NCBI GenBank assembly: GCA_043808785.1
Contig: JAZDEL010000001.1
Span: 30,001-62,000, forward strand
Length of the DNA: 32,000 bases
Source of the DNA: Candidatus Iainarchaeum sp.
GTDB lineage: Archaea > Iainarchaeota > Iainarchaeia > Iainarchaeales > JAZDEL01
Direction of reading: 5' to 3'
This document shows positions 1 to 32,000 of the stretch, piece after piece (within the stretch, counting starts at the first letter, position 1; the number at the start of each line of letters is the position of its first letter). The notes below the pieces were generated by a model. That model made no database searches, was not told the origin of the DNA, and saw only the letters and a program-made list of their open reading frames with translations. Both the position numbers and the translations under genes were made by a program.

Positions 1-1
1 G

Positions 2-655
2 TGGCCTGTCACGGATGCGCGTGCTTTCACGCCAACATACAAAAAGCGCGCAGGGTTAACCGAGAGGCAGAAATTCGAAATAATGGCGGGCGCAATCCTC
101 GCGCAGAACACAGCGTGGGTAAATGTAATGCGCGCGCTTGAAAATTTGAACAGGGAGGGTCTGCTGGATTGCGCAAAATTGGCAAAGGCAAAAAAACAAA
201 AAATCGCGCGCCTGGTTCGCCCGAGCGGTTATTTCAACATGAAGGCGGAGAAGCTGAAGCGCTTTGCGGTTTGGCTTGAGAAGAACCACGGGGGGAAGCC
301 GTCGAGTTTTTTTGGTTCAGGCGATACTATCCAGCAATTGCGCTCAGAACTCCTTTCCCTCCATGGAATCGGAAATGAAACCGCAGACTCAATGCTCCTC
401 TACGCCGGAAACCTTCCCTCGTTCGTAATCGACGCATACACACTGCGTTTTATGGAGCGCTTTTACGCAATGCGGGGAATTAATTATGTAGAAGCCAAAC
501 ACTTCTTCGAGCGCAGCCTTCCCGCGGATGCCGCGCTTTTCAACGAGTTCCACGCCCTCCTCGTCGAACTCGGCAAGAACTATTGCAAAAAATCCAACCC
601 GCGCTGTGAAGAGTGCTGCGTGCGCGCGGAGTGCGGGTTTGCCGGAAAGCGGTGA
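2..655 (+). CDS. Endonuclease III-like HhH-GPD DNA glycosylase, 5' end outside window
   Basis: The frame is open from nt 2 (..TERQKFEIMAGAILAQNTAW), so the Met at 83 is probably internal. HhH motif LHGIGNETAD. C-terminal C-X6-C-X2-C-X5-C iron-sulfur loop (CKKSNPRCEECCVRAEC). Confidence 0.8.
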   Translation, partial: WPVTDARAFTPTYKKRAGLTERQKFEIMAGAILAQNTAWVNVMRALENLNREGLLDCAKLAKAKKQKIARLVRPSGYFNMKAEKLKRFAVWLEKNHGGKPSSFFGSGDTIQQLRSELLSLHGIGNETADSMLLYAGNLPSFVIDAYTLRFMERFYAMRGINYVEAKHFFERSLPADAALFNEFHALLVELGKNYCKKSNPRCEECCVRAECGFAGKR

Positions 656-720
656 AGCAAGCGGAAAGAATGTGCGTTTGCCGGGGGAAAGTGATTGCTG
701 CGTTAACCCTTATCTGGCGC

Positions 721-1050
721 TTATAAGTCGCCTTTCTTCCTTTCCCCTTCCATTATTTCCCTGAACCTTCTCCAGCGCTGTGCGGGCGTGCCGTGCAGGG
801 TTTCGACGTTTTCTTCCATTTTTTTATTCAGGCCGTGTTTTGTCCCCGCCCGCCGGCTGCCTTCTTTGGCAAGCCCCGCCCTTTCCCGTTTCCTGATTAA
901 GCCTTCACAGCCCCTTATTTTTGCAATCACCCTTTTTTTGCTTGTTCCGAGGGCTCTGCGCGTAATTTTCATGTCATCCTCGAGCAGGACCGCAAGATGC
1001 GCCCGCGTTTTAAGAAGTTCCCCCCTGTAAACCTTTCTCGGAACAGGCAC
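721..1050 (-). CDS. Hypothetical small basic protein
   Basis: 109-codon ORF (GTG start) 15 nt downstream of htpX on the same strand. No recognisable motif. A competing 80-aa ORF lies on the + strand. Confidence 0.3.
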   Translation of the reverse strand: MPVPRKVYRGELLKTRAHLAVLLEDDMKITRRALGTSKKRVIAKIRGCEGLIRKRERAGLAKEGSRRAGTKHGLNKKMEENVETLHGTPAQRWRRFREIMEGERKKGDL

Positions 1051-1065
1051 AGAAAAGCCCCCGCC

Positions 1066-1968
1066 CTACATCGCCTCTAACTTCTTAATCCTGTCCTCTA
1101 TCGGAGGGTGCGTGGAGAACAAACTTTTGAACCACAGCTTCTGCCCCTTCAAAGGGTTCGCAATGTAAAGGTGCGCCGTGGCCTTGTTCGCAGCCTCAAG
1201 CACTTCCTTGTCCCCCGAGATTTTCCTCAATGCGGAGGCAAGCCCTTGGGGATAACGGGTCATCTGCACGCCGCTCGCGTCCGCAAGATACTCGCGCTTC
1301 CTGCTTATCGAGAGGTTTATCAGCTGCGCAATCAGGGGGGTAAGGATTGCAAGCAGCAGCCCCACAACAATCCCTATAATCATAACCGCCCCGCCCTTGC
1401 TGTCCCTGTTGCCCCTTAGCCCGCCGAAAAGGAACATCCTCAGCATGAAGTCGCTCATCAGCACGGCAAGCCCCACAAGGATTGCGGCCATTGTCATAAC
1501 CAGTATATCGCGGTTCTTTATGTGCGACATTTCATGCGCTATCACCCCCTGCAGTTCCTCGCGGTTCATTTTCGCAAGCAGGCCCGTTGTAGCGCAAATC
1601 ACGCTGTGCTTCGGGTCGCGGCCTGTTGCGAATGCGTTCATTGCAGTGTCCTCAATCACATAAAGCCTCGGCTTCGGTATGCCCGATGCAATCGACATCT
1701 CCTCCGCAATATTGTGGAATTTGGGGAACTCCTCCTTTGTCGCCTCCCTTGCCCTTGAAATCGCCAGCACGATTTTGTCGCTGTTGAAATACGAGAATGC
1801 CGCGTAAATTACCGCGAACCCGCCGAATATGTAAATGAACAGCGCGTCCCCGAGCACGAACGAGAACACGTACCCCAATGCAAAAAGAAGAATAAAAAAA
1901 ACGGCAAACAGGAGGACCGTTGTCCTTTTGTTTGCCGAAATTTCCTCGTAGAAGCTCATTCGCCCCAC
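1066..1968 (-). CDS. htpX: Zinc metalloprotease HtpX (peptidase M48)
   Basis: HEMSH zinc-binding motif (AHEMSHIKNRD), several TM helices, C-terminal STHPPIEDRI typical of HtpX. Confidence 0.92.
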   Translation of the reverse strand: MGRMSFYEEISANKRTTVLLFAVFFILLFALGYVFSFVLGDALFIYIFGGFAVIYAAFSYFNSDKIVLAISRAREATKEEFPKFHNIAEEMSIASGIPKPRLYVIEDTAMNAFATGRDPKHSVICATTGLLAKMNREELQGVIAHEMSHIKNRDILVMTMAAILVGLAVLMSDFMLRMFLFGGLRGNRDSKGGAVMIIGIVVGLLLAILTPLIAQLINLSISRKREYLADASGVQMTRYPQGLASALRKISGDKEVLEAANKATAHLYIANPLKGQKLWFKSLFSTHPPIEDRIKKLEAM

Positions 1969-1982
1969 CGTTTATCCGGCAT

Positions 1983-2552
1983 TTACGCAAGGTCCGAGAA
2001 GTCCGCCTTCACGGCCTTCCTCTCCTGCCCTTCCGCCTCGAAGTATTCCCTCGGCGTGCCCATGCCGAACAGTGCGGCAAATACGTTCCCCGGGAACTGC
2101 GCAATCGCGGTGTTGAACAGCATCACGCTGTCGTTGTAGAACTGCCGGGCGTACGCGATCTTGTTCTCCGTTGCCGAGAACTCCTCCTGCAGCTGCGCGA
2201 AGTTCTCCGTGGCCCTGAGCTTCGGATACGCCTCCGCAACCGCAAAGATGGTTTTCAGCGCGCCCGAAAGCATGTTCTCAGCCTTTGCGCTCTCCTTGGG
2301 GCTCTTTGCCTTCATTATCGCGGTCCTCGCCTCGGTTACCTCGGTTAGTACGCGCTTCTCGAACTTCGCGTAGCCCTTGACCGTCTCTATAAGGTTCGGT
2401 ATAAGGTCCGCGCGCCTCTTGAGCTGCACGTCTATCTGCGACCATGCATTGTTGACCTTCATCTTCTTGTCCACAAGGGAGTTGTAGATGAGCACGACCG
2501 CGCCCGCAATCACTATGAGGATTATCAGCACAACCCATTCTATCATATGCAC
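1983..2552 (-). CDS. lemA: LemA family membrane protein
   Basis: Single N-terminal TM helix followed by a LemA-type helical domain (NAWSQIDVQLKRRADLIPNL, YPKLRATENF). Forms the classic lemA-htpX pair. Confidence 0.9.
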   Translation of the reverse strand: MHMIEWVVLIILIVIAGAVVLIYNSLVDKKMKVNNAWSQIDVQLKRRADLIPNLIETVKGYAKFEKRVLTEVTEARTAIMKAKSPKESAKAENMLSGALKTIFAVAEAYPKLRATENFAQLQEEFSATENKIAYARQFYNDSVMLFNTAIAQFPGNVFAALFGMGTPREYFEAEGQERKAVKADFSDLA

Positions 2553-2665
2553 CCTCCTGTCCGGTTACTCCGCCCCTGTATGGTTTCCTTTATGCGTATA
2601 ACTAATGGGGATGTATGCTTTAAAAGGGTTTTTATAGGTGCGCGGCGCCTTAACCCCCCTAACCC

Positions 2666-2688
2666 AAAAAACCCGCCACGGGCGGGTT
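2666..2688 (-). terminator. Hairpin plus T-run directly after a tRNA 3'-end remnant
   Basis: The minus strand reads TCCCCCCTGCA-T-AACCCGCC-CGT-GGCGGGTT-TTTT. This is an 8-bp perfect stem with a 3-nt loop and a T tract, right after an 11-nt copy of the tRNA-Leu 3' end. Confidence 0.5.
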
Positions 2689-2700
2689 ATGCAGGGGGGA
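2687..2700. repeat. att-like direct repeat, left copy (TTATGCAGGGGGGA)
   Basis: Perfect 14-nt identity with 6268-6281, which covers the discriminator base, the 3' acceptor strand and 3 nt of the T stem of tRNA-Leu plus 3 flanking nt. Confidence 0.6.
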
Positions 2701-2766
2701 AACAACACCCCCATGGTTCTGTCTGCCCGCCCTCTTTTAAGGATTTCGGTTGAGGAAGGCGAGGCT

Positions 2767-3963
2767 ATGAGAAAGTATCTGCATGACTACGATAAGATTC
2801 TTGAAGGGGAGACAGCGCGCGTCAATAACGCCCAAATCTCCGAGGCAAACAGGAAAATACTCCTCGAATTCAACGACTACAACCTCGGCCGCGGCCTGAG
2901 CAAGGCGAGGATTTCTAGGAATTCCATCAGCCTCAGGCTGATTGCGAAGCGCCTTGGGAAGGACCTCGCAGGCCTTACGCGCGGCGATGTTGAGCGCCTG
3001 CTCATAATGCTGAAAAAGGAAAACAAGGCTGTTTCCTCCATAGAGACGGACAAGGTTGTTCTCAAGTCCTTTTTCAAGTGGCTCGGCAACGGGGAAACGC
3101 CGGAGTGCGTTAAATGGTACAAATGCAGGGCATCCATCAGCGCAAAGAAGCTGCCCGACGATTTGCTCGAGCAGGAGGAAATAAAGAGGATGCTGAAATT
3201 CGCTTTGAACAAGAGGGACAAGGCGCTTATCGCCATGCTGTGGGACAGCGGTGCAAGGATAGGGGAAATCGGCGGCCTGCAGATAAAAAACGTTGCCTTT
3301 GACAAGTTCGGCTGCAGGATAATTGTTGACGGCAAGACAGGCATGAGGCGCGTAATGCTTGTGGACTCCGCCCCCTACCTGCTTGAATGGATAAATTCGC
3401 ACCCCAATTCGCAGGACCGCGAAGCCCCGCTCTGGGTTGCGATAGAGCAGAATGCAGGGGAGCAGCTGACGCACAGATGCATAATGAAGATGCTGAGGAG
3501 GGTTGCGAAAAGGGCGAAGATAAAGAAGCCCGTCAACCCGCACCAGTTCAGGCATTCCCGCGCAACCTACATGTCGCAGTTCCTCACCGAGGCGCAGATG
3601 AAGGAATACTTCGGCTGGGTGCAGGATTCCAAGATGGCTGCGCGCTATGTGCATCTCTCGGGGAAGCAGGTTGATGATGCGATACTCAGGCTGCACGGCC
3701 TTGTCGATGACGACAAAAAGGAGGACATCCTAAAAAGGGAGCCATGCCCGCGCTGCAATGAAATTAATGACGTGAACAACAAATACTGCCACAAGTGCTG
3801 GCTGCCGCTCACGCAGCAGGCCACTCAGGAAGTTCAGGAAGGGGAGCAGAAAGACCAGGAGGGGATAGTCGCCATTGTGAAGCTGCTGGAGATTGCCGGG
3901 CGCAACCCCGCGCTGATGAAGCAGGCAATAACCGCGATGCAGCAGCCCTCGGCTGTCGGATAG
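2767..3963 (+). CDS. Tyrosine recombinase / phage-type integrase with C-terminal zinc ribbon
   Basis: Catalytic set is present: SGARIGE (Arg), HQFRHSRAT (H-x-x-R), AARYVHLS (Tyr). Extra C-terminal CPRC-X10-CHKC. Start placed at ATG 2767, with a TTTTAAGG box at 2734-2741. The GTG-2638 extension would run across the att repeat. Confidence 0.85.
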   Translation: MRKYLHDYDKILEGETARVNNAQISEANRKILLEFNDYNLGRGLSKARISRNSISLRLIAKRLGKDLAGLTRGDVERLLIMLKKENKAVSSIETDKVVLKSFFKWLGNGETPECVKWYKCRASISAKKLPDDLLEQEEIKRMLKFALNKRDKALIAMLWDSGARIGEIGGLQIKNVAFDKFGCRIIVDGKTGMRRVMLVDSAPYLLEWINSHPNSQDREAPLWVAIEQNAGEQLTHRCIMKMLRRVAKRAKIKKPVNPHQFRHSRATYMSQFLTEAQMKEYFGWVQDSKMAARYVHLSGKQVDDAILRLHGLVDDDKKEDILKREPCPRCNEINDVNNKYCHKCWLPLTQQATQEVQEGEQKDQEGIVAIVKLLEIAGRNPALMKQAITAMQQPSAVG

Positions 3964-4103
3964 GCCGAGTAATCAGCGGCTTTCAATCCGGTTCACCCTA
4001 GCGATGGCCTCAATCGCCATCTGCTCGGTTTCCCCTCAGCCTTCGGGTTAGTTCCTCAATCCTCTCGCTGAGGATGGTGTAATTCCTCATCGGGGAGTTG
4101 CTG

Positions 4104-4292
4104 TTAAACTGCATCCGTGTTGCGTCCCTCATTTTCGCCCCCCTGCCTTAAGTATTTTTCCAGCTGTTCCAGAATGTAAACAAACGCCCTGCCGTGGGTT
4201 TTCTCGAAGTGTTCAAGGTTTTTGTAGTTCATTTGCCGCGCCAGCCCGTAAAGGAAAACGTGCAACGAACCTGCAACAGGTTTATATCGCAA
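4104..4292 (-). CDS. Hypothetical small protein (possible element-encoded regulator)
   Basis: 62-codon ORF (TTG start, internal ATG at 4232) divergent from abiEi across an AT-rich region. No motif recognised. A competing + strand ORF lies at 4194-4394. Confidence 0.25.
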   Translation of the reverse strand: MRYKPVAGSLHVFLYGLARQMNYKNLEHFEKTHGRAFVYILEQLEKYLRQGGENEGRNTDAV

Positions 4293-4312
4293 TTATACTA
4301 TAATGATATAAT

Positions 4313-4409
4313 TGTGATATGGATGCGGCCGAAGGGTGCGGGAGCCGAAAAACCCCGCGATATGTTTATATTACAATTTACTAAAAAGTATTAAACTGTG
4401 ATATGGATG
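4313..4409 (+). repeat. 13-nt direct repeat TGTGATATGGATG (4313-4325 and 4397-4409)
   Basis: The second copy contains the abiEi GTG/ATG start codons. The first copy lies 84 nt upstream and opens only a 27-codon frame. Confidence 0.6.
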
Positions 4410-5039
4410 AAATACAGGATTTTGGTCAGGCGGCTGCTGCTGTGGGAGGGCAGGTATATTTCAGATGCCGAACTGAAAGTGCTTTGCGCAAGGCTGAAAA
4501 TTCCCTACAAAAGCGCGATAATGTATTTGTTTACCAACAAGTACCTGAAGCGGATTGTCCGCGGATTCTTTTACATTCCCTCCGCGGAAGAGCGCAGGCT
4601 GAAAACAGGCGGGCCGAATGTCCTCGAAGCAATCGCAAAAGCGATGGACTATAAGAAAGTGAGGGACTGGTATTTCGGCCTGGAGACCGCGATAAAACTG
4701 AATGCCATAACGCACGAATATTTTACAATAGACTATGTCGTTTCCGACACAATCTTCAGGGCGAAACCGATGGAAATTCTCGGGAGGAGGGTGAAGTTTG
4801 TAAAGCTCAAAAAAGGGCTTTTCGGCTTCGGGACAAAAAGGAACGGCCCCATAATCTACTCCGGCCTGGAGAAAACGCTCCTTGATTTGATACACCTGAA
4901 AAAGCACGGCGGCAAAAAAGACGGCGCGATAAGGGACGATTTAATCGAATGGGCTGAAACAGCCTCAAGAAAAAAACTGAAGGAATATTCGAAGCATTAC
5001 GGCATGTCGGTCAGGAAAGCCGCGGAGGCATTGGAATGA
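4398..5039 (+). CDS. abiEi: AbiEi-family type IV antitoxin / transcriptional regulator
   Basis: N-terminal wHTH ending in LKRIVRGFFYIP. C-terminal domain with YFGLETAIKLNAIT and SGLEKTLLDLIHL. Stop overlaps the abiEii start (ATGA). The start may instead be ATG 4407. Confidence 0.8.
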   Translation: MIWMKYRILVRRLLLWEGRYISDAELKVLCARLKIPYKSAIMYLFTNKYLKRIVRGFFYIPSAEERRLKTGGPNVLEAIAKAMDYKKVRDWYFGLETAIKLNAITHEYFTIDYVVSDTIFRAKPMEILGRRVKFVKLKKGLFGFGTKRNGPIIYSGLEKTLLDLIHLKKHGGKKDGAIRDDLIEWAETASRKKLKEYSKHYGMSVRKAAEALE

Positions 5040-5995
5040 TTCCTTCGGATTTTACCGAAAAAGTCGCGGAAAGCCTCGGAATAAGGGAAACAAAGCTTGT
5101 GGAAAAGGACCTTTACCTGCAGGGGCTTCTCATTGAATTGTCGAAATCGGAATATTTTTCGGAAAATTTTGTTTTCAAGGGCGGCACCTGCCTGACAAAA
5201 GCCTATTTCGGCTATTATCGCTTTTCGGAGGACCTCGACTTTACCTGGCTGCGCCAGGAAGCATTTAAGGGCAAAACCGAGAATCAAATCCGCAGAATGC
5301 TTTCTGAAGAAATTAACAAGATAATGGAACTGCTTGCGGTTACTGCAAAAGAATTGGGCCTTGACTTCAGGGCGGAAAAATCCGATAAGCATTATGTCCA
5401 GCTCGGCGGCAGCAACCGCTTTGCCACATTCAAATTCTGGTACAAGCCCGGCAATCCTGTGGAAAATGAAACATTCATAAAAATCCAGTTAAGTTTTGTG
5501 GACAAAATAATTCATGCACCAAAAAAGCACAAACTTGCGCCGCTCTCCCCGCCGGGCAAAAAGGAACTGGAGCTCGAATACCCCGAATATGCGGCAATGG
5601 CGCTGGAAAGCCCCTCAGTTTACTGCTACGATTTGAAGGAAATCGCTTCCGAGAAAATCCGCGCACTGCTCACGAGAAGGGGCTTCAAGGCAAGGGACAT
5701 AGTCGACCTGTACATGCTTGACAAGAAGGGAATTACAATCAAGTCTGCTAGGGCAATGGCTTCCGAGAAAACCCTGTTCATGCTCCGCTATCTCAAATAT
5801 GCTGAGCACCTGAAGCTCAGGCATTTCGGCGGAAACTTCGCGCTCGGAGAGGAGCAGAACCTGCTGGTAAAACAGCAGGGCAAGGATTTCGGGAAGTTCG
5901 CGGAAAAGGCGCTCGCGGAACTTGACGGACTTGCGGAAGAAATAAGGCGAAAATCGGCAAAGTGGCGCGGCAGGGAAAAGGGAGATGTCATATAA
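5036..5995 (+). CDS. abiEii: AbiEii/AbiGii-family nucleotidyltransferase toxin
   Basis: Hallmark FVFKGGTCLTKAYFGYYRFSEDLDF nucleotidyltransferase motif. 4-nt overlap with the upstream antitoxin gene. Confidence 0.9.
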   Translation: MIPSDFTEKVAESLGIRETKLVEKDLYLQGLLIELSKSEYFSENFVFKGGTCLTKAYFGYYRFSEDLDFTWLRQEAFKGKTENQIRRMLSEEINKIMELLAVTAKELGLDFRAEKSDKHYVQLGGSNRFATFKFWYKPGNPVENETFIKIQLSFVDKIIHAPKKHKLAPLSPPGKKELELEYPEYAAMALESPSVYCYDLKEIASEKIRALLTRRGFKARDIVDLYMLDKKGITIKSARAMASEKTLFMLRYLKYAEHLKLRHFGGNFALGEEQNLLVKQQGKDFGKFAEKALAELDGLAEEIRRKSAKWRGREKGDVI

Positions 5996-6140
5996 GGCGG
6001 TTATATGACAATCAATTTGCCGAAAACAAACAAAAACTTAATTAAGAAGTTTGGGCATTATAGTTGCAACAGAAAAAATCGACTAATCCTTATTTGGAGC
6101 ACGGCACAGAACCTTGGGTTAAATGCAGGGGGAGCATCCC

Positions 6141-6205
6141 AACAGCCTTTTCGGAGCGCGGGATTTCGCGCTGCTCAATCCCGCTTCCAAAAGCCTGGGG
6201 AAAAC
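6141..6205. repeat. Conserved hairpin element, copy 1
   Basis: AACAGCCTTTTCGGAGCGCGGG (22 nt) and CCCGCTTCCAAAAG (14 nt) are identical to 10498-10519 and 10525-10538. The arms are complementary (CCTTTT..GCGGG / CCCGC..AAAAGG). The loop is 17 nt here versus 5 nt in copy 2. Confidence 0.7.
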
Positions 6206-6242
6206 CGCAGTTGTTCGCCCGCAGGCGAACTGTTTCTTTCGC

Positions 6243-6269
6243 AAACCTTTCTTTCCTAAAGAAAGGTTT
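6243..6269 (-). terminator. 12-bp perfect hairpin immediately 3' of tRNA-Leu
   Basis: AAACCTTTCTTT-cct-AAAGAAAGGTTT ends one base from the tRNA 3' end. T-rich arms fit archaeal termination or processing. Confidence 0.45.
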
Positions 6270-6281
6270 ATGCAGGGGGGA
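6268..6281. repeat. att-like direct repeat, right copy (TTATGCAGGGGGGA)
   Basis: Identical to 2687-2700. Overlaps the 3' end of the intact tRNA-Leu. Confidence 0.6.
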
Positions 6282-6354
6282 GGATTCGAACCCCCGAACG
6301 CACTAAGCGACAGCGCCCTGAACGCTGCTGGTTTGGCCGCTTCCATACCCCTGC
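6271..6354 (-). tRNA. tRNA-Leu (anticodon CAG), class II, no encoded CCA
   Basis: Hand-folded. Acceptor GCAGGGG/CCCCTGC with discriminator A. Anticodon arm CAGCG-TTCAGGG-CGCTG. Long variable arm (TCGCTTAGTGCGTTC). T arm GGGGG-TTCGAAT-CCTCC. Confidence 0.9.
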
Positions 6355-6505
6355 ATTGCCCGGTTTGCGCGCCTGGTTTGGGGCTGCAACCCGGCTGCCC
6401 CTCCCTCACGCACGGCGTAACCGCGGTTGCCCGCAATTGCGCCATTTGCCTGATAACTAACAATTACGAAAAGTATTTAAAGTTAGGAAGGGATTAAATA
6501 AACCG

Positions 6506-7813
6506 ATGCGCGGGCGTGTTTTATTTTCGGTTCTGCTGCTTTCCGCGGCACTTTCAATTTTCGCAGGCTCCGCGCTTGCGGACGGAGGCATGGTTCCTGT
6601 CCGCCCTATAGGCGGCGAATACGTGCCAAGGCCGATTTATGAACCAGAGCAGAAAGCAGCAATATTCTACAACCACGGCAAGGAGGACATGATACTCCAG
6701 GCAAGGTATGACGCGGGCGAAGCCACGGAATTCGCCTGGATTATCCCTACTCCTAATTACCCAATCCTCACAAAAGGCGACGAAACCGTTTTCCTCGAGC
6801 TCGAGGATTTCCTGGGGTATGGGCGCGGCTGGATTATGGCGCCCATGGCGCTGGGTGCGGCAAAGAGCGCGGAAAGCGTCACTGTTCACGAGGAGCGCGG
6901 CATAGGCCCTTACACGGTTGCAGTCATCTCCTCCGAAAGCCCGAACGCCATTTCCGAATGGCTGAACAACAACGGCTACGCCTTCCCCGCGGAACACGCC
7001 GATGTCCTCACGCACTACACATCCAAAGGCTGGTATTTCACGGCAATCAGGGTTAATTCCGCGGAACTCGAAACCAACAGAGGCACCGCCGCAGCGCTGA
7101 GCCAGGGCAAGCTCCAGCCTGTAAAGCTCAGCTTCTTCTCGGATGAAATGATTTACCCGCTCAAGATATCCTCGATAAACGCCGACGACGCCTCGAGGAG
7201 AACCAGCATAACCATTTATGCCGTAACCGACCTGCCTGTGGAGGCGGACAACTTCTACGTTTCCAGGGAAAAGCAGATAACCCCGCAGGAAGCCGAGAGT
7301 TACACGGCGCTCTCCAAATATATCCCGCGCACCATGCAGGTTACAAAACTCACAGCAAGCCTGCCGGCATTCAAGATGAACAAGGACGTTTCCCTTGTGC
7401 CGAGCCTTCTGGGAATGGCTCTTGTGGATTCCGCGATTATTTTCGTCGCACTTTTCCTTTCGGTTATTGTGCTTGCCGTGCTTTACATGGAGAAAAAGTT
7501 CATAAAAACAAAAACCCAGGTGGTTCTCTATTCCGCGGGAATCGGGGCAGGCCTGCTTGTGCTCCTAATCCTCATTTCATTCCTGCCGATGCTTTCAGGC
7601 ACGCTTGAAGTGGGGCAGGCAAAGGCGGATTACCTCGCATACAAGGGCGCGATGGACAGCGGCACCGCCGCCTCCTGCAGTGCCATATCCAACGCCGACC
7701 TGCAGCAGCTCTGCGCGGATTCCTTCAGGGTAATGAACACCTGCTCCGGCATTTCAGACAAGCCAAAGCGCGACGCGTGCTACGACAACCTCGGGGTTTA
7801 TTACGGCTCATAG
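6506..7813 (+). CDS. Secreted/membrane protein, possibly DUF2330-like
   Basis: Signal peptide (LLLSAALSIFAGSALADGG), a large extracytoplasmic domain, two C-terminal TM helices and a Cys-rich tail. TATTTAAA box at 6472-6479. The DUF2330 resemblance is from memory only. Confidence 0.75.
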   Translation: MRGRVLFSVLLLSAALSIFAGSALADGGMVPVRPIGGEYVPRPIYEPEQKAAIFYNHGKEDMILQARYDAGEATEFAWIIPTPNYPILTKGDETVFLELEDFLGYGRGWIMAPMALGAAKSAESVTVHEERGIGPYTVAVISSESPNAISEWLNNNGYAFPAEHADVLTHYTSKGWYFTAIRVNSAELETNRGTAAALSQGKLQPVKLSFFSDEMIYPLKISSINADDASRRTSITIYAVTDLPVEADNFYVSREKQITPQEAESYTALSKYIPRTMQVTKLTASLPAFKMNKDVSLVPSLLGMALVDSAIIFVALFLSVIVLAVLYMEKKFIKTKTQVVLYSAGIGAGLLVLLILISFLPMLSGTLEVGQAKADYLAYKGAMDSGTAASCSAISNADLQQLCADSFRVMNTCSGISDKPKRDACYDNLGVYYGS

Positions 7814-8395
7814 CGCCTGGCTCTTAGGGTTCGCCTGCAGCCATTTCCCAAGCGCCACCGCAGCCTTTGCCCTGTGCGAAATCCTGTTCTTTTCCCCAAC
7901 AGGGATTTCAACCATCGCCTTTTCATAGCCCTCGGGCACAAAGATTTTCTCGTAGGGCAGGCGGTCCTTCTCGGGAAGCACAACCTTATCCAGCAGCCTG
8001 CCTTTGCAGGAGCCTGAGAAGCACTTCTGCTCTTCCTTCCCCGCGCCCCACTTAAAGCAAATCGCAGTCCTGAATTCAGCGTTCTTATCCTCAGCAGCCT
8101 TCACAAGCGCAACCAACCCTTTGAACCCCAATTGTAAATAAACCCTCTTCGCCATCACTCCCGGAAAATCCTTATATGCGCCGAAATATATCCCCGTGTC
8201 CTCGGCAATCACCGGTTCCTTCAATTGCTCATAGGCCTGCCTCGCCTTTTCGCAGGCAACCATCTCCAGCGAACCTTCGTGCGGTTCGCTTATTTTTATT
8301 TTTTTCTGCTCAAGCTTCACGCCGCAGCGCGCAAGAATCTCCCCAATCTCGCGCACCTTGTGCTTGTTTTCCGTAGCAATGAAAATGGTACGCAT
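7808..8395 (-). CDS. Non-canonical purine NTP pyrophosphatase (HAM1/RdgB family)
   Basis: MRTIFIATENKHKVREI N-terminus, AEDTGIYF..FPGV core and SHRAKA near the C-terminus match ITPase family patterns. Confidence 0.85.
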   Translation of the reverse strand: MRTIFIATENKHKVREIGEILARCGVKLEQKKIKISEPHEGSLEMVACEKARQAYEQLKEPVIAEDTGIYFGAYKDFPGVMAKRVYLQLGFKGLVALVKAAEDKNAEFRTAICFKWGAGKEEQKCFSGSCKGRLLDKVVLPEKDRLPYEKIFVPEGYEKAMVEIPVGEKNRISHRAKAAVALGKWLQANPKSQAL

Positions 8396-8421
8396 GTTTC
8401 CAGCCCCGTTCCGTCCGCATA

Positions 8422-9363
8422 TTATTTGCCCTTCAGAAATTCTTTCGCCTGCCGCATGTATTCCTCCAGCGTGAATTCCGCCAGGTGTTTCAGGGTGTTT
8501 TTTTCCACCGAATCCATGAGTGCCCTGAAGTATTGCTCCTTTTTTGCGGAAATGTTCAGCAACGGAAAGCCTTCGTCAATCAGCGCCTTATTCAATATCA
8601 GGCGGCAAACCCTTTTGTTCCCGTCAAGAAAGGGGTGGATTTTGTAAAGCCTGTAATGTGCCTGCGCCGCCTTTTCGACAGGGTTCAGCGGCGTAGAGTT
8701 GTACCATTCCACAAACCCGTCAAGCAGCCCCCCAACCTCGCCGTGATGCGGCGGCCTGTAGCCTATCTCCCTGCCTTTCGGATTTTGCACATCCCTTGCC
8801 TGCAGGTAAACCTGCCCCTCCCTGATTTTTCCGGGCGTTTTCCCTTCAAAGCCCGCCATTATGGTTTTGTGCAGGCCGAGAATGTATTGCCTGTCTAGGG
8901 CATGCTTTTCTTTTATGGATTCGACCGCATTCAGCATGTTCTTGCTTATCCGCTCCCGCGCACTGAAACCGCCTTCCTTTTTAAAAGCGTTCCTGACATC
9001 TTCCAGCCCGACATCGACTTCTTCCGTTGTCAGTGTTGACAGGGTAAAAAGGATAGTGCTGTCCACTTCATATTTTCTCCGCCTTACCGCGGAAAGCGCG
9101 GCAAACTTCCTGTTAAATGCATCCCTGATAAGCAGCGCCTTTATCACGCTGTCCTTTGAAATGAGTTCCGCGGCATATTCCTTTCCCGCGAGTTTCAAGA
9201 TTATTTCCCGCCTGAATGATTCCCCGATTTTAGCCAGCCCCCCCTTCGCGGGCTTTTTGGTGCCGACATATTTGCTGAATGTTTTTGATTTCGCCAAGGT
9301 GCGGTAGCCCAAATCAAGATAATAGTATTTTTTATCGTGGATTGTTTTTGTGCGCAGCTTCAT
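8422..9363 (-). CDS. fic: Fic family protein (AMPylase-type Fido domain)
   Basis: Fic motif HPFLDGNKRVCR (HxFx[DE]GN[GK]R). Confidence 0.85.
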   Translation of the reverse strand: MKLRTKTIHDKKYYYLDLGYRTLAKSKTFSKYVGTKKPAKGGLAKIGESFRREIILKLAGKEYAAELISKDSVIKALLIRDAFNRKFAALSAVRRRKYEVDSTILFTLSTLTTEEVDVGLEDVRNAFKKEGGFSARERISKNMLNAVESIKEKHALDRQYILGLHKTIMAGFEGKTPGKIREGQVYLQARDVQNPKGREIGYRPPHHGEVGGLLDGFVEWYNSTPLNPVEKAAQAHYRLYKIHPFLDGNKRVCRLILNKALIDEGFPLLNISAKKEQYFRALMDSVEKNTLKHLAEFTLEEYMRQAKEFLKGK

Positions 9364-9368
9364 GCATT

Positions 9369-9465
9369 ATTTAGGCTAACAAAAGTATTTAAAATAGTTA
9401 GCCTAAATTTGCGGTTCACCATTTAGGCTAACAAAAAACTGCAATAGTGTCAGCCTAACTGCCCG
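9369..9465. promoter_or_regulatory. Tandem palindromic operator-like repeats around the fic TATA box
   Basis: ATTTAGGCTAACAAAA occurs at 9369-9384 and 9421-9436. Inverted partners are GTTAGCCTAAAT (9398-9409) and GTCAGCCTAA (9449-9458). A TATTTAAAATA box lies between the first pair, 23-33 nt upstream of the fic ATG. Confidence 0.6.
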
Positions 9466-9471
9466 CGCGCC

Positions 9472-10401
9472 TCACAGCCCCAGCTGCGAAATCATTCCCT
9501 TTATGCTCTTCACAGCCTCTGAAAACAGCCCCTTCTCTTTCTCATCAAGCTCGAGCTCGACAACCTTCTCCGCCCCCGTTGCCCCGACCCTCACAGGCAC
9601 GCCGATGCAGACATCATTATGCCCGTACTCCCCTTCCAAAAGAACCGAGCACGCGAGTATTTTCTTCTTGTCCTTCAAAACGCACTCCGCCATTTCAGCA
9701 AGCGCCATCGCGGGTGAATAATAAGCCGAACCCTGCTGGAGTAGGGCAACAATTTCAGCGCCCGCGTTCCTCGTGTGCTTAACTGCCTCTTCAATCCTCT
9801 TCTCATGCATTAATTCAGTAATCGGTATCCCCGAAACAGTTGAATAGCGGGGCAAAGGAACCATTGTTTCCCCGTGCGACCCCAGCACCATTGCCTTTAT
9901 GTTCTCGTGGCTAACCCCTAATTCGGAAGCGATAAAACTCGCAAACCTTGCGCTGTCCAGCACGCCCGCCATTCCCAAAACTCTTCCCCTTTCAAAACCG
10001 CTCTTTTTCAGCGCCAAATAAGTCATAACATCCAGCGGGTTTGTTGCGACAATAAGCGCCGCATCTGGTGAATATGCCGCGGCATTTTCAGCAATTCCCC
10101 CCACAATTTTCGCGTTCGCCCCGAGGAGTTCCTCCCTTGTCATTCCCGGCTTCCTTGCCAATCCTGCAGTAACAATAACCAAATCCGAACCCGCGGTTTC
10201 CGCAATATCCGCGCTTCCCCTCACGGAGCAGTTTGCCCCGTCTATGGGCATGCCGTGGGTTAAATCAAGCGCCTTTCCCTTTGCAATGCCCTCCGCAACA
10301 TCAATGAGAACAACATCCCCGAGCCTGCGGTTAAGGGTTATATGTGCAGTTGTGGCGCCCACATTCCCAGCGCCGATAATGCTTATTTTCCTCTGCGCCA
10401 T
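9472..10401 (-). CDS. mdh: Malate dehydrogenase (LDH-like family)
   Basis: GAGNVGATTAH Rossmann motif. GLARKPGMTREEL has Arg at the substrate-discriminating position. LDSARF and SHGETMVP motifs present. Confidence 0.9.
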   Translation of the reverse strand: MAQRKISIIGAGNVGATTAHITLNRRLGDVVLIDVAEGIAKGKALDLTHGMPIDGANCSVRGSADIAETAGSDLVIVTAGLARKPGMTREELLGANAKIVGGIAENAAAYSPDAALIVATNPLDVMTYLALKKSGFERGRVLGMAGVLDSARFASFIASELGVSHENIKAMVLGSHGETMVPLPRYSTVSGIPITELMHEKRIEEAVKHTRNAGAEIVALLQQGSAYYSPAMALAEMAECVLKDKKKILACSVLLEGEYGHNDVCIGVPVRVGATGAEKVVELELDEKEKGLFSEAVKSIKGMISQLGL

Positions 10402-10497
10402 GAAAAATTACGGTGTGGGAAGGGTTAAAAACCGTGCCTTGCGCGGGTTTTGGGGTGGCGTTTTTACGCCAAATTTTTGCCCCCAAACCCGCACCGG

Positions 10498-10550
10498 AAC
10501 AGCCTTTTCGGAGCGCGGGCATAGCCCGCTTCCAAAAGGCTGGCGAAAAC
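10498..10550. repeat. Conserved hairpin element, copy 2
   Basis: Same arms as 6141-6205, with a short CATAG loop. Confidence 0.7.
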
Positions 10551-10552
10551 TT

Positions 10553-10585
10553 GCACCGGAAATCAACCCTCCATCCGTTTAAAAA
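10553..10585 (+). promoter_or_regulatory. Conserved 20-mer + TATA module, copy 1
   Basis: GCACCGGAAATCAACCCTCC, then 5 nt, then TTTAAAAA. Lies upstream of the 10640 ORF. Confidence 0.55.
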
Positions 10586-10639
10586 CCCGCGCACCGAGAT
10601 ATTACTTCTGCCACTAATTTTTTTGGCACAGGTGTAACT

Positions 10640-10879
10640 ATGGCCATCATCGACGTTTCCGCACTAAGGCTTAACCTGCACATAGGCAGCCTTAACATAA
10701 CCCTCGACCTCGGCAACAAAAAAACGCGGAGGAACCTTTCCAAACTTTCCTTTTTCGCGGGGCTCTGCGTGCTGCTTGCGGGGGTTTTGTTTTACAATTC
10801 AATTCCAGCGCCCTTCAGCACGGGAATAATTCTCGCGGGGGCGATGCTTGTCGCGGCCTCCAATTTGCTGTTCGGGTGA
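10640..10879 (+). CDS. Hypothetical small membrane protein
   Basis: 79 aa with two predicted C-terminal TM helices. Positioned downstream of promoter module copy 1. Confidence 0.4.
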   Translation: MAIIDVSALRLNLHIGSLNITLDLGNKKTRRNLSKLSFFAGLCVLLAGVLFYNSIPAPFSTGIILAGAMLVAASNLLFG

Positions 10880-10919
10880 GGGCGAAACCAATAATAACCG
10901 CAAAAGCGTTATTTAACAT

Positions 10920-11588
10920 ATGAGACTTGCCCTCAATCCCGCCAACAAAGAAAGGATGCGCCTTTTGAAAAAACTGGTCAACGAGGCGTGGCAGACAAGG
11001 AGGACTTTCCAAAGCCAAACCCCGAAATCAAGGCATGCCGAAACCGCAAAACGCCTGAATATTTTCAGGGTGCGCAGGGATGCAAAAATGGTTTTGGTCG
11101 CGGAAAATGCCGGCTACGGCACCATTAGGATTGTCGCATTCCCGAAGATGAATGATTGGCGAACTTTCGAACGTGCGGAAAAGATACTTGAGGACAAGGG
11201 GCCCGCCTCCTTAAACCGCGGCGGGATAGGGACAATCGAGCTTGTTAAACGCTCCAAATACCTAATGCTCTCCTACTCCCAAAACCAGTTCATTACGGGG
11301 CACGGTGAAGAGGCGGGGAAGCACACCGTACCGCGCGGCAAGGCGGCACAGTATCTTGGCTGGAGATACCGCGCCTTAAGGGAGGCGGTGCTCATTGCAA
11401 ATGAAAAGGGCGTTCCGTTATACATTCCCGAGCGGGAGTGCGTGAAACCGAATTTTGTGGAGGATTTGGATAAGGCGTGCTTGGAAATTGGGCTTCATGA
11501 GGTTAAAAAGCCACGTCCCGCTTATGCAGACGGAAGAAAAACGGTAGTGTTTGTCGGTGACGACCCGAGCCGGAGATATTTTTCCTGA
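10920..11588 (+). CDS. Hypothetical protein
   Basis: 222-aa ORF with no overlapping alternative of comparable length. No motif recognised. Confidence 0.6.
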   Translation: MRLALNPANKERMRLLKKLVNEAWQTRRTFQSQTPKSRHAETAKRLNIFRVRRDAKMVLVAENAGYGTIRIVAFPKMNDWRTFERAEKILEDKGPASLNRGGIGTIELVKRSKYLMLSYSQNQFITGHGEEAGKHTVPRGKAAQYLGWRYRALREAVLIANEKGVPLYIPERECVKPNFVEDLDKACLEIGLHEVKKPRPAYADGRKTVVFVGDDPSRRYFS

Positions 11589-11690
11589 AGCCGCTTTGGG
11601 CATAACAAACAAACGTCTCCGCGGAATAAAAATTTAACCCGCGTTGGTTCGGTTGGCTTGCGGCGAACTCTGCGTCGGTTCGGCGGGTTC

Positions 11691-11723
11691 GCACCGGAAA
11701 TCAACCCTCCGCAGGTTTTTAAA
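11691..11723 (+). promoter_or_regulatory. Conserved 20-mer + TATA module, copy 2
   Basis: The 20-mer is identical to copy 1, then 5 nt, then TTTTTAAA. The ATG of the next gene lies 33 nt after the box. Confidence 0.55.
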
Positions 11724-11755
11724 CGCCGCGCGGCATGAATTAATAGTGGGCGGAT

Positions 11756-12343
11756 ATGCTTGGAAAAAAGCCGAAAGGCGTGAAGCCGACCGAGGAAAGG
11801 ATAAAGTCCATACAGGCAAGGGCAGGCAAAATAAGCAAAATCCTGCATAGCACGAAAGAGGTCGAGGCAAGGATTAATGCCGCAATCGCCCGCTCCTGCA
11901 CGCTTGTATTGGGCGACCATAAAAACCTTAACCTGCTGAAGAAGGTTTCGGAGAGCATGGAAAAGGCGCGCATACCGAGCTTCTGGGCGAAAATCGACGG
12001 GAGCAACGTAAACGACATCCTCAAGTCCAAACTATTCATGAAGGACTCGGACTTTATCGTGATGATTGACGGCAGGGGCGCGGGAACAGTGGGAGAGTCT
12101 CACTACGCAATCTCAAACGAGAAGATTGCGTCGAAACTGCACCTCTTTGTGCACTCCTCGAACGAAAAGGACGTCTGGGACTACAAAAAGCACTATGTAT
12201 TTTTCCCGCGCTTCGGATTCTGGGATTCGGAAAAGTCGCTCCTTGAATCCGCGGCGAAGGTTGCGGAGAAGGAAATCCGCCGCCTTGCATACCTCGAAAT
12301 AGTGAGGGAAACGCAGTGCTGGGGCTGCCCGAAATATGCTTAG
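11756..12343 (+). CDS. Hypothetical protein with a possible nucleoside 2-deoxyribosyltransferase-like motif
   Basis: 195-aa ORF. SDFIVMIDGRGAGTVGESHYAI resembles the D-x-GT-x-x-E-x-x-x-A signature of NDT-like Rossmann proteins (weak, by eye). Confidence 0.6.
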   Translation: MLGKKPKGVKPTEERIKSIQARAGKISKILHSTKEVEARINAAIARSCTLVLGDHKNLNLLKKVSESMEKARIPSFWAKIDGSNVNDILKSKLFMKDSDFIVMIDGRGAGTVGESHYAISNEKIASKLHLFVHSSNEKDVWDYKKHYVFFPRFGFWDSEKSLLESAAKVAEKEIRRLAYLEIVRETQCWGCPKYA

Positions 12344-12374
12344 GGGATTGTACGGGAAAAAGTTAAATATATGA

Positions 12375-12653
12375 ATGGCTGAATATAGGTGTATGGGCAT
12401 GGAAAACCTGAACAACTGGCTTGAGTTTGTTTCCGACAGCGGCGTTTTGAGCGTCCTGCTCTACCTCCGCGAATACAACCCTTCGGTAAGGATTAAGGAT
12501 ATGGGCGAAAACCTCGGCATAGGCGCAGGGAAAATCAGGGATATAGTTTCACAATTGGGCAGGGAACAGATGGTGCAGGTAAGCGGCGGAGGGTATGTGC
12601 GCCTTACCGCACGCGGCAATGTTGCTGTTGAAAGGCTGATGGAGATAGGCTGA
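12375..12653 (+). CDS. Small winged-helix DNA-binding protein
   Basis: LSVLLYLREY..VRIKDMGENLGIGAGKIRDIVSQLGREQMVQV..YVRLTARG fits a helix-turn-helix plus wing pattern. The start may be Met 12393 or 12399, given the TAAATATA box at 12362-12369. Confidence 0.6.
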   Translation: MAEYRCMGMENLNNWLEFVSDSGVLSVLLYLREYNPSVRIKDMGENLGIGAGKIRDIVSQLGREQMVQVSGGGYVRLTARGNVAVERLMEIG

Positions 12654-12843
12654 ATAACCTTGTTTGCCTTTTTGGGTTCGCTTAATTTTGTACCTTCAAT
12701 CCTGCGCCTATTCCTTTCCCAACCTCTTAATTATCCCCGCCGCCACGGCAACCTCTATCAGGCTCAAAGGCACGGCAAAAACAAGCGTCCCGGCGCCAGG
12801 AGGCAATAATAACCTTTATAAAAAACGCCAGCGTTATAGTGTT

Positions 12844-13236
12844 ATGGTGCAATACCCTTCAGTGGAGAAAATAACCGAGATGAATGCGCTTGCCCTCAGT
12901 ATCATCTATGCCAAAAAGGCTGATGAGGCAAAGGTACTGAGCAGGGCAAAAATAACCGAAGTTATCGGGGATTGCGAGGGTTTTAACGGGGACATTTATG
13001 ATAAGGCAGTTGTATTGCTCAAGGGCATAGTCCAGAAGCATCCCTTTGCCAGCGGGAACAGGCGCACTGCATTCCTCGCAATGAAATATTTTTTGCTTGC
13101 CAACAAGGCAAGGCTTGGGATTGAAGATAACCCCGCGAATGCGAGAATCCTGCAGGGCGTAAGGGAAAATTATTATTCAGATGCGGAACTTAAGGAGTGG
13201 GTAAAAAATGGCAAAATCAGGCAATTCTCAAGATAA
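12844..13236 (+). CDS. doc: Doc (death-on-curing) / Fic-fold toxin
   Basis: HPFASGNRRTAF Fido motif in a ~130-aa protein. CTTTATAAAAA box ends about 20 nt upstream of ATG 12844. The 60-codon upstream extension from 12664 has no coding character. Confidence 0.8.
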   Translation: MVQYPSVEKITEMNALALSIIYAKKADEAKVLSRAKITEVIGDCEGFNGDIYDKAVVLLKGIVQKHPFASGNRRTAFLAMKYFLLANKARLGIEDNPANARILQGVRENYYSDAELKEWVKNGKIRQFSR

Positions 13237-13330
13237 GTTAAGGTGCAAAATAGTCTCGGAAGAGTTGGCGGAATTCAACAAGCTCGTGCGCGGGCACAGG
13301 AAACTGCTGGTTGCAATAGGCGAGCTTTAA
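13208..13330 (+). CDS. Candidate 40-aa ORF overlapping the doc 3' end
   Basis: ATG..TAA encodes MAKSGNSQDKLRCKIVSEELAEFNKLVRGHRKLLVAIGEL, which looks helical. Overlaps doc by 29 nt. Too short for the ORF track. No motif recognised. Confidence 0.25.
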   Translation: MAKSGNSQDKLRCKIVSEELAEFNKLVRGHRKLLVAIGEL

Positions 13331-13359
13331 CGCGCCCCGCGCCTGCGTCCGCCTCGTTT

Positions 13360-13377
13360 GCGCGGTTCGCGCGCGGT
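13360..13377 (+). repeat. GC hairpin 18-mer GCGCGGTTCGCGCGCGGT, copy 1
   Basis: Perfect repeat of 14405-14422. A near-identical inverted copy (one extra C) lies at 26082-26100. Confidence 0.7.
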
Positions 13378-13479
13378 CGGTTGCATTTTCCCCAATCCAC
13401 CTTACTGCGCGGCAAAACTCGCTTTGCCACATTTTTTAAGCAAATTGTTGCATTTATATGCCTGTTAGGGATGGTCTGG

Positions 13480-14382
13480 ATGAATGAGAAAGAGAAAATA
13501 ACAAAGCTGCATTCGGCGGCTAGGAAATACTGCTTCGACGGGCTGGAGCGCTTGCGTGTCAAAGGCAAACCAGGTGATGACGGTGCAAGCCTGCTTAGGG
13601 ATATGTTGTCTGACATGCTCAAGAATCTCTTTTGTGCCATTCTATTTCAGATTGAGAAGTTTGACCCTGATGAATTTGGCAAGCCCGGGCTTAATTCGCT
13701 GGAGGTCGCAAGGGCCAAATTCATTGAAGCGGGAAAAAAAGCGCAGTTTGCCAGCAACAGCTTAATTGCGGAAGGGGTGCTTAAAAGGCTTGACAATTAT
13801 GTTTGCGATGCAAAGGATACGCCGATAGCGAAGGCAAGTAATGAAATAATGTCGTTCTGCGATTATGTCGCCAACATTAGCGAAAATGATTTGGCCTGTG
13901 TAGAGGACGTGCCTTACCGGCACGTTTTGCCGGAAGCGATTGCCGATAAACAGTTCATGCGAATGGTTAAGAAATGGGATATGACGATTGAGAAATATCA
14001 TCCTGAGTATAGTGAACTTTTTTGGTGGCCGCTCGCCGAAACAAAATGCCGTGACTTAATTGCCTTGAATTCCGCCCCATTTGAGAAACGGGGGCTTGCA
14101 GGGATCAGGGATATTCTGAGAAAGCACGGCGTCAAAAGAGTGCTGGTGCTTAACTACGGCGATTATTCATATGAAGCAGACCTTTCCATTTTTGACCCCC
14201 GGGCGCAATATTATCCCCAATGGCGCGTGTTTTGCACATCTGAAAAAATGGACTGGGTAATTTACCTTTCCCATGAATCCTCAATCACATTCGGTGGCAA
14301 ATGGCTGGTAGCCAAGGTAAAGAAGGCATATCCTGAATGGAAGTCGCTGGTTTATAGCAGGCTGTTCGAAAATGTCGACTGA
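13480..14382 (+). CDS. Hypothetical protein
   Basis: Start placed at ATG 13480 (or 13471), just downstream of the TTTATAT box at 13453-13459. The ORF-track extension to 13243 crosses the repeat and terminator region. No motif recognised. Confidence 0.65.
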   Translation: MNEKEKITKLHSAARKYCFDGLERLRVKGKPGDDGASLLRDMLSDMLKNLFCAILFQIEKFDPDEFGKPGLNSLEVARAKFIEAGKKAQFASNSLIAEGVLKRLDNYVCDAKDTPIAKASNEIMSFCDYVANISENDLACVEDVPYRHVLPEAIADKQFMRMVKKWDMTIEKYHPEYSELFWWPLAETKCRDLIALNSAPFEKRGLAGIRDILRKHGVKRVLVLNYGDYSYEADLSIFDPRAQYYPQWRVFCTSEKMDWVIYLSHESSITFGGKWLVAKVKKAYPEWKSLVYSRLFENVD

Positions 14383-14402
14383 GCCCGCCTGCCGCCCCAC
14401 GC

Positions 14403-14426
14403 CCGCGCGGTTCGCGCGCGGTTTTT
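14403..14426 (+). terminator. GC hairpin followed by T5
   Basis: CCGCGCG-gttcg-CGCGCGG-TTTTT, 20 nt after the stop codon at 14380-14382. Confidence 0.55.
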
Positions 14427-14604
14427 GGTTTGGGGGGTTTGCTGGGTTTGCCGCCCCAACCAAACTGATGCGAACCTGGCGCGGTGCGGGGGATTGCGAA
14501 ACGTGGCGAGGGGGCAGGCGTCCCCCCAGTATACAGCTAACCCCTAATGCGCCTTCCGGAAGATATTAAAACAGGTAATACATACTATTTGCAGATTCCA
14601 TGGA

Positions 14605-15933
14605 GTGAAACGGATGAACGGAACGCCCTTAACTCCAGAAAAAATCGAGGAATTTTACGGCGCAATGGAATTGCGAAAAGAGCTCTCGTTTAGCGAATTA
14701 TCCCCCTCCAAATCCAACTGGGGAACCCACTCATACCACTCATACCCTGCGAAGTTCGCGCCGCCTCTAGTAAAGTACCTTGTTGAAAACTACACCCGGT
14801 CAAAAGAAATCATATGGGATCCCTTCTGCGGCTCGGGCACAGTAAATGTTGAAGCACTTCGCAACAACAGAAACAGCATCGGCACAGACATAAACCCGAC
14901 AGCAATTTTAATATCGCGGACAAAGACGACCCCACTTAACCCGAAAAAACTGAAGAAGTACGGGGCAAGCCTTCTCAATAAAATTGAAAAACCAGGGCAC
15001 GGGGACGCAAAATATTTCACCAGGCAAGGAATATTAAACGGCAACCTCCCCGAACTCAGGCGGTGGTATGAAGAAGATGCATTGATGGATCTTGCAAAAA
15101 TTTTATTGGCAACTAAAAAAGTGGCTGCTCCCGAACCATATAAGCAATTTGCATTATGTTGCTTCTCATCCATATTAAAAAAAACTTCATATTGGCTAAA
15201 GACAAGTGTCAAGTCGCAATTTGATTACTCGCAAACTCCAGCAAAGCCAATTCGGTCTTTTGAGAACAGTTTTTGCCGCATGGAAAAAATGAATGAGGAT
15301 TTTTATAACGAATCAAAAAACAAAAAAACTTTTGCGAAGCTATACCGCCACGATGCCACAAAAGAAATGAAAAAATTCAGGAACAAAATTGACCACATAG
15401 TCACCAGCCCCCCATATTTAGTTTCTTATGAATATGGGGATATTTTTAGGCTCTCAACATATCTCCTTACTGGCTACGAGGGCCCCAATTACCTCAAATT
15501 CAAGCGGCAGTTTATCGGGACACGGCTTGAAAAAGAAGTCAAAAAAGAAGACTCAACACGCAAAATATTTAATGAGGCGGCAGGCATAGGTTCAGGCGAA
15601 TCCGAAGGAAAGGCGAAAAGTGCATTAAACTATTACCAAGAAATGGCTAACTTTTTCCAAAATGCAAAACTCCACTTAAGGAAAAAAGGCAAGCTTACGC
15701 TGGTCGTCGGGGATGCAGTAATAAATGGGCAAAAAGTGCCAAACGCATACATCCTCTCCAAAATAGCCGAAACTAAAGGGTTTGCAATAGAGGAAAAATT
15801 CAAGCGGGAAATAGGCAGGAAAAACCTGCCTAGCTTTAGGGATAAAACAACTGGCAAATTTGTGCACAAAAGGGACCCTAATGGGGTTTTGGCACATCCT
15901 GAGGAGTATATATTGGCGTTTAAGGTTGCATAA
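14605..15933 (+). CDS. N4-cytosine or N6-adenine DNA methyltransferase (motif I before motif IV)
   Basis: SYPAKFAPPLVKYLV..IWDPFCGSGT (AdoMet motif I) near residue 75 and IVTSPPY (catalytic motif IV) near residue 268, with a ~190-aa putative target-recognition region between them. The start may be ATG 14614. Confidence 0.85.
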   Translation: MKRMNGTPLTPEKIEEFYGAMELRKELSFSELSPSKSNWGTHSYHSYPAKFAPPLVKYLVENYTRSKEIIWDPFCGSGTVNVEALRNNRNSIGTDINPTAILISRTKTTPLNPKKLKKYGASLLNKIEKPGHGDAKYFTRQGILNGNLPELRRWYEEDALMDLAKILLATKKVAAPEPYKQFALCCFSSILKKTSYWLKTSVKSQFDYSQTPAKPIRSFENSFCRMEKMNEDFYNESKNKKTFAKLYRHDATKEMKKFRNKIDHIVTSPPYLVSYEYGDIFRLSTYLLTGYEGPNYLKFKRQFIGTRLEKEVKKEDSTRKIFNEAAGIGSGESEGKAKSALNYYQEMANFFQNAKLHLRKKGKLTLVVGDAVINGQKVPNAYILSKIAETKGFAIEEKFKREIGRKNLPSFRDKTTGKFVHKRDPNGVLAHPEEYILAFKVA

Positions 15934-15968
15934 TGGCATAATAATGTTTCCCAACAAATAGCATAAGC

Positions 15969-18533
15969 ATGGATACTGCGAATCAATTTACCCGCGTCGG
16001 CACAGAAACGTCAAAAATAGAAGTCAGAATTAGCTATAGGATAATTGACTTATTTTCCAATGGGTTGTATAAAAGCCCAAATAAGGCAATAGAAGAACTT
16101 GTGTCGAACTCTTTTGATGCAGGTGCAACAACTACTCATGTCATTTTAAGTCCCGAAGATTTGAAGTCAGGAGACAATGCAATTGCAGTAATTGACAATG
16201 GCATTGGCATGGATAAGCAAGGGTTAGAAGAACATTGGCAGATAGGGGTAAGCCGAAAAAGGGATGATAACTACCCCGCGCCAAAGGGTCGAAAACAAAT
16301 TGGGAGATTTGGAATTGGAAAATTGGCGACATATGTTTTAGCGAATGAACTTACTCACGTAACAAAAGTTGGGAAAAAATATTTTGCAACTACAATGAAC
16401 TATGGGGCGATTCCTGAGGGGGATAATGGGGGGATACATACAGATGAAAAAGTGGAGCTCCCACTAAGAGAACTAACTGAATCTGAAGCAAAGATGGCTC
16501 TTGAGCGATTTATTGGCGGAACTAAATTTAAAAAAACTGGGGCAAAACTTTTTGGGCCAGATGCCGAAGAAACTTGGACTGTTGCCATATTGTCTAATCT
16601 AAAAAAAATGGCAGAAGATCTAAAGATTGGTAGGCTTCGTTGGGTCTTAGAAACTGCGATGCCACTTAGGGACGACTTTAAACTATATCTTAATGGGCTC
16701 ATCGTAGAGCCATCAAAAATTAAAGAAAAAAGAATCGGCAAGTGGATAATCGGAAAAGACATAGTTGAGGTTCCTTCCCCCGCTACTGATAACCTAAAAC
16801 TTTCTGAAGATAGGAGCGTTAAAAAGGATTCAGAACTGAGGTATGGTTTGGAAAGTGAGTCTTTTGGAAGAGTTACGGGGTATGTTGAACTTTATGACGA
16901 TCTATTAACAAAAGGAAAAAATGTAGAGATATTTAGAAGTCATGGTTTTTTCGTATATGTGAGAGATAGGCTAATCAACATTGACGATGAATATTTTGGT
17001 ATAAGTAGCAACTCTTTAAGGCATGGTACATTTAACCGGTTTAGAGCCATACTTCATATTGATGAATTGGACGACGTATTGCGGTCATCAAGAGAATCAG
17101 TAAGTGAAGGTCCGCTGTATGAAGCTGTTAGGAATTTGTTAGCCGGATTGTTTAATTTTGTCCAAAAAAAACAGAAAGAAATAGAAGAAAAGTTAGAGAC
17201 AAGCACTCAAGCATCTGCCAGGCTAGCATCGGCACCAGATAGCTTAACTAAAAAGCCAATCCTCTACTTGTTAGATTTAGCTCTTTCTGGCAAATATTTG
17301 CCTAGGTATTTCATCATACCAAAAAAATTATCAGAAAGTGAAAAAAAATCATTTTTAGAGGAGTTTAAGAATTTAGGGTCAGATAAGTTTATAGAAAAAA
17401 TCGAAAAAATTGAAGAGCTAACTGAATCAGACAAACTAGCCCAGTTAGACATGGGAACTAAAACTTTAAGGATTAACATATTGCACCCTTTTGTTTCACA
17501 TTTTATTGATGAATATAATCGTTCAGCAAAAAATCAAGCGTTAGAATTATTTGCAATTGCTGAAGTTCTATTGGAATGTCAATTATTAGAATTCGGGCAT
17601 CAGCCAACAGTAGTAAGCGACATTCTAGGGGAGAGAGACGAGCTGTTAAGAAACTTAGGGCGATCTACGCCAAGAAGAAATGCATTACTCGTTTCGCAAG
17701 CACTCTTGGATTCGGTAACTAATGAACACCAATTTGAAGAGGAATTAGCGGCAGCATTTGACAGTTTAGGTTTTTATGACGCAATAAGGGTAGGCGGAAA
17801 AGGCAATCCTGACGGAATAGCAAAAGCATATTTATCGGCAGATGAAAAGGGTGGCGAGAAGGCGTATTTTGTAACTCTTGAAGCAAAAAGCAAAAAACAT
17901 AAAGGCAAGATAAGTAAAGATAGAGTCGACATAGCCACTATTGCGCTTCATCGCAAGAAGTATAAGGCAAATTTTGCAGTTGTTGTGGGGCCGGAGTTTC
18001 CAACGACAAGAGGGGAGAAATCAACACTAAGCCAACTGATAAAAGAAGACAGAGAAAAAAATCCCGGAAAAGGGATTACTCTAATTAAGCATGCAGATTT
18101 AGCAAAACTAGTTAGGTTATCTCCTGGAAAAATTACTCTAGATAAACTAAGGGAGCTTTTCGAGAAATGCAGCCTTCCAGAAGAGTCTAAAGCATGGATT
18201 GATAAGGCGTGCGAAGAGGACATAAAAAAAGCTCCTTATAAGGAGATTTTGAAGGCTATCGAAGTGGAGCAGAGAGACGCCCCTTATCAGCCAGTAGAAT
18301 ATGGAAGTATTTGCACAGCATTGAGAAAGGACTTTAAAATTGACCTTAAAAAAAATGAAGTAATTGATCTTTGCAAGGCGTTATCGAGAATGGCGCCAAC
18401 TTGTATTTTCGCGCGGGAAAATAGTGTAGAATTGAATGTAAGGTCTGACAAAATACTCAGTGCCATTAGTTCAGTAGTGGCTCAATATCCAGATGAAGAA
18501 CAAGACAAAATGAAAAAACTAGGCAACGTTTGA
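15969..18533 (+). CDS. GHKL (Bergerat-fold) ATPase fused to a C-terminal Mrr-like PD-(D/E)xK nuclease
   Basis: N box EELVSNSFDAG, G1 VIDNGIGM, G2 GRFGIGKLA. C-terminal FEEELAAAFDSLGF..GNPDGIAKAY..VTLEAKSKK (PD at 17808-17813, ExK at 17880-17888). Confidence 0.85.
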   Translation: MDTANQFTRVGTETSKIEVRISYRIIDLFSNGLYKSPNKAIEELVSNSFDAGATTTHVILSPEDLKSGDNAIAVIDNGIGMDKQGLEEHWQIGVSRKRDDNYPAPKGRKQIGRFGIGKLATYVLANELTHVTKVGKKYFATTMNYGAIPEGDNGGIHTDEKVELPLRELTESEAKMALERFIGGTKFKKTGAKLFGPDAEETWTVAILSNLKKMAEDLKIGRLRWVLETAMPLRDDFKLYLNGLIVEPSKIKEKRIGKWIIGKDIVEVPSPATDNLKLSEDRSVKKDSELRYGLESESFGRVTGYVELYDDLLTKGKNVEIFRSHGFFVYVRDRLINIDDEYFGISSNSLRHGTFNRFRAILHIDELDDVLRSSRESVSEGPLYEAVRNLLAGLFNFVQKKQKEIEEKLETSTQASARLASAPDSLTKKPILYLLDLALSGKYLPRYFIIPKKLSESEKKSFLEEFKNLGSDKFIEKIEKIEELTESDKLAQLDMGTKTLRINILHPFVSHFIDEYNRSAKNQALELFAIAEVLLECQLLEFGHQPTVVSDILGERDELLRNLGRSTPRRNALLVSQALLDSVTNEHQFEEELAAAFDSLGFYDAIRVGGKGNPDGIAKAYLSADEKGGEKAYFVTLEAKSKKHKGKISKDRVDIATIALHRKKYKANFAVVVGPEFPTTRGEKSTLSQLIKEDREKNPGKGITLIKHADLAKLVRLSPGKITLDKLRELFEKCSLPEESKAWIDKACEEDIKKAPYKEILKAIEVEQRDAPYQPVEYGSICTALRKDFKIDLKKNEVIDLCKALSRMAPTCIFARENSVELNVRSDKILSAISSVVAQYPDEEQDKMKKLGNV

Positions 18534-18551
18534 ATACGTGGGCGCTAAAAT

Positions 18552-19100
18552 ATGGACTCATTAAAACTTAGAAGTATTCTCGAAAATGGTGGCACTAAGG
18601 ATAACCGTCTTATTGCGGGGATTGAAAAATTTATAAATGATGAAAAGTTTCTTTTGGCCAATGACCTCAATGAGAGAACAATGTCTGCCAAACTGGCGCA
18701 ATACCTGCAAAAAGAATACTGCTCGGATTATTTTGTGGATTGCGAATACAACCGCATGTTGGACAAAAATGTAAACTATGCGGATAGTGCAAAACGACTG
18801 CCAGGTAATTATGATAAGACTGCGCCCACAACCGACTTAAAGGGGAAAACTGTCTACCCCGACATTATCATCCATAAGGAACGAAAAAGGAATAATGGCA
18901 ATTATATTGTTATTGAGGTAAAAAAGGAAGTGAATAACGAAGATAAAACACTTGATTTTTCAAAATTAAAAAAATTCACTAAGATATACTCGAGCCCTTA
19001 CTCATTAAATTACGAATGGGGCATTTATTTGGAATTTAATAAAGAAGAGTTGTCTGATGTCAGATTGTTCAAGAATGGAAAGCAAATAAATCCGGTCTGA
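18552..19100 (+). CDS. Small stand-alone PD-(D/E)xK nuclease-fold protein
   Basis: VDCEYNR .. YPDIIIH (18858-18863) .. VIEVKK (18915-18923). Lies 18 nt downstream of the GHKL gene. Confidence 0.65.
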   Translation: MDSLKLRSILENGGTKDNRLIAGIEKFINDEKFLLANDLNERTMSAKLAQYLQKEYCSDYFVDCEYNRMLDKNVNYADSAKRLPGNYDKTAPTTDLKGKTVYPDIIIHKERKRNNGNYIVIEVKKEVNNEDKTLDFSKLKKFTKIYSSPYSLNYEWGIYLEFNKEELSDVRLFKNGKQINPV

Positions 19101-19110
19101 AAAATTAGCG

Positions 19111-19254
19111 CTATTTCCTCAGCACCAATTCAATCTGCTTATTTTTCGGCTCCAGCTCCAGTTCATCGCCATCCTTCAGCCCAAGTAGGGTCAGCGTGTC
19201 CTTCGGGAGCAGTATGCCGAGCGAGTTCCCTATTTTCCTTATCTTGACCTTCAT
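19111..19254 (-). CDS. AbrB/MazE/SpoVT-type swapped-hairpin DNA-binding protein (47 aa)
   Basis: MKVKIRKIGNSLGILLPKDTLTLLGLKDGDELELEPKNKQIELVLRK matches the canonical SpoVT-AbrB pattern. Not in the ORF track because it is under 60 aa. Confidence 0.75.
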   Translation of the reverse strand: MKVKIRKIGNSLGILLPKDTLTLLGLKDGDELELEPKNKQIELVLRK

Positions 19255-19322
19255 GTTATAACTGTTGTAATAACTACCTTTAAAAGGTTTTCGTGTTATT
19301 ACATAAGTAATAACTTAAAAGG
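19255..19322. promoter_or_regulatory. Operator-like GTAATAAC repeats with palindromic TATA box
   Basis: GTTATAAC (19255-19262), GTAATAACTACCTTTAAAAGG (19267-19287), inverted GTTATTAC (19295-19302), GTAATAACTTAAAAGG (19307-19322). CCTTTAAAAGG lies about 25-30 nt from the abrB-like ATG. Confidence 0.55.
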
Positions 19323-19324
19323 TC

Positions 19325-19498
19325 ATGGTTAAAATGGACCCCTCCGTCTCCCGTTTCATCTTCGGCACAATCTGCTGGCTCCCCCTCGGCTTCTGCGTGG
19401 CGCTGGCGAGATGGGGGCGTATGGAGGAGGCTTATGCACTTGCGAAGTACAGCGCGGTGTTTTTGGCGGGGGCCAGCATAGCGGGATGGCTTGGTTAA
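19325..19498 (+). CDS. Candidate 57-aa membrane protein
   Basis: MVKMDPSVSRFIFGTICWLPLGFCVALARWGRMEEAYALAKYSAVFLAGASIAGWLG. Its last 12 codons recur at 22013-22048 with only synonymous or conservative changes, which argues for translation. Confidence 0.5.
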   Translation: MVKMDPSVSRFIFGTICWLPLGFCVALARWGRMEEAYALAKYSAVFLAGASIAGWLG

Positions 19499-19505
19499 AA
19501 AGCTT

Positions 19506-19538
19506 GCACCGGAAATGCACCCTCGGGAGATTTTTAAA
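19506..19538 (+). promoter_or_regulatory. Conserved 20-mer + TATA module, copy 3
   Basis: GCACCGGAAATGCACCCTCG (17/20 identical to copies 1 and 2), then 5 nt, then TTTTTAAA. Upstream of dcm. Confidence 0.5.
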
Positions 19539-19608
19539 TGGAACCAAATATTTTATTTTTATCGGACAGCCTCTGCCTCGATGTAAAAAATCCTTTGGGG
19601 GTGTCTGA

Positions 19609-20826
19609 ATGAATGATTTAAATAGTTTCGGAACAGTTACTGTTATGATGGCGAAGGGACACAAAAAAATGGGCCTGAACTTCATCGACCTTTTCGCGGG
19701 AGCCGGCGGGCTGTCGTGTGGCCTGGAAAGGGCGGGGTTAAATTGCATACTGGGCGTTGACTTCGACAGGGCGGCGATGGAGACCTTCAAAAGGAACCAC
19801 CCGAACGCCGAGGTCTTCGTGGGCGACATAGCGAAGCTCGACGATGAAACCGCGCTTAGGCTGACAAAAAACAGGGAGGTCGACCTCGTGTGTGGCGGCC
19901 CGCCGTGCCAGGGCCTTTCAACGGTGGGCAAGGGGATTCCAAACGACCCCCGAAACCTGCTTTTTCTGCAGTTTGTGAGGCTGGTGAAACTTTTTTCCCC
20001 GAAATACATAATGCTGGAAAATGTGACCGGGTTGCTGGGCAAAAAGAACCGGAACATCCTTAATGGCATAATGTCCGAGTTCGAAAAACTGGGCTATCAT
20101 CTCGATGTCCAGGTGCTGTCGGCGCACCATTACGGCGCCCCGCAGAAAAGAAGGAGGACGATTTTCATAGGGAACAGGATGGGCTACGCGAATATCTTCC
20201 CCGAAATAATGTTCGATGCGCACGACGCATGCTTGCCCCCCGCCAAGACGGTCGGCGACGCGTTCAAATCCCTGGGCATGGGGGACGGCGGGACGCATAA
20301 CCACGATGTCGGCGGCGCATCAATTCCCGAGGGCACAGAAAGGGAGATTATCAGGCGCATCCCAGAGGGGCGGTATATCCGCTATGAAAGCGACGAACTC
20401 GAGCTTCTGCCGAAGGAACTGCATCTTGGCGTTGACTGGCGCACAATTCAGGAGGGCAGGCTGCGGCAGGCGAAATACAGGAGGCTCCACAGGGATGAGC
20501 CCTCCCCGACAATAATGACCGACGGGCACACATACTACCACCCGATTGAGGACAGATTCATCACCGTGAGGGAGGGCGCGGCTATACAGGGCTTTCCCAA
20601 TGATTTCGTGTTCGAGGGCACGGTCTCGCAGCAGTGGAGGCAGGTCGGCAACGCCGTTCCGCCGCCGCTTGCGGAGGCGATCGGGAAGGCGATACTGAAA
20701 ATGGAACTCGAGAAAAATGGAACAATACCGCGGACCAAGGATTTGGAGGGGATACGGAGCCACGCGTTCAATTACAAAACAAAATCAAACACAAACAGGG
20801 GACAACAGAAATTATTGGTTAGATAA
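19609..20826 (+). CDS. dcm: DNA (cytosine-5)-methyltransferase
   Basis: Motif I FIDLFAGAGG, IV GGPPCQGLS, VI ENV, VIII QKRRRTIFIG, X GNAVPPPLA. Confidence 0.92.
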   Translation: MNDLNSFGTVTVMMAKGHKKMGLNFIDLFAGAGGLSCGLERAGLNCILGVDFDRAAMETFKRNHPNAEVFVGDIAKLDDETALRLTKNREVDLVCGGPPCQGLSTVGKGIPNDPRNLLFLQFVRLVKLFSPKYIMLENVTGLLGKKNRNILNGIMSEFEKLGYHLDVQVLSAHHYGAPQKRRRTIFIGNRMGYANIFPEIMFDAHDACLPPAKTVGDAFKSLGMGDGGTHNHDVGGASIPEGTEREIIRRIPEGRYIRYESDELELLPKELHLGVDWRTIQEGRLRQAKYRRLHRDEPSPTIMTDGHTYYHPIEDRFITVREGAAIQGFPNDFVFEGTVSQQWRQVGNAVPPPLAEAIGKAILKMELEKNGTIPRTKDLEGIRSHAFNYKTKSNTNRGQQKLLVR

Positions 20827-20840
20827 AATGCATAATATCG

Positions 20841-21554
20841 CTAGGGCTCTATATCGGGAAATCTCGTGTCCGATACGTCCTCAATATTAAGGGGGGATTC
20901 CTTTGGCTTGCCAAGTACCTTTAAAACGGCATAGAAGGTATAATTGTGGATTGGAAAACTGTTAATTACCTTGGCTCTTAGTCGCAGGGTAAACCTTGTA
21001 TCAAAGGGGGGCGCGCCCAGATTGGCCGGATCACACCTTAAACTATAGAACCCATAACCATCGCCAACTTGCATATAATAACAGTTTTTAAGCTCGTAAA
21101 ATTTGAAAAGAGCATCGGAGGTGGTTGTAAGGCTCGTGTCTTCAAAGTTAATCTGGTCCTGATGCCTGTCTTCAGCCGTCAATTCCCCCTTATTTTTGAC
21201 AAATTTATTTGGCTTGAATTTTTTGCCGTTCGCCACTTTCAGCGCCCCAAGAGCGGTATATTTCCTAGTCAACGGATCATCTTTTGACCAAGTCCAGCCG
21301 CCCCCTTCGGACCACTTAAAAGTCCTTTGACCATAATCCGCCTTAAGGTCCGCCTTTATCTCAAGGTTGTATTTGTTGCCTCCATGAATAAAAATGGCGT
21401 CAACACCACCGCCGGCTCCTGCCCGTTGAAAGCCGGGAGCCAAAACGCCCCTCTCACGCATAATCTCGACCACCTTATCCTCATAGGCATCGCCCTTGTT
21501 GTATGGCGCCTTTTTCTTCATGGGCTTTTTGTTAAGATCCAACTGCATTGGCAT
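20841..21554 (-). CDS. Putative type II restriction endonuclease (PD-(D/E)xK-like)
   Basis: Convergent with dcm (14-nt gap). GGVDAIFIHGGNKYNLEIKA fits D-x12-ExK. Start placed at Met 21554, where TGATG overlaps the vsr stop. The ORF-track start at 21611 would overlap vsr by 58 nt. Confidence 0.6.
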   Translation of the reverse strand: MPMQLDLNKKPMKKKAPYNKGDAYEDKVVEIMRERGVLAPGFQRAGAGGGVDAIFIHGGNKYNLEIKADLKADYGQRTFKWSEGGGWTWSKDDPLTRKYTALGALKVANGKKFKPNKFVKNKGELTAEDRHQDQINFEDTSLTTTSDALFKFYELKNCYYMQVGDGYGFYSLRCDPANLGAPPFDTRFTLRLRAKVINSFPIHNYTFYAVLKVLGKPKESPLNIEDVSDTRFPDIEP

Positions 21555-21946
21555 CAACCCATAATTTTTCCCATTGAACGATTGAAATCTTTCCTCAAAT
21601 TGTGTTCCCAAATGACAATTACCCTGAACCCAAGTTTTCTTAAAGTGCTCCTGACGGCTTTATCCCGCCTTAAATTTGCCATTATCTTCCTTTTCCAAAA
21701 GGCCCTGTTCGATTTGGGCGCCCTGTAGCATTTTGGGCAGGCGTGCCAGAAGCAGCCGTGAAGAAGGATGGCGGCATTCGTGCCGTGAATCAGGATGTCG
21801 GCGCCGGGCGCAGCTTTCGGGTGCATGGTGTGGCGCACCCTGTGCCCCTTGAGGAAATTGTGGGCTCTTCGCTCGGGCGATGTCCATTTGTAACGGATTT
21901 TGGACATTATTTTGCTTCGTTTCGCCTTTGAGAACTTGTCAACCAC
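21554..21946 (-). CDS. vsr: Very-short-patch repair endonuclease
   Basis: SKIMSKIR..TSPE, DILI..AILLHGCFWHACP, SNRAFWKRKIMANLRRD and VIVIWEH are all Vsr signatures. Confidence 0.9.
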   Translation of the reverse strand: MVDKFSKAKRSKIMSKIRYKWTSPERRAHNFLKGHRVRHTMHPKAAPGADILIHGTNAAILLHGCFWHACPKCYRAPKSNRAFWKRKIMANLRRDKAVRSTLRKLGFRVIVIWEHNLRKDFNRSMGKIMG

Positions 21947-21985
21947 GATAGTATTTCAGGGGAAAACAATAAAAGCAGTGTTTTT

Positions 21986-22048
21986 CGATATGCAAATTGC
22001 GGCGTTTTGTTCCTGGCGGGGGCGAGCTTGGCGGGGTGGCTTGGATAG
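21986..22048 (+). pseudogene. 3' fragment of a paralog of the 19325-19498 small ORF
   Basis: RYANCGVLFLAGASLAGWLG* aligns with KYSAVFLAGASIAGWLG*. No start codon follows the in-frame TGA at 21929-21931. Confidence 0.5.
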
Positions 22049-22212
22049 TAGTGATGTTACGCCAGTAGGTAATATGCGCGAAACGAAATCGTAAAAATAG
22101 GGTTTGCCTTCCTCTCAGGCTGGGAAAGTGGGTCGCGCTGATCCGGCGCATAGCCGCTCGTGAACTTGGGTGAAGTCATAACGAAGCAATATTGCTAACT
22201 TGTTTTAAAGTG

Positions 22213-23886
22213 TCATTTTTCCCCTTTTACTATTGTTTTTACTCTGCTTTTTATGTTTTCACGAGTCGTTTCTAATTTCTTTTTTGCTTGGTCAGTTAAA
22301 CGCGCCGTGTGCATAACTGCGTCCCTAATTGGTTTATATTCGTTTGCATCTCTTGAAAGACAAGCTTCTTTTATTGGGTCGCGCTTGTCTACTAAATTGG
22401 CTAAGCCATCCATGGATAAATAGCTTGTGTCATCAGGGCTTTTCCTGAGAGGAATGCTAATGTTCCCTTTATTTTTATTATTCTTTTCTTTATCTTTGTA
22501 TTTGTTTATTTCCTTAACTGCCTCACCACTTAAGTTGATTTTATTTTTTTCAATATGTTTTCTAATAAGATTTTCAGCAATGAAGCATTCTGCATATGAT
22601 GTAAAATTAAATTGCGCATCATTGGCTAACTCGTCTACCCATTTATCAACTGTTGATTTTTCTTTCTTGTCGTCATCATTTTTATCTTCATAATCTTTTG
22701 AGACTGCGTTAAACAACCCTCTGGATTTACGCTCTTTTTCGGTACGCCTTTGGTTTTCTAGGTCTCCATCCTGCCTATGTTTTACTCTCCAATCATCCCA
22801 ATCATCAAGAATTTTCGCTATGGTCTTCTCCATGTCTTTTAGGAAAGTGGAGTATTTTTCATCGTTAGCCACTATTCCTTCTCTGGCTGTTGCAAATCTA
22901 TCTATTTTATCTTCATCAAGCTCGTTAAAATGAATCTGACCATATAAATAGCTTTCGACAACTCTGGCAGTGGGGATATGTTTCAGTATATCTCTTTCTC
23001 TGAGTCGCCCATTGACAAAAAGGTCGACCCCAACCTTTTCGCCTTCAGAACCAAAAATTTTCAAGTCTTTAGGAAGCATAACCGAAGCTATAAAACCGCT
23101 CACCTTTTCATCCATGCTGATTATTTTGGATTCTTTTAAGTTCTTGAGTTTTTCATCAATATACTCGTCTTTGAATGTGTTAATATTCCATAAAAATTGG
23201 GTTTTTTCTGCTAAAACTTTTAGGTCATCAAGAGATATTTCTTCGTCGTTTAAAAATATCTTAAATGAGTCGTCAATTAAGGAAAACCTAAAATATAATG
23301 CAATAACTTTCCTAAGATGTTCCGATGTGTTTTTTATGCCATCATTTATTTTGTCAAAATAAATAATCGTCCCTTTTTTGTGGTCAACAGTATATCTCTT
23401 AACCAGATCTAAATCGAATTTTTCCAGCGGATATTCTTGTGGCTTTAAGTTATCCGTAATTGCATCAGTTAACCCAGAATTGTCAATAGTCCCCCCTACA
23501 TACTCGCCATTTTCAGTCTTCGTAACGACCATGACTTTTTCGGCACAAGATAATAGAGCCAACTTGCCTATGCCTTTTCGTCCAATATATGGCCTCTTGC
23601 AAATAGGTGAACTATTTCGGGTAATTTTCCCGACTTGTCTTTTGGTATACCCGATCAATAAAAATTTATCTTGAAAATCATTTGACGTCATCCCCTCTCC
23701 ATCATCCTTTATCACCAAGCCATCAGTATTTTTATCTATGTAAATCCACACATTCTTGGCGCAGGCATCCCATGAGTTGGAGATAGCTTCTCCGAGAACA
23801 GTTACAAAATTTCTATATAGATTTCTCCCAAGATGATTCAAGACACTTAATGAAATATTGAATGTGAATTTTTCATTATCCTCCAT
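22213..23886 (-). CDS. GHKL (Bergerat-fold) ATPase with C-terminal HEPN-like Rx4H motif
   Basis: N box GEAISNSWDA, G1 VIKDDGEGM, G2 GRKGIGKLA. The middle region is homologous to the 15969-18533 protein. C-terminal KPIRDAVMHTARLT (R521..H526, nt 22309-22326). Confidence 0.8.
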   Translation of the reverse strand: MEDNEKFTFNISLSVLNHLGRNLYRNFVTVLGEAISNSWDACAKNVWIYIDKNTDGLVIKDDGEGMTSNDFQDKFLLIGYTKRQVGKITRNSSPICKRPYIGRKGIGKLALLSCAEKVMVVTKTENGEYVGGTIDNSGLTDAITDNLKPQEYPLEKFDLDLVKRYTVDHKKGTIIYFDKINDGIKNTSEHLRKVIALYFRFSLIDDSFKIFLNDEEISLDDLKVLAEKTQFLWNINTFKDEYIDEKLKNLKESKIISMDEKVSGFIASVMLPKDLKIFGSEGEKVGVDLFVNGRLRERDILKHIPTARVVESYLYGQIHFNELDEDKIDRFATAREGIVANDEKYSTFLKDMEKTIAKILDDWDDWRVKHRQDGDLENQRRTEKERKSRGLFNAVSKDYEDKNDDDKKEKSTVDKWVDELANDAQFNFTSYAECFIAENLIRKHIEKNKINLSGEAVKEINKYKDKEKNNKNKGNISIPLRKSPDDTSYLSMDGLANLVDKRDPIKEACLSRDANEYKPIRDAVMHTARLTDQAKKKLETTRENIKSRVKTIVKGEK

Positions 23887-24919
23887 AGTTAACGCCCCCT
23901 ATGTGGGCTCTCACAGTTTTGGCTATCGCCCGCCCAAGTTTTACGGGAACCGCGTTTCCGATATGCCTCGCCAACCTCGTAATCATGTACTTATCTTTTG
24001 GGTCAATAAACTTATAACTTTTAGGAAACGACTGAAGAATCGCGGCTTCCCTCAATGATATTGCCCTGTCCTGTTCTGGATGCCCAAAGCGACCATTCCC
24101 CAAGCCTATGCACTGAGTAGTTATTGTTGGCGATGCTCCATCCCAATTCATCCTCCCATAAACCGAGCCGAATGATTTCCCCCCTTTCTTTTTGTGACAG
24201 GACAAAACTAGAGTTTTATCCCAATCACGCCAGCCGCCCCCCATGGGGGTGGCAACTATCCTTTTCTTGTTCAGTTGAGACAATTTCCTTGAGCGATGCA
24301 ATTTGTCTTTTGGGGAGGTTTCCCCATCGCTAATTTTTTCGAGCTTGCATATTGCTTGCCTGACTGTTTTAGGATTTTTATGAGTAGGGGCGATTAATTC
24401 AAGTTCGCCGAGTTTGGAAGCCAACAAGACAAGTCTTTTCCTTGTTTGAGGCACCCCGTAGTGCATAGCATTTACTGTTGAATAAGTTACATGGTAGTCC
24501 AATGCTTCCAAATTCTGTACAAAATCATGGAACACTTTTGCCCTCATTAACTGAGGAACATTCTCCATTGACACAATTTCGGGCTTGACCTCTTCGATCA
24601 GCCTTGAAAATTCATACAGCAAACCCCATTTATCATCTCGCCTCTTTTTAATGTTGTATGTTGAAAAAGGTTGGCAGGGAGCGCAACCAACCAAAACTTT
24701 AATGGCGTTCTTTGGGTAGAGCGTTTTAAGTTCTTCAGAAGATGTCTCCTGAATTGGTTTGTTAATAAACTTAGAGTTATTGTTGGCTTCATATGCAAAC
24801 TTACAAGAAGCATCGGAATCTATGCCTGCCACGACGTTAAAATTTTCCTTTACGAAACCATGGGTTAGGCCACCTACCCCGCAGAACACGTCTACAACAG
24901 CGACAGATTTGGCTTCCAT
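23876..24919 (-). CDS. dcm: DNA (cytosine-5)-methyltransferase
   Basis: Motif I VVDVFCGVGG, IV GCAPCQPFS, VI MENV, VIII QTRKRLVLLA, X GNAVPVKLG. Overlaps the downstream GHKL gene by 11 nt. Confidence 0.92.
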   Translation of the reverse strand: MEAKSVAVVDVFCGVGGLTHGFVKENFNVVAGIDSDASCKFAYEANNNSKFINKPIQETSSEELKTLYPKNAIKVLVGCAPCQPFSTYNIKKRRDDKWGLLYEFSRLIEEVKPEIVSMENVPQLMRAKVFHDFVQNLEALDYHVTYSTVNAMHYGVPQTRKRLVLLASKLGELELIAPTHKNPKTVRQAICKLEKISDGETSPKDKLHRSRKLSQLNKKRIVATPMGGGWRDWDKTLVLSCHKKKGGKSFGSVYGRMNWDGASPTITTQCIGLGNGRFGHPEQDRAISLREAAILQSFPKSYKFIDPKDKYMITRLARHIGNAVPVKLGRAIAKTVRAHIGGVNYGG

Positions 24920-24969
24920 CCTACGTTATCAGCATCAATAGGTTTTAATTAATATCGATGCGGGCAAAT

Positions 24970-25359
24970 CTACGATAAAGCACGTTGTATTCTTTTTGGT
25001 AGAATTCCCTTTTTTAGCTCGTGTTCCCAAATACGAATTATCTTCCACCCTTCCAACTCTAATGCTCGCGTTATCTCCTTGTCCCGCTCCATGTTTCTTT
25101 TAAGTTTCTTGCTCCAGAATCGCTTATTTGACTTAGGGATAGTTCCATGCAGGGGGCACCCGTGCCAAAAACAACCGTCAACCATGATTGCAATTTTTTT
25201 CGATACGAATGCGATATCTATTTTATATTGCGAATAGTTTACTCTAAATCGGCAACCTCGCCTAAATAGCATTGAGCGCAATGCCAATTCGGGCGCAGTG
25301 TCCTTTTGCTTTACTGATCGCATTATTTTACGCCTAACGGCTTTCGAGACGTTATCCAT
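24970..25359 (-). CDS. vsr: Very-short-patch repair endonuclease
   Basis: RRKIMRSVKQKDTAPE, IDIAF..IAIMVDGCFWHGCP, SNKRFWSKKLKRNMERD, IIRIWEHEL. Confidence 0.9.
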   Translation of the reverse strand: MDNVSKAVRRKIMRSVKQKDTAPELALRSMLFRRGCRFRVNYSQYKIDIAFVSKKIAIMVDGCFWHGCPLHGTIPKSNKRFWSKKLKRNMERDKEITRALELEGWKIIRIWEHELKKGILPKRIQRALS

Positions 25360-25416
25360 ATTCTAAAATAAGATGAAAATCATTAAGTACGTTCCTTTCT
25401 TATTTGGGGGGTTCGC

Positions 25417-26040
25417 CTACCCCAGCCTCTCTTTAATCGCTTTCAGGGAAACGAACTGTTCCCTTTCTATTTCATCGAGGCGGAAGGAGATGTAGGCAAC
25501 TTTCCTCTGCATGCTTGGGATAAGGATGAATTCAAGGGCATTTACCCTGCGCTTGGTTTTTTCTATCTCCCTTATAAGGCGCTTCATTATGTTCTCGGTT
25601 TTGGCGAGTTCAATTGATAACTGTAAATATTCCTCGAAGCGCTGGGCGCATTCATCAAGGCGCGCGGAGGTGCTCATAAGGCTGTAGCCCCTTTCGGATG
25701 GCTTGCGGATGAAATCTGCTTTGCTTATTTCAGCGATTTTCACGCCCATTATGTTCCTTTCCCCAACGGAAAGGTTGGAGTTTTCAATTACGGAGAGGGA
25801 AGCTGCCTCAAGCTCGAGGGAACCCTCGTTCATTGTTGCTTTTGCGAGAGCGGAGTAAGATTCTGCGGCTTTCCTGTCAAGCTCGCCGCGGATGTCCTTT
25901 GCTTCCTTCATTATGCGGAAGAATTCCGCAATAAGGATGTCGCGCTTCTGCCTGAGAAGTTCGTGCCCCTTGCGCGCGAGGTTTATTTTCTGCCTTGTTT
26001 CTATGAGTTCAAGGCGGGTTATTTTCATTTCGTCTTCCAT
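25417..26040 (-). CDS. atpD: A-type ATP synthase subunit D
   Basis: KITRLELIETRQKINLARKGHELLRQKRDILIAEF is typical of V/A-ATPase subunit D. Last gene of the operon. Confidence 0.9.
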   Translation of the reverse strand: MEDEMKITRLELIETRQKINLARKGHELLRQKRDILIAEFFRIMKEAKDIRGELDRKAAESYSALAKATMNEGSLELEAASLSVIENSNLSVGERNIMGVKIAEISKADFIRKPSERGYSLMSTSARLDECAQRFEEYLQLSIELAKTENIMKRLIREIEKTKRRVNALEFILIPSMQRKVAYISFRLDEIEREQFVSLKAIKERLG

Positions 26041-26139
26041 GCGAAAAACATCCTGCCCCGCGTGCGTGGTTTTACGGGGTTACCGCGCGCGCAACCGCGC
26101 CGCGAACCCTGCAAACCAATGCACGGGTTTTTGTTTTTT

Positions 26140-27522
26140 TTATTTTTTATTTTCGCGTTTGCCGTACTTCTTGATGTAATCTAACTTAACCCTCTTCAGT
26201 TCGCTCTCCGGCACTGAACCAAGCAGTTCCCAGCCAAGTTCGAGTGTGCCTTCTATGCTGCGGTTCTCCGTGTTCTTCTGCGCAACGAACTGTTTCTCGA
26301 ATGCATCCGCAAACTTCAGGTGCACGCGGTCTATATCAGTGAGTGCTTCCTCCCCCACAACAGCGCTGAGGCTGCGGAGTTCGCGGCCGCGGGCATAGGA
26401 TGCGTATAACTGGTTTGCAGTGTCCCTGTGGTCCTCGCGGGTTTTTTCCTTTCCTATGCCGAGGTTCATAAGCCTGCTTAAGGAGGGTAACACATCAATA
26501 GGCGGGTAGATGCCCTTCCTGTGGAGGTCGCGGCTTACCACGATTTGGCCCTCCGTGATGTAGCCTGTTAAATCAGGAATTGGGTGTGTAATGTCATCGG
26601 AAGGCATTGAGAGGATACCGAGCTGGGTAACACTACCCTTCCTTCCTTTCACAACACCTGCGCGTTCATAGAGCGTGGCTAAATCCGTGTACATATACCC
26701 AGGATAACCGCGCCTTCCGGGAACTTCCTTGCGCGCACCTGCAATTTCGCGCAATGCTTCGCAGTAATTGGTCATGTCCGTGATTATGACAAGGACGTGC
26801 ATGTTTTTCTCATAGGCCAAATATTCAGCCGTGGTTAAAGCCATGCGCGGTGTTATTAACCTTTCAACACTCGGGTCGTTTGCCAAATTCAGGAAAAGAA
26901 CAGCGCGTGAAAGAGCGCCTGTTTTCTCGAACGAGTTCATGAAGAAGTATGCGTCCTCATATGTGATGCCGATTGCCGCAAACACCACGGCAAACTTCTC
27001 ATCCTTGCCGAGAACCTTTGCCTGGCGCGCAATCTGCACAGCAACCTCGTTGTGCGGCAAACCTGCGCCTGAAAATATGGGCAATTTCTGCCCGCGGACC
27101 AGCGAGTTCATGCAATCAATGGCACTTACCCCAGTCTGGATGAAATCGTGCGGCTTTTCGCGCGTGTATGGGTTAATAACCATGCCAATGATGTCGCGCT
27201 TCTCCTTTGAAATTATCGGCGGGCCGTTGTCTATGGGGTTCCCCAAACCGTCGAATATCCTGCCGAGCATTTCCTCCGAAACCGCGAGTTTCATGGTTTC
27301 GCCGAGGAAGCGGACGCGCGTATTGCTTACATCAATGCCCTGCGTTGTCCCGAAAACCTGTATAACGGCGTTCCCTTTCGAGCTTTCGAGTATTTCACCT
27401 TTCTTCCTTTCGCCATTTGGGAGCATTATTTCAACAAGTTCCTTGTACCCCACATCCTTCACTCCCTCGACAAACACGAGGGGGCCCTCGATGTTCGAAA
27501 CTGTTTTGTATTCCTTTATCAT
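26140..27522 (-). CDS. atpB: A-type ATP synthase subunit B
   Basis: 460 aa. [17 protein letters not shown]-terminus and [21 protein letters not shown] core. Confidence 0.95.
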
Positions 27523-27553
27523 TCCTGCTCACCCCTGAAAATAAAAATAAATG

Positions 27554-27608
27554 AAAAAACCAAACAAAACAAACCCGTGAAACGGGTTCCGTGTTGGTTT
27601 TGGTTTTT
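27554..27608 (-). other. Imperfect long hairpin plus T-rich tract inside the atpA-atpB spacer
   Basis: Core AACCCG-tgaaa-CGGGTT (27572-27588) with outer arms AAAAACCAAA/TTTGGTTTTT. On the coding (minus) strand it is followed by TTTTTTCATTTATTTTTATTTT and then GGGGTGAGCAGGAATG at the atpB start. Confidence 0.5.
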
Positions 27609-27640
27609 GTTTATTTTGTTTTTTTGTTCAAGGCAGAAGT

Positions 27641-29410
27641 TCATTTCTTTCCCCCCTTTCCCGCGCCTATCAGCGAGTCGGCTTCCTTATCCACGGCGGA
27701 CATTGTTTCCTTTGCGTGCTTTTCGAACCCTTCCTCCTTCTGCTCCTTCATGCGGGAAATTACGTCCTTAACCTTCATTCCTGCGATGAATTTTGATTTT
27801 ACCCCAAGATCGGAGGCTTCAAGCGCCTTCTTGTGGAAGTGCAGTATGGTTTTCAGCATCAGGTACTGCTTCTTCATGGAGGTGTATGTGTCAATTTCAT
27901 GGTATGCGGACTGCTGGAGGAAGTCCTCCCTAATCATTTTGGAGGTTTCCAAAACAACCTGCTCCCTTTCGGGCAGGGCATCTGGCCCGACCAACTGCAC
28001 AATTTCCTGAAGTTCCGCCTCTTTCTGGAGCAGTGCCATTGCTTCCGCCCTGAGTTCGGGGAATTCAGGGGAAACCATCTTGGAGTAACTCTGCGCAAGT
28101 GTGTTCAGGTAGAGCGAGTAACTTTTCAGCCAGTTTATGGACGGGAAGTGCCTCTTCTGCGCGAGTTTTGAATCAAGTGCCCAGAATGCCTTGGTTACGC
28201 GCAATGTGTTCTGCGAAACAGGTTCTGTTATGTCTCCCCCGGGAGGGCTGACAGCGCCGATAATGCTGACAGAACCGTTCCTCTTGCCTTCCGAACCTAA
28301 GCAAATAACTTTTCCCGCCCTTTCATAGAACTCGGCAAGCTTGCGCGCAAGGTAGGCAGGATAGCCTTCCTCCCCCGGCATTTCCTCCATCCTGCTGGAA
28401 ATTTCCCTCATTGCTTCCGCCCAGCGTGATGTTGAATCTGCCATAAGGGCAACATCATATCCCATGTCCCTGTAATATTCCGCGAGGGTAATCCCCACAT
28501 AGATGCTTGCTTCGCGGGCAGCAACAGGCATGTTCGATGTGTTCGCAAGCAAAATTGTCCTTTTCATCAGCGGTAACCCTGTTTTCTGGTCTATCAGTTT
28601 GGGGAATTCATCAAGCACTTCTGTCATTTCGTTCCCCCTTTCGCCGCAGCCGACATAAACAACAATGTCCGCATCGCTCCACTTTGCCAACTGGTGCTGT
28701 GTAACGGTTTTGCCTGTGCCAAAGCCCCCAGGAATCGATGCGCTCCCGCCTTTCGCAATCGGGAAGAATGTGTCAAGTATCCTCTGCCCTGTAATCAGCG
28801 GCTCGATAGGAGGGAGCTTCTCCTTGTAAGGCCTTTCATGCCTCACTTCCCAGCGCTGCATCATGGTTAATTTTTCTTTCTTGCCGTCATTATTCACAAC
28901 GCAGACAGTATCCTCCACAGTGAAACTGCCGCCCTCTATGGATTCGACCTTTCCTTTCACTCCCTTCGGCACGAGGATTTTGTGGTTAACAACCTCGTTC
29001 TCCTGAACCGTGCCTATAATGTCCCCTTCCGCAACATTCTGCCCTTTTTTCGCGGCTGGCACAAACTTCCATTTCTTTTCCCTGTTGAGCGCGTTTGCAG
29101 TAACACCGCGGCCGATGAAGTCGGACTTCTTTGCAAGCACGTCAAGCGGCCTCTGTATCCCGTCATAAATGGATGAAATAAGCCCGGGGCCTAATTCAAC
29201 ACTCAGCGCCCTGCCTGTTGAAACAACGGGTTCGCCGGGCCTTAACCCCGAGGTTTCCTCGTAAACCTGTATGTTTGCCTTGTCGCGGTCGATAGATATG
29301 ATTTCGCCTATAAGCTCTTCCTTCCCCACCCTTACAACGTCGTACATTTTCGCATCCTGGAAGTTGTCGGCAACAACCACAGGGCCGCTTATTTTGAATA
29401 TCTGTGCCAT
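27641..29410 (-). CDS. atpA: A-type ATP synthase catalytic subunit A
   Basis: Walker A GGFGTGKT and [10 protein letters not shown]. Start chosen at [14 protein letters not shown] (GGTGATGA 5 nt upstream). An alternative Met lies at 29437. The length is normal, so there is no intein. Confidence 0.95.
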
Positions 29411-29446
29411 CCCATCATCACCCTTTCGTTTTTCCAATCCTTTTTA

Positions 29447-29785
29447 TCACTGCCCGGTGAAATCGAAGCCAAGCGCCTTCTTCACCAGCTCGCGCAGCGA
29501 GTATTCCTCCTCCTTCGAGGTGCTCTTTATGTAATCGGGAATCGCAACAATCGAGGGCTTTGCAACGCTCTCGAGTTTCTTCCTGAACCTCCAGTCCGTG
29601 CCGAAGAACAGGTGCTCGCTCACGAGGACAACGCCCATATCGGGGCGTTTCATAAGTTCGGTTATCCTTTCCTCCGCTTCGGATGCGCCAGCGCACTCGT
29701 AGCTCTCCTTTATTCCCGAAAGCCTGAAGCCGAGGCACATCTCTTTCGAGCCCACCAATACAATTTTGTCGTCCATTTTCAACAC
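29447..29785 (-). CDS. atpF: A-type ATP synthase subunit F
   Basis: About 110 aa. KIVLVGSKEMCLGFRLSGIK matches the subunit F pattern. Position is between atpC and atpA. Confidence 0.85.
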   Translation of the reverse strand: MLKMDDKIVLVGSKEMCLGFRLSGIKESYECAGASEAEERITELMKRPDMGVVLVSEHLFFGTDWRFRKKLESVAKPSIVAIPDYIKSTSKEEEYSLRELVKKALGFDFTGQ

Positions 29786-29838
29786 ACCCTCAAACGCAAC
29801 ATTTCACGCAGCATGGTTCCATCCGCATGCCAGTGCAA

Positions 29839-30960
29839 TCACGCCGCAATTATAAGTTCCCCCTTAATTTCATCCGCGCCCAAGGAAAAGCGCCTTCCGA
29901 ACAAAATTTTCCTCAGGTTCTTTATCTCCGCTTCCTTCATGTAACCGAAGCCAATCACGGCACCGAGAGAAAGTATGCTCCTCCTCAAGGCGCGCAGGCT
30001 TTCCCCTAACACCGCCTTCTCGAATTCAATTTCAAATTTAACAAGGCTGCCCCCTTCCTTGAGCAGGTTCTCAACATCGGCTATCTTGTAGTGTGAGGCG
30101 GTTTCCTTTACAACATCCTCCGCGTTCTTCGCGAGGAACGCATTCATTACCTTCTTCGCGGAAATCCTGCCCCCTTCGATTGCATCAAACCCTTCCGCTT
30201 CCGAGGGTTTTTCGCGCAGCGCCCTTACAAGGTTTGTAACATTGCGCTCGTCTATCTCCGCCTCGAGCAGGGAGAGGATTTTGCTGTCCGTTACCGCTGC
30301 GGCGCCAAACATTTCCCGCATGGTGGAATAATAATGCTTATCCAGTTCCGTCATAAGCGCCCCAATTTCAGAGTCCTGTGCGTGCTTCCTGATGATTTTC
30401 CCATATTCACGCAGTTCCGCCTTTGCCTCGAGCCTGTCCGCAAGTTCGGAAGCGTTCTTAAGTTCCAGCAGGGAAAGGTAAAAGTCCTTTTTGAACTGCC
30501 CTGCAACCATAAGCATGGGCATTATTTCATCCTTGGGTTTTTTGAAGTGGATTCCGAGGAAAATTGTTTTTATGTTCTTCAGGATATAGCGCCTTGTTGT
30601 AATCGAAAGGAATGCTTCCGCATCCTTCGGCGCGACCCTGTTCAGCTTTTCGAAATAGCGCTCGAAATTGCGCGCGAATGCGATGTCAAGGAGTTTCACT
30701 TTGTCGTCCTTGGCGTATGCCGAGGCGTTCACAAGGTCGGCCCTGTAATCGGTTTTCTCGAGCATGCTCATGAGTTCCTTTTCATTCTTCGCTGAAATCA
30801 TGCCGTCATAATCCTTCGAAGTGAAAAGCCTTGCGCGCATCGCCTTTATGCGCGTGTTCGCATAACCGTAAGTGAGCGCGCGCATTGCAACGCTCTCTTT
30901 GAGGGGATTTGGCATAGGGGCGGAACCGTTTGCCGCCCTCGGTGAAATGCTCATTTTCAT
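29839..30960 (-). CDS. atpC: A-type ATP synthase subunit C
   Basis: YGYANTRIKAMRARLF N-terminal signature. ATGA overlap with the atpE stop. Confidence 0.85.
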   Translation of the reverse strand: MKMSISPRAANGSAPMPNPLKESVAMRALTYGYANTRIKAMRARLFTSKDYDGMISAKNEKELMSMLEKTDYRADLVNASAYAKDDKVKLLDIAFARNFERYFEKLNRVAPKDAEAFLSITTRRYILKNIKTIFLGIHFKKPKDEIMPMLMVAGQFKKDFYLSLLELKNASELADRLEAKAELREYGKIIRKHAQDSEIGALMTELDKHYYSTMREMFGAAAVTDSKILSLLEAEIDERNVTNLVRALREKPSEAEGFDAIEGGRISAKKVMNAFLAKNAEDVVKETASHYKIADVENLLKEGGSLVKFEIEFEKAVLGESLRALRRSILSLGAVIGFGYMKEAEIKNLRKILFGRRFSLGADEIKGELIIAA

Positions 30961-31523
30961 TTCTTCCCCCCGAACAATGCCTCGTGTATTGCCGCATAAA
31001 GCGCGGGTTTCTTTTCCTCCATAAGGGATTCAAAGGATGCGTCAACAGCAACCTTCCCATCTTCACTGACAACCCTTATTCCCCCGCGCATTTCAGCGGA
31101 GGAAACGTTTTTGGCGAACTTTTTGGCAAGGGAAAGGTCGTCCTTGTTCACAAAGGCTTTGCAGTTCTTGCCCAATTGCTTCTCCGCTTCGGTGTAGTTC
31201 GACCTGAGGAAATCCGCGTAACCAGCGCTCCCTTTGAACTCATCGAGCGCGGAACTGACACGCTCAAGGTTTTTCTCAATTGCCTTTGCCTTCGCTTCCG
31301 CAACAATCCTGTCCGCCTCCAGCTGCGCCGAGCTGAGTGCATGCATTCCCGCTTCCCTGAGGTAGTGCTCCGCCTCCTCCTTGGCTTTCTTCATTAAAGC
31401 GGAGCCCTCCTTCCTTGCTTCCTCGAGGGCCTGGCTGCGCCTGAGCGCAGCCGAGCCGCGTATCGCATCCTCCTCCTTCTTCGTGCCCGCCTCTATCTCG
31501 GACACCAGCTTTTCCAGGGACAT
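30957..31523 (-). CDS. atpE: A-type ATP synthase subunit E
   Basis: Highly charged helical N-terminus (LEKLVSEIEAGTKKEEDAI..EEARKEG..KAKEEAE) and operon position. Confidence 0.85.
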   Translation of the reverse strand: MSLEKLVSEIEAGTKKEEDAIRGSAALRRSQALEEARKEGSALMKKAKEEAEHYLREAGMHALSSAQLEADRIVAEAKAKAIEKNLERVSSALDEFKGSAGYADFLRSNYTEAEKQLGKNCKAFVNKDDLSLAKKFAKNVSSAEMRGGIRVVSEDGKVAVDASFESLMEEKKPALYAAIHEALFGGKK

Positions 31524-31535
31524 GATGATGCACGT

Positions 31536-31775
31536 TTATGCCAGCGCCGGTATCTTCAGGATGAGCAGCATCCCCACAACGAAACCGAATATGACTATTG
31601 TTTCGGGGATTGCTATCCATATTATGAGCTTCATCGCGTCCTCCGGCCTTTCGGCAATGACTCCCATTGCCGAAGCGCCTATGGACGCCTGCGCCCATGC
31701 AGTGCCTAGCGCGCCGCCGAACACCGCAATTCCGGCTGCAAGTGCCAGCAAGCCCGCTGTTTCGAACACTACCAT
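31536..31775 (-). CDS. atpK: A-type ATP synthase proteolipid subunit K (c)
   Basis: 79-aa two-helix hairpin with Gly/Ala-rich helix 1 and the carboxylate in IPET of helix 2. Confidence 0.9.
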   Translation of the reverse strand: MVVFETAGLLALAAGIAVFGGALGTAWAQASIGASAMGVIAERPEDAMKLIIWIAIPETIVIFGFVVGMLLILKIPALA

Positions 31776-32000
31776 TCACTCCACCTCCTTGTTGATCTTA
31801 AAGGGCTTATACTCCGTGCCCCCGCCGTGGAAGAACTTCGAGCTGAATTCCACAACAGTAAGCCTTCCGCCCTGTATTATGGACTCAAACATCGCTAAAA
31901 ATGCATTAAACAGATGACCTAATATAAATATCGGAAGCAGGACCAGGGCAAACAGGCCCTTTTCAGGGGAAGGGAAGGCAACCTCGTTCAGGATTACCGC
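31776..32000 (-). CDS. atpI: A-type ATP synthase subunit I, C-terminal 74 codons (5' end outside window)
   Basis: Hand-translated: ..LPIFILGHLFNAFLAMFESIIQGGRLTVVEFSSKFFHGGGTEYKPFKINKEVE*. The TGA directly abuts the atpK ATG. Confidence 0.85.
   Translation of the reverse strand, partial: AVILNEVAFPSPEKGLFALVLLPIFILGHLFNAFLAMFESIIQGGRLTVVEFSSKFFHGGGTEYKPFKINKEVE

Follow-up and report, generated by a model that had tools for sequence, protein, structure and literature searches.

The window analysed here, a 32-kb stretch of DNA, comes from a Candidatus Diapherotrites (DPANN) archaeon and very probably carries a small cryptic integrative element in the chromosome, which is likely to have arrived there through insertion by an integrase at a tRNA-Leu 3' end. 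The island of about 3.5 kb is unexceptional and belongs to a type already known, and tRNA-Leu(CAG) is its integration target. An integrative element in this tRNA gene had been proposed in an earlier note made from the sequence alone, and the proposal is now supported by tRNA-linked relatives, by the repeat found in one of them (L009), by a rebuilt attP that matches another (L056) and by the intact catalytic residues of the integrase. The features of the locus are listed in Table 1.

Table 1. Features of the tRNA-Leu(CAG) locus, in window coordinates.
Feature	Position	Strand	Evidence
Native tRNA terminator, 8-bp G+C-rich hairpin and T-run	2660-2688	minus	terminator-like site 2688-2670 (-), then TTTTGG
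cL, distal att copy (last 11 nt of tRNA-Leu and TAA)	2687-2700	minus	14/14 identity to 6268-6281
Integrase-proximal arm	2701-2766	+	aligned with five relatives (alignment A1)
Degenerate T-arm mimic, in the arm	2701-2714	+	alignment A1
Conserved motif CCATGGTTCTG, in the arm	2711-2721	+	alignment A1
TATA-like CTTTTAAGG, in the arm	2734-2742	+	alignment A1
Tyrosine integrase, 398 aa, Xer-like catalytic domain and C-terminal CxxC...CxxC zinc ribbon	2767-3963	+	PF00589 E=2e-20
sORF-B, conserved tiny gene	4010-4132	minus	L056 3005-3266, 81% identical DNA (263 nt)
sORF-A, conserved tiny gene (start ATG 4232, 42 aa; or start TTG 4292, 62 aa)	4104-4232 or 4104-4292	minus	L056 match
abiEi control region	4279-4409	+	inverted repeats and sequence inspection
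abiEi, antitoxin/transcriptional regulator, type IV toxin-antitoxin	4407-5039	+	PADLOC AbiEi PDLC02273
abiEii, nucleotidyltransferase toxin	5036-5995	+	PF08843 E=3.3e-26; PADLOC AbiEii E=1.9e-61
Integrase-distal terminus	6025-6118	minus	L003 homology and inverted arm copy
c', third degenerate att core AAATGCAGGGGGAG	6121-6134	minus	canonical family junction TGCA-N7-CAAGGTTC
Repeated hairpin-forming intergenic element	6134-6207	+	repeat families D9 and D12; second copy 10491-10550
Hairpin GTTCGCC-CGCA-GGCGAAC and T-rich tail	6213-6230	+	terminator-like site; fold -8.2 kcal/mol, z=-3.3
Polypyrimidine/polypurine hairpin of 11 bp, bordering tRNA-Leu on its 3' side	6245-6267	minus	fold -11.1 kcal/mol, z=-5.0
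cR, att copy at the 3' end of the intact tRNA	6268-6281	minus	repeat search and Rfam
tRNA-Leu(CAG), intact, no encoded CCA	6271-6354	minus	ARAGORN; Rfam RF00005

The 14-mer TTATGCAGGGGGGA has exactly two perfect copies in the window, read on the + strand, and the sole further match with <=2 mismatches sits in a coding region on the other strand. Base composition puts the expected number of extra exact copies at about 1.5e-4 per strand in 32 kb, while at <=2 mismatches 0.25 matches are expected and none of 100 shuffles reached three. The tRNA model was matched over its full length (41.8 bits against a cut-off of 29), in agreement with ARAGORN, and since the gene lies at 6271-6354 on the minus strand, the repeat spans tRNA positions 63-73 and 3 nt of trailer. 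Directly after the left copy, on the minus strand, come the hairpin AACCCGCCCGTGGCGGGTT (8 pairs, six of them G-C; centroid fold -9.1 kcal/mol, z=-2.2) and TTTTGG. The perfect repeat, the right copy as the end of an intact tRNA-Leu, and the left copy with its hairpin and T-run all stand as first described. This terminator now lies 3.6 kb away from tRNA-Leu and immediately upstream of lemA, and the gene list contains no minus-strand gene within the element and upstream of the hairpin whose transcript could end there. The hairpin that now adjoins the intact tRNA occurs once in the window and is homologous to one directly upstream of the core, arm and integrase gene in L056; it appears to be supplied by the element and to replace the tRNA terminator.

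The integrase is identical to NCBI MFH1224211.1 and matches the phrog_1 integrase (E=2e-30), with P. abyssi XerA (4A8E, E=7e-19) as its nearest solved structure. Residues R164, K190, H259, R262, W284 and Y294 and the four zinc-ribbon cysteines are invariant over 34 homologues; in total, 1750 homologues were found at E<=1e-10, mainly in DPANN MAGs. The conserved leader TCGGTTGAGGAAGG of the upstream arm is present at the loci of 7/7 relatives. In four independent relatives with 63-66% identity, on other DPANN contigs, a tRNA-Leu gene is followed about 60 nt further 3' by the integrase gene, and tRNA-Leu(TAG/GAG) with the integrase directly 3' is seen in L004, L005-7, L008 and L057. The closest relative, L056 (73%), has the hairpin, core, arm and integrase gene in one unbroken stretch. 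When we rebuilt attP by joining the right end of the window locus to its left end through the 14-mer, the product aligned unbroken to the region upstream of the L056 integrase with a score of 76, against 21 +/- 3.2 (maximum 37) for shuffled sequences. A more distant relative, L009 (54%), is complete and bounded by a 14-nt repeat; it has a partial copy of tRNA-Thr, the integrase and, 7.7 kb away, the distal copy of the repeat followed by a T-run. There a 750-nt spacer separates the tRNA from the integrase-proximal repeat copy, the same tandem-like layout as that of the window locus. The integrase stands beside the tRNA and on the same strand in the four relatives, whereas that of the window lies at the opposite end from the tRNA and points towards it. 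The polarity of the core relative to the integrase gene is therefore opposite, which counts against the integration explanation.

These data also bear on whether there is a mobile element at all, because a host Xer-type dimer-resolution enzyme, a chromosomal abiE and a 14-mer arising by chance or as a tRNA fragment might together imitate one. The top NCBIfam and PDB matches of the integrase are indeed XerA, XerC and XerD. Its GC and GC3 are host-like, and composition therefore gives no foreign mark for that part, although the lower GC of abiE (48%, against 53-57% for the integrase and flanking genes) favours insertion. Moreover, the empty site was not found: neither the empty attB nor the circular junction had an exact match in the JGI metagenomes and IMG/VR, and 0/32 metagenomic tRNA-Leu loci sharing the same 25-nt 3' end came from the same species. 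The contig of the sole close host relative recovered (HtpX 83%) begins within lemA, so the insertion junction is missing from it. However, the XerA model scores only 110.7 bits against a cut-off of 220, and a zinc ribbon is added at the C terminus of the protein. The region upstream of its gene is conserved in relatives that are found at tRNA genes, next to ORFan or defence cargo that varies. The 14-mer greatly exceeds chance expectation, its copies fall precisely at the end of the tRNA and at the terminator, and the rebuilt junction matches L056. The reading without an element is largely refuted, and we regard it as highly improbable.

Between the repeats, the earlier note had listed an intact tyrosine integrase, a small ORF, abiEi/abiEii and one copy of a repeated hairpin, and had described the element as carrying only the integrase and the AbiE pair. 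The integrase, the AbiE pair and the hairpin copy were all recovered, but instead of one small ORF we found two conserved tiny ones, which also belong to the cargo. In the first, sORF-A, MNYKNLEHFEKTHGRAFVYILEQLEKYL corresponds to MHYENLEHFEKVHGRAFVYILEQLEKYLG in L056, and homologous stretches exist in L008 and L005. The second, sORF-B, has 52 aa in L056 and is here truncated to 40 aa via one extra G near 4035; this 1-nt indel falls at column 266 of alignment A3 and the out-of-frame codons downstream are still conserved; the window copy is frameshifted. Neither ORF has a family match in Pfam, phrog and NCBIfam-type profile searches. As the earlier note had also claimed, no replication, capsid or transfer genes were detectable between the repeats. 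The hairpin element at 6134-6207 contains a 17-mer seen twice (0.14 expected) and has no Rfam match, and the hairpin after it is probably the terminator of the abiE operon.

AbiE of lactococci and Streptococcus agalactiae is reportedly a type IV toxin-antitoxin and abortive-infection system. It is said to be a two-gene operon with a stop/start overlap and inverted repeats upstream of abiEi, in which AbiEi, the regulator and antitoxin, comes first and a nucleotidyltransferase toxin of the DUF1814 family, with conserved motifs, second. The window pair resembles it in operon layout, toxin motifs and upstream inverted repeats, as far as sequence can tell, but comes from an archaeal host and is very divergent in sequence. 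AbiEi matches its PADLOC profile at E=3.7e-48, covering positions 12-202 of 205, and has no Pfam match; an alternative GTG start lies at 4398. Both genes are intact and overlap at ATGA. The AbiEii motifs GG...DxD and K...R..RD..D align with those of AbiGII (9HLO), the sole PDB match (E=9e-4). In the control region, a 5' segment is duplicated (GTGATATGGATG at 4313 and 4398) and there are three ATATYRCAATT motifs, two of which make a 14-nt inverted repeat. The inverted repeats upstream of abiEi (4284-4297/4307-4320 and 4310-4320/4368-4378) look operator-like.

A third core copy was found near the right end at 6121-6134, with the 10-mer ATGCAGGGGG at 6123-6132; the earlier note does not mention it. 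The canonical junction TGCA-N7-CWWGGTTC occurs once in the window, at this copy, where 0.04 occurrences are expected. Next to it, 6025-6092 gives a blastn match of 68 nt at 87% identity with the right terminus of the element in L003, and the whole integrase-distal terminus aligns to L003 14845-14940 with a score of 103; the L003 terminus abuts chromosomal DNA. In addition, 6118-6077 is an imperfect inverted copy of the arm at 2710-2751, with a score of 32 against 18 +/- 3.4 for shuffled sequences, weaker in a larger search space; taken alone, the inverted-repeat termini are only marginally significant (z about 2.4-4). The true right end of the element may be at 6121-6134 instead of 6268-6281. 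Because the inner core has the canonical junction of the family, the locus may consist of a 3.45 kb element and a 133-nt remnant of a second one, and the most economical arrangement would be an element at 2687-6134 and a remnant of a related element at 6135-6267 before the tRNA.

A variant of the integration explanation is that a single 3.6 kb element is bounded exactly by the two 14-mers, with the inner core and inverted arm internal to it; the inner core could then serve as an additional binding site for the integrase or be a relic. The outer copies match at 14/14 positions, whereas the inner one lacks one G and has a different flank (alignments A1 and A4), and the hairpin beside the right copy and the arm and integrase gene beside the left copy are contiguous in L056. 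Against it, the inner region shows the exact junction geometry of the family and has its homologue in L003 at a true end of an element, the spacer repeat also occurs in host intergenic DNA at 10491-10550, and the arrangement of tRNA, spacer and partial core copy has analogues in L009, L020 and L022. We hold the single element to be possible, at somewhat over one chance in three, and the choice between it and the tandem arrangement is close to even. Even in the tandem arrangement, identical 14-mers still bracket the whole locus, and all 3.6 kb might in principle be mobilised together.

Under the integration explanation, the Xer-like integrase would act on an attP carried by the element and on the final ~11-14 nt of tRNA-Leu(CAG), recombining the two; this stretch of the tRNA gene comprises the T-stem end, the acceptor strand on the 3' side, the discriminator base and TAA. 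The exchange would leave the tRNA intact with an element-supplied hairpin at its 3' end, and would push the duplicated 14 nt and the native hairpin/T-run terminator of the tRNA about 3.6 kb away, beside lemA. The integrase gene, at the tRNA-distal end, reads inward from its conserved arm and promoter. The cargo would be the two tiny conserved genes and the AbiEi/AbiEii type IV toxin-antitoxin pair, which, by analogy with characterised AbiE systems, may stabilise the island via post-segregational killing or abort virus infection.

The cargo of the relatives varies, with a DpnII restriction-modification pair in L057, a TrbC-like pilin in L056 and only ORFans in L003 and L008, and amounts to 5-8 kb or more; more distant members of the integrase family lie at the margin of predicted proviruses (13-90 kb). 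Compared with them the window copy looks reduced, and the earlier suggestion of an element stripped down, or decayed from a larger one, fits this. It may even be an immobile stump of a formerly larger island, for example a plasmid- or virus-derived one, in which only the integrase, the toxin-antitoxin pair and att scars are left, an account that agrees with the integration explanation on origin and differs on current activity. The frameshifted sORF-B, the larger cargo of relatives (including the T4SS pilin-like gene and the restriction-modification pair), the provirus-edge members, the second-element remnant and the host-like GC of the integrase gene, suggesting long residence, are in keeping with such a stump. 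Yet the integrase ORF and every catalytic residue are intact, the outer repeats show no mismatch, and abiEi and abiEii are both undamaged, the stop of the one overlapping the start of the other. In Pyrococcus a mini-island of only att and int is mobile, excision of the PYG1 island and integration of the mini-island having been demonstrated experimentally (PMC5126054). An immobile stump is rather unlikely.

The closest precedent is given by the PYG1/TBG1 islands of Thermococcales (Pyrococcus yayanosii; Li et al. 2016, PMC5126054). PYG1 and the window element are both archaeal islands at a tRNA 3' terminus with direct repeats at both ends, a XerC/D-type integrase beside the tRNA-distal repeat and abiEi-abiEii in the tRNA-proximal part, the likeness being one of layout. 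PYG1 has 21.4 kb, 23 ORFs and 43-bp repeats at tRNA-Gln in a euryarchaeal hyperthermophile, whereas the window element has about 3.5 kb and 14-nt repeats at tRNA-Leu(CAG) in a DPANN host. The archaeal cryptic integrated elements (CIE; Krupovic et al. 2019, PMC6563490) likewise have an integrase, sit mostly in tRNA genes and contain no recognisable replication, capsid or transfer module; their sizes start at 2.6 kb, and tandem arrays at a single att site were noted. However, they come from Thaumarchaeota with other integrase families, and AbiE is unmentioned in that paper. Classical non-suicidal archaeal tyrosine integrases target tRNA 3' ends, the att may comprise no more than the acceptor end (SNJ2), and the tRNA is reconstituted upon integration (Badel et al. 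2021, PMC8371274). The DPANN clade of ~400-aa integrases with a C-terminal zinc ribbon is unmentioned in that paper, where the words "DPANN" and "zinc" never occur. Related integrases are described there as switching among tRNAs of the same class; here the targets are Leu isoacceptors, and Thr in a more distant relative.

The earlier note had described a perfect 14-nt repeat with one copy at the end of a tRNA gene, and the sequence TTATGCAGGGGGGA does occur in exact copies (14/14) at 2687-2700 and 6268-6281. The one further match in the window, with two mismatches and on the other strand, lies at 23490, and three matches were reached in 0/100 dinucleotide-preserving shuffles. The right copy forms the 3' end of an intact tRNA-Leu(CAG) gene at 6271-6354 on the minus strand (ARAGORN; full-length Rfam tRNA match, 41.8 bits against a cut-off of 29), comprising its last 11 nt (end of the T-stem, 3' acceptor strand and discriminator A) followed by TAA; the gene has no encoded CCA. 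The 10-mer ATGCAGGGGG at 25147 and the two-mismatch 14-mer at 23490 were considered as further cores and set aside as chance matches, both being in coding regions. An Rfam scan of the whole window at the gathering threshold missed this tRNA and a scan of 2400-6600 found it (41.8 bits), so speed filters can lose a bona fide tRNA; default ARAGORN likewise missed the intron-containing tRNA-Leu of locus L004, which carries an integrase relative.

The left copy was also said to be followed by a terminator, and we found that on the tRNA strand it runs directly into AACCCGCCCGTGGCGGGTT and a T-run. Since no minus-strand gene lies upstream of this hairpin inside the element, it is reasonable to take the hairpin and T-run as the displaced native terminator of the tRNA, with the sequence CCCGCCCGTGGCGGG. 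The hairpin at 6245-6267 beside the intact tRNA (-11.1 kcal/mol, z=-5) was considered as the native terminator instead, since a similar hairpin follows tRNA-Leu in the metagenomic locus L037. Topology decides against this: the outermost displaced copy retains the native flank, so the hairpin at 6245-6267 must be element-supplied, and plausibly it serves as a replacement terminator. Outside the repeats are ordinary host genes, htpX and lemA on the left and DUF2330, ham1, fic and mdh on the right. The DUF2330 protein beside the tRNA (6506-7813) lacks close homologues: its best matches, after itself, are only about 37% identical, and the few named ones are bacterial (Atribacteria, Parcubacteria), which suggests that this gene was acquired horizontally.

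Features of the proposed element in tRNA-Leu(CAG) and loci of the relatives of its integrase
Feature or locus	Position	Strand	Match or context
Integrase	2767-3963	+	398 aa; PF00589, E=2.2e-20, profile positions 3-169 of 172
Small ORFs	4010-4132 and 4104-4292	-	no family match (Pfam, PHROGs, NCBIfam)
abiEi	4407-5039	+	PADLOC AbiEi, E=3.7e-48
abiEii	5036-5995	+	PF08843, E=3e-26; PADLOC AbiEii, E=1.9e-61
Hairpin-forming repeat	within 133 nt between inner core and tRNA		also in host intergenic DNA, 10491-10550
Terminator-like hairpin	within 133 nt between inner core and tRNA	+	
L056-like hairpin	within 133 nt between inner core and tRNA		
Locus L004	integrase ~60 nt 3' of tRNA-Leu(TAG, with intron)	same strand	64% identity
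Loci L005-7	integrase ~60 nt 3' of tRNA-Leu(GAG)	same strand	65% identity
Locus L008	integrase ~60 nt 3' of tRNA-Leu(TAG)	same strand	63% identity
Locus L057	integrase ~60 nt 3' of tRNA-Leu(TAG)	same strand	66% identity; cargo a DpnII restriction-modification pair
Locus L009	tRNA-Thr		54% identity
Locus L003	no tRNA; between ksgA and PYNP gene		72% identity
Locus L056	no tRNA; hairpin, core, arm and integrase contiguous		73% identity, closest relative

The integrase lies inside the repeats, with its start codon 66 nt from the end of the left copy. Together with the PADLOC matches to both AbiE genes, its PF00589 domain bears out the integrase and AbiE content proposed earlier. In an alignment of 34 sequences including the window protein, R164, K190, H259, R262, W284, Y294 and four cysteines are invariant. 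The protein matches the catalytic-domain fold of tyrosine recombinases and has the full R...K...HxxR...H/W...Y set. A weak double-zinc-ribbon match is present at the C-terminus. The closest solved structure is XerA of P. abyssi (4A8E, E=7e-19). As a candidate for the chromosomal XerA that resolves dimers, the protein scores 110.7 bits with NF040815, for which the NCBIfam equivalog cut-off is 220, and it has 398 aa with a C-terminal zinc ribbon, whereas XerA has about 280 aa and no extra domains. The predicted catalytic domain is thus Xer-like but not that of XerA. An SSV-type "suicidal" integrase, with attP within its gene and the gene split upon integration, was rejected as well, as the gene is one intact ORF of 398 aa with both repeats outside it. 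The pTN3-like integrase feature, as defined in PMC8371274, does not apply, as it is the final 11 nt of the tRNA that the repeat spans. No stop codon interrupts the integrase frame in the 43 codons before the ATG, so that it could begin at a GTG at 2638 and read through the left att copy (2638-2766); this extension is probably meaningless, because all relatives start at an ATG after a conserved leader.

The DNA comes from a Candidatus Diapherotrites MAG, and the integrase has an identical entry at NCBI, MFH1224211.1, encoded on a contig of 214 kb. Exact-protein look-up matched no record for the integrase, nor for LemA, the DUF2330 protein or protein P0001. At E<=1e-10 the integrase has 1750 homologues, mostly from DPANN MAGs and metagenomes. 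A search of IMG/VR with the single sequence gave no matches, and one with the integrase alignment gave only relatives of 29-42%, at provirus edges and without upstream DNA.

We then fetched the genomic context of seven integrase relatives. Those at L004, L005-7, L008 and L057 lie at tRNA-Leu genes and that at L009 at tRNA-Thr, with varying cargo. The four tRNA-Leu loci share one junction, which reads ...GCA, 7 nt, CATGGTTCGAWGC, a TTTAAA box, TCGGTTGAGGAAGG and ATG (alignment of the integrase-proximal arm region, 2701-2766 in the window, with its relatives). L009 is a complete example: immediately before its integrase gene stands an imperfect, 27-nt copy of the tRNA-Thr 3' end, with a gap of about 750 nt between this proximal copy and the intact tRNA, and an exact 14-nt copy that runs into a T-run is found 7.7 kb downstream. 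The 14-nt repeat, the T-run after the distal copy and the spacer between tRNA and element are thus recurrent features of the family. In the available DNA of L004, L005 and L008, no far-end repeat matching 10 nt or more of the tRNA 3' end was present, and inverted termini were not significant in L004, L005, L008, L009 and L057. In the L003 element (9930-14960 of that locus) the termini are inverted over about 25-50 nt (CGCATAG...GTTCG.TGCG) and flanked by a direct repeat of only about 7 nt (CACCCCG); this element may represent a secondary-site integration.

The two ends could be compared through L056, in which an 11-bp polypyrimidine/polypurine hairpin, TGTGCAGCC... and the arm lie directly upstream of the integrase. 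With the 14-mer as the link, we fused the right end of the window element (5996-6281) and its left end (2701-2769), and this rebuilt junction aligned unbroken to L056 through the hairpin (window 6245-6267), core, arm, promoter and start codon, with a score of 76 compared with 21 +/- 3.2 (maximum 37) for shuffles. The comparison shows the two ends of the window element as neighbours in a related element, and this contiguity is the best obtainable substitute for an excised-circle junction; L056 itself is a linear contig of 4.2 kb without terminal overlap. Junction sequences were written out for the empty site (GAATCCTCCCCCCTGCATAACCCGCCCGTGGCGGG), a 3.6 kb circle (AAGAAAGGTTTATGCAGGGGGGAAACAACACC) and a 3.45 kb circle (CCTTGGGTTAAATGCAGGGGGGAAACAACACC). 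The empty-site 26-mer had zero matches in JGI metagenomes and the circular-junction 32-mer had zero exact matches in IMG/VR. With a 25-mer of the tRNA 3' end we retrieved 32 metagenomic loci, none of the same species and none with integrase, LemA or HtpX. The contig of the only close host relative (HtpX 83%) starts inside lemA, and on the other side a genome-collection scan with the DUF2330 flank gave only distant bacterial matches; since a homology search showed this gene to lack close relatives altogether, it is a poor choice for a synteny test. No empty site was recovered in these searches. Both L056 (closest integrase relative, 73%) and L058 (the contig of the closest htpX relative, 83%) come from run SRR22387960, which is therefore the best dataset for seeking the empty site and the free form of the element.

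The polarity of the window element differs from that of its relatives. In four of them the integrase gene is beside the tRNA and on the same strand, whereas here it is tRNA-distal and convergent with the tRNA, so that the core is antisense to it. The spacing from TGCA to the arm is 17 nt in the window and L056 and 7 nt in the other relatives. A far-end integrase has a precedent in PYG1, an experimentally mobile genomic island of Pyrococcus yayanosii, whose order is attL, integrase, ..., abiEi, abiEii, one small ORF and tRNA-Gln (PMC5126054). One could also imagine, although we think it improbable, that this DPANN integrase clade uses a mirror-symmetric attP, with two inverted arms of about 40-55 nt on either side of a short core that has the palindrome TGCA at its centre. 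The integrase promoter would lie in one of the arms, and elements could enter a tRNA 3' end in either polarity or have their interior flipped by the integrase. If true, this would explain why the integrase is beside the tRNA in four relatives but far and convergent here, why a canonical core-N7-arm junction stands at 6109-6134 with no integrase behind it, and why L003 lies outside any tRNA with a repeat of only about 7 nt.

That junction belongs to a degenerate inner core at 6121-6134, AAATGCAGGGGGAG. On the tRNA strand it reads TGCA-TTTAACC-CAAGGTTC, exactly the canonical junction of the family, a pattern found once in the window compared with 0.04 expected. From there an inverted, imperfect copy of the integrase-upstream stretch 2710-2751 extends over 6118-6077; it scores 32 against 18 +/- 3.4 for shuffles but has a z of only about 2.4 in the enlarged search space. 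The block 6025-6092 and the right end of the L003 element share 87% identity, the homology continues through the inverted arm (score 103), and the L003 right terminus abuts chromosomal DNA. In two metagenomic loci, L020 (1259-1350) and L022 (1270-1340), tRNA-Leu is followed 70-85 nt downstream by a partial copy of its own 3' end, and the flank of a third, L026, equals that of L020 without the insert; these copies may represent mini-scars, or else miniature elements that sit at the same att site. The inner-core junction, the L003-like terminus, the content of the 133-nt spacer and the copies in L020 and L022 slightly favour a putative tandem of a 3.45 kb element (2687-6134) and a 133-nt remnant of a second, L056-like element. 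The alternative, one 3.6 kb unit that contains a relic, is slightly less favoured; both readings have the same structure, and what separates them is solely the history and the choice of active cores. As the outer 14-mers are identical, the composite could move as one unit. In IMG/VR, neither the terminus block nor the repeated hairpin had a match, and a scan for the leader motif gave only two, both chance matches in coding sequence.

Between the integrase gene and the abiE pair lies a tiny-gene module (3971-4233) that is 81% identical to L056 and also present in L008 and L005. One of its genes, sORF-B, is cut from 52 aa to 40 aa by one extra G near 4035, and the downstream out-of-frame codons are still conserved, so that the truncation reflects a recent frameshift or else an error in the assembly. 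The insertion in tRNA-Leu proposed in the earlier note is supported by the relatives at tRNA genes and by the L056 junction, while its boundaries and its decay are refined by the inner core and sORF-B.

The abiE genes are adjacent in one operon, the abiEii start and the abiEi stop sharing a 4-nt ATGA overlap (5036-5039). The nucleotidyltransferase motifs of AbiEii (GG/S...DxD; K...R...RD..D) read FKGGTCL...SEDLDF and EKIRALLTRRGFKARDIVDLYML and line up with their counterparts in AbiGII 9HLO. Upstream of abiEi (4279-4409), operator-like inverted repeats are present. A second copy of the 5' region of the gene precedes it by about 85 nt, with GTGATATGGATG at both 4313 and 4398, and there are three ATATYRCAATT motifs, two of them as a 14-nt inverted repeat; they may serve as operators for AbiEi, or as a divergent promoter in common with the other tiny gene, sORF-A. 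The GC content of abiE is about 48%, compared with 53-57% for the integrase and flanking genes, and thus the cargo was likely acquired separately, while the integrase part would either have been resident long enough to look host-like or have come from a similar host. The relatives carry more cargo or other cargo, which together with the sORF-B truncation makes the window element look like a reduced copy. L056 carries a TrbC-like pilin and L003, L008 and L009 carry 4-7 kb of ORFans; the cargo ORFs of L056 and L003 had no Pfam or PHROG matches. More distant members of the integrase family lie at the edge of predicted proviruses of 13-90 kb (IMG/VR).

Archaeal integrases commonly target tRNA 3' ends, with att sites as short as the acceptor end (PMC8371274), and cryptic integrated elements down to 2.6 kb and tandem arrays at one att site are documented (PMC6563490). 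PYG1, an experimentally validated mobile island (PMC5126054), shares with the window element a common integrase...AbiE-tRNA design. With these precedents the locus is a further example of a known element type, and current understanding is unchanged, as experiments on PYG1 had already established such a design. What the literature we found leaves undescribed is the integrase clade: we found no treatment of it despite its more than 1700 database homologues, and its host group is poorly studied. DPANN mobile elements are barely described, and the locus offers a worked example for this clade, with a target (tRNA-Leu 3' end), an att of about 14 nt, an arm and promoter that are conserved, two tiny genes conserved as a pair, and defence cargo that is interchangeable (AbiE in the window, a DpnII restriction-modification pair in L057). 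The locus further illustrates how ultra-small genomes can acquire and retain defence or addiction modules on minimal vehicles.

Other features of the window were recorded as well. An intergenic hairpin repeat, about 60-75 nt long with the core AACAGCCTTTTCGGAGCGCGGG...CCCGCTTCCAAAAGSCTGG, stands twice in the window (6134-6207 and 10491-10550), and a different 34-nt motif (GCACCGGAAATCAACCCTCC...TTTTTAAA) has three copies (10553-10586, 11691-11724 and 19506-19539); neither has an Rfam match or was found in IMG/VR or the fetched loci. ARAGORN called a "tRNA-???" with a 2-nt anticodon at 21385-21480 (-), where Rfam gave nothing at E<=0.01, and this is probably a false positive. The low-GC stretch 12664-24919 (35-48%, compared with about 53% in core genes) is densely filled with defence-type genes, namely a second Fic-domain protein, an N6/N4 DNA methylase, two C-5 cytosine methylases and two HATPase_c_3 (MORC/Hsp90-like) ATPases, and looks like a separate, larger foreign defence region.

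Follow-up and report, generated by a model that had tools for sequence, protein, structure and literature searches.

A 20-nt element that recurs at a constant distance from a TATA box within the 32,000-nt stretch of archaeal DNA analyzed here (the window) is probably a cis-regulatory site for a lineage-conserved DNA-binding protein, placed upstream of BRE/TATA and defining a regulon centered on radA. The same element, hereafter the box, is found in other archaeal genomes, where the recombinase gene radA is its recurrent target, and at promoters of further recombination, repair, modification, mobile and defense genes.

A recurrent promoter box in a variable island

The preliminary description of the window reported three copies of this element, with identities of 20/20 and 17/20, an exact 5-nt gap to a TTT(TT)AAA sequence, a + strand gene in front of each copy and unrelated sequences further upstream. 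A repeated search of the window returned the same positions and identities, and both the gap and the orientation hold for all three copies (Table 1). The upstream flanks are indeed mutually unrelated: copy 1 is preceded by a hairpin repeat, copy 2 by a GGTTCG-rich tract and copy 3 by the last part of a 57-aa ORF. All 17 specified positions of the common pattern GCACCGGAAATNNACCCTC are shared by the three copies, whose variation is confined to box positions 12, 13 and 20, with copies 1 and 2 being identical even at the free positions. Among 100 dinucleotide-preserving shuffles, none contained a match to the box at three or fewer mismatches. The next best window sites carry at least four mismatches and are equivalent to the shuffle background, and a search for decayed or intermediate copies with up to five mismatches yielded background only, none of it with a TATA box. 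The recurrence of the element in the window is confirmed as real and far beyond chance. The box is absent from the housekeeping promoters of the window, and the Rfam covariance models, applied to the window at gathering thresholds, gave no matches.

Table 1. Box copies, associated TATA boxes and downstream genes in the window (positions are those of the window) and at other loci.
Feature	Location	Strand	Sequence	Remarks
Box copy 1	10553-10572	+	GCACCGGAAATCAACCCTCC	Exact at 17/17 conserved positions
TATA box, promoter 1	10578-10585	+	TTTAAAAA	5 nt past box copy 1, spacer atccg
79-aa membrane ORF (promoter 1)	10640-10879	+		No family match; Shine-Dalgarno-like AGGTG before ATG
222-aa orphan (promoter 1)	10920-11588	+		No family match
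Box copy 2	11691-11710	+	GCACCGGAAATCAACCCTCC	20/20 identity with copy 1
TATA box, promoter 2	11716-11723	+	TTTTTAAA	5 nt past box copy 2, spacer gcagg
195-aa orphan MFH1224222.1 and 92-aa weak-wHTH protein (promoter 2)	11756-12653	+		wHTH ORF at 12375-12653
Fic gene, 379-aa ORF, N6/N4 methyltransferase	After the 195-aa/92-aa pair	+		
Box copy 3	19506-19525	+	GCACCGGAAATGCACCCTCG	17/20 identity with copies 1 and 2; perfect CACC-N7-CACC tandem
TATA box, promoter 3	19531-19538	+	TTTTTAAA	5 nt past box copy 3, spacer ggaga
dcm, C5 cytosine DNA methyltransferase (promoter 3)	19609-20826	+		Pfam DNA_methylase PF00145, 4.7e-74
Box upstream of radA	L091		GCACCGGAAATGCACCCTAC	Spacer cagcc, TATA box TTTAAAAA
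Box upstream of radA	L102		GCACCGGAAACCCACCCTGA	Spacer atggg, TATA box TTTAAAAA
Box upstream of radA	L104/L105		TCAGGGGAAACACACCCTAA	Spacer aaagcca, TATA box TTTAAAAA
Box upstream of radA	L107/L108		TTACCGGCAATACACCCTAA	Spacer aatca, TATA box TTTAAAAA
Box upstream of radA	L109		GCACCGGCAATGAACCCTTG	Spacer aaata, TATA box TTTATAAA
Box upstream of radA	L117		GCACCGGAAATGCACCCTCC	Spacer aaaggc, TATA box TTTAAAAG
radA	Six lineages			
HerA	L099		CACCGGCACCGCACCCC	DUF87 and HAS barrel; box variant
Rad3/XPD helicase	L012			
Radical-SAM/HhH protein	L099/L101			Similar to TIGR03916 "putative DNA modification/repair radical SAM protein" (1e-71, under model cutoff)
Two N6/N4 DNA methyltransferases	L087, L095			Nuclease genes behind
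TnpB, twice	L038, L096			
LAGLIDADG protein	AR10			
AAA_16 ATPase	L049			
MazE/AbrB and PIN pair, 78-aa antitoxin-like ORF	L093			Two boxes 640 nt apart
DUF7718 and wHTH pair	L102			Just upstream of radA

The genes behind the three promoters are largely uncharacterized (Table 1). The 195-aa protein matches MFH1224222.1 (V1676_00280) from a Candidatus Diapherotrites MAG at 100% identity, and its 92-aa partner shows sub-threshold HTH matches only. At promoter 2, 40 nt separate the start of the TATA box from the ATG at 11756, so that the leader is short or absent. The surroundings include a malate dehydrogenase gene at 9472-10401 and an A-type ATP synthase operon, which occupies the minus strand from position 25417 on. 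Among named sequences, the closest relatives of its AtpA belong to Diapherotrites and Micrarchaeota, with no more than 69% identity. A much closer relative is L110, whose AtpA is 96% identical; its sequence runs collinear to the window across the ATPase operon at 86-88% nucleotide identity, and this similarity breaks off precisely where atpD ends (window position 25418). Because the collinearity stops there, the segment from 10.4 to 25.4 kb is regarded as a variable island. This defense/R-M island contains Fic, an N6/N4 methyltransferase, a GHKL/Mrr-like protein, two dcm genes, vsr and several orphans.

Distribution of the box in genomes and metagenomes

GTDB was scanned with one genome per species for exact matches to GCACCGGAAATNNACCCTC, with no TATA requirement. 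The scan returned 79 loci, compared with approximately 70 expected by chance (an estimate). Of the 74 matches outside DPANN, most seem to fall within conserved coding sequences of bacteria. The remaining five belong to Candidatus Iainarchaeum (L012, L058), archaeon GW2011_AR10 (L041) and Micrarchaeota (L038, L049), in genomes that span 30-61% GC. In all five of these DPANN matches, the box is intergenic and followed at 5-9 nt by an A/T-rich, TATA-like box; a simple regular expression for TATA recognized four of the five DPANN matches vs. none of the 74 others (Fisher p = 3e-6). Metagenomes were searched for a somewhat loosened core that precedes a TATA box (CACCGGAAATNNACCCT N5-16 TWTAWA), a query that preselects for the TATA box and 15 fixed bases, so that core conservation is overstated in this set. 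This search produced 19 loci with GC contents of 30-63%, approximately 10 of which are unique and clearly promoter-like, while the matches L084, L092, L094 and L098 look like chance or bacterial matches and were left uncounted. Two scans of viral contigs gave matches in coding sequences only, with no sign that viruses carry the box.

These distributions indicate that the box is not island-specific and recurs in genomes of Iainarchaeota and Micrarchaeota. The preliminary description had suggested a shared transcription-factor site that co-regulates the island genes. The first half of this suggestion gains from the presence of the box at a matching distance to TATA in other genomes, including the radA promoters of six of seven lineages (see below), while regulation specific to the island is not borne out.

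Conservation of the box upstream of radA

Starting from metagenome locus L091, which lies upstream of radA, a test set of radA promoters was assembled by RadA protein homology only. RadA identity across the tested lineages ranges from 71 to 92% and GC content from about 44 to 60%. A box is found at the matching place before the radA TATA box in six of the seven lineages (Table 1), or in five of six if the seed L091 is excluded; the radA promoter of L106 (Iainarchaeum, CP064981) is devoid of it. The probability of obtaining at least five such matches among six by chance is roughly estimated at ~1e-22. The radA neighborhoods are conserved and chromosomal, with RPA, Pus10, TGT and CBS genes, and the box has been kept upstream of orthologous radA genes across diverged genomes while its flanks have diverged. 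All 19 box bases of window copy 3 recur in the radA box of L117. No box was detected at the RPA genes adjoining radA, and RNAalifold did not produce a consensus structure for the radA leaders. We conclude that radA is, by comparative evidence, a conserved target of the box.

This conservation bears on two other explanations. According to the first, the copies are a chance recurrence or functionless, neutral remnants of a local duplication. Its probability is negligible: nothing speaks for it beyond the small copy number in the window, and it is at odds with the empty shuffles, with the retention of the box across genomes of 30-63% GC with divergent flanks and with the chance estimate for radA.

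The second explanation, also raised in the preliminary description, assumes that a small mobile or recombination module, with the box as its outward-facing end, spread within the island, e.g. as a promoter cassette, an att-like site or a MITE end. The three exact copies within 9 kb of a variable island, the agreement of copies 1 and 2 at free positions and the mobile nature of some downstream genes elsewhere (TnpB, LAGLIDADG) would fit such an origin. The sequence similarity, on the other hand, stops sharply at the box and the TATA box, the repeat search found no inverted repeat partner and there is no flanking target duplication. A linked recombinase is also missing, since the sole integrase (2638-3963) is located 6.6 kb away beside tRNA-Leu. 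Together with the position of the box in chromosomal, syntenic radA promoters of six lineages and the restriction of viral-contig matches to chance occurrences in coding sequences, these observations leave a mobile module very unlikely, and this part of the preliminary description is not supported.

Homologous gene modules without the box provide a further argument against a mobile unit. The 195-aa/92-aa pair is conserved in two other loci, L115 and L116 (60-66% and 40-53% identity), and the promoters of the pair contain no box there and present GCA(C)AAAAAGGGTTTAAA instead. The box thus does not travel with its genes, and promoters appear to have been adapted locally; it also follows that membership of accessory genes is lineage-specific. 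Co-transfer of the box with its genes was rejected on the same grounds.

Architecture and position of the box

The consensus nCACCGG[AC]AA[TC]NNACCCT comprises two (C)ACC half-sites that are 11 bp apart, i.e. one helical turn. In an alignment of 20 instances, position 1 is occupied by G, T or C, no base is fixed at positions 12-13 and 20, and position 19 is mostly C, followed by A-rich, BRE-like positions 22-24 and the TATA box at positions 26-33. The radA set, which is free of the selection bias of the metagenome query, defines A3, GG6-7, AA9-10 and ACCCT14-18 as essential, and most radA promoters read CACCGG-AAAT-N-CACCCT, i.e. two CACC half-sites at 11-bp distance. The box is a tandem without dyad symmetry and is located upstream of the TATA box. 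For 24 clear instances outside the window, the spacer between box and TATA box measures 5 nt (13 cases), 6 nt (5), 7 nt (3) or 9 nt (3), a spread that is looser than strict stereospecific contact predicts. The window spacers (Table 1) are not purine- or A-rich; positions 22-24 are A-rich over all instances, in lineages that have no known BRE consensus. Downstream ORFs start 54-151 nt from the box. In at least 10 cases, the first ORF start is found 54-65 nt after box position 1, which equals 28-39 nt after the TATA start. This short distance implies leaderless mRNAs, with the box at about -55 to -37.

The position next to the core promoter admits two further explanations. The box might be the operator of a LexA-like repressor, whose bound form abuts or overlaps the BRE, excludes TFB and is released upon a DNA-damage signal. 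With only 5 nt between its 3' end and TATA, the box touches the 6-7 bp BRE position, and a location so near the BRE would suit a repressor equally well. The targets (radA, herA, xpd, TA modules, transposon genes, R-M) resemble bacterial SOS regulons. This reading is weakened by the binding sites of characterized archaeal repressors, most of which overlap TATA/BRE or the transcription start or lie downstream of them, and the tandem box contains no palindrome. Furthermore, sites that are wholly upstream of the BRE are typical of activators (PMC5937170, PMC2241852). A repressor operator is considered unlikely.

Alternatively, the box could be an extended core-promoter element that is read by an alternative general factor, such as a paralogue of TFB or TBP or a TFB equipped with an additional DNA-binding domain, a scenario that we rate as improbable and below the repressor operator. 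The TFB core domain contacts roughly 7 bp (the BRE), and the conserved bases are found 8-24 bp upstream of TATA, past the reach of this domain. Between box and TATA box, the A-rich positions 22-24 resemble an ordinary BRE, and the spacer varies from 5 to 9 nt. This scenario draws on the tight coupling of the box to the TATA box and on TFB paralogues that drive damage-responsive or cyclic gene sets (PMC6101594; bioRxiv 10.64898/2026.09.06.749720).

Genes downstream of the box

The genes that follow the box in other genomes are compiled in Table 1. Recombination, repair and modification of DNA, along with mobile and defense functions, appear to be the theme they share, as judged from approximately 20 genes, several of which are unassigned. 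If the box is the binding site of a conserved protein, the three island promoters (79-aa ORF, 195-aa/wHTH operon and dcm) would be co-regulated with recombination and repair genes of the host, and the island genes would represent lineage-specific recruits into a wider regulon with radA as its conserved member.

In this proposed explanation, a candidate factor would bind the two (C)ACC half-sites on one helix face, next to TFB/TBP, and would control initiation at box promoters. Activation through recruitment of TFB/TBP is the favored direction because the box lies upstream of BRE/TATA, and by analogy activation appears somewhat more probable than repression. The footprint of TFB-RF1, an activator that recruits TFB to a weak BRE, likewise sits just upstream of BRE/TATA (PMC5937170), and GvpE depends on a bipartite 20-nt UAS on the upstream side of the BRE (PMC2241852). 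With respect to the signal, we infer from the target set and from analogy that it may be DNA damage or another DNA-related state; it could equally be linked to replication or the cell cycle. DNA-damage induction has been described for radA and the nurA/herA operon in Saccharolobus (PMC6101594), and bacterial damage regulons of the activator type are reported to govern defense genes as well (PMC12392091, PMC12340889). An SOS-like DNA-damage or stress regulon, in which a recombination and repair core of radA, herA, xpd and a repair-type radical-SAM protein is coupled to R-M methyltransferases, TnpB/IS, homing-endonuclease-like and TA genes and in which incoming genes acquire the box, is conceivable, with our judgment leaning slightly against it. 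If true, the acquisition of the box by incoming defense and mobile genes would tie their expression to the DNA-damage state of the host.

The wHTH protein encoded in the island (12375-12653) is unlikely to be the cognate factor, as its homologues occur without the box and a similarity search found no resemblance to the wHTH protein encoded beside radA in L102. Several of the genes downstream of the box encode proteins without an assigned function.

Comparison with known regulatory systems

The closest architectural counterparts among archaea are the TFB-RF1 site of Pyrococcus furiosus (PMC5937170) and the GvpE UAS of the haloarchaeal gvp genes (PMC2241852), which are also elements of ~20 bp directly upstream of BRE/TATA. 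Both share with the box a constrained distance and a small promoter set, and the two-part build corresponds to that of the GvpE UAS. The TFB-RF1 site is a TCTG-N5-CAGA palindrome, whereas the box is a CACCGGAAATNNACCCT tandem. Moreover, the box is unrelated in sequence to either site, lineages and targets differ, and its role is predicted from sequence. Further archaeal examples of upstream activation are the sites of Ptr2 and TrmBL1.

A second comparison concerns the DDRE of Sulfolobales, a 5'-ANTTTC-3' motif within AATAGTTTCRGWDTACTCWS that is bound by Orc1-2 (PMC6061795). The DDRE resembles the box in being a promoter-proximal motif; it is common to a set of archaeal DNA-damage genes, at no more than about 55 bp from the start codon, in organisms whose radA and herA are damage-induced (PMC6101594). 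Only the TTTC core is shared, however, and it is found on the opposite strand (GGAAAT on the coding strand of the box), while the extended consensus AATAGTTTCRGWDTACTCWS is unmatched. The reverse strand of the box, NATTTC, fits ANTTTC only if position 12 is T, as in 3 of 20 instances, and the box is accordingly not classified as a DDRE. The targets differ as well, since the DDRE of Sulfolobus controls ups, ced and tfb3 (PMC6061795).

With regard to regulatory logic, the nearest match is provided by bacterial damage regulons that are independent of LexA. One of these is controlled by PafBC/RecA-NDp in Actinobacteria. For Caulobacter, DriD is described as the activator of a LexA-independent damage regulon (PMC12340889), and in Moraxellaceae an activator is reported to link the damage response with anti-phage defense (PMC12392091). 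As with the box, these regulons combine a motif that is fixed to the core promoter of recA/radA and repair genes with defense and mobile genes, but they employ sigma-70 promoters and WYL-domain factors and bear no sequence relation to it. The bacterial SOS/LexA regulon is similar in that its targets include a recombinase, helicases, TA modules and transposon genes; in contrast to the box, which is non-palindromic and upstream of the core promoter, the LexA operator is palindromic and overlaps the promoter. To our knowledge, archaea do not possess LexA. Overall, the box is predicted to act like an archaeal UAS, yet it matches none of the compared motifs.

Literature searches with the box sequence retrieved only unrelated primers, and no description of this box was found in the literature on DPANN promoter motifs and radA regulation. 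Outside Sulfolobales (Orc1-2, TFB3), we know of no conserved transcriptional circuit for archaeal recombination and repair genes, and we are not aware of any knowledge about gene regulation in the uncultivated Diapherotrites and Micrarchaeota. The box and its predicted targets point to a previously undescribed repair/defense regulon in DPANN archaea. The high information content of the box defines a candidate regulon that can be counted in any MAG, and the 19-bp box can serve as bait for finding its factor. It also suggests that defense islands and mobile genes plug into the DNA-repair program of their host, as has been described in bacteria. For genome annotation, the combination of box and TATA box should mark true promoters and start codons in poorly annotated genomes.

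Island boundary and putative inserted elements

The window and the collinear contig of a close relative (L110) share 86-88% nucleotide identity, ending exactly at the stop codon of atpD (window 25418, L110 14043). Since the similarity ends there, this position is one edge of the variable island (10.4-25.4 kb). Within the island, the 3' end of a 57-aa membrane ORF (19441-19497) has a paralogous stretch, 75% identical, 2.5 kb downstream (21991-22047). Because box copy 3, dcm and a 256-aa minus-strand gene are flanked by these stretches, the arrangement suggests that the dcm cassette is an insertion between duplicated small ORFs. Within the 256-aa ORF, ARAGORN reported an unusual tRNA-like gene whose anticodon has only 2 bases (21385-21480, minus strand); this call is probably a false positive. 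Additionally, a tyrosine integrase and an AbiEi-like/AbiEii pair adjoin tRNA-Leu, and this segment (2638-6355) looks like a second integrated element, distinct from the island.

Coordinates of the features described (window positions unless a contig is named)
Feature	Location	Strand	Context
Tyrosine integrase	2638-3963		
AbiEi-like/AbiEii pair	4398-5995		
Hairpin copy	6134-6205		Between AbiEii and tRNA-Leu
tRNA-Leu	6270-6355	minus	
Fic gene	8422-9363	minus	
Palindrome 1	9369-9406		Between Fic gene and MDH
Palindrome 2	9421-9458		Between Fic gene and MDH
Hairpin copy	10491-10550		Ends 2 nt upstream of box copy 1
GCA(C)AAAAAGGGTTT(T)AAA	L116		Before the genes at 123, 819, 1762
GCA(C)AAAAAGGGTTT(T)AAA	L115		Upstream of gene at 4319
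radA leader region	L091 295-380		
radA leader region	L102 3962-4047		
radA leader region	L104 9921-10003		
radA leader region	L107 1568-1649		
radA leader region	L109 9912-10003		
radA leader region	L117 9922-10003		

Promoter-associated motifs and structured elements

Besides the conserved 20-nt box, the promoter-proximal motif GCA(C)AAAAAGGGTTT(T)AAA, which is distinct from it and occurs four times in contigs L115 and L116, is another example of a TATA box-fused motif. The element carrying it encodes ParB and homologues of the 195-aa/92-aa gene pair of the window.

A hairpin element of approximately 45-60 nt (dG about -32 kcal/mol) is present twice in the window, the copies having the stem in common and differing in their loops; neither matched Rfam. 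The copy near box copy 1 starts with the left half of the box, GCACCGGAA, and the region 10486-10552 (+ strand) that contains it yields a folding z of -4.6.

Genes preceded by the box are otherwise mostly leaderless, but the radA leader is roughly 75 nt long in the six lineages tabulated above. RNAalifold applied to a MAFFT alignment of these leaders returned no consensus structure; by eye, a hairpin with a CCAAA or GCCAAAG loop was recognized in the six lineages.

Finally, the gap between the Fic gene and MDH contains two palindromes (ATTTAGGCTAAC-N14-GTTAGCCTAA). As palindrome 1 brackets a TTTAAAA box that precedes the start codon of Fic by about 25 nt, it looks like a candidate operator over the Fic promoter.

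Follow-up and report, generated by a model that had tools for sequence, protein, structure and literature searches.

Type II restriction endonucleases (REases) headed by a GHKL ATPase domain were catalogued by Orlowski and Bujnicki in 2008, and one of their subfamilies, R.VeiORF1182P, which itself comprises putative enzymes only, combines this head with a C-terminal PD-(D/E)XK nuclease domain (PMC2441816). Genomic neighborhoods that join MORC or paraMORC genes to methylases, likewise without a helicase, have also been described (PMC2292703). A similar domain combination occurs in VcSduA, a type I-D Shedu protein with GHKL and PD-(D/E)xK domains, which provides direct, non-abortive defense and requires both its ATPase and its nuclease residues (PMC12137116). 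Finally, PD-lambda-3 (Vassallo 2022, PMC9519451) is an abortive-infection system (PMC13190303). It has an A and a B subunit, the latter being a TIGR02391/HEPN-like protein of 267 aa.

The locus considered here lies in a window of 32,000 nucleotides of archaeal DNA (the whole stretch that was analyzed), and consists of three plus-strand open reading frames for proteins of 442, 854 and 182 aa, referred to as g1, g2 and g3 (Table 1). They are separated by gaps of 35 nt (g1–g2) and 18 nt (g2–g3), in agreement with a preliminary description of this DNA as a tight gene trio, and every motif quoted there for the three proteins was found. The AT-rich block noted in that description is also apparent, as the GC content falls to 0.36–0.43 across ~14.5–19.5 kb, compared to ~0.50 directly on either side and as much as 0.55 in the rest of the window, with g3 sharing the AT-rich composition of the block. 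Since full-length homologues of g2 (~50% identity) number more than 2,184, and the g3 family comprises 5,213 representative clusters, these reading frames are true genes and not chance frames. We note that proteins identical to g2 and g3 are recorded on a 214-kb MAG contig labeled Candidatus Diapherotrites archaeon. The block lies in a genomic island with an integrase, AbiEii, Fic genes and two further restriction-modification (R-M) modules. A second GHKL gene of the window (22213–23886, minus strand) is a BbrUII/HgiDII relative at 4.5e-86.

Table 1. Coordinates of the predicted genes and protein domains, numbered from the first nucleotide of the window
Feature	Position	Strand	Size or basis of assignment
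g1, SPPY-type N6-adenine/N4-cytosine DNA methyltransferase	14605..15933	+	PF01555 1.1e-19; PADLOC MTase_II PDLC03322 2.4e-44
g2, GHKL ATPase-nuclease fusion, predicted restriction subunit	15969..18533	+	854 aa; homologue alignment, AF2 models, Foldseek
g2 GHKL ATP-binding domain (aa ~20–230) and transducer/S5-like domain (aa ~231–380)	16026..17108	+	HATPase_c_3, Foldseek
g2 linker/middle region, mostly helical (aa ~381–565)	17109..17663	+	DSSP on model
g2 PD-(D/E)xK nuclease, FokI-cleavage-domain-like (aa ~585–720)	17721..18128	+	C-terminal model, Foldseek
g2 tail, helical and winged-helix-like, candidate DNA-recognition module (aa ~724–852)	18138..18524	+	Foldseek partial matches
g3, small PD-Lambda-3_A-like protein with PD-(D/E)xK signature	18552..19100	+	182 aa; PADLOC PD-Lambda-3_A 1.2e-20

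Architecture of the GHKL ATPase-nuclease protein

The N-terminal half of g2 carries the motifs EELVSNSFDAGA, DNGIGM and GRFGIGKLA of a GHKL head, with Bergerat-fold motifs I–III intact and a match to HATPase_c_3 over residues 36–150 at 3.7e-19. Residues E43, N47, D50, D76, G78, G112, G115 and G117 are kept in all 75 aligned homologues, a set of loci in whose selection neither the nuclease positions nor those of GHKL motifs I and II played any part. Structural comparison using Foldseek places this head closest to MORC2 (9cdj), MORC3 (5ix1, 6o1e) and TRAP1/Hsp90 (E-values from 2e-12 at best to 1e-10), with alignments to MORC2 and MORC3 that span ~440–460 columns at TMt 0.50–0.55, and g2 thus displays a MORC/paraMORC-type GHKL domain followed by an S5-like transducer. 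While MORC, MutL and Hsp90/TRAP1 have this fold combination in common with g2 (at 12–16% identity), its C-terminal half is unlike theirs, containing no MutL-type C-terminal endonuclease, CW domain or chaperone domains. The head is followed by a long linker that is predominantly helical in the model (DSSP helices 382–408, 411–421, 428–439, 507–516, 523–541 and 546–564), and this middle region is the least conserved stretch of the protein (~0.46–0.50 in the conservation bins for residues 441–500).

The best 50 matches listed for the full-length model against the PDB involve the GHKL module alone, and the nuclease domain was modeled and searched separately. The resulting C-terminal model (pLDDT 86.8, pTM 0.84) has alpha-beta-beta-beta-alpha-beta order, with E590, D615 (in NPDG), and E638 and K640 (in LEAKS) as putative catalytic residues; of these, D615 is found in 75 of 75 homologues, K640 in 74, and E638 in 73, with aspartate in the remaining two. 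Its best Foldseek matches are FokI (2fok/1fok, E 3e-4) and AspBHI (3e-3), followed by MspJI and LlaBIII. The likeness to FokI is modest (TMq 0.39), and although g2 and the FokI and Mrr/MspJI/AspBHI-type domains have in common a PD-(D/E)xK core with a single active site after an alpha helix, sequence identity to them is 11–18% and no E-value is better than that for FokI. Weak Pfam matches point the same way (FokI_cleav_dom, and Mrr_cat below threshold, at E 0.008 in 2 of 29 family members), and a sequence-profile search of the C-terminal region against PDB chains returned nothing meaningful. Profiles, model, Foldseek and residue conservation therefore agree with the earlier proposal of a GHKL head fused to a C-terminal PD-(D/E)xK nuclease. 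The accompanying label "Mrr-like" is best regarded as approximate, given the sub-threshold Mrr_cat match and the FokI cleavage domain as the nearest structure. The tail that follows partially matches the C-terminal domain of Cdt1 (2rqq, 3a4c) and the ORC1 winged helix, with probabilities of 0.9–0.97 over ~85–90 columns, and 4 of 29 family members weakly match Pfam CDT1_C, in line with a candidate DNA-binding role.

With respect to known restriction enzymes, g2 combines the GHKL motifs, the PD-(D/E)xK domain and the linked methyltransferase (MTase) that make up the R.VeiORF1182P architecture, including the lack of a helicase, a likeness that is based on comparing the two by description only. 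The pair formed by g1 and g2 is accordingly of an already catalogued type, that of the GHKL-headed restriction enzymes found in REBASE and in papers since 2008, and the novelty implied in the preliminary description was overstated, considering also the helicase-less MORC/paraMORC and methylase neighborhoods already on record (PMC2441816; PMC2292703). That description had further raised the question of whether the 854-residue protein matches a classified REase family. The BbrUII/HgiDII family (NF050001) has the GHKL head in common with g2, whose first ~130 residues match at 5.6e-18. This match is confined to model positions 4–134 of 659, however, and its 64.8 bits fall short of the cut-off (550 bits), which leads us to reject membership; in addition, no fold has been assigned to the C-terminal domain of HgiDII (PMC2441816), while that of g2 is FokI-like. 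Weak matches of MzaB models (E 7e-4 and 9e-4) are likewise confined to the GHKL head, and as no partner genes were found, an MZA system was rejected. We found no dedicated NCBIfam or PADLOC model for the g2 family, the members of which are labeled in sources only as "ATP-binding protein" or "hypothetical protein".

Among experimentally studied proteins, VcSduA is the best analogue for the possible workings of g2, as the VcSduA/paraMORC3 proteins have a GHKL ATPase, a clamp-like middle domain and a C-terminal PD-(D/E)xK nuclease in common with it. This shared overall architecture (PMC12137116), together with the presence of E. coli SduA among the weak Foldseek matches to the C-terminal model (rank 45, probability 0.18), could be taken to suggest that g2 is itself a self-contained, Shedu-like immune nuclease of the paraMORC3/VcSduA type that senses a feature of phage DNA, beside which the MTase is merely co-localized. 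We consider this very improbable: the SduA_C/DUF4263 domain (PF14082) is absent from all 29 family members examined (E ≤ 0.05), PADLOC gives no Shedu match, and the nearest structures are restriction nucleases, such that the nuclease family is a different one and g2 adds a winged-helix-like tail. Moreover, VcSduA is a stand-alone gene and nuclease-bearing paraMORC3 is reported to stand alone without conserved neighbors (PMC2292703), whereas 79 of 80 genomic loci with a g2 homologue also contain an SPPY MTase. With its MTase being obligate in this sense, membership of g2 in Shedu/paraMORC3 was rejected.

The methyltransferase and the two-gene core

Matches of g1 to PF01555 and, over nearly its full length, to PADLOC MTase_II (PDLC03322) agree with its earlier description as an SPPY amino-methyltransferase, with motif I (DPFCGSGT) at residue 72 and motif IV (SPPY) at residue 268. 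Its PDB relatives align at the motif I region only and include both m6A and m4C enzymes, and the predicted product could be either. As a GGAG lies 7 nt 5' of the ATG at 14614, this codon is more likely to be the start of the gene than the GTG at 14605.

The association between the two genes is widespread, the 79 MTase-bearing loci being drawn from many phyla, with the MTase lying directly beside its partner and on the same strand in 72 of them, and SPPY present in all 75 aligned MTases that partner g2 homologues. Relatives of g2 occur at 391 places among 185,579 species-representative genomes, and a tblastn search of PLSDB plasmids with g2 gave a single, partial GHKL match. The gene order flips between loci; the order g2-then-MTase is the more common, with a median gap of 0 nt, and certain pairs overlap by 4 nt. 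When neighbors were clustered, the top recurring other family was HsdR-like (14 of 80 loci), which reflects the defense-island setting, and as all other neighbor families occur in at most 14 of 80 loci, a conserved third partner was rejected. The SF2 motor of Type I, Type III and ISP enzymes (HsdR, Res or fused) is absent from g1–g3, in which domain-profile scans found no helicase domain. As claimed initially, none of the genes scanned around the block qualifies as a helicase, HsdS, McrB or Z1226-like partner, and the absence of such partners extends to the g2 family at large, in which no third neighbor is conserved. A MutL/MORC-like clamp is the sole plausible ATP-using module of the locus, and the suggestion that ATP is used through such a clamp rather than a translocase is consistent with the GHKL head and the absence of a helicase partner.

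By contrast, the view of the locus as a conserved three-gene operon is not upheld. In the preliminary description, co-occurrence of all three genes across genomes had been named as one of the tests, and g3 accompanies g2 in only 1 of 80 g2 loci and in 1 of the 40 g3-family loci that are 4 kb or longer, while four of the closest relatives of g2 all have the MTase and none has g3. On the evidence of these gene neighborhoods, g1 and g2 form a widespread, predicted two-gene R-M pair, and the conserved unit is two genes and not three.

How such a pair would select its target can be approached from its conservation. Identity within the g2 family is 44–57% across phyla and we found no hypervariable specificity region, which is unusually high conservation for a Type II REase and fits poorly with a classical enzyme that reads its sequence independently, so that MTase-dependent recognition or a non-sequence signal may be involved. 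It is conceivable that the pair operates in a Type III-like manner, with the MTase reading the target and recruiting or licensing a non-specific g2, in which the GHKL clamp would replace the SF2 helicase of Res. In addition to the absence of a TRD-like hypervariable segment from the strongly conserved g2, the start/stop overlaps and zero median gap suggest translational coupling, the identities of MTase and REase co-vary over loci (r = 0.74), and MORC/paraMORC proteins have been proposed to act together with methylases, connecting the site of recognition to that of cleavage through looped DNA (PMC2292703). The co-variation may, however, be mere co-inheritance, and the winged-helix-like tail of g2 could bind DNA by itself. 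In the sub-clade to which the window belongs, the MTase is ~22% identical to that of the main clade and the REase ~45%, indicating that the MTase diverged strongly or was replaced while g2 was retained, and that co-evolution of cognate pairs is not uniformly strict; this and the flipped gene order are easier to understand if the two proteins act independently. Taking both sides into account, a Type III-like mode of action is a minority possibility, which we hold tentatively.

The small PD-(D/E)xK protein and its genomic company

The PADLOC PD-Lambda-3_A match covers residues 24–168 of g3, which bears the motifs NER (E41), DCEYN (D63-C-E-Y-N67), VYPDIIIH (P103-D104) and IEVKK (E122-x-K124). This confirms the PD-(D/E)xK signature reported initially, the motif residues D104, E122 and K124 being conserved across the family alignment, in which the metagenome loci were picked by patterns covering these same motifs. 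Weak Pfam matches in the family (TnsA-like N in 10 of 15, as well as AHJR-like, VRR-NUC, Hjc and PDDEXK_9) are consistent with a putative PD-(D/E)xK fold, while sequence-profile searches against the PDB with the family and with g3 alone gave nothing meaningful. All conserved motif residues are common to g3 and the A subunit of E. coli PD-lambda-3, although the PADLOC match of g3 is a distant one compared to the 2.3e-100 of a true A subunit, and g3 is ~32% identical to enterobacterial homologues. On the E. coli plasmid NZ_ON934556 the B gene of PD-lambda-3 adjoins the A gene, whereas we found no B homologue after g3 in the window or in any of 80 g3-family loci, and a complete PD-lambda-3 system at this locus was rejected for lack of this subunit.

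The company kept by g3 homologues is of a different kind. Same-strand partners of the family include an HsdS-like gene within 150 nt downstream in 16 loci and an HsdM-like gene upstream in 8 (Pfam confirmed representatives of the two partner clusters), with one homologue (locus L081) lying inside a Type I operon, and stops and starts often overlapping where the gene sits between hsdM and hsdS. Certain other homologues stand alone or adjoin GmrSD or other genes. From this distribution, g3 is an accessory or guest gene outside the conserved pair, of a family whose members are mostly found between the hsdM and hsdS genes of Type I R-M operons, and the puzzle raised in the preliminary description, as to why one system should hold two separate nuclease folds, largely dissolves as a result, with g3 taken to be a separate mobile guest.

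Against this stands the reading of g1–g3 as one obligate three-component system, in which g3 would serve the GHKL enzyme as an additional subunit for catalysis or sensing. The genes do lie on the same strand with a shared AT-rich composition, we found no terminator in the 18 nt between g2 and g3, and a g3-like gene stands next to g2 and an MTase in two further loci, namely a metagenome locus (L173) with a g2-like, MTase and g3-like trio, and L038, in which it lies 1.3 kb upstream of a g2 homologue. The position of g3 differs in each of these three cases, however, the L038 copy being part of an hsdM-g3-hsdS operon, and g3 genes pair mostly with Type I subunits or other defense genes. Together with the absence of g3 from 79 of 80 g2 loci and from the close relatives, this makes an obligate trio decidedly improbable. 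The two nucleases also appear unrelated by profile-profile comparison (hhalign probability 0.13), by which a paralogue or split-off of the g2 nuclease was rejected as the origin of g3. Nevertheless, the short, terminator-free spacing at this locus and the arrangements in L038 and L173 leave room for some functional link.

One form that such a link could take is that of a guard or backup effector, held latent under the R-M proteins and freed as an abortive-infection nuclease upon anti-restriction, following the logic of PrrC and Ronin. The embedding of family genes between hsdM and hsdS fits this, as do the threefold occurrence beside g2 and MTase, the abortive mode of action of PD-lambda-3 (PMC13190303), whose A subunit resembles g3, and the precedents of PrrC, Ronin and TgvAB, in which R-M loci harbor functional genes (10.1101/2023.04.06.535777; PMC11411939). 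The case is purely contextual, and independent hitchhikers would be embedded too; the HEPN-like B subunit is missing here and throughout the family loci, and the homologues that stand alone or beside GmrSD do not conform to it, such that we regard a guard role as possible but doubtful. A paper on embedded defense genes (10.1101/2024.01.29.577857) makes no mention of GHKL, MORC or hsdS.

Proposed mechanism and implications

Taken as a whole, the locus is best explained as a two-gene, helicase-less R-M system with an ATP-gated GHKL-nuclease, g3 standing outside the system, and we assign this explanation a probability of about 0.7. The module of g1 and g2 would have been acquired horizontally into the defense island of an archaeal MAG, in line with its low GC content and its surroundings, where the SPPY methyltransferase would mark the host DNA. 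The predicted restriction subunit, g2, would then bind unmethylated DNA, either through its winged-helix-like tail, as a candidate sequence-reading module, or with the help of the MTase, with methylation blocking cleavage. The GHKL and transducer heads of MutL, MORC and Hsp90 dimerize upon ATP binding. Most likely in the same manner, ATP-driven closure of the GHKL clamp could bring together, across the long helical linker, two FokI-like cleavage domains with one active site each, resulting in a double-strand break; by analogy, two such domains would be needed per break. FokI itself dimerizes via DNA and its recognition domain, and not by means of an ATPase. The role of ATP in g2 would thus be that of a gate or clamp, rather than of fuel for translocation, and members of the g2 family are predicted to restrict DNA in an ATP-dependent and methylation-sensitive manner. 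As for g3, it is probably co-transcribed, and may act either by itself as a second-line nuclease or as a backup effector tied to R-M.

A bolder proposal would be that g1 and g2 represent a distinct ATP-gated restriction class, and that the g3 family consists of backup abortive-infection effectors that plug into varied R-M types. We consider this combination unlikely. Were it true, g2-type enzymes would be licensed to cut both strands by ATP-driven closure of a MutL/MORC-type clamp rather than by translocation, g3-type effectors would be freed when phage anti-restriction proteins disable R-M systems (mostly of Type I, here of the GHKL type), and the PrrC/Ronin logic would generalize to a family of more than 5,000 clusters.

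In the case of genome annotation, the common occurrence of PD-lambda-3_A-like guest genes between hsdM and hsdS means that these should be read as accessories placed within the operon rather than as its subunits; the family also offers a large candidate pool of R-M-coupled backup effectors. To our knowledge, nobody has shown the role of the ATPase in GHKL-headed restriction enzymes, and our literature searches gave no counter-example. This question is well suited to the g2 family, which is large, well conserved, covered by confident structure models, and part of a clean two-gene system. Its study could reveal how nuclease activity is governed by a clamp of the MutL/MORC type, which bears on the licensing of the MutL endonuclease, on type I-D Shedu, and on the proposal that eukaryotic MORC proteins originated from R-M systems.

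A conserved pair of methyltransferase and GHKL-nuclease genes

The three plus-strand ORFs separated by gaps of 35 and 18 nt, which a preliminary description had interpreted as one helicase-less restriction-modification (R-M)-like operon, were reproduced in our ORF listing as g1 (methyltransferase, MTase), g2 (GHKL ATPase-nuclease) and g3 (small nuclease-like protein). Their AT-rich setting was also found, with GC content dropping to 0.36–0.43 over ~14.5–19.5 kb vs ~0.50 in the adjoining flanks, and every motif quoted in that description was recovered in the three genes. At 14403–14421, a strong hairpin of high GC content with a T-run behind it closes the gene upstream of the block, and no terminator-like site was seen between g2 and g3. 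Judged from a GGAG 7 nt upstream, the ATG at 14614 is the more likely start of g1 than the GTG at 14605. Proteins identical to g2 and g3 are already recorded from a 214-kb contig in a MAG labelled Candidatus Diapherotrites archaeon. We note that the ORF directly 5' of the block, which ends at the hairpin and T-run, gave no match in Pfam, NCBIfam or PADLOC; Arg and Ala are abundant in its first ~70 residues, which could be an N-terminal extension called in error.

Features of the window discussed in the text
Feature	Position	Strand	Remarks
Tyrosine integrase	2638-3963
AbiEii toxin	5036-5995		213-aa ORF 4398-5039 before the gene
tRNA-Leu	6270-6355
Fic protein	8422-9363
Second, small Fic/DOC protein	12664-13236		weak PADLOC PDC-S23 matches
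379-aa ORF	13243-14382	+	directly 5' of the block
g1	14605-15933	+	ORF, 442 aa
g2	15969-18533	+	ORF, 854 aa
g3	18552-19100	+	ORF, 182 aa
MazE/AbrB-type antitoxin	19111-19254	-	47 aa; PF04014 8.5e-9
C5 MTase	19609-20826	+	PF00145 4.7e-74
Putative REase	20841-21611	-	256-aa ORF, no family match; convergent with C5 MTase 19609-20826
ARAGORN "tRNA-???"	21385-21480	-	96 nt, two-base anticodon; inside ORF 20841-21611
Vsr mismatch endonuclease	21554-21946	-	2e-14; overlaps the 256-aa ORF
HATPase_c_3 protein	22213-23886	-	557 aa; overlaps C5 MTase 23876-24919 by 11 nt
C5 cytosine MTase	23876-24919	-	PF00145 6e-63

The assignment of g1 as an SPPY-type amino-methyltransferase is confirmed by its matches to PF01555 (1.1e-19) and, over almost the whole length, to the PADLOC Type II MTase model (2.4e-44), with motif I (DPFCGSGT, aa 72) preceding motif IV (SPPY, aa 268). 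SPPY is present in 75/75 aligned MTases. The match to related solved structures, which include both N6A and N4C enzymes, is confined to the motif I region.

For g2, we obtained more than 2,184 full-length homologues (~850 aa, ~50% identity), named in their sources solely "ATP-binding protein" or "hypothetical protein". A scan for relatives in one genome per species gave at least 391 places, and six-frame ORFs of the best 80 of these, which cover Planctomycetota, Acidobacteriota, several classes of Proteobacteria, Chloroflexota, Actinomycetota, Nitrospirota, Bacteroidota and an uncultured archaeon, were queried with all three proteins. Among these best 80 loci, a g1-type MTase was found in 79 and g3 in one. 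The MTase adjoins g2 on the same strand in 72 (65 downstream, 7 upstream), with a median gap of 0 nt in the common g2-then-MTase order and overlaps of 4 nt in five of the MTase-first loci. Every other neighbor family occurs in at most 14 of the 80; the commonest is HsdR-like, as the loci sit in defence islands. Four of the closest relatives of the window likewise have the MTase and g2, surrounded by further defence genes such as AlwI R-M, BrxL-like, ScoMcrA SBD and AAA_15/21 genes, and g3 was looked for in them and is absent. The conserved unit is thus a pair and not a trio, and the single three-gene system originally suggested is not supported; its helicase-less character is, there being no motor protein in the conserved pair.

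The two partners show similar divergence in the main clade (72 loci; mean identity 50% for the MTases and 51% for the restriction endonucleases, REases), and their identities are correlated over all aligned pairs (r = 0.74). The window and one further locus (L001) form a sub-clade with flipped order, the MTase lying upstream of g2, in which the MTase is ~22% and the REase ~45% identical to the main clade. This asymmetry may reflect either MTase replacement or a specificity switch.

Architecture of the GHKL nuclease and a possible mechanism

A HATPase_c_3 domain was detected at aa 36–150 of g2 (3.7e-19). In the AlphaFold model (29 homologues as input, mean pLDDT 78), the first ~450 residues align with the ATPase modules of the MORC2-DNA complex, MORC3 and TRAP1/Hsp90 (E 1e-10 to 1e-12; TMt ~0.5 for the MORC structures), and we therefore assign them to a GHKL domain plus transducer. 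Residues 566–854, modelled separately (pLDDT 86.8, pTM 0.84), have the canonical alpha-beta-beta-beta-alpha-beta order, and their top PDB matches are all PD-(D/E)xK restriction nucleases, namely, the FokI cleavage domain (3e-4), AspBHI (3e-3), MspJI and the LlaBIII nuclease. At the C-terminal end, a stretch of ~90 residues resembles winged-helix domains (Cdt1-C, ORC1 WH; probability 0.9–0.97), in agreement with weak Pfam CDT1_C matches in 4 of 29 family members.

Residues E43, N47, D50, D76, G78, G112, G115, G117 and D615 are invariant in 75 homologues, position 638 is Glu in 73 and Asp in two, and K640 is kept in 74. As motif III and the middle domain supplied the patterns by which the loci were selected, the conservation of the nuclease and of motifs I and II is unbiased. 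Both the ATPase and the nuclease sites of g2 are intact, with just one active site in the FokI-like domain, which bears out the fusion of a GHKL head to a PD-(D/E)xK core proposed from the sequence.

Among experimentally studied proteins, g2 is most nearly analogous to VcSduA, a defence nuclease that likewise combines GHKL and PD-(D/E)xK domains, and in which defence is lost in both E27A and K557A (PMC12137116). We envisage that the MTase would protect host DNA and that g2 would bind unmodified DNA; by analogy with MutL, MORC, Hsp90 and GyrB, the GHKL heads may then close upon ATP binding, which would juxtapose two cleavage domains and lead to a double-strand break. As the homologue alignment contains no hypervariable stretch in g2, recognition of the target with assistance from the MTase is a live alternative to recognition by g2 itself.

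The small nuclease-like protein and its family

Although g3 itself has no match in Pfam, members of its family weakly match PD-(D/E)xK Pfam families (TnsA-like N in 10/15; also AHJR-like, VRR-NUC, Hjc and PDDEXK_9) and conserve E41, D63-C-E-Y-N67, P103-D104, H108, E122-x-K124-K125, D135 and K138, so that the PD-(D/E)xK fold initially read from its motifs is supported as a motif-based prediction. No kinship with the g2 nuclease domain was detectable by hhalign (probability 0.13). Residue 46 is Ala in the window, His in 70/81 family members and Phe in the E. coli PD-lambda-3_A, and the putative catalytic residues are all intact.

PD-lambda-3 is an abortive infection system (PMC13190303) found through E. 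coli selection (PMC9519451). On the E. coli IncHI1B plasmid NZ_ON934556, a true A subunit (159 aa) matches the PADLOC PD-Lambda-3_A model at 2.3e-100, compared to 1.2e-20 for g3. The gene after it encodes the B subunit (267 aa; TIGR02391/HEPN-like, 1.2e-179), which is absent from the window. This plasmid pair (4926–7684 of its locus) lies just 3' of BREX brxL, and the next gene, of 477 aa, carries the annotation "restriction endonuclease". Its B subunit is a TIGR02391/Hypoth_Ymh protein, and in REBASE a GHKL head fused to Hypoth_Ymh is listed as R.NmeAIP (PMC2441816); R-M-linked genes therefore seem to exchange GHKL heads, Ymh domains and PD-lambda-3_A-like nucleases among themselves.

By exhaustive profile search, the g3 family comprises 5,213 representative clusters, with most proteins 150–190 aa long. 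Among 80 metagenome loci, with representatives of each partner cluster named through Pfam, an HsdS-like partner lies downstream (same strand, ≤150 nt) in 16 and an HsdM-like partner upstream in eight; further partners are YhcG/DUF1016 nucleases, Schlafen-AlbA2 proteins and ResIII helicases. Some homologues adjoin GmrSD, and others are solitary. These HsdM- and HsdS-like partners, and a locus (L081) with the order hsdM, PIN, g3-like, hsdS, hsdR, place g3 among the genes that are embedded in R-M operons, a class for which PrrC, Ronin and TgvAB are experimental precedents (10.1101/2023.04.06.535777; PMC11411939). A g3-like gene stands beside the g2 and MTase pair in two further cases, one ordered hsdM, g3-like, hsdS, then g2 and MTase (L038), and the other (metagenome locus L173, 2035–10227) ordered g2-like, SPPY MTase, g3-like, then a same-strand SF1 helicase-like protein (1,215 aa; AAA_30, UvrD_C_2, PIF1). 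Such variable placement is as expected of a guest gene, and a loose functional link to the pair is possible.

Genomic surroundings and relation to known systems

The window holds a second helicase-less MTase + GHKL pair (22213–24919, minus strand) in its own AT-rich block (GC 0.34–0.43). The first 372 residues of its 557-aa protein match the BbrUII/HgiDII family (4.5e-86) and PADLOC REase_II (7.5e-36), and its only common part with g2 is the GHKL head, at 25% identity over 146 aa. Between the two pairs lies a classical Type II module (19609–21946), within which the ARAGORN call is most likely a false positive. The antitoxin gene is convergent with g3, 10 nt past its end, and no adjoining toxin gene is evident. 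The left side of the window (2638–13236) looks like a mobile defence island, with a malate/lactate dehydrogenase gene interspersed, and an A-type ATP synthase operon occupies the right end, in keeping with the archaeal label of the MAG in which g2 and g3 are recorded.

Three known assignments were rejected for g2: BbrUII/HgiDII (g2 scores 64.8 bits where the cut-off is 550, the match being confined to the GHKL head), Shedu/paraMORC3 (the MTase is obligate, and DUF4263 gave no signal) and MZA (weak GHKL-only matches, and no partner genes). The novelty that had been implied for this arrangement is not supported, as REBASE Type II REases headed by a GHKL domain have already been listed in five subfamilies (Orlowski & Bujnicki, PMC2441816), and MORC/paraMORC genes have been described in R-M neighborhoods, some of them helicase-less (Iyer et al., PMC2292703). 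One of the five, R.VeiORF1182P, has a PD-(D/E)XK C-terminus, and g2 resembles it in described architecture. Taken together, g1 and g2 are a predicted, uncharacterised GHKL-headed R-M system of a known kind, with g3 as an embedded, putative guest nuclease, and the g2 family is well suited to experiments on the role of a GHKL clamp in restriction.

Follow-up and report, generated by a model that had tools for sequence, protein, structure and literature searches.

A distant common ATPase core with different C-terminal effector domains in two methyltransferase-linked GHKL proteins of an archaeal locus

Introduction

Two proteins with a GHKL ATP-binding domain are encoded in a 32,000-nucleotide stretch of a Candidatus Iainarchaeum contig; this whole stretch is referred to here as the window. 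One has 854 amino acids (15969..18533, forward strand) and the other 557 (22213..23886, reverse strand). An earlier note on this DNA had proposed that the two share a sensor/ATPase chassis on which effectors are interchangeable. This raises the question of whether the two proteins are alike outside the ATP-binding motifs, and of whether the different ends represent an exchange of effectors. Both open reading frames, and the segments quoted from them, were found in the sequence.

A shared core beyond the ATP-binding domain

The N-terminal part of each protein is a GHKL (Bergerat-fold in the 854-aa protein) ATP-binding domain, as identified by Pfam HATPase_c_3: residues 1-211 of the 854-aa protein (15969..16601, forward strand; E 3.7e-19) and residues 1-180 of the 557-aa protein (23347..23886, reverse strand; E 2.1e-18). 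The GHKL motifs are all invariant in both families. The invariant ATP-site residues are E42/E43, N47, D50, D76, G78, G112, G115 and G117 in the 854-aa family, and E33, N37, D40, D61-D62-G63, G65, G102, G105 and G107 in the 557-aa family.

Pairwise BLASTP matched the ATP-binding region alone (854-aa 13-151 with 557-aa 3-142, E 4e-8) and found no match in the middle segment. Full-length profile-profile comparison with hhalign, using family alignments of 40 sequences, paired residues 16-398 of the 854-aa protein with residues 6-363 of the 557-aa protein, a span of ~380 residues (probability 98.7%, E 3.7e-16), and placed the three segment pairs that had been read by eye in the identical register. 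For the middle alone (854-aa 285-410 with 557-aa 250-375), the hhalign score was 31.3 (P ~1e-4), compared with 12.9 ± 2.6 for 100 column shuffles (maximum 22.0) and 11.7 for the reversed alignment. A wider middle (854-aa 156-410 with 557-aa 146-375) scored 35.0 against 15.3 ± 2.8 for shuffles, owing largely to an additional block that the earlier note had not listed (LRDDFKLYLNG in the 854-aa protein, IDDSFKIFLND in the 557-aa protein). MAFFT alone reproduced the register, and the columns invariant in both families were T, D..F, G, R-L, R, D and R-E. Identity between the two proteins was ~21% over the core and ~20% in the middle segment.

The middle match might reflect a generic fold or composition common to any two GHKL proteins, in which case it would say nothing about a shared chassis. 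The failure of BLASTP to see the match and the low identity are in keeping with this, as is the weak match, at an unexpected position, between the middles of the 854-aa family and of the BbrUII family of restriction enzymes (E 0.0059, 23 columns). However, the score lay ~7 standard deviations above the column shuffles and also above the reversed control, the middle match was collinear with the N-terminal one, and invariant residues were common to both families. No sequence similarity was detectable between either family's middle and the PDB chains of Hsp90, MutL or MORC, and the two families are thus closer to each other than to those proteins. The generic explanation is highly improbable, and was largely refuted by the shuffle controls. 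The cores of the two proteins are homologous, and the claim of similarity past the ATP-binding motifs holds by hhalign, shuffle controls and MAFFT.

The shared middle comprises residues 212-410 of the 854-aa protein (16602..17198, forward strand; including G326..R334-L335 and R372-S-S-R375-E376) and residues 181-375 of the 557-aa protein (22762..23346, reverse strand; including G286..R294-L295 and R335-E336). Whole-chain Foldseek matches of the AlphaFold2 models (pLDDT 78.5 for the 854-aa protein and 70.9 for the 557-aa protein) to Hsp90 N+M and to MORC ATPase modules suggest that it is best read as the S5/transducer second domain of a MutL/MORC/Hsp90-type module. Both models matched full-length Hsp90/TRAP1 over ~400-730 aligned columns, with E-values ranging from 2e-13 for the 854-aa model to ~1e-8 for the 557-aa model. 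Target-normalised TM scores were 0.50-0.57 for the 854-aa model with the ATPase modules of MORC2/3/4, and the match of the 557-aa model to MORC2 was weaker (0.35-0.37). The middle-domain profile found no match among solved structures in the PDB by sequence.

A strand motif in the middle, G-h-x-h-h-x-x-x-R-h (HGFFVYVRDRL in one protein, VGVDLFVNGRL in the other), closely resembles the MORC S5-domain signature, and the VNGR type of this motif resembles MutL. An Arg-Glu pair is invariant (SSRE / TARE), and its arginine (R375/R335) may act as the basic residue in contact with the gamma-phosphate of ATP. The proposed chassis is real as a common ATPase scaffold, but is no special sensor chassis, the Foldseek matches pointing to the ordinary second domain of such modules.

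Unrelated C-terminal domains

The C-termini of the two proteins are unrelated, and profile-profile comparison gave no alignment between them (P 0.15). In the 854-aa protein, the core is followed by a linker (residues 411-570; 17199..17678, forward strand) that is largely helical and includes a small beta unit in the AlphaFold2 secondary structure, and that had no Pfam match. Residues 571-720 (17679..18128, forward strand) form the PD-(D/E)xK nuclease module that had been claimed. E590, P614-D615 and E638-A-K640 were invariant or nearly so among 40 homologs, and residues 586-674 were modelled in the order alpha-beta-beta-beta-alpha-beta, which fits this fold. Profile matches were weak: Mrr_cat matched the protein itself with E 7.7e-4 (20 bits, cut-off 21), and among 40 family members FokI_cleav_dom matched eight, Mrr_cat two and Hjc one. 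The protein closes with a conserved helical region (residues 721-854; 18129..18533, forward strand), delimited by secondary structure and by conserved residues such as W743 and L761.

The closest comparison for the 557-aa protein was the BbrUII/HgiDII restriction enzyme family (NF050001). Profile positions 1-372 matched residues 7-378 with E 4.5e-86, with a score of 289.8 that falls short of the family's cut-off (550). The middles of the two families matched by hhalign with E 2.3e-35, whereas the C-termini were unrelated (E 0.08): the last 287 profile positions, which contain the E...D...E-L-K nuclease domain, are replaced in the 557-aa protein by a 180-residue Rx4H helical domain. BbrUII-type C-termini show the E...D...E-L-K residues, and SduA_C matches were obtained for divergent relatives. 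As these relatives end in a Shedu-like PD-(D/E)xK domain, a real effector swap has occurred on the 557-aa chassis. In a crude core tree, the 557-aa family nested inside the BbrUII/HgiDII clade, and the 854-aa and 557-aa proteins fell in separate clades. The idea of interchangeable effectors thus stands for the BbrUII/HgiDII-type chassis, but not for the window pair itself, which are only distant cousins and no swap pair.

The replacing domain (residues 376-557 and the stop codon; 22213..22761, reverse strand) carries E438-x3-R442 and R521-D-x3-H526-T527. N439, R442, R521, H526 and T527 did not vary in homologs down to 28% identity, among which E438 was conserved in at least 90%. The model contained helices alone, with no beta strands (pLDDT 52-80, low to moderate); E-x3-R lay inside a helix and R-[DN]-x3-H closed the penultimate helix (509-526). 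This motif pair and its placement fit the published HEPN criteria (PMC3710099). No match supporting HEPN was obtained for this C-terminus with Pfam, NCBIfam or PDB profiles, or by structural search; with E up to 1, none of 40 family members was matched by a Pfam HEPN model, Ymh included, and the C-terminus of the 557-aa protein itself matched no NCBIfam model at E up to 0.01. Among 1.84 billion representatives the domain had 190 matches, restricted to the GHKL architecture. The HEPN-like end described earlier was thus recovered as an invariant Rx4H in a helical domain, while the HEPN assignment itself rests on motifs and predicted helices. If it is HEPN, the domain would be a candidate unannotated HEPN-like family, separate from the known ones and the sole candidate novelty of the locus.

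Alternatively, this C-terminus might have arisen from a BbrUII-type PD-(D/E)xK domain by truncation and decay, or might be a helical domain that binds DNA or has a regulatory role; in these cases the Rx4H would be coincidental or structural. MAFFT set E438, D486 and L498-V-D500-K-R502 under the E, D and (E/D)-L-K of BbrUII-type proteins, and R521-D522 under their Y-R-D; the lack of HEPN profile matches and the confinement to GHKL architectures are also in agreement with this. However, the C-terminal profile-profile comparison with BbrUII-type proteins was insignificant and spanned 10 columns, no beta strands were predicted, the ExK lysine position is lost and the fourth strand is absent, and the two motifs sit in helices as the HEPN definition describes. 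These alternatives are considered unlikely.

Locus organisation and methyltransferase partners

As previously claimed, each GHKL gene lies downstream of a different class of DNA methyltransferase gene. An N6/N4 (amino) methyltransferase gene (14605..15933, forward strand; Pfam N6_N4_Mtase E 1.1e-19, PADLOC MTase_II E 2.4e-44) ends 36 nt before the start of the 854-aa gene, and an N6_N4 methyltransferase also adjoins the 854-aa homologs, so that the pairing is kept in relatives. The 557-aa gene overlaps by 11 nt a C5 cytosine methyltransferase gene (23876..24919, reverse strand; Pfam DNA_methylase E 6.3e-63), upstream of which lies a Vsr very-short-patch repair endonuclease gene (24970..25359, reverse strand; Pfam Vsr E 3.3e-19). 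This C5 methyltransferase was 45-58% identical to enzymes paired with 557-aa-type and BbrUII-type proteins, and 45-52% identical to those of true BbrUII/HgiDII family members. The methyltransferase linkage of both genes is conserved across homologous loci. The best explanation of the locus as a whole, and a probable one, is that the window contains two separate restriction-modification-type modules, each a methyltransferase followed by a single-chain effector.

The 557-aa protein might instead be a MutL-like accessory of very-short-patch repair and no immune effector, acting with the adjacent Vsr to fix T:G mismatches from deamination of the 5-methylcytosine made by the partner methyltransferase. 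Such a role, if true, would be useful to an archaeon without MutL. E. coli MutL stimulates Vsr, and the 557-aa core is MutL/MORC-like. The order Vsr, C5 methyltransferase, GHKL gene is repeated at two related loci (L002/L003), and Vsr is also found near three further loci (L006, L017 and L019). Iyer et al. (PMC2292703) drew attention to the likeness of the paraMORC systems to MutL with Vsr or MutH. Against this, several relatives (L008-L012) have the methyltransferase with no Vsr in view, and the other C5 methyltransferase of the window comes with a Vsr of its own but lacks a GHKL gene, which argues that Vsr goes with the methyltransferase. The catalytic-type R-[DN]-x3-H that is invariant in the C-terminal domain and the curation of the sister family as restriction enzymes (NF050001) also count against a repair role, which is judged quite unlikely.

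Proposed mechanism

In the preferred reading of two restriction-modification-type modules, each effector would consist of an N-terminal two-domain ATPase engine (GHKL plus S5/transducer-like) followed by an effector domain particular to that protein. As in MutL, MORC and Hsp90, on which this proposal is modelled, the N-terminal domains may dimerise on ATP binding and form a clamp round DNA, the methyltransferase would mark the host's own sites, and the ATP cycle would license the C-terminal effector on unmarked DNA. ATP dependence, the dimer clamp, methylation sensing and the substrate of the HEPN-like domain are all proposed in this sense. As the 854-aa effector is a PD-(D/E)xK DNase, its module is expected to work as an ATP-dependent restriction enzyme. 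The HEPN-like domain would most likely be an RNase that needs no metal and brings about an abortive response and, less likely, would act on DNA instead. We know of no demonstrated trigger for an RNase coupled to a DNA methyltransferase. No ATP dependence of HgiDII or BbrUII was reported in the literature compared here, and both are classed as ordinary Type II enzymes.

Comparison with known systems

The two-domain ATPase fold is common to the window proteins, MORC, Hsp90 and MutL, which with MutH or Vsr also places a nuclease under the control of a GHKL engine. However, sequence likeness to these proteins was undetectable beyond the ATP-binding domain, and the window proteins lack the MutL C-terminal dimerisation/endonuclease domain and any repair context except the adjacent Vsr.

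In the Shedu type I-D system VcSduA, one chain likewise joins an N-terminal GHKL ATPase domain to a clamp-like middle domain and a PD-(D/E)xK nuclease at the C-terminus, and its phage defence is lost in both ATPase and nuclease mutants (PMC12137116). VcSduA has a DUF4263/SduA_C nuclease and no dedicated methyltransferase, whereas the window proteins have no SduA_C match and are methyltransferase-coupled. The 557-aa gene lies directly downstream of a C5 methyltransferase related to those of the BbrUII/HgiDII enzymes (NF050001; R.HgiDII in PMC2441816).

The paraMORC families (Iyer, Abhiman & Aravind 2008, PMC2292703) are GHKL plus S5 ATPases of restriction-modification operons. Like the window proteins, they begin with a GHKL domain whose ATP motifs are intact, followed by an S5-type second domain and a family-specific C-terminal extension, which is a restriction-endonuclease fold in paraMORC3 and TIR in paraMORC4. 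Their neighbourhoods likewise contain cytosine (rarely adenine) methylases and Vsr, with a sporadic, laterally mobile distribution. Compared with paraMORC3-like proteins, the numbered families being compared by description alone, the window proteins do not match the typical Shedu SduA_C/DUF4263 model, and the 854-aa nuclease domain looks Mrr/FokI-like instead.

The 557-aa protein resembles the HEPN-paraMORC fusions of restriction-modification neighbourhoods (Anantharaman et al. 2013, PMC3710099) and the R.NmeAIP subfamily of GHKL restriction enzymes (PMC2441816), in which a GHKL ATPase with a C-terminal Rx4H helical domain also occurs beside a methyltransferase. For the fusions, a role as second-line RNases was proposed, comparable to that of the anticodon nucleases PrrC and RloC (PMC3710099). 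They carry Ymh (PF09509), whereas none of 40 members of the 557-aa family matched Ymh or another HEPN Pfam model. The concept of a chassis plus effector is already published, for the paraMORCs (2008, PMC2292703), the GHKL restriction-enzyme subfamilies (2008, PMC2441816) and the HEPN-paraMORC fusions (2013, PMC3710099). As a two-domain ATPase with different effector ends has already been described for this protein group, novelty may extend to just one of the C-termini.

Gene organisation of the two GHKL modules

The two GHKL genes lie in an island bounded by a malate dehydrogenase gene (9472-10401) and an A/V-type ATPase operon (from 25417). ProtA (854 aa) is encoded at 15969-18533 on the + strand and ProtB (557 aa) at 22213-23886 on the - strand, and the segments of both proteins quoted in the earlier note are present in these ORFs. 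The source contig belongs to a Candidatus Diapherotrites archaeon, and identical copies of both proteins are present in NCBI under the name 'ATP-binding protein'. An N6/N4 DNA methyltransferase gene (14605-15933) ends 36 nt before the ProtA start, and the end of a C5 methyltransferase gene (23876-24919), itself preceded by a Vsr gene (24970-25359), overlaps ProtB by 11 nt. As had been noted from the sequence, each GHKL gene is coupled to a different class of methyltransferase (N6/N4 for ProtA, C5 for ProtB), and this coupling is kept in homologs. Those of ProtA lie next to an N6_N4 methyltransferase, with the two genes reversed in order compared with the window, and those of ProtB are found in the order Vsr, C5 methyltransferase, GHKL (L002 and L003, two of the compared loci) or C5 methyltransferase, GHKL (L012). 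An adjacent cognate methyltransferase is conserved with both effector genes in the window, in the homologs and in the relatives of ProtB.

GC content drops to 0.37-0.43 across the two GHKL modules (15001-19000 and 22001-25000), which occupy patches of 0.37-0.40; the flanks and the central C5 methyltransferase module have 0.49-0.55. Because of this difference, the two GC dips suggest separate horizontal acquisitions of the GHKL modules.

Several other genes of this neighbourhood were recorded. A 182-aa ORF (18552-19100, + strand), 19 nt downstream of the ProtA gene, matched the PADLOC model PD-Lambda-3_A (E 1.2e-20) and nothing in a Pfam search; no counterpart, by size or Pfam annotation, follows the ProtA homologs in L001, L004 and L005. 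A third methylation module spans 19609-21946 and comprises a second C5 methyltransferase (19609-20826, + strand), a convergent 256-aa ORF without a family match that is a candidate restriction enzyme (20841-21611, - strand), and a second Vsr gene (21554-21946, - strand) overlapping the start of the 256-aa ORF by 58 nt. The 'tRNA-???' with a two-base anticodon that ARAGORN placed within this ORF (21385-21480, - strand) is probably spurious. Two genes for Fic/DOC-family proteins (8422-9363, - strand, E 9e-20; 12664-13236, + strand, E 2e-8) lie at the left edge of the island or close to it, the second with a 92-aa ORF just upstream (12375-12653). The 379-aa ORF upstream of the N6/N4 methyltransferase (13243-14382, + strand) had no match in Pfam, NCBIfam or PADLOC.

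The ATPase domain and the shared middle domain

GHKL motifs I-IV (E/N-x3-N-x2-D, D-x-G-x-G, G-x2-G-x-G and the conserved T of the last strand) are present in both proteins, and in sets of 40 homologs, one for ProtA and one for ProtB, the motif residues do not vary. With HATPase_c_3 matches at E 3.7e-19 (ProtA) and 2.1e-18 (ProtB), both proteins are assigned by sequence to the GHKL (Bergerat-fold) ATPase superfamily.

The earlier note had proposed that the two proteins also align in a middle segment beyond the ATPase motifs (residues 212-410 of ProtA and 181-375 of ProtB). Pairwise BLASTP aligned the ATP-binding domain only (ProtA 13-151 with ProtB 3-142, E 4e-8); it is too insensitive a test of the middle, and profiles from family alignments of 40 sequences each were used in its place. 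Full-length hhalign joined ProtA 16-398 to ProtB 6-363 (probability 98.7%, E 3.7e-16), with all three quoted segment pairs in the register proposed earlier. As the N-terminal domain dominates this score (E 1.2e-21 for the N-terminal parts alone), the alignments were cut into parts. ProtA 156-410 against ProtB 146-375 scored 35.0 (P 2.3e-4), compared with 15.3 ± 2.8 for column shuffles (maximum 23.1, n=60) and 15.5 for the reversed profile. The narrower comparison, ProtA 285-410 against ProtB 250-375, scored 31.3 (P 9.7e-5), compared with 12.9 ± 2.6 (maximum 22.0, n=100) and 11.7, respectively, and mismatched controls of middle against C-terminus gave P of about 0.25. Block shuffles gave a mean of 27.1 and are invalid as a null, because one homologous block (LRDDFKLYLNG in ProtA, IDDSFKIFLND in ProtB) is left intact and still aligns; column shuffles and reversal were used instead. 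A chance match between the two middles was rejected on these shuffle controls. MAFFT alignment of the mixed middle regions gave the same register, and the columns invariant in both families were a G (TGY/SGF), R-L (RDRL/NGRL), R (FNR/TAR), D (ELD) and R-E (SSRE/TARE). The similarity, as judged by profile alignment and shuffles, extends beyond the generic GHKL motifs.

AlphaFold2 models of the two proteins (pLDDT 78.5 for ProtA and 70.9 for ProtB) both matched full-length Hsp90/TRAP1, including the N and M domains, over about 400-730 columns (E-values between 2e-13, for ProtA, and about 1e-8, for ProtB). The ProtA model also matched MORC2, MORC3 and MORC4 two-domain ATPase modules (TM by target 0.50-0.57, rmsd 6.5-8.6 Å), and the ProtB model matched MORC2 more weakly (0.35-0.37). 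Among viral structures, a Foldseek search with the ProtB model returned only GHKL-type matches (Hsp90, type II topoisomerase ATPase subunits and rIIA). The predicted secondary structure corresponds one-to-one between the proteins from the last GHKL strand to a long helix (382-408 in ProtA, 343-369 in ProtB). On the basis of the whole-model matches and this correspondence, the predicted scaffold is a second domain of the S5/transducer type, the part that completes the ATPase of MutL, MORC, Hsp90 and GyrB.

One strand of this domain closely resembles, in sequence, the MORC S5-domain signature GhXhhpXXRhl (Iyer et al. 2008, PMC2292703). By eye, G326-FFVYVRD-R334-LI of ProtA fits 7 of the 8 specified positions and G286-VDLFVNG-R294-LR of ProtB fits 6, the polar position being V in both. 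R375 of ProtA (SSRE) and R335 of ProtB (TARE) are invariant and aligned between the families, and we infer that this Arg-Glu pair likely supplies the putative basic residue that senses the ATP gamma-phosphate. A combined middle-domain profile matched no solved structure in the PDB by sequence; by this measure the ProtA and ProtB families resemble each other more than either resembles Hsp90, MutL or MORC.

The C-terminal domains

The C-termini of ProtA and ProtB are unrelated (hhalign P 0.15). In ProtA residues 571-720, P614-D615 and E638-A-K640 show no variation, and conservation of E590 is 90% or more. The model places these catalytic-type residues on a predicted alpha-beta-beta-beta-alpha-beta unit (helix 586-600, strands 603-607, 616-622 and 631-639, helix 655-664, strand 669-674). 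Mrr_cat matched the domain at E 7.7e-4 (20.0 bits, cut-off 21), and weak Pfam matches (E up to 1) to FokI_cleav_dom, Mrr_cat and Hjc were found in 8, 2 and 1 of 40 family members, respectively. The PD-(D/E)xK module previously proposed for the end of ProtA is borne out by the conserved catalytic motif and by a predicted core order that fits, and residues 571-720 are accordingly described here as a predicted PD-(D/E)xK nuclease domain.

ProtB residues 376-557 are all-helical in the model (pLDDT 52-80), with predicted helices at 407-424, 432-448, 509-526 and 532-553 and an insert (454-470, 486-499). In R521-D-A-V-M-H526, R and H are invariant across 24 diverse sequences and the residue after R is D or N. 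In E438-N-L-I-R442, within helix 432-448, N439 and R442 never vary and E438 is kept in 90% or more. Both E438-x3-R442 and R521-[DN]-x3-H526-T527 are retained with little or no variation in sequences down to 28% identity. In the HEPN fold, four helices form an up-down bundle, an insert separates helices 2 and 3, and the motif ends helix 3; its active site is Rx4-6H with a polar N, D or H after the R, and an upstream acidic residue, typically in E-x3-[KR], on helix 2 (Anantharaman et al. 2013, PMC3710099). The E-x3-R and Rx4H of ProtB occupy the positions of the active site so defined, the Rx4H closes the penultimate helix (509-526), and the helix layout is consistent with a HEPN bundle, at pLDDT 52-80.

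Profile searches gave no support to this assignment. HEPN Pfam families matched neither 40 ProtB-family members (E up to 1) nor the isolated C-terminal and middle pieces (E up to 10), NCBIfam had no match to the ProtB C-terminus, a PDB profile search with the family C-terminal alignment was empty, and the Foldseek search of viral structures returned nothing for this domain. Phmmer against 1.84 billion representatives gave 190 matches, all of the ProtB type, full-length or as fragments, and the domain thus appears to be restricted to the ProtB architecture. The Rx4H HEPN-like module suggested earlier for ProtB therefore stands, with moderate confidence, on its motifs and predicted helices, and lacks profile support. 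This helical domain, outside every current model, may be new.

Effector exchange among BbrUII/HgiDII relatives

ProtB residues 7-378 matched positions 1-372 of NF050001, the NCBIfam model of the BbrUII/HgiDII restriction-enzyme family, at E 4.5e-86. With nothing aligned to the final 287 positions of the profile, ProtB reaches only 289.8 bits, short of the curated cut-off of 550. ProtA scored 64.8 bits, over positions 4-134 only. True members reach 650-830 bits along the whole profile; neither ProtA nor ProtB does so, and the PADLOC Type II REase models behaved with ProtB as NF050001 did. On plasmids, the true members are 661-677 aa long, and most of those sampled directly adjoin a C5 methyltransferase. 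The C5 methyltransferase of the window is 45-58% identical to the partners of ProtB-type and BbrUII-type proteins.

The BbrUII-type middle matched the ProtB middle at E 2.3e-35, and the C-terminal domains did not match (E 0.08). It could be argued that the ProtB C-terminus is a degenerate remnant of the BbrUII-type PD-(D/E)xK domain, as the MAFFT alignment hinted, but that same hhalign value speaks against a remnant, and this reading was rejected. Among the plasmid relatives (L008-L011 and L015-L020), the BbrUII/HgiDII-type domain has an invariant E...D...E-L-K, and divergent relatives matched the Pfam Shedu nuclease model SduA_C (L020, E 3.1e-6; L018, E 0.0037), with no match to SduA_C or PADLOC Shedu in ProtA or ProtB. 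The HgiDII C-terminal domain was left unassigned in a 2008 survey (Orlowski and Bujnicki 2008, PMC2441816); from its sequence it is likely a Shedu-like PD-(D/E)xK nuclease, an assignment that may be new.

In a crude neighbour-joining tree of the core, the ProtB family falls inside the PD-(D/E)xK-bearing clade, and the ProtA family groups with an 881-aa haloarchaeal protein in a different clade. Judged from these comparisons, effector exchange on this GHKL chassis is real. The earlier idea of one chassis with interchangeable effectors holds for ProtB and BbrUII/HgiDII, but not for ProtA and ProtB; the latter are not the informative pair, because their cores are only about 21% identical.

At two of these loci, BbrUII-like GHKL proteins lie beside DEAD/DEAH helicases: in Rubrobacter (L015, an exception among the sampled true members, also with a PD-(D/E)xK nuclease and a restriction endonuclease) and in Sinorhizobium (L020). 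No methyltransferase is in view at either locus, and the setting echoes the MORC-helicase operons of PMC2292703.

Proposed mechanism

Sequence comparison and the predicted models establish intact ATP motifs, a two-domain engine of the MutL/MORC/Hsp90 type, conserved catalytic-type residues in each effector domain and a conserved methyltransferase linkage. By analogy with MutL, MORC and Hsp90, and following the model of PMC2292703, ATP-driven N-terminal dimerisation would form a DNA clamp, methylation would mark self, and on unmarked DNA the ATP cycle would license the C-terminal effector. In VcSduA, a GHKL-Shedu relative, defence is lost in ATPase and in nuclease point mutants (PMC12137116). 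On this scheme ProtA should cut DNA in an ATP-dependent manner. For ProtB the most likely role is that of an RNase in an abortive or second-line response, the proposal also made for Ymh-paraMORC fusions (PMC3710099). With a Vsr gene next to its methyltransferase, ProtB could instead be a MutL-like helper of Vsr repair; Vsr, however, tracks C5 methyltransferases generally, and several ProtB relatives are without it.

A tentative and rather doubtful reading is that the ProtB family carries an unrecognised HEPN family that has replaced the Shedu-like DNase on the BbrUII/HgiDII chassis, with the C5 methyltransferase and Vsr kept. In that case an ATP-driven GHKL clamp that recognises unmethylated DNA would turn on an RNase within a module of the restriction-modification type, and the outcome would be growth arrest or abortive infection, not DNA cleavage.

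Comparison with known systems

The observation behind the earlier note was confirmed and its interpretation borne out in part; the idea itself is correct but already published. Five groups of paraMORCs (paraMORC1-5) were described: they are GHKL+S5 modules that differ in their C-terminal domains, and their operons include Vsr and methylases for cytosine or adenine (Iyer et al. 2008, PMC2292703). In the same year, five Type II restriction-enzyme subfamilies were reported with an N-terminal GHKL domain and different C-termini, one of them PD-(D/E)xK and one 'Hypoth_Ymh' (PMC2441816). Ymh was later recognised as HEPN, fused to paraMORCs in restriction-modification neighbourhoods (PMC3710099). A search of the literature for experiments on defence proteins of the GHKL-HEPN or prokaryotic MORC kind gave nothing beyond these three papers and PMC12137116. 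The general principle of a GHKL chassis with varied effectors has thus been in the literature since 2008-2013, and both families have many members and a wide distribution (the two family searches gave about 2,200 and 4,600 clusters passing E 0.001), so specialists would not be surprised by the finding as stated.

A relative of the ProtB core was seen in Neisseria gonorrhoeae (L013, 3456-5135; 27% identity over residues 5-387). It is broken up into short ORFs and has the look of a pseudogene, and for this fragmentation it was dropped as a possible Ymh-fused relative. Its PLSDB record is labelled a plasmid and is chromosome-sized (2.17 Mb).

What the ProtB and BbrUII/HgiDII families offer is a clean natural example of an effector exchanged on one ATPase chassis, in which one GHKL+S5 core and one C5 methyltransferase type carry two ends, a predicted Shedu-like PD-(D/E)xK domain in BbrUII/HgiDII and a helical Rx4H domain in the ProtB family. 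The pairing could help to address what the ATPase engine senses and how unrelated effectors are licensed, a question that also concerns the MORC, paraMORC, MutL-like and Shedu-type defence proteins.

Follow-up and report, generated by a model that had tools for sequence, protein, structure and literature searches.

The window analysed here, a 32,000-nt stretch of a metagenome-assembled genome (MAG), carries a Type II R-M cassette bracketed by two copies of the 3′ end of a small membrane-protein gene, with a further defence module on either side. The features are listed below with their coordinates in the window and their strand.

14605..19100 (+), left low-GC defence module: Type II MTase, HATPase_c_3/REase_II-like and PD-Lambda-3_A-like
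19111..19254 (−), 47-aa AbrB/MazE-type DNA-binding protein (PF04014, E = 8.5e-9; TIGR02609 doc_partner, E = 7e-13)
19255..19338 (no strand), bidirectional promoter/operator-like spacer, 26% GC, with two GTTATAAC..GTAATAAC repeats (D6, I1)
19325..19498 (+), small membrane-protein gene, 57 aa, NCBI V1676_00325 (ORF list, three paralogs and one remote homolog)
19441..19498 (+), left direct-repeat copy: last 19 codons and stop of the small gene, core 19460-19498
19499..19608 (no strand), spacer from the small-gene stop to the dcm start: left cassette boundary and presumed dcm promoter, read from the sequence, 42% GC
19609..20826 (+), C5 cytosine DNA methyltransferase dcm (PF00145, E = 4.7e-74; TIGR00675)
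20841..21548 (−), PD-(D/E)XK-type REase candidate with D-x12-E-x-K, 235 aa as annotated, ORF open to 21611
21554..21946 (−), Vsr very-short-patch repair endonuclease (PF03852, E = 2e-14; TIGR00632, E = 6.6e-27)
21947..21988 (no strand), AT-rich region upstream of vsr, right cassette boundary, read from the sequence (36% GC over 21947-22012)
21989..22048 (+), start-less 3′ remnant of a second small-gene family member, core 22010-22048 (FLAGASLAGWLG plus stop)
22213..25359 (−), right low-GC defence module: HATPase_c_3 REase_II-like, second dcm and second vsr

As originally described, dcm, the putative REase and vsr lie between the repeat copies, the REase being an ORF of 235-256 aa. They are the only genes in about 2.5 kb, which is under the 20-kb limit used for repeat-flanked R-M units (Furuta, Abe & Kobayashi, 2010, NAR 38:2428, PMC2853133). 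The dcm product covers positions 2-324 of the 324 in PF00145 and has the full motif set. The REase candidate, with vsr upstream of it in the same operon, has 29 homologs at 46-57% identity, and the residues D50, E63 and K65 are invariant (23 homologs). Its AlphaFold (AF2) model has a pLDDT of 92; no Pfam, NCBIfam or PADLOC model matched the protein, and a fold search with the model returned no PDB match with E < 1. The D..ExK motif and the conserved pairing with the methylase make it a candidate endonuclease partner in what reads as a Type II R-M plus Vsr cassette.

The three genes dcm, REase and vsr are found together again in unrelated groundwater metagenome contigs (L003-L005; 67/51/70% amino-acid identity, the 70% for vsr being to L003 5609-5986). 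The REase homolog is always convergent with a C5 MTase (L003-5, L010-13), and the REase-methylase pair is also found in CPR and cyanobacterial genomes. In L003-L005 the trio lacks both the small gene and flanking repeats, and the cassette therefore does not include the bracket; when L003 was searched for repeats on either side of its homologous cassette, none was found. The cassette thus demonstrably occurs on its own elsewhere, and on sequence grounds the region between the copies can be called a bona fide mobile R-M unit. Its boundaries are placed to within about 50-100 nt, and the spacer at 19499..19608 has no similarity to the small gene. No integrase or transposase was found in 19.1-22.2 kb, and no ORF of 18.5-24.9 kb gave an integrase/recombinase Pfam match.

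The bracketing repeat itself reads as had been claimed: there are 7 differences over the 36 nt of 19463-19498 and 22013-22048, and both stretches translate to LAGAS(I/L)AGWLG followed by a stop. A repeat finder ranked this pair first among the direct repeats of 18.5-23 kb, as a gapless 57-nt match at 75% identity with a spacing of 2550. The repeat measures 39-57 nt (19441-19497 and 21991-22047), with 43/57 identical over the gapless stretch and 31/39 in the core. The longest identical run between the copies is 10 nt, and no identical attL/attR-type core was found between them. A degenerate 31-nt pattern spanning both copies has two matches in 32 kb, both being the repeat copies, where shuffles expect 0. 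When the family proteins were run against the window by tblastn, only the two repeat sites matched (fragment E = 6e-5); pattern search and tblastn found no further copy elsewhere in the 32-kb window. An Rfam scan of the whole window returned no RNA family. The repeat pair is unique in the window and significant.

Chance similarity, or an assembly chimera at a repeated gene, is a reading that a MAG source and a multi-copy family could invite. The binomial probability of the 31/39 core match is 1e-11, however, on top of the shuffle expectation of 0. A repeat-induced misjoin would collapse the copies rather than leave an in-frame truncated copy with its stop, and no long exact k-mer is common to both sides of the junction. 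We consider this reading very improbable.

The strongly coding-like part of the repeat is confined to the last 13 codons (19460-19498 versus 22010-22048). There, 8 nt differences produce a single I/L change and the stop is kept. The 8/39 differences fall exactly at wobble positions, indicating constraint at the protein level and not at the DNA level. In the 7 codons upstream, 12/21 nt match and 6 amino acids have changed (binomial p = 0.003 uncorrected; 26/500 shuffles reach the local alignment score), and the evidence that this stretch is homologous is marginal. The copies had been said to differ only at silent sites, which holds for the core with its one conservative change but not for the upstream codons, and the protein-level similarity reported there (KYSAVF versus RYANCGVLF) is likewise marginal only. 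Over the 13 codons, a tiny sample, the silent-site bias has a P of about 2e-4 to 1e-3 if all changes were random (2e-4 for all 8 random). These differences, mostly synonymous, probably date from when both copies still encoded a protein.

The left copy closes an intact 57-codon ORF (19325-19498), as had been stated, although the ATG at 19334 is the probable start in the family. The gene had also been described as invisible to the ORF track; annotation does include it, as NCBI lists V1676_00325, a hypothetical protein, in a Candidatus Diapherotrites MAG. In its best 19-residue Kyte-Doolittle window the protein scores 1.74-2.15, and its AF2 model is a helical hairpin with one transmembrane-grade segment (pLDDT 86). 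Three paralogs at 73-87% identity all lie on one other contig of the MAG, 233 kb long, and with the intact left copy they make a family of four members in this MAG. The paralogs MFH1225526, MFH1225529 and MFH1225532, which mark the array at V1676_07020-07050, have consecutive accessions three apart; exactly two genes therefore separate the copies on that contig, so that closely spaced copies are a native arrangement. An exhaustive HMM search of 1.84 billion proteins added a remote homolog of 52 aa in a second Diapherotrites MAG (L002; E = 3.9e-5). Searches of genome, metagenome and viral contig collections, together with the HMM protein search, found no family member outside these two MAGs. 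No empty site or cassette polymorphism was found in the collections searched, where the family occurs in the two MAGs only.

On homology and predicted structure, we take the small ORF to be a real, conserved protein-coding gene. It belongs to an uncharacterised family of 52-57 aa membrane proteins restricted to Diapherotrites. The coding constraint originally proposed for the small gene is upheld for the left ORF by the paralogs, the remote homolog and the hydrophobic hairpin prediction. The silent-site bias is statistically real if all changes are taken as random, but it is no proof of present constraint on the right copy, since divergence while both copies were intact explains it. A candidate from the genome contig scan (L001) was a false positive, a beta-glucosidase containing WGRIEEAY. 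Large TPR-like repeat proteins from the HMM search were spurious, with the WGRxEEA motif 7-9 times each, and a weak Pfam match of the small protein to DUF6000 (17.5 bits) fell below the 25-bit cut-off.

The right copy is indeed start-less. Its frame is open for 39 codons after a TGA, and the only start-type codon in frame, a TTG, precedes the stop by 13 sense codons. The remnant comprises 13-19 codons, and its last 12 residues are exactly the C-terminus of the paralog P0003 and differ from those of the adjacent intact copy. Neither another small-gene remnant in the window nor a 5′ part downstream of the fragment was found. The remnant core is well preserved while the 7 codons upstream of it, with their 6 changes, look decayed, which is odd for a uniformly decaying pseudogene. 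This contrast may reflect a true junction at about 22010, or a vsr promoter overlapping the stretch upstream of the core.

In L002, an R-M pair (RE_BsaWI + N6_N4 MTase) lies directly downstream of the remote homolog, so that R-M genes directly follow the small gene in both readable loci and this position appears to be recurrently occupied by them. The 3′ DNA of the L002 homolog is unrelated to the repeat, and a second copy is absent. The small-gene 3′ end could be, or overlap, a capture site for defence cassettes, with integron-like arrays of small gene, cargo and small gene and with the right copy as a functional site. Regularly spaced paralogs on the 233-kb contig, each separated from the next by two genes, agree with this, as do the R-M genes immediately 3′ of the small gene in both loci and a remnant core that is better kept than its upstream part. 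We nevertheless judge a capture site improbable, since no recombinase lies nearby, the DNA of the core is not conserved but varies precisely at its wobble positions, the L002 homolog has neither related 3′ DNA nor a second copy, and the same cassette occurs in L003-5 without such flanks.

To the left, the MazE-like gene is divergent from the small gene. The protein has many homologs of 47-48 aa at 80-91% identity; among these, checked for a repeat beside the small-gene paralogs, no paralog from this MAG was found. In other contigs (L006, L007; blastn and MAFFT) the spacer at 19255..19338 has been kept along with the MazE gene; the gene divergent from MazE is there a DDE_Tnp_1 transposase, and similarity stops after ATGGnnnAAATGGA. 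This end of homology, at ~19338, is the left junction of the small-gene block. The same homolog search revealed a conserved MazE-plus-operator module beside transposases in other contigs. The original description of a GC-rich cassette between AT-rich flanks holds for the flanks, which are low in GC and compositional outliers (GC3 0.31-0.46). The cassette (46-55% GC, GC3 0.52-0.72), however, has the same GC3 as the core genes of this genome (0.60-0.72). The locus is placed between the Fic gene and the operon for the A-type ATP synthase.

The cassette had been proposed to be inserted into, or recombined between, paralogous small genes. Under insertion with long target duplication, reportedly described by Nobusato and Kobayashi, it would have entered the 3′ end of a single small gene, duplicating ~40-57 nt, and the copies would then have diverged. 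The 2.5-kb insert does contain homologs of R and M genes (dcm with PF00145 and the REase candidate with the invariant D..ExK) and no mobility gene, the direct repeats exceed the 30 bp required (39 nt in the core, 57 nt gapless), and published repeats likewise overlap gene 3′ ends (PMC2853133). Those repeats, however, are near-identical (44/46 and 60/65; PMC2853133), whereas the copies here match at 31/39 and 43/57. Nor is the repeated sequence otherwise unique in the genome, as this class would require, being the 3′ end of a four-member family. A dead copy should moreover have gained amino-acid changes and lost its stop; even if only half of the differences (4/8) fell on it, the observed pattern would be marginally unlikely (P = 0.047). 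The fragment also carries the C-terminus of P0003. With repeats only 75-80% identical and drawn from a multi-copy family, we regard an in-situ long target duplication as unlikely. Recombination between paralogs fits better than insertion into a single gene, given this identity, the longest run of 10 nt, the multi-copy family and the match to P0003.

Taken as a whole, the explanation that we favour, and hold to be probably correct, is that the repeats are two diverged family members, the right one truncated by acquisition of the cassette. We infer the order of events and the recombination route as follows. Each repeat would be the 3′ end of its own member of the lineage-specific small membrane-protein family, the two members having diverged and their mostly synonymous differences having arisen while both copies coded. 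The left member would have stayed intact, and the right member would have lost its 5′ two-thirds in the recombination that placed or replaced dcm-REase-vsr. The segment between two neighbouring paralogs may have been replaced, the paralogs forming an array elsewhere in the genome; alternatively, an import may have been anchored by small-gene homology, its second joint being illegitimate and falling within the resident copy. The cassette would be independently mobile, with Dcm methylating host DNA, the PD-(D/E)XK-type enzyme cutting unmethylated DNA and Vsr repairing the T:G mismatches that arise from 5mC deamination. As no identical run exceeds 10 nt, the repeats are now unfit for efficient excision by homologous recombination, which leaves the cassette effectively fixed. 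On present evidence, recombination within an R-M island has left an ordinary scar here and no new kind of element.

The locus exemplifies cleanly, at sequence level, how a reduced DPANN genome comes to fix a Type II R-M cassette without a mobility gene and with repeated small-gene copies as its flanks. It also documents an uncharacterised Diapherotrites membrane-protein family of 52-57 aa, found directly upstream of R-M genes in both readable loci. Should defence genes also lie in the array of paralogs on the other contig, the family would be the marker of a recurrent slot for them. A bolder version, to which we give little credence, is that the small gene and its divergent DNA-binding partner form a dedicated defence-cassette slot in Diapherotrites, the second-contig array consisting of R-M/defence cassettes each captured beside a small-gene copy. 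If true, DPANN archaea would have a cassette array that is driven by homology and needs no integrase. The small protein may in addition be a membrane-active toxin with a stabilising effect on the island.

A vsr gene accompanies C5-methylase systems of the EcoRII type and similar ones. As in such Dcm-Vsr-linked Type II R-M systems, the C5 methylase here is convergent with the REase candidate and vsr is co-transcribed with it; the difference lies in the REase family, which is matched by no Pfam, NCBIfam or PADLOC model and, although the structural model is confident, by no PDB fold. Integrative elements that rebuild gene 3′ ends (tRNA or protein-gene att sites) resemble the locus in that the gene is whole at one end of the insert while a start-less 3′ fragment has been displaced to the other end, with differences of the kind expected between homologs, but here there is no integrase, no identical core longer than 10 nt and a span of only 2.5 kb. 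Integron-like arrays differ as well, since no recombinase is present here, wobble positions vary in the boundary repeat and L002 has unrelated 3′ DNA. R-M gene units flanked by long direct repeats were reportedly described in 2000 by Nobusato and colleagues. Such units have been sorted into the classes "insertion with long target duplication" and "chance insertion between repeated sequences" (PMC2853133). The locus shares with them a compact Type II unit, the lack of an integrase or transposase, repeats of more than 30 nt overlapping the 3′ end of the flanking gene and a matching cassette in unrelated genomes. The cases given in that paper are bacterial (PMC2853133), whereas the host here is a DPANN archaeon, and the repeats are 75-80% identical and come from a multi-copy gene family. 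This low identity and multi-copy origin make insertion between repeated sequences the better-fitting class.

A 36-nt sequence from the 3′ end of a small membrane-protein gene was predicted to bracket a restriction-modification (R-M) cassette. The pair (19463-19498 and 22013-22048) does differ at 7 of 36 nt with LAGAS(I/L)AGWLG and a stop in both copies, and a repeat finder returns a gapless direct repeat of 57 nt with 75% identity (19441-19497 and 21991-22047), the top-ranked direct repeat between 18.5 and 23 kb. As expected, the left copy closes a 57-codon ORF (19325-19498). On the strand opposite to vsr and 45-100 nt upstream of its start, the right copy forms an open frame of 39 codons following a TGA and lacks a start codon that could be used, again as predicted. 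A degenerate pattern spanning both copies has no further match in the window (0 expected from shuffles), and proteins of the family match only these two sites in a tblastn search against the window. We consider chance resemblance or an assembly artefact very improbable. Because the longest identical run between the two repeats is only 10 nt, homologous excision of the cassette through them now appears unlikely.

Over the last 13 codons, the two copies differ at 8 nt, resulting in one conservative I/L change with the stop retained. The probability of this pattern is 2e-4 if all 8 differences are random and 0.047 if only 4 of them hit a dead copy. In the 7 codons further upstream, 12 of 21 nt match with 6 amino-acid changes, making the evidence for homology there marginal. 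In its 12 C-terminal residues the right copy is identical to P0003, a paralog of the small gene, and differs from its intact neighbour. Most simply, the copies diverged either as functional paralogs or as alleles of donor and recipient, with truncation of the right copy coming later. On this reading the silent bias is inherited, and it is no demonstration of present constraint on the right copy.

The small gene is real, rare and lineage-restricted. It is annotated in the protein database as V1676_00325 in a Candidatus Diapherotrites MAG and has three paralogs of 54-56 aa (V1676_07020, 07035 and 07050; 73-87% identity) on a different contig of 233 kb; the accessions advance in steps of three, which places exactly two genes between copies. 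One remote homolog, P0010 (52 aa, E = 3.9e-5), which is V1494_05240 of a second Diapherotrites MAG, came from an exhaustive HMM search over 1.84 billion representatives; the remaining matches were TPR-like repeat proteins and were rejected as spurious. The family was not found in the genome, metagenome and viral collections searched. One segment of the protein reaches transmembrane-grade hydropathy, the C-terminus is hydrophobic over a shorter stretch, and AlphaFold predicts a helical hairpin (pLDDT 86). The contig carrying P0010 (L002, 9760-11852) has the layout of the window with a different R-M system: P0010 and a 55-aa gene are transcribed away from each other across a spacer with TTCTATATAGAATA palindromes, P0010 is followed immediately by an RE_BsaWI / N6_N4 methylase pair, and on its opposite side there is a dcm + HATPase_c_3 pair. 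In both loci read, R-M genes are directly downstream of the small gene.

The genes predicted for the cassette were all found between the copies, and a further vsr lies to their right:

19609-20826 (+): complete C5 methyltransferase, dcm (PF00145, E = 5e-74)
20841-21548 (-): restriction endonuclease (REase) candidate with invariant D-x12-E-x-K, paired with the C5 methylase
21554-21946 (-): Vsr (PF03852, TIGR00632)
24970-25359: second vsr, in the right flanking module

No Pfam, NCBIfam or PADLOC model matched the REase candidate. It has 29 homologs (46-57% identity), among which the D-x12-E-x-K motif is invariant. The C5 methylase is always convergent with the homolog, in groundwater metagenome contigs (L003-5), a Zambryskibacteria MAG (L010-11) and Limnospira chromosomes (L012-13); the pairing is seen in archaea, CPR bacteria and cyanobacteria. 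The AlphaFold model is confident (pLDDT 92), with no PDB fold match at E < 1 and no PDB match for the sequence. ARAGORN also reports a 'tRNA-???' within this gene (21385-21480, -), almost certainly a false positive.

The groundwater contigs carry the whole dcm-REase-vsr trio in the same order (67, 51 and 70% amino-acid identity), with neither the small gene nor flanking direct repeats. The cassette is therefore an independently mobile unit, and the bracket belongs to the window locus. The related vsr (L003 5609-5986, 70% amino-acid identity) is uncalled as a gene in the three metagenome records.

Taken together, we find it probable that the cassette is flanked on either side by a member of the small-gene family, the downstream one having been truncated by an acquisition or replacement event. 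Divergence of the two copies would have come first, and acquisition or replacement of the cassette would then have truncated the downstream member. Alternatively, the repeats could stem from a long target duplication in situ. This is unlikely, as the repeats here are too diverged and non-unique, whereas those published for long target duplication by R-M units are 44/46 and 60/65 identical (PMC2853133). Less likely again, the 3′ end of the small gene may serve as a recombination site, against which stand the lack of a recombinase and the variation at wobble positions. No related genome with an empty site was found in the collections searched. The earlier interpretation is thus supported in part: we retain a cassette between paralogous copies of a real gene, while the silent pattern does not show present constraint on the right copy.

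To the left, a MazE-like gene (19111-19254, -) and a spacer of ~70 nt with operator-like repeats are homologous, up to 19338, to two metagenome contigs (74% nucleotide and 87-91% amino-acid identity):

Window 19111-19338: MazE/AbrB gene and spacer
L006 9912-10144: the same module
L007 2849-3050: the same module

The partner divergent from the MazE-like gene is a DDE_Tnp_1 transposase in L006 and L007 and the small gene in the window; the conserved module comprises the 47-aa MazE/AbrB gene with its operator-like spacer, and its divergent partner varies. Three extra N-terminal codons (MVK) of the window small ORF fall inside the homologous stretch. No toxin partner adjoins the MazE-like gene in the window. 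The palindrome CTGAAAAATTAGCGCTATTTCCTCAG (19097-19122) sits at the GC transition, precisely where the MazE gene and a low-GC 182-aa gene converge, and may be a terminator for both directions or the junction of two modules. The 182-aa protein (18552-19100, +) matches the PADLOC model PD-Lambda-3_A (E = 1e-20) and no Pfam family.

The MazE-small-dcm-REase-vsr block is host-like in composition (GC3 0.52-0.72 versus 0.60-0.72 in ATP synthase and other core genes), and it is the defence modules on its two sides that look foreign (GC3 0.31-0.46). Three Type II R-M-like systems stand side by side in an island at positions 14605-25359, bordered by a Fic gene (12664-13236) on one side and on the other by the operon for the A-type ATP synthase (from 25417). 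Each low-GC module combines a methylase with a HATPase_c_3 'REase_II' protein; the right one has its own vsr, and the window therefore holds two dcm+vsr pairs. Elsewhere, ARAGORN calls a tRNA-Leu(CAG) (6270-6355, -) that the Rfam scan does not report at the gathering threshold.

R-M units flanked by repeats are of a known kind, with which the window cassette shares R-M genes bracketed by direct repeats, and the locus adds one case to them.

Follow-up and report, generated by a model that had tools for sequence, protein, structure and literature searches.

The third gene of a vsr-dcm operon in the analyzed window (the whole 32,000-nucleotide stretch of DNA) encodes a 557-amino acid protein that, judged by homology, is a relative of restriction genes with a swapped effector module. 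Residues 3–396 are clearly homologous, in profile alignments, to the BbrUII/HgiDII restriction enzymes. We read the tail, which is predicted to be all helical, as a divergent, unclassified HEPN domain, based on its motifs and secondary-structure topology. The features discussed here are as follows.

24970–25359, minus strand: vsr (T:G mismatch very-short-patch repair endonuclease), 129 aa, the first gene of the operon.
23876–24919, minus strand: dcm, C5 cytosine DNA methyltransferase, 347 aa (PF00145, PADLOC MTase_II).
22213–23886, minus strand: GHKL/HEPN-like protein, 557 aa, ORF including the stop codon (ORF call).
23876–23886, minus strand: 11-nt overlap of the dcm stop and the GHKL gene start, consistent with translational coupling (direct sequence reading).
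23287–23868, minus strand: GHKL (Bergerat-fold) ATPase domain, residues ~7–200 (HATPase_c_3, invariant motifs).
22867–23286, minus strand: middle (transducer/S5-like) domain, residues ~201–340 (AF2 model, HgiDII homology).
22675–22866, minus strand: helical linker, residues ~341–404, the last stretch common to the BbrUII/HgiDII family.
22216–22674, minus strand: C-terminal all-helical HEPN-like domain, residues ~405–557 (AF2, family-specific profile search).
22561–22575, minus strand: E438-N-L-I-R442, invariant Ex3[KR] motif (translation ENLIR).
22309–22326, minus strand: R521-D-A-V-M-H526, invariant R[D/N]x3H motif (translation RDAVMH).

An initial annotation of this DNA had described three minus-strand genes, the second and third overlapping by 11 nt, and the ORF list gives the same coordinates. 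The overlap reads ATGGAGGATAA at 23876–23886 and comprises the dcm stop and the ATG of the 557-aa GHKL gene; the junction runs ...AACTATGGAGGATAATGAA. Abutting or overlapping dcm/GHKL junctions also occur in homologous loci. Profile matches also support the identities proposed for the first two genes: Vsr matched Pfam Vsr (3.3e-19) and TIGR00632 (4.5e-38; 130 bits, cut-off 98), and the methyltransferase matched PF00145 (6.3e-63, profile positions 2–322 of 324) and PADLOC MTase_II (5e-88).

The Bergerat-fold ATPase head claimed for the third protein was confirmed by HATPase_c_3, which matched residues 27–126 with 67 bits (cut-off 25). The motifs originally quoted are present (EAISNSWDA at 33–41, IKDDGEGM at 59–66, and GRKGIGKLA at 102–110), and the key residues of motif I (E33/N37/D40), motif II (D61-x-G63-x-G65), motif III (G102-x-x-G105-x-G107), and motif IV (G172-T173) are invariant or nearly so in homologs. 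With motifs I–IV and an above-threshold profile, the protein belongs to the GHKL ATPases. Foldseek with the full-length AF2 model, which is of medium confidence (pLDDT 70), returned GHKL matches only: the N and M domains of Hsp90/TRAP1, the MutL NTD (9n2k_B), and MORC2 (9cdh_B), in alignments of 380–480 columns (E=1e-8 to 1e-9). MutL, MORC, and Hsp90 share the fold of residues ~1–340 but differ in their C-terminal domains and biological roles. ATP-driven N-terminal dimerization is expected from these families. The same medium-confidence model has the GHKL domain followed by an S5-like/transducer domain, which is the paraMORC architecture, and then by linker helices at 343–369 and 383–399. GHKL proteins of the paraMORC type were reportedly described in R-M systems by Iyer et al. 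in 2008.

The initial annotation had contrasted this ATPase with the restriction endonuclease that would be expected in its place. That contrast is wrong because the N-terminal ~390 residues share their chassis with characterized BbrUII/HgiDII enzymes. NCBIfam NF050001 (BbrUII/HgiDII family restriction enzyme) aligned residues 7–378 with model positions 1–372 of 659 (E=4.5e-86), and hhalign against six bona fide members gave 100% probability (E=3e-70) over residues 3–396 only; PADLOC REase_II models also matched the protein (7.5e-36). The two families have in common the GHKL ATPase, the S5-like middle domain, the first linker helices, and a position immediately downstream of a C5 methylase, frequently accompanied by vsr. 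By its whole-protein profile score, however, the 557-aa protein is not a member of NF050001 (290 bits against a cut-off of 550; true members score 651–801 bits). The families differ in their C termini. In BbrUII/HgiDII, the last ~255 aa form a helical region plus a PD-(D/E)xK-like module with the invariant ending HLWLLDPSW-R ... RxD ... (D/E)LK, whereas here an unrelated ~150-aa helical domain is found, and hhalign detected no similarity between the two (1% probability). R.HgiDII itself has been listed as a GHKL protein with an unassigned C terminus (PMC2441816). A suspected equivalence of FENLK in the HgiDII family with SENLIR in the 557-aa protein was unsupported by hhalign. Whole-protein scans of Pfam, NCBIfam, PADLOC, and PHROGs named only the N-terminal part, and, as had been noted by eye, no PD-(D/E)xK, HNH, or helicase family was matched in Pfam, NCBIfam, or PADLOC.

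Modeled alone, the C-terminal domain is predicted with high confidence (AF2 pLDDT 93.7, pTM 0.83). The predicted helices span residues 412–447, 454–473, 486–499 (short), 510–525, and 532–555, giving four long helices with an insert of ~35 aa after the second. Helix 510–525 stops just before H526, which places Rx4H at the end of the penultimate helix. The first reading had assigned an Rx4H motif to the last ~60 aa of the protein; R521–H526 does lie at nt 22309–22326 in a helical context, but the domain around it is a discrete unit of ~150 aa (~405–557). Conservation of this motif was a check proposed with the initial annotation: 33 close and 36 divergent homologs all keep R521 and H526, and R[DN]xxxH is kept at 80/80 genomic loci, as is ENxxR. 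Among relatives at 36–57% identity, the only invariant residues of the C-terminal domain are Y431, E438, N439, R442, R521, and H526; five of these six fall in two HEPN hallmarks, Ex3R and R[D/N]x3H. Position 522 is D or N, and E438 is the sole strictly invariant acidic residue of the domain. In these alignments, the conservation of Rx4H is more than chance. The E438-x3-R442 motif upstream of it was absent from the initial annotation.

HEPN domains are defined by Rx4–6H with a polar residue (N/D/H) after the arginine and by an upstream Ex3[KR]; the core is all-alpha, with four helices and an insert that separates helices 2 and 3, while Rx4H is placed at the "end of helix-3 / start of the loop to helix-4" (PMC3710099). 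The tail carries both motifs, as R521-[D/N]-x3-H526 and E438-x3-R442, and, compared at the level of secondary structure, the pLDDT-94 model is compatible with the HEPN helix order. No significant profile or structure match to a recognized HEPN family was obtained. Pfam scans of the isolated C terminus from 20 close and 43 divergent members (E<=10) found no family, HEPN or other, at threshold. The best hint among the HEPN clans was HEPN_Swt1, which scored a sub-threshold 17.8 bits (cut-off 27.5) in two of the 43 divergent members and in register with Rx4H; we do not count it as proof because unrelated families (DP, S1CSD-TOTE-2, and DUF6214) reached similar E-values in the scan. The fold search, which returned GHKL folds for the full model, gave no HEPN structure for the domain model, with no match at E<1 in either PDB (best E=3.4) or BFVD (best E=2.4). 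Sequence and profile searches of PDB found no HEPN protein, only Hsp90, a ferritin, and AF_1212 at E>0.05. A profile of the C-terminal domain gave 240 matches among 1.84 billion representative proteins; the 150 listed all had the family's own architecture of ~550–590 aa or were fragments of it, so among the matches listed there is no bridge from the tail to other families. Of the HEPN RNase signature first claimed, the Rx4H is invariant, with Ex3R in addition, whereas a HEPN profile at threshold and a Foldseek match were not obtained. Profile and structure searches are known to perform poorly on helical bundles; the failed matches therefore lower the claim of HEPN membership without excluding it.

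The general idea is not new, because GHKL(paraMORC)-HEPN(Ymh) fusions have already been described. Among the GHKL restriction-enzyme subfamilies listed by Orlowski and Bujnicki (2008; PMC2441816) is R.NmeAIP, which has a Hypoth_Ymh tail. Anantharaman et al. (2013; PMC3710099) assigned Ymh to HEPN, noted its fusion to paraMORC ATPases in R-M neighborhoods, and proposed that such R-M-linked fusions are PrrC/RloC-like RNases. A GHKL-HEPN protein next to dcm/vsr is therefore known computationally (R.NmeAIP, 2008/2013), but the tail found here is, by profile comparison, distinct from Ymh. We found the arrangement dcm, GHKL-Ymh, vsr in Neisseria gonorrhoeae, where the tail carries the motif FRNPVQH and matches PF09509 at 2.9e-25, serving as a positive control for that profile; the gonococcal copy is frameshifted. 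The R.NmeAIP type resembles our protein in its GHKL head, its small helical Rx4H tail, and its place between a C5 methylase and vsr in N. gonorrhoeae. It differs in that its GHKL part is only ~27% identical and in that neither PF09509 nor TIGR02391 (Ymh) was matched in the 63 family members scanned; hhalign of the tail against a Neisseria-type Ymh alignment gave 1% probability, with a shallow Ymh profile (a homolog search from the Neisseria Ymh ORF yielded only three proteins). Literature searches found no experimental work on paraMORC-HEPN or Ymh proteins, in agreement with the earlier statement that no characterized vsr-dcm-GHKL-HEPN system is known.

Two other systems pair an NTPase with a C-terminal effector. 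In VcSduA, a paraMORC3 protein (GHKL + DUF4263 PD-(D/E)xK; Shedu type I-D), experiments have shown that the GHKL head controls the fused C-terminal nuclease, and mutants indicate that both ATPase and nuclease are needed for phage defense (PMC12137116). VcSduA thus shares the plan of GHKL head and C-terminal effector, but its effector is a DNA nuclease and it is a single gene with no linked methylase. The anticodon nucleases PrrC and RloC likewise join an NTPase to a C-terminal HEPN RNase (HEPN-like here, from motifs) and are embedded in R-M systems; their ATPase, however, is ABC-type rather than GHKL, and the partner Type I R-M system brings a DNase of its own. In the vsr-dcm operon, no candidate effector other than the GHKL protein is present.

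A Candidatus Diapherotrites archaeon MAG encodes a protein 100% identical to the 557-aa protein, which has >4,500 relatives; the best 120 of these are all ~550 aa, 59–66% identical, and full length. The family occurs in 377 species genomes of archaea and bacteria, with ~57–66% identity conserved from DPANN archaea to Planctomycetes and CPR bacteria. The dcm/vsr neighborhood, retention of which had been suggested as a check, is strongly syntenic: dcm is present at 77 of 80 homologous loci (45–59% identical to the window dcm) and lies directly upstream of the GHKL gene on the same strand at 70, and vsr is present at 45. These loci therefore show the linked methylase of a Type II restriction-modification system, and the DNA methylases and Vsr are those of a paraMORC neighborhood. 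Recurrent vsr linkage argues that the methylase acts on DNA, which led us to reject a Dnmt2-like, RNA-acting methylase. Vsr was rejected as the actual nuclease partner because vsr is missing from 35 of the 80 loci.

We consider the chances about even that vsr, dcm, and the 557-aa protein form a methylation-linked defense or addiction module of the R-M type with an RNA-cutting effector. Gene order and overlap, domain architecture, homology to the restriction enzymes, the module swap, motif invariance, and synteny were observed; HEPN fold, RNA substrate, ATP gating, and methylation sensing are the parts of this scheme that we infer, and the operon may follow an abortive-infection logic. The effector would be a dimer, built on a GHKL-ATPase and S5-like chassis in which a ~150-aa helical domain replaces the PD-(D/E)xK nuclease. 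On DNA without the cognate cytosine methylation, ATP binding would bring the GHKL heads together as a MutL/MORC-like clamp, and clamping would switch on the paired C-terminal domains, where Ex3R and R[D/N]x3H may form a metal-independent RNase site. HEPN RNase chemistry needs a 2'-OH. Transcripts or tRNA/rRNA would be cut, leading to growth arrest or abortive infection, while the co-translated methylase would keep host DNA silent and Vsr would repair T:G mismatches arising from 5-methylcytosine deamination. In its most specific form, the proposal is tentative, possible rather than probable: a widespread R-M system, carried as a two-gene mobile module, would read self and non-self from DNA cytosine methylation while its restriction subunit cuts RNA, with a MutL/MORC-like clamp on unmethylated DNA switching on a previously unclassified HEPN RNase in methylation-gated abortive infection. 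The closest characterized relatives of the 557-aa protein cut DNA, not RNA, which counts against an RNase.

The helical tail could instead be a novel DNA-recognition and cleavage module, making the protein a conventional DNA-cutting enzyme and the operon a usual Type II R-M system with Vsr, perhaps modulated by ATP. This would agree with the two-gene M-R pair logic of overlapping genes and a directly upstream dcm, with the homology of the N-terminal two-thirds to true restriction enzymes and the REase_II match, with the DNA nuclease that the sister family has in the same slot, and with fold and profile searches that leave HEPN unconfirmed. We nevertheless regard it as rather unlikely: the tail is all-helical in the AF2 model, with E438 as its one strictly invariant acidic residue and no PD-(D/E)xK, HNH, GIY-YIG, or PLD signature, and its invariant set is exactly that of metal-independent HEPN RNases.

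A PrrC-like guard is improbable. Here, binding to the methylase, and not the methylation state of DNA, would keep an RNase tail latent, and the tail would fire upon methylase loss or inhibition as a toxin-antitoxin or addiction device. Such a role has been proposed for R-M-linked HEPN domains (PMC3710099). The overlapping, translationally coupled genes suggest stoichiometric co-production, and the 557-aa protein yielded no module for reading DNA sequence or methylation, which also counts against an effector that senses methylation itself. Yet guarding would leave the MutL/MORC-type DNA clamp, with all of its ATPase motifs conserved, without a role; at least one intact family member (locus L078, 6 kb flank on each side) has no methylase nearby; and we know of no C5-methylase inhibitor that could act as the trigger.

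Least probable, and very doubtful, is a non-nucleolytic accessory, in which a MutL/MORC-like ATP clamp aids Vsr-dependent repair or compacts or silences unmethylated DNA and the tail serves only dimerization or nucleic-acid binding. In its favor, MutL and MORC2 have a fold similar to that of the GHKL and S5 parts, MutL of E. coli stimulates Vsr according to work cited in PMC2292703, and some HEPN-like domains lack catalysis (PMC3710099). Against it, vsr is absent from 35 of the 80 loci whereas dcm is nearly always there, Ex3R and R[D/N]x3H are strictly invariant and look like catalytic residues, and the members of the sister family are restriction enzymes.

Because the family is large, conserved to an unusual degree, and compact, with two or three genes, it is an easy experimental target, and it offers a test of the 2013 paraMORC-HEPN prediction. 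The HgiDII-type DNase tail and the HEPN-like tail form a natural module-swap pair on one chassis, suited to studies of how GHKL clamps gate effectors. If the tail cuts DNA instead, restriction enzymes would gain a new nuclease fold, a useful but less surprising outcome. If the tail is an active RNase under DNA methylation control, R-M systems would not be confined to DNA cleavage, and epigenetic self-marking would be directly linked to abortive-infection-type immunity.

The vsr, methylase and GHKL genes occupy exactly the three minus-strand positions assigned to them in the initial annotation:

24970-25359, minus strand, vsr (Pfam Vsr, 3.3e-19; TIGR00632, 4.5e-38)
23876-24919, minus strand, C5 methylase gene, dcm (PF00145, 6.3e-63)
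22213-23886, minus strand, 557-aa GHKL ORF (HATPase_c_3, 67 bits; cut-off, 25)

The identities of the first two were unambiguous by Pfam and TIGR00632, and the sequence shows that the methylase stop overlaps the third gene's ATG by 11 nt (ATGGAGGATAA). The proposed Bergerat-fold ATPase head was supported by the HATPase_c_3 match and by the presence of all Bergerat motifs. The Rx4H motif was located, as annotated, at nt 22309-22326 (RDAVMH), and no nuclease or helicase family in Pfam, NCBIfam or PADLOC was matched by the 557-aa protein, in agreement with the reported lack of such motifs. The original observation is therefore confirmed, and its interpretation is partly supported.

The NCBIfam equivalog model for the BbrUII/HgiDII restriction enzymes matched residues 7-378 of the 557-aa protein (model positions 1-372 of 659; E=4.5e-86), at 290 bits compared with the 550 bits set for full family membership. 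Two PADLOC REase_II models likewise matched the N-terminal part alone. In a profile-profile comparison, the window family and the HgiDII family aligned over residues 3-396 (100% probability, E=3e-70), and no similarity was found beyond residue 396. Six annotated plasmid genes with N-terminal similarity to the window protein served as an HgiDII comparison set; the two of these that were scanned are true family members (801 and 651 bits), and a C5 methylase adjoins five of the six, with vsr also nearby in two. The HgiDII-type proteins run ~255 aa further, and their C terminus is formed by an invariant module, HLWLLDPSW-R ... RxD ... (D/E)LK, which is a PD-(D/E)xK signature. A full-length AF2 model of the window protein (pLDDT 70) matched the N and M domains of Hsp90/TRAP1, the MutL NTD and MORC2. 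Because the HgiDII homology covers residues 3-396 only, and given these structural matches, the third gene is a relative of a known family of GHKL-type restriction enzymes with its nuclease module exchanged, rather than a GHKL ATPase standing in place of a restriction enzyme.

A strongly conserved motif common to the window and HgiDII families, Y-x-Y/V-G-Q/E-I-H-x-x-x-L-D ... D-R-F/A-T-S-x-R-E, ends the S5-like domain (window 22867-23000, residues ~296-340; columns ~330-360 of alignment A6). In the window's family, its residues H319, D329 and R335 show little or no variation; candidate roles for the motif are DNA contact, a metal site or ATP sensing.

The C-terminal domain (residues ~405-557, the tail), modelled alone with AF2 from a 43-sequence alignment, is all-helical (pLDDT 93.7, pTM 0.83). 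Helices span 412-447 and 454-473; an insert of ~35 residues that includes two short helices comes next, and the last two helices span 510-525 and 532-555. When relatives with 36-57% identity are aligned, the sole invariant tail residues are Y431, E438, N439, R442, R521 and H526, and the motifs ENxxR and R[DN]xxxH are retained in all 80 genomic loci retrieved; conservation of Rx4H in homologues, on which the HEPN reading had been made to depend, is thus borne out.

The hallmarks of HEPN RNases include Rx4-6H with a polar N, D or H after the R, and an insert between helices 2 and 3 (Anantharaman et al., 2013; PMC3710099). Every hallmark in that description was found in the tail, in sequence and secondary structure, and to this extent the proposed HEPN-like tail stands; confirmation was not obtained, however, from Pfam, hhalign, PDB or Foldseek. 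A Pfam scan of the tails gave no family at threshold. The best, HEPN_Swt1 (seen in 2 of 43 members at 17.8 bits, with a cut-off of 27.5), was in register with Rx4H and was the sole coherent hint, at an E-value equalled by obvious noise families. Comparison of the tail with the Ymh HEPN family by hhalign gave 1%, PDB sequence searches were empty and Foldseek of the confident tail model found no match in PDB or BFVD, so the HMM and Foldseek searches suggested at the outset did not place the tail in HEPN. Foldseek is known to miss short helical bundles that contain inserts. Searching 1.84 billion representative proteins with a tail profile gave 240 matches, and only this family was present among the matches listed. 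The tail probably has a HEPN fold and is a putative member of HEPN.

The window-protein family has >4,500 relatives in a set of 5.8 billion proteins; each of the top 120 is ~550 aa long, with a full-length identity of 59-66%. The GTDB species genomes with relatives number 377 and range across DPANN, Thaumarchaeota, Planctomycetota, Bacteroidota, Chloroflexota and CPR bacteria. Cultured carriers include Paracoccus tegillarcae pBM153 and Polynucleobacter sp. 78F-HAINBA. Neighbourhoods were counted over the best 80 loci:

C5 methylase in the locus, 77/80
C5 methylase directly upstream of the effector on the same strand, 70/80
vsr in the locus, 45/80
vsr directly downstream of the effector, 29/80

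The expected synteny with dcm and vsr was therefore recovered. Given the methylase directly upstream in 70 loci and vsr directly downstream in 29, the usual order is dcm, effector, vsr, unlike the vsr, dcm, effector of the window. The core of the system is the methylase-effector pair, a gene arrangement typical of R-M and addiction modules, and linkage with vsr indicates that the methylase acts on DNA. One locus (L056) has a divergent C5 methylase downstream. Another, from a Planctomycetota MAG (L078:40-7674), has a family member, intact and retaining both motifs, behind DISARM-like genes (1096-aa helicase, MZB/DUF1998 protein and PLD nuclease) and no C5 methylase within 6 kb. This context, together with the good score of the window methylase against PADLOC DrmMII (3e-82), means that the family may be linked to DISARM. 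Archaeal and very distant bacterial members among the 80 loci are all ~56-63% identical to the window protein, and their methylases are 45-59% identical to that of the window. Such near-uniform identity across distant groups implies frequent horizontal transfer, and the flat spread points to one conserved specificity type spread horizontally, recently and often.

In the Candidatus Diapherotrites archaeon MAG that encodes the window protein, the operon forms one edge of a low-GC island (window ~14.5-25.4 kb; GC 0.34-0.45 compared with ~0.5 in the flanks). The island directly abuts an operon for subunits D, B and A of an A/V-type ATP synthase (25417-29437, minus strand). No integrase or flanking tRNA was seen at the island; the nearest tRNA-Leu is at 6270-6355. 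The island holds three methylase-linked modules, and the genes of the other two include:

14605-15933, plus strand, N6/N4 DNA methylase (PF01555, 1e-19)
15969-18533, plus strand, 854-aa GHKL protein (HATPase_c_3, 3.7e-19)
19609-20826, plus strand, dcm2 (PF00145, 4.7e-74)
20841-21611, minus strand, 256-aa ORF convergent with dcm2 (phrog_26930, 1e-16)
21554-21946, minus strand, second vsr, overlapping the 256-aa ORF by 58 nt

The first of these modules (14605-19100, plus strand) ends with a 182-aa protein matching PADLOC PD-Lambda-3_A (1.2e-20), and its GHKL protein has a weak Mrr_cat restriction-endonuclease match (residues 585-674, E=0.008); it resembles a GHKL-nuclease fusion of the paraMORC3/VcSduA kind, located near a GHKL protein whose tail is different. 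In the other, an R-M-like set at 19609-21946, the 256-aa protein had no Pfam, NCBIfam or PADLOC match and is a candidate orphan-fold restriction enzyme; an ARAGORN 'tRNA-???' inside its ORF (21385-21480, minus strand, 2-base anticodon) is almost certainly a false positive. Just outside the island, a Fic/DOC family gene (12664-13236, plus strand; PF02661, 2e-8) is followed by a 379-aa ORF (13243-14382) with no family match.

GHKL+S5 proteins with interchangeable C-terminal effector domains (paraMORCs) have been described from R-M operons that also encode cytosine methylases and Vsr (Iyer et al., 2008). R.HgiDII was described as GHKL plus an unassigned C terminus, alongside four further GHKL restriction-enzyme subfamilies that include R.NmeAIP, with a Hypoth_Ymh tail (Orlowski and Bujnicki, 2008; PMC2441816). 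Ymh was later shown to be HEPN and noted to be fused to paraMORCs in the neighbourhood of R-M genes, and a PrrC/RloC-like role was proposed (Anantharaman et al., 2013). An N. gonorrhoeae locus (L083:3098-6063) has this paraMORC-Ymh arrangement, with dcm, GHKL, Ymh (HEPN, FRNPVQH) and vsr; its methylase and GHKL-Ymh genes are both frameshifted, so it is a decayed copy of an R.NmeAIP-type system. The 2.17-Mb record concerned is a 'plasmid' in PLSDB, but looks like a chromosome that was mislabelled. By analogy, the window system would work like the predicted paraMORC-HEPN class, but the window protein belongs neither to the Ymh group nor, despite its HgiDII-type chassis, to the HgiDII family; on that chassis, its tail represents an unannotated C-terminal domain family of its own. 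The earlier statement that no vsr-dcm-GHKL-HEPN system has been characterised holds, in that the literature searched yielded no experimental work on paraMORC-HEPN systems. The kind is already computationally predicted and experimentally uncharacterised, and specialists are familiar with the concept.

GHKL proteins undergo ATP-dependent N-terminal dimerisation, and HEPN RNases form composite dimeric sites with a metal-independent chemistry that needs a 2'-OH. We give roughly even chances to a mechanism in which an ATP-driven MutL/MORC-like clamp would gate the C-terminal HEPN-type RNase of the effector, the methylase would prevent self-activation and Vsr would repair deamination damage. Architecture, homology, module swap, motif invariance and synteny are established by our analysis; the remainder of this mechanism is drawn from knowledge of HEPN proteins and of GHKL proteins, among them VcSduA, in which mutation of either the ATPase or the C-terminal nuclease abolished defence (PMC12137116). 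No sequence or methylation reader was identifiable in the effector, and for this reason the methylase may itself be the specificity or guard partner. The kinship to HgiDII could also mean an ordinary restriction enzyme, with the tail as a novel DNA-cleavage and recognition module; we regard this as unlikely, the tail having its invariant HEPN-type residues and the 557-aa protein its lack of any nuclease family match. A PrrC-like RNase kept latent through protein contact with the methylase is less likely still. A non-catalytic MutL/MORC-like accessory, to which the structural matches of the ATPase might point, is the least probable reading.

This large, conserved, compact and unnamed family lends itself to a clean test of whether RNases can serve as effectors in R-M-type systems.
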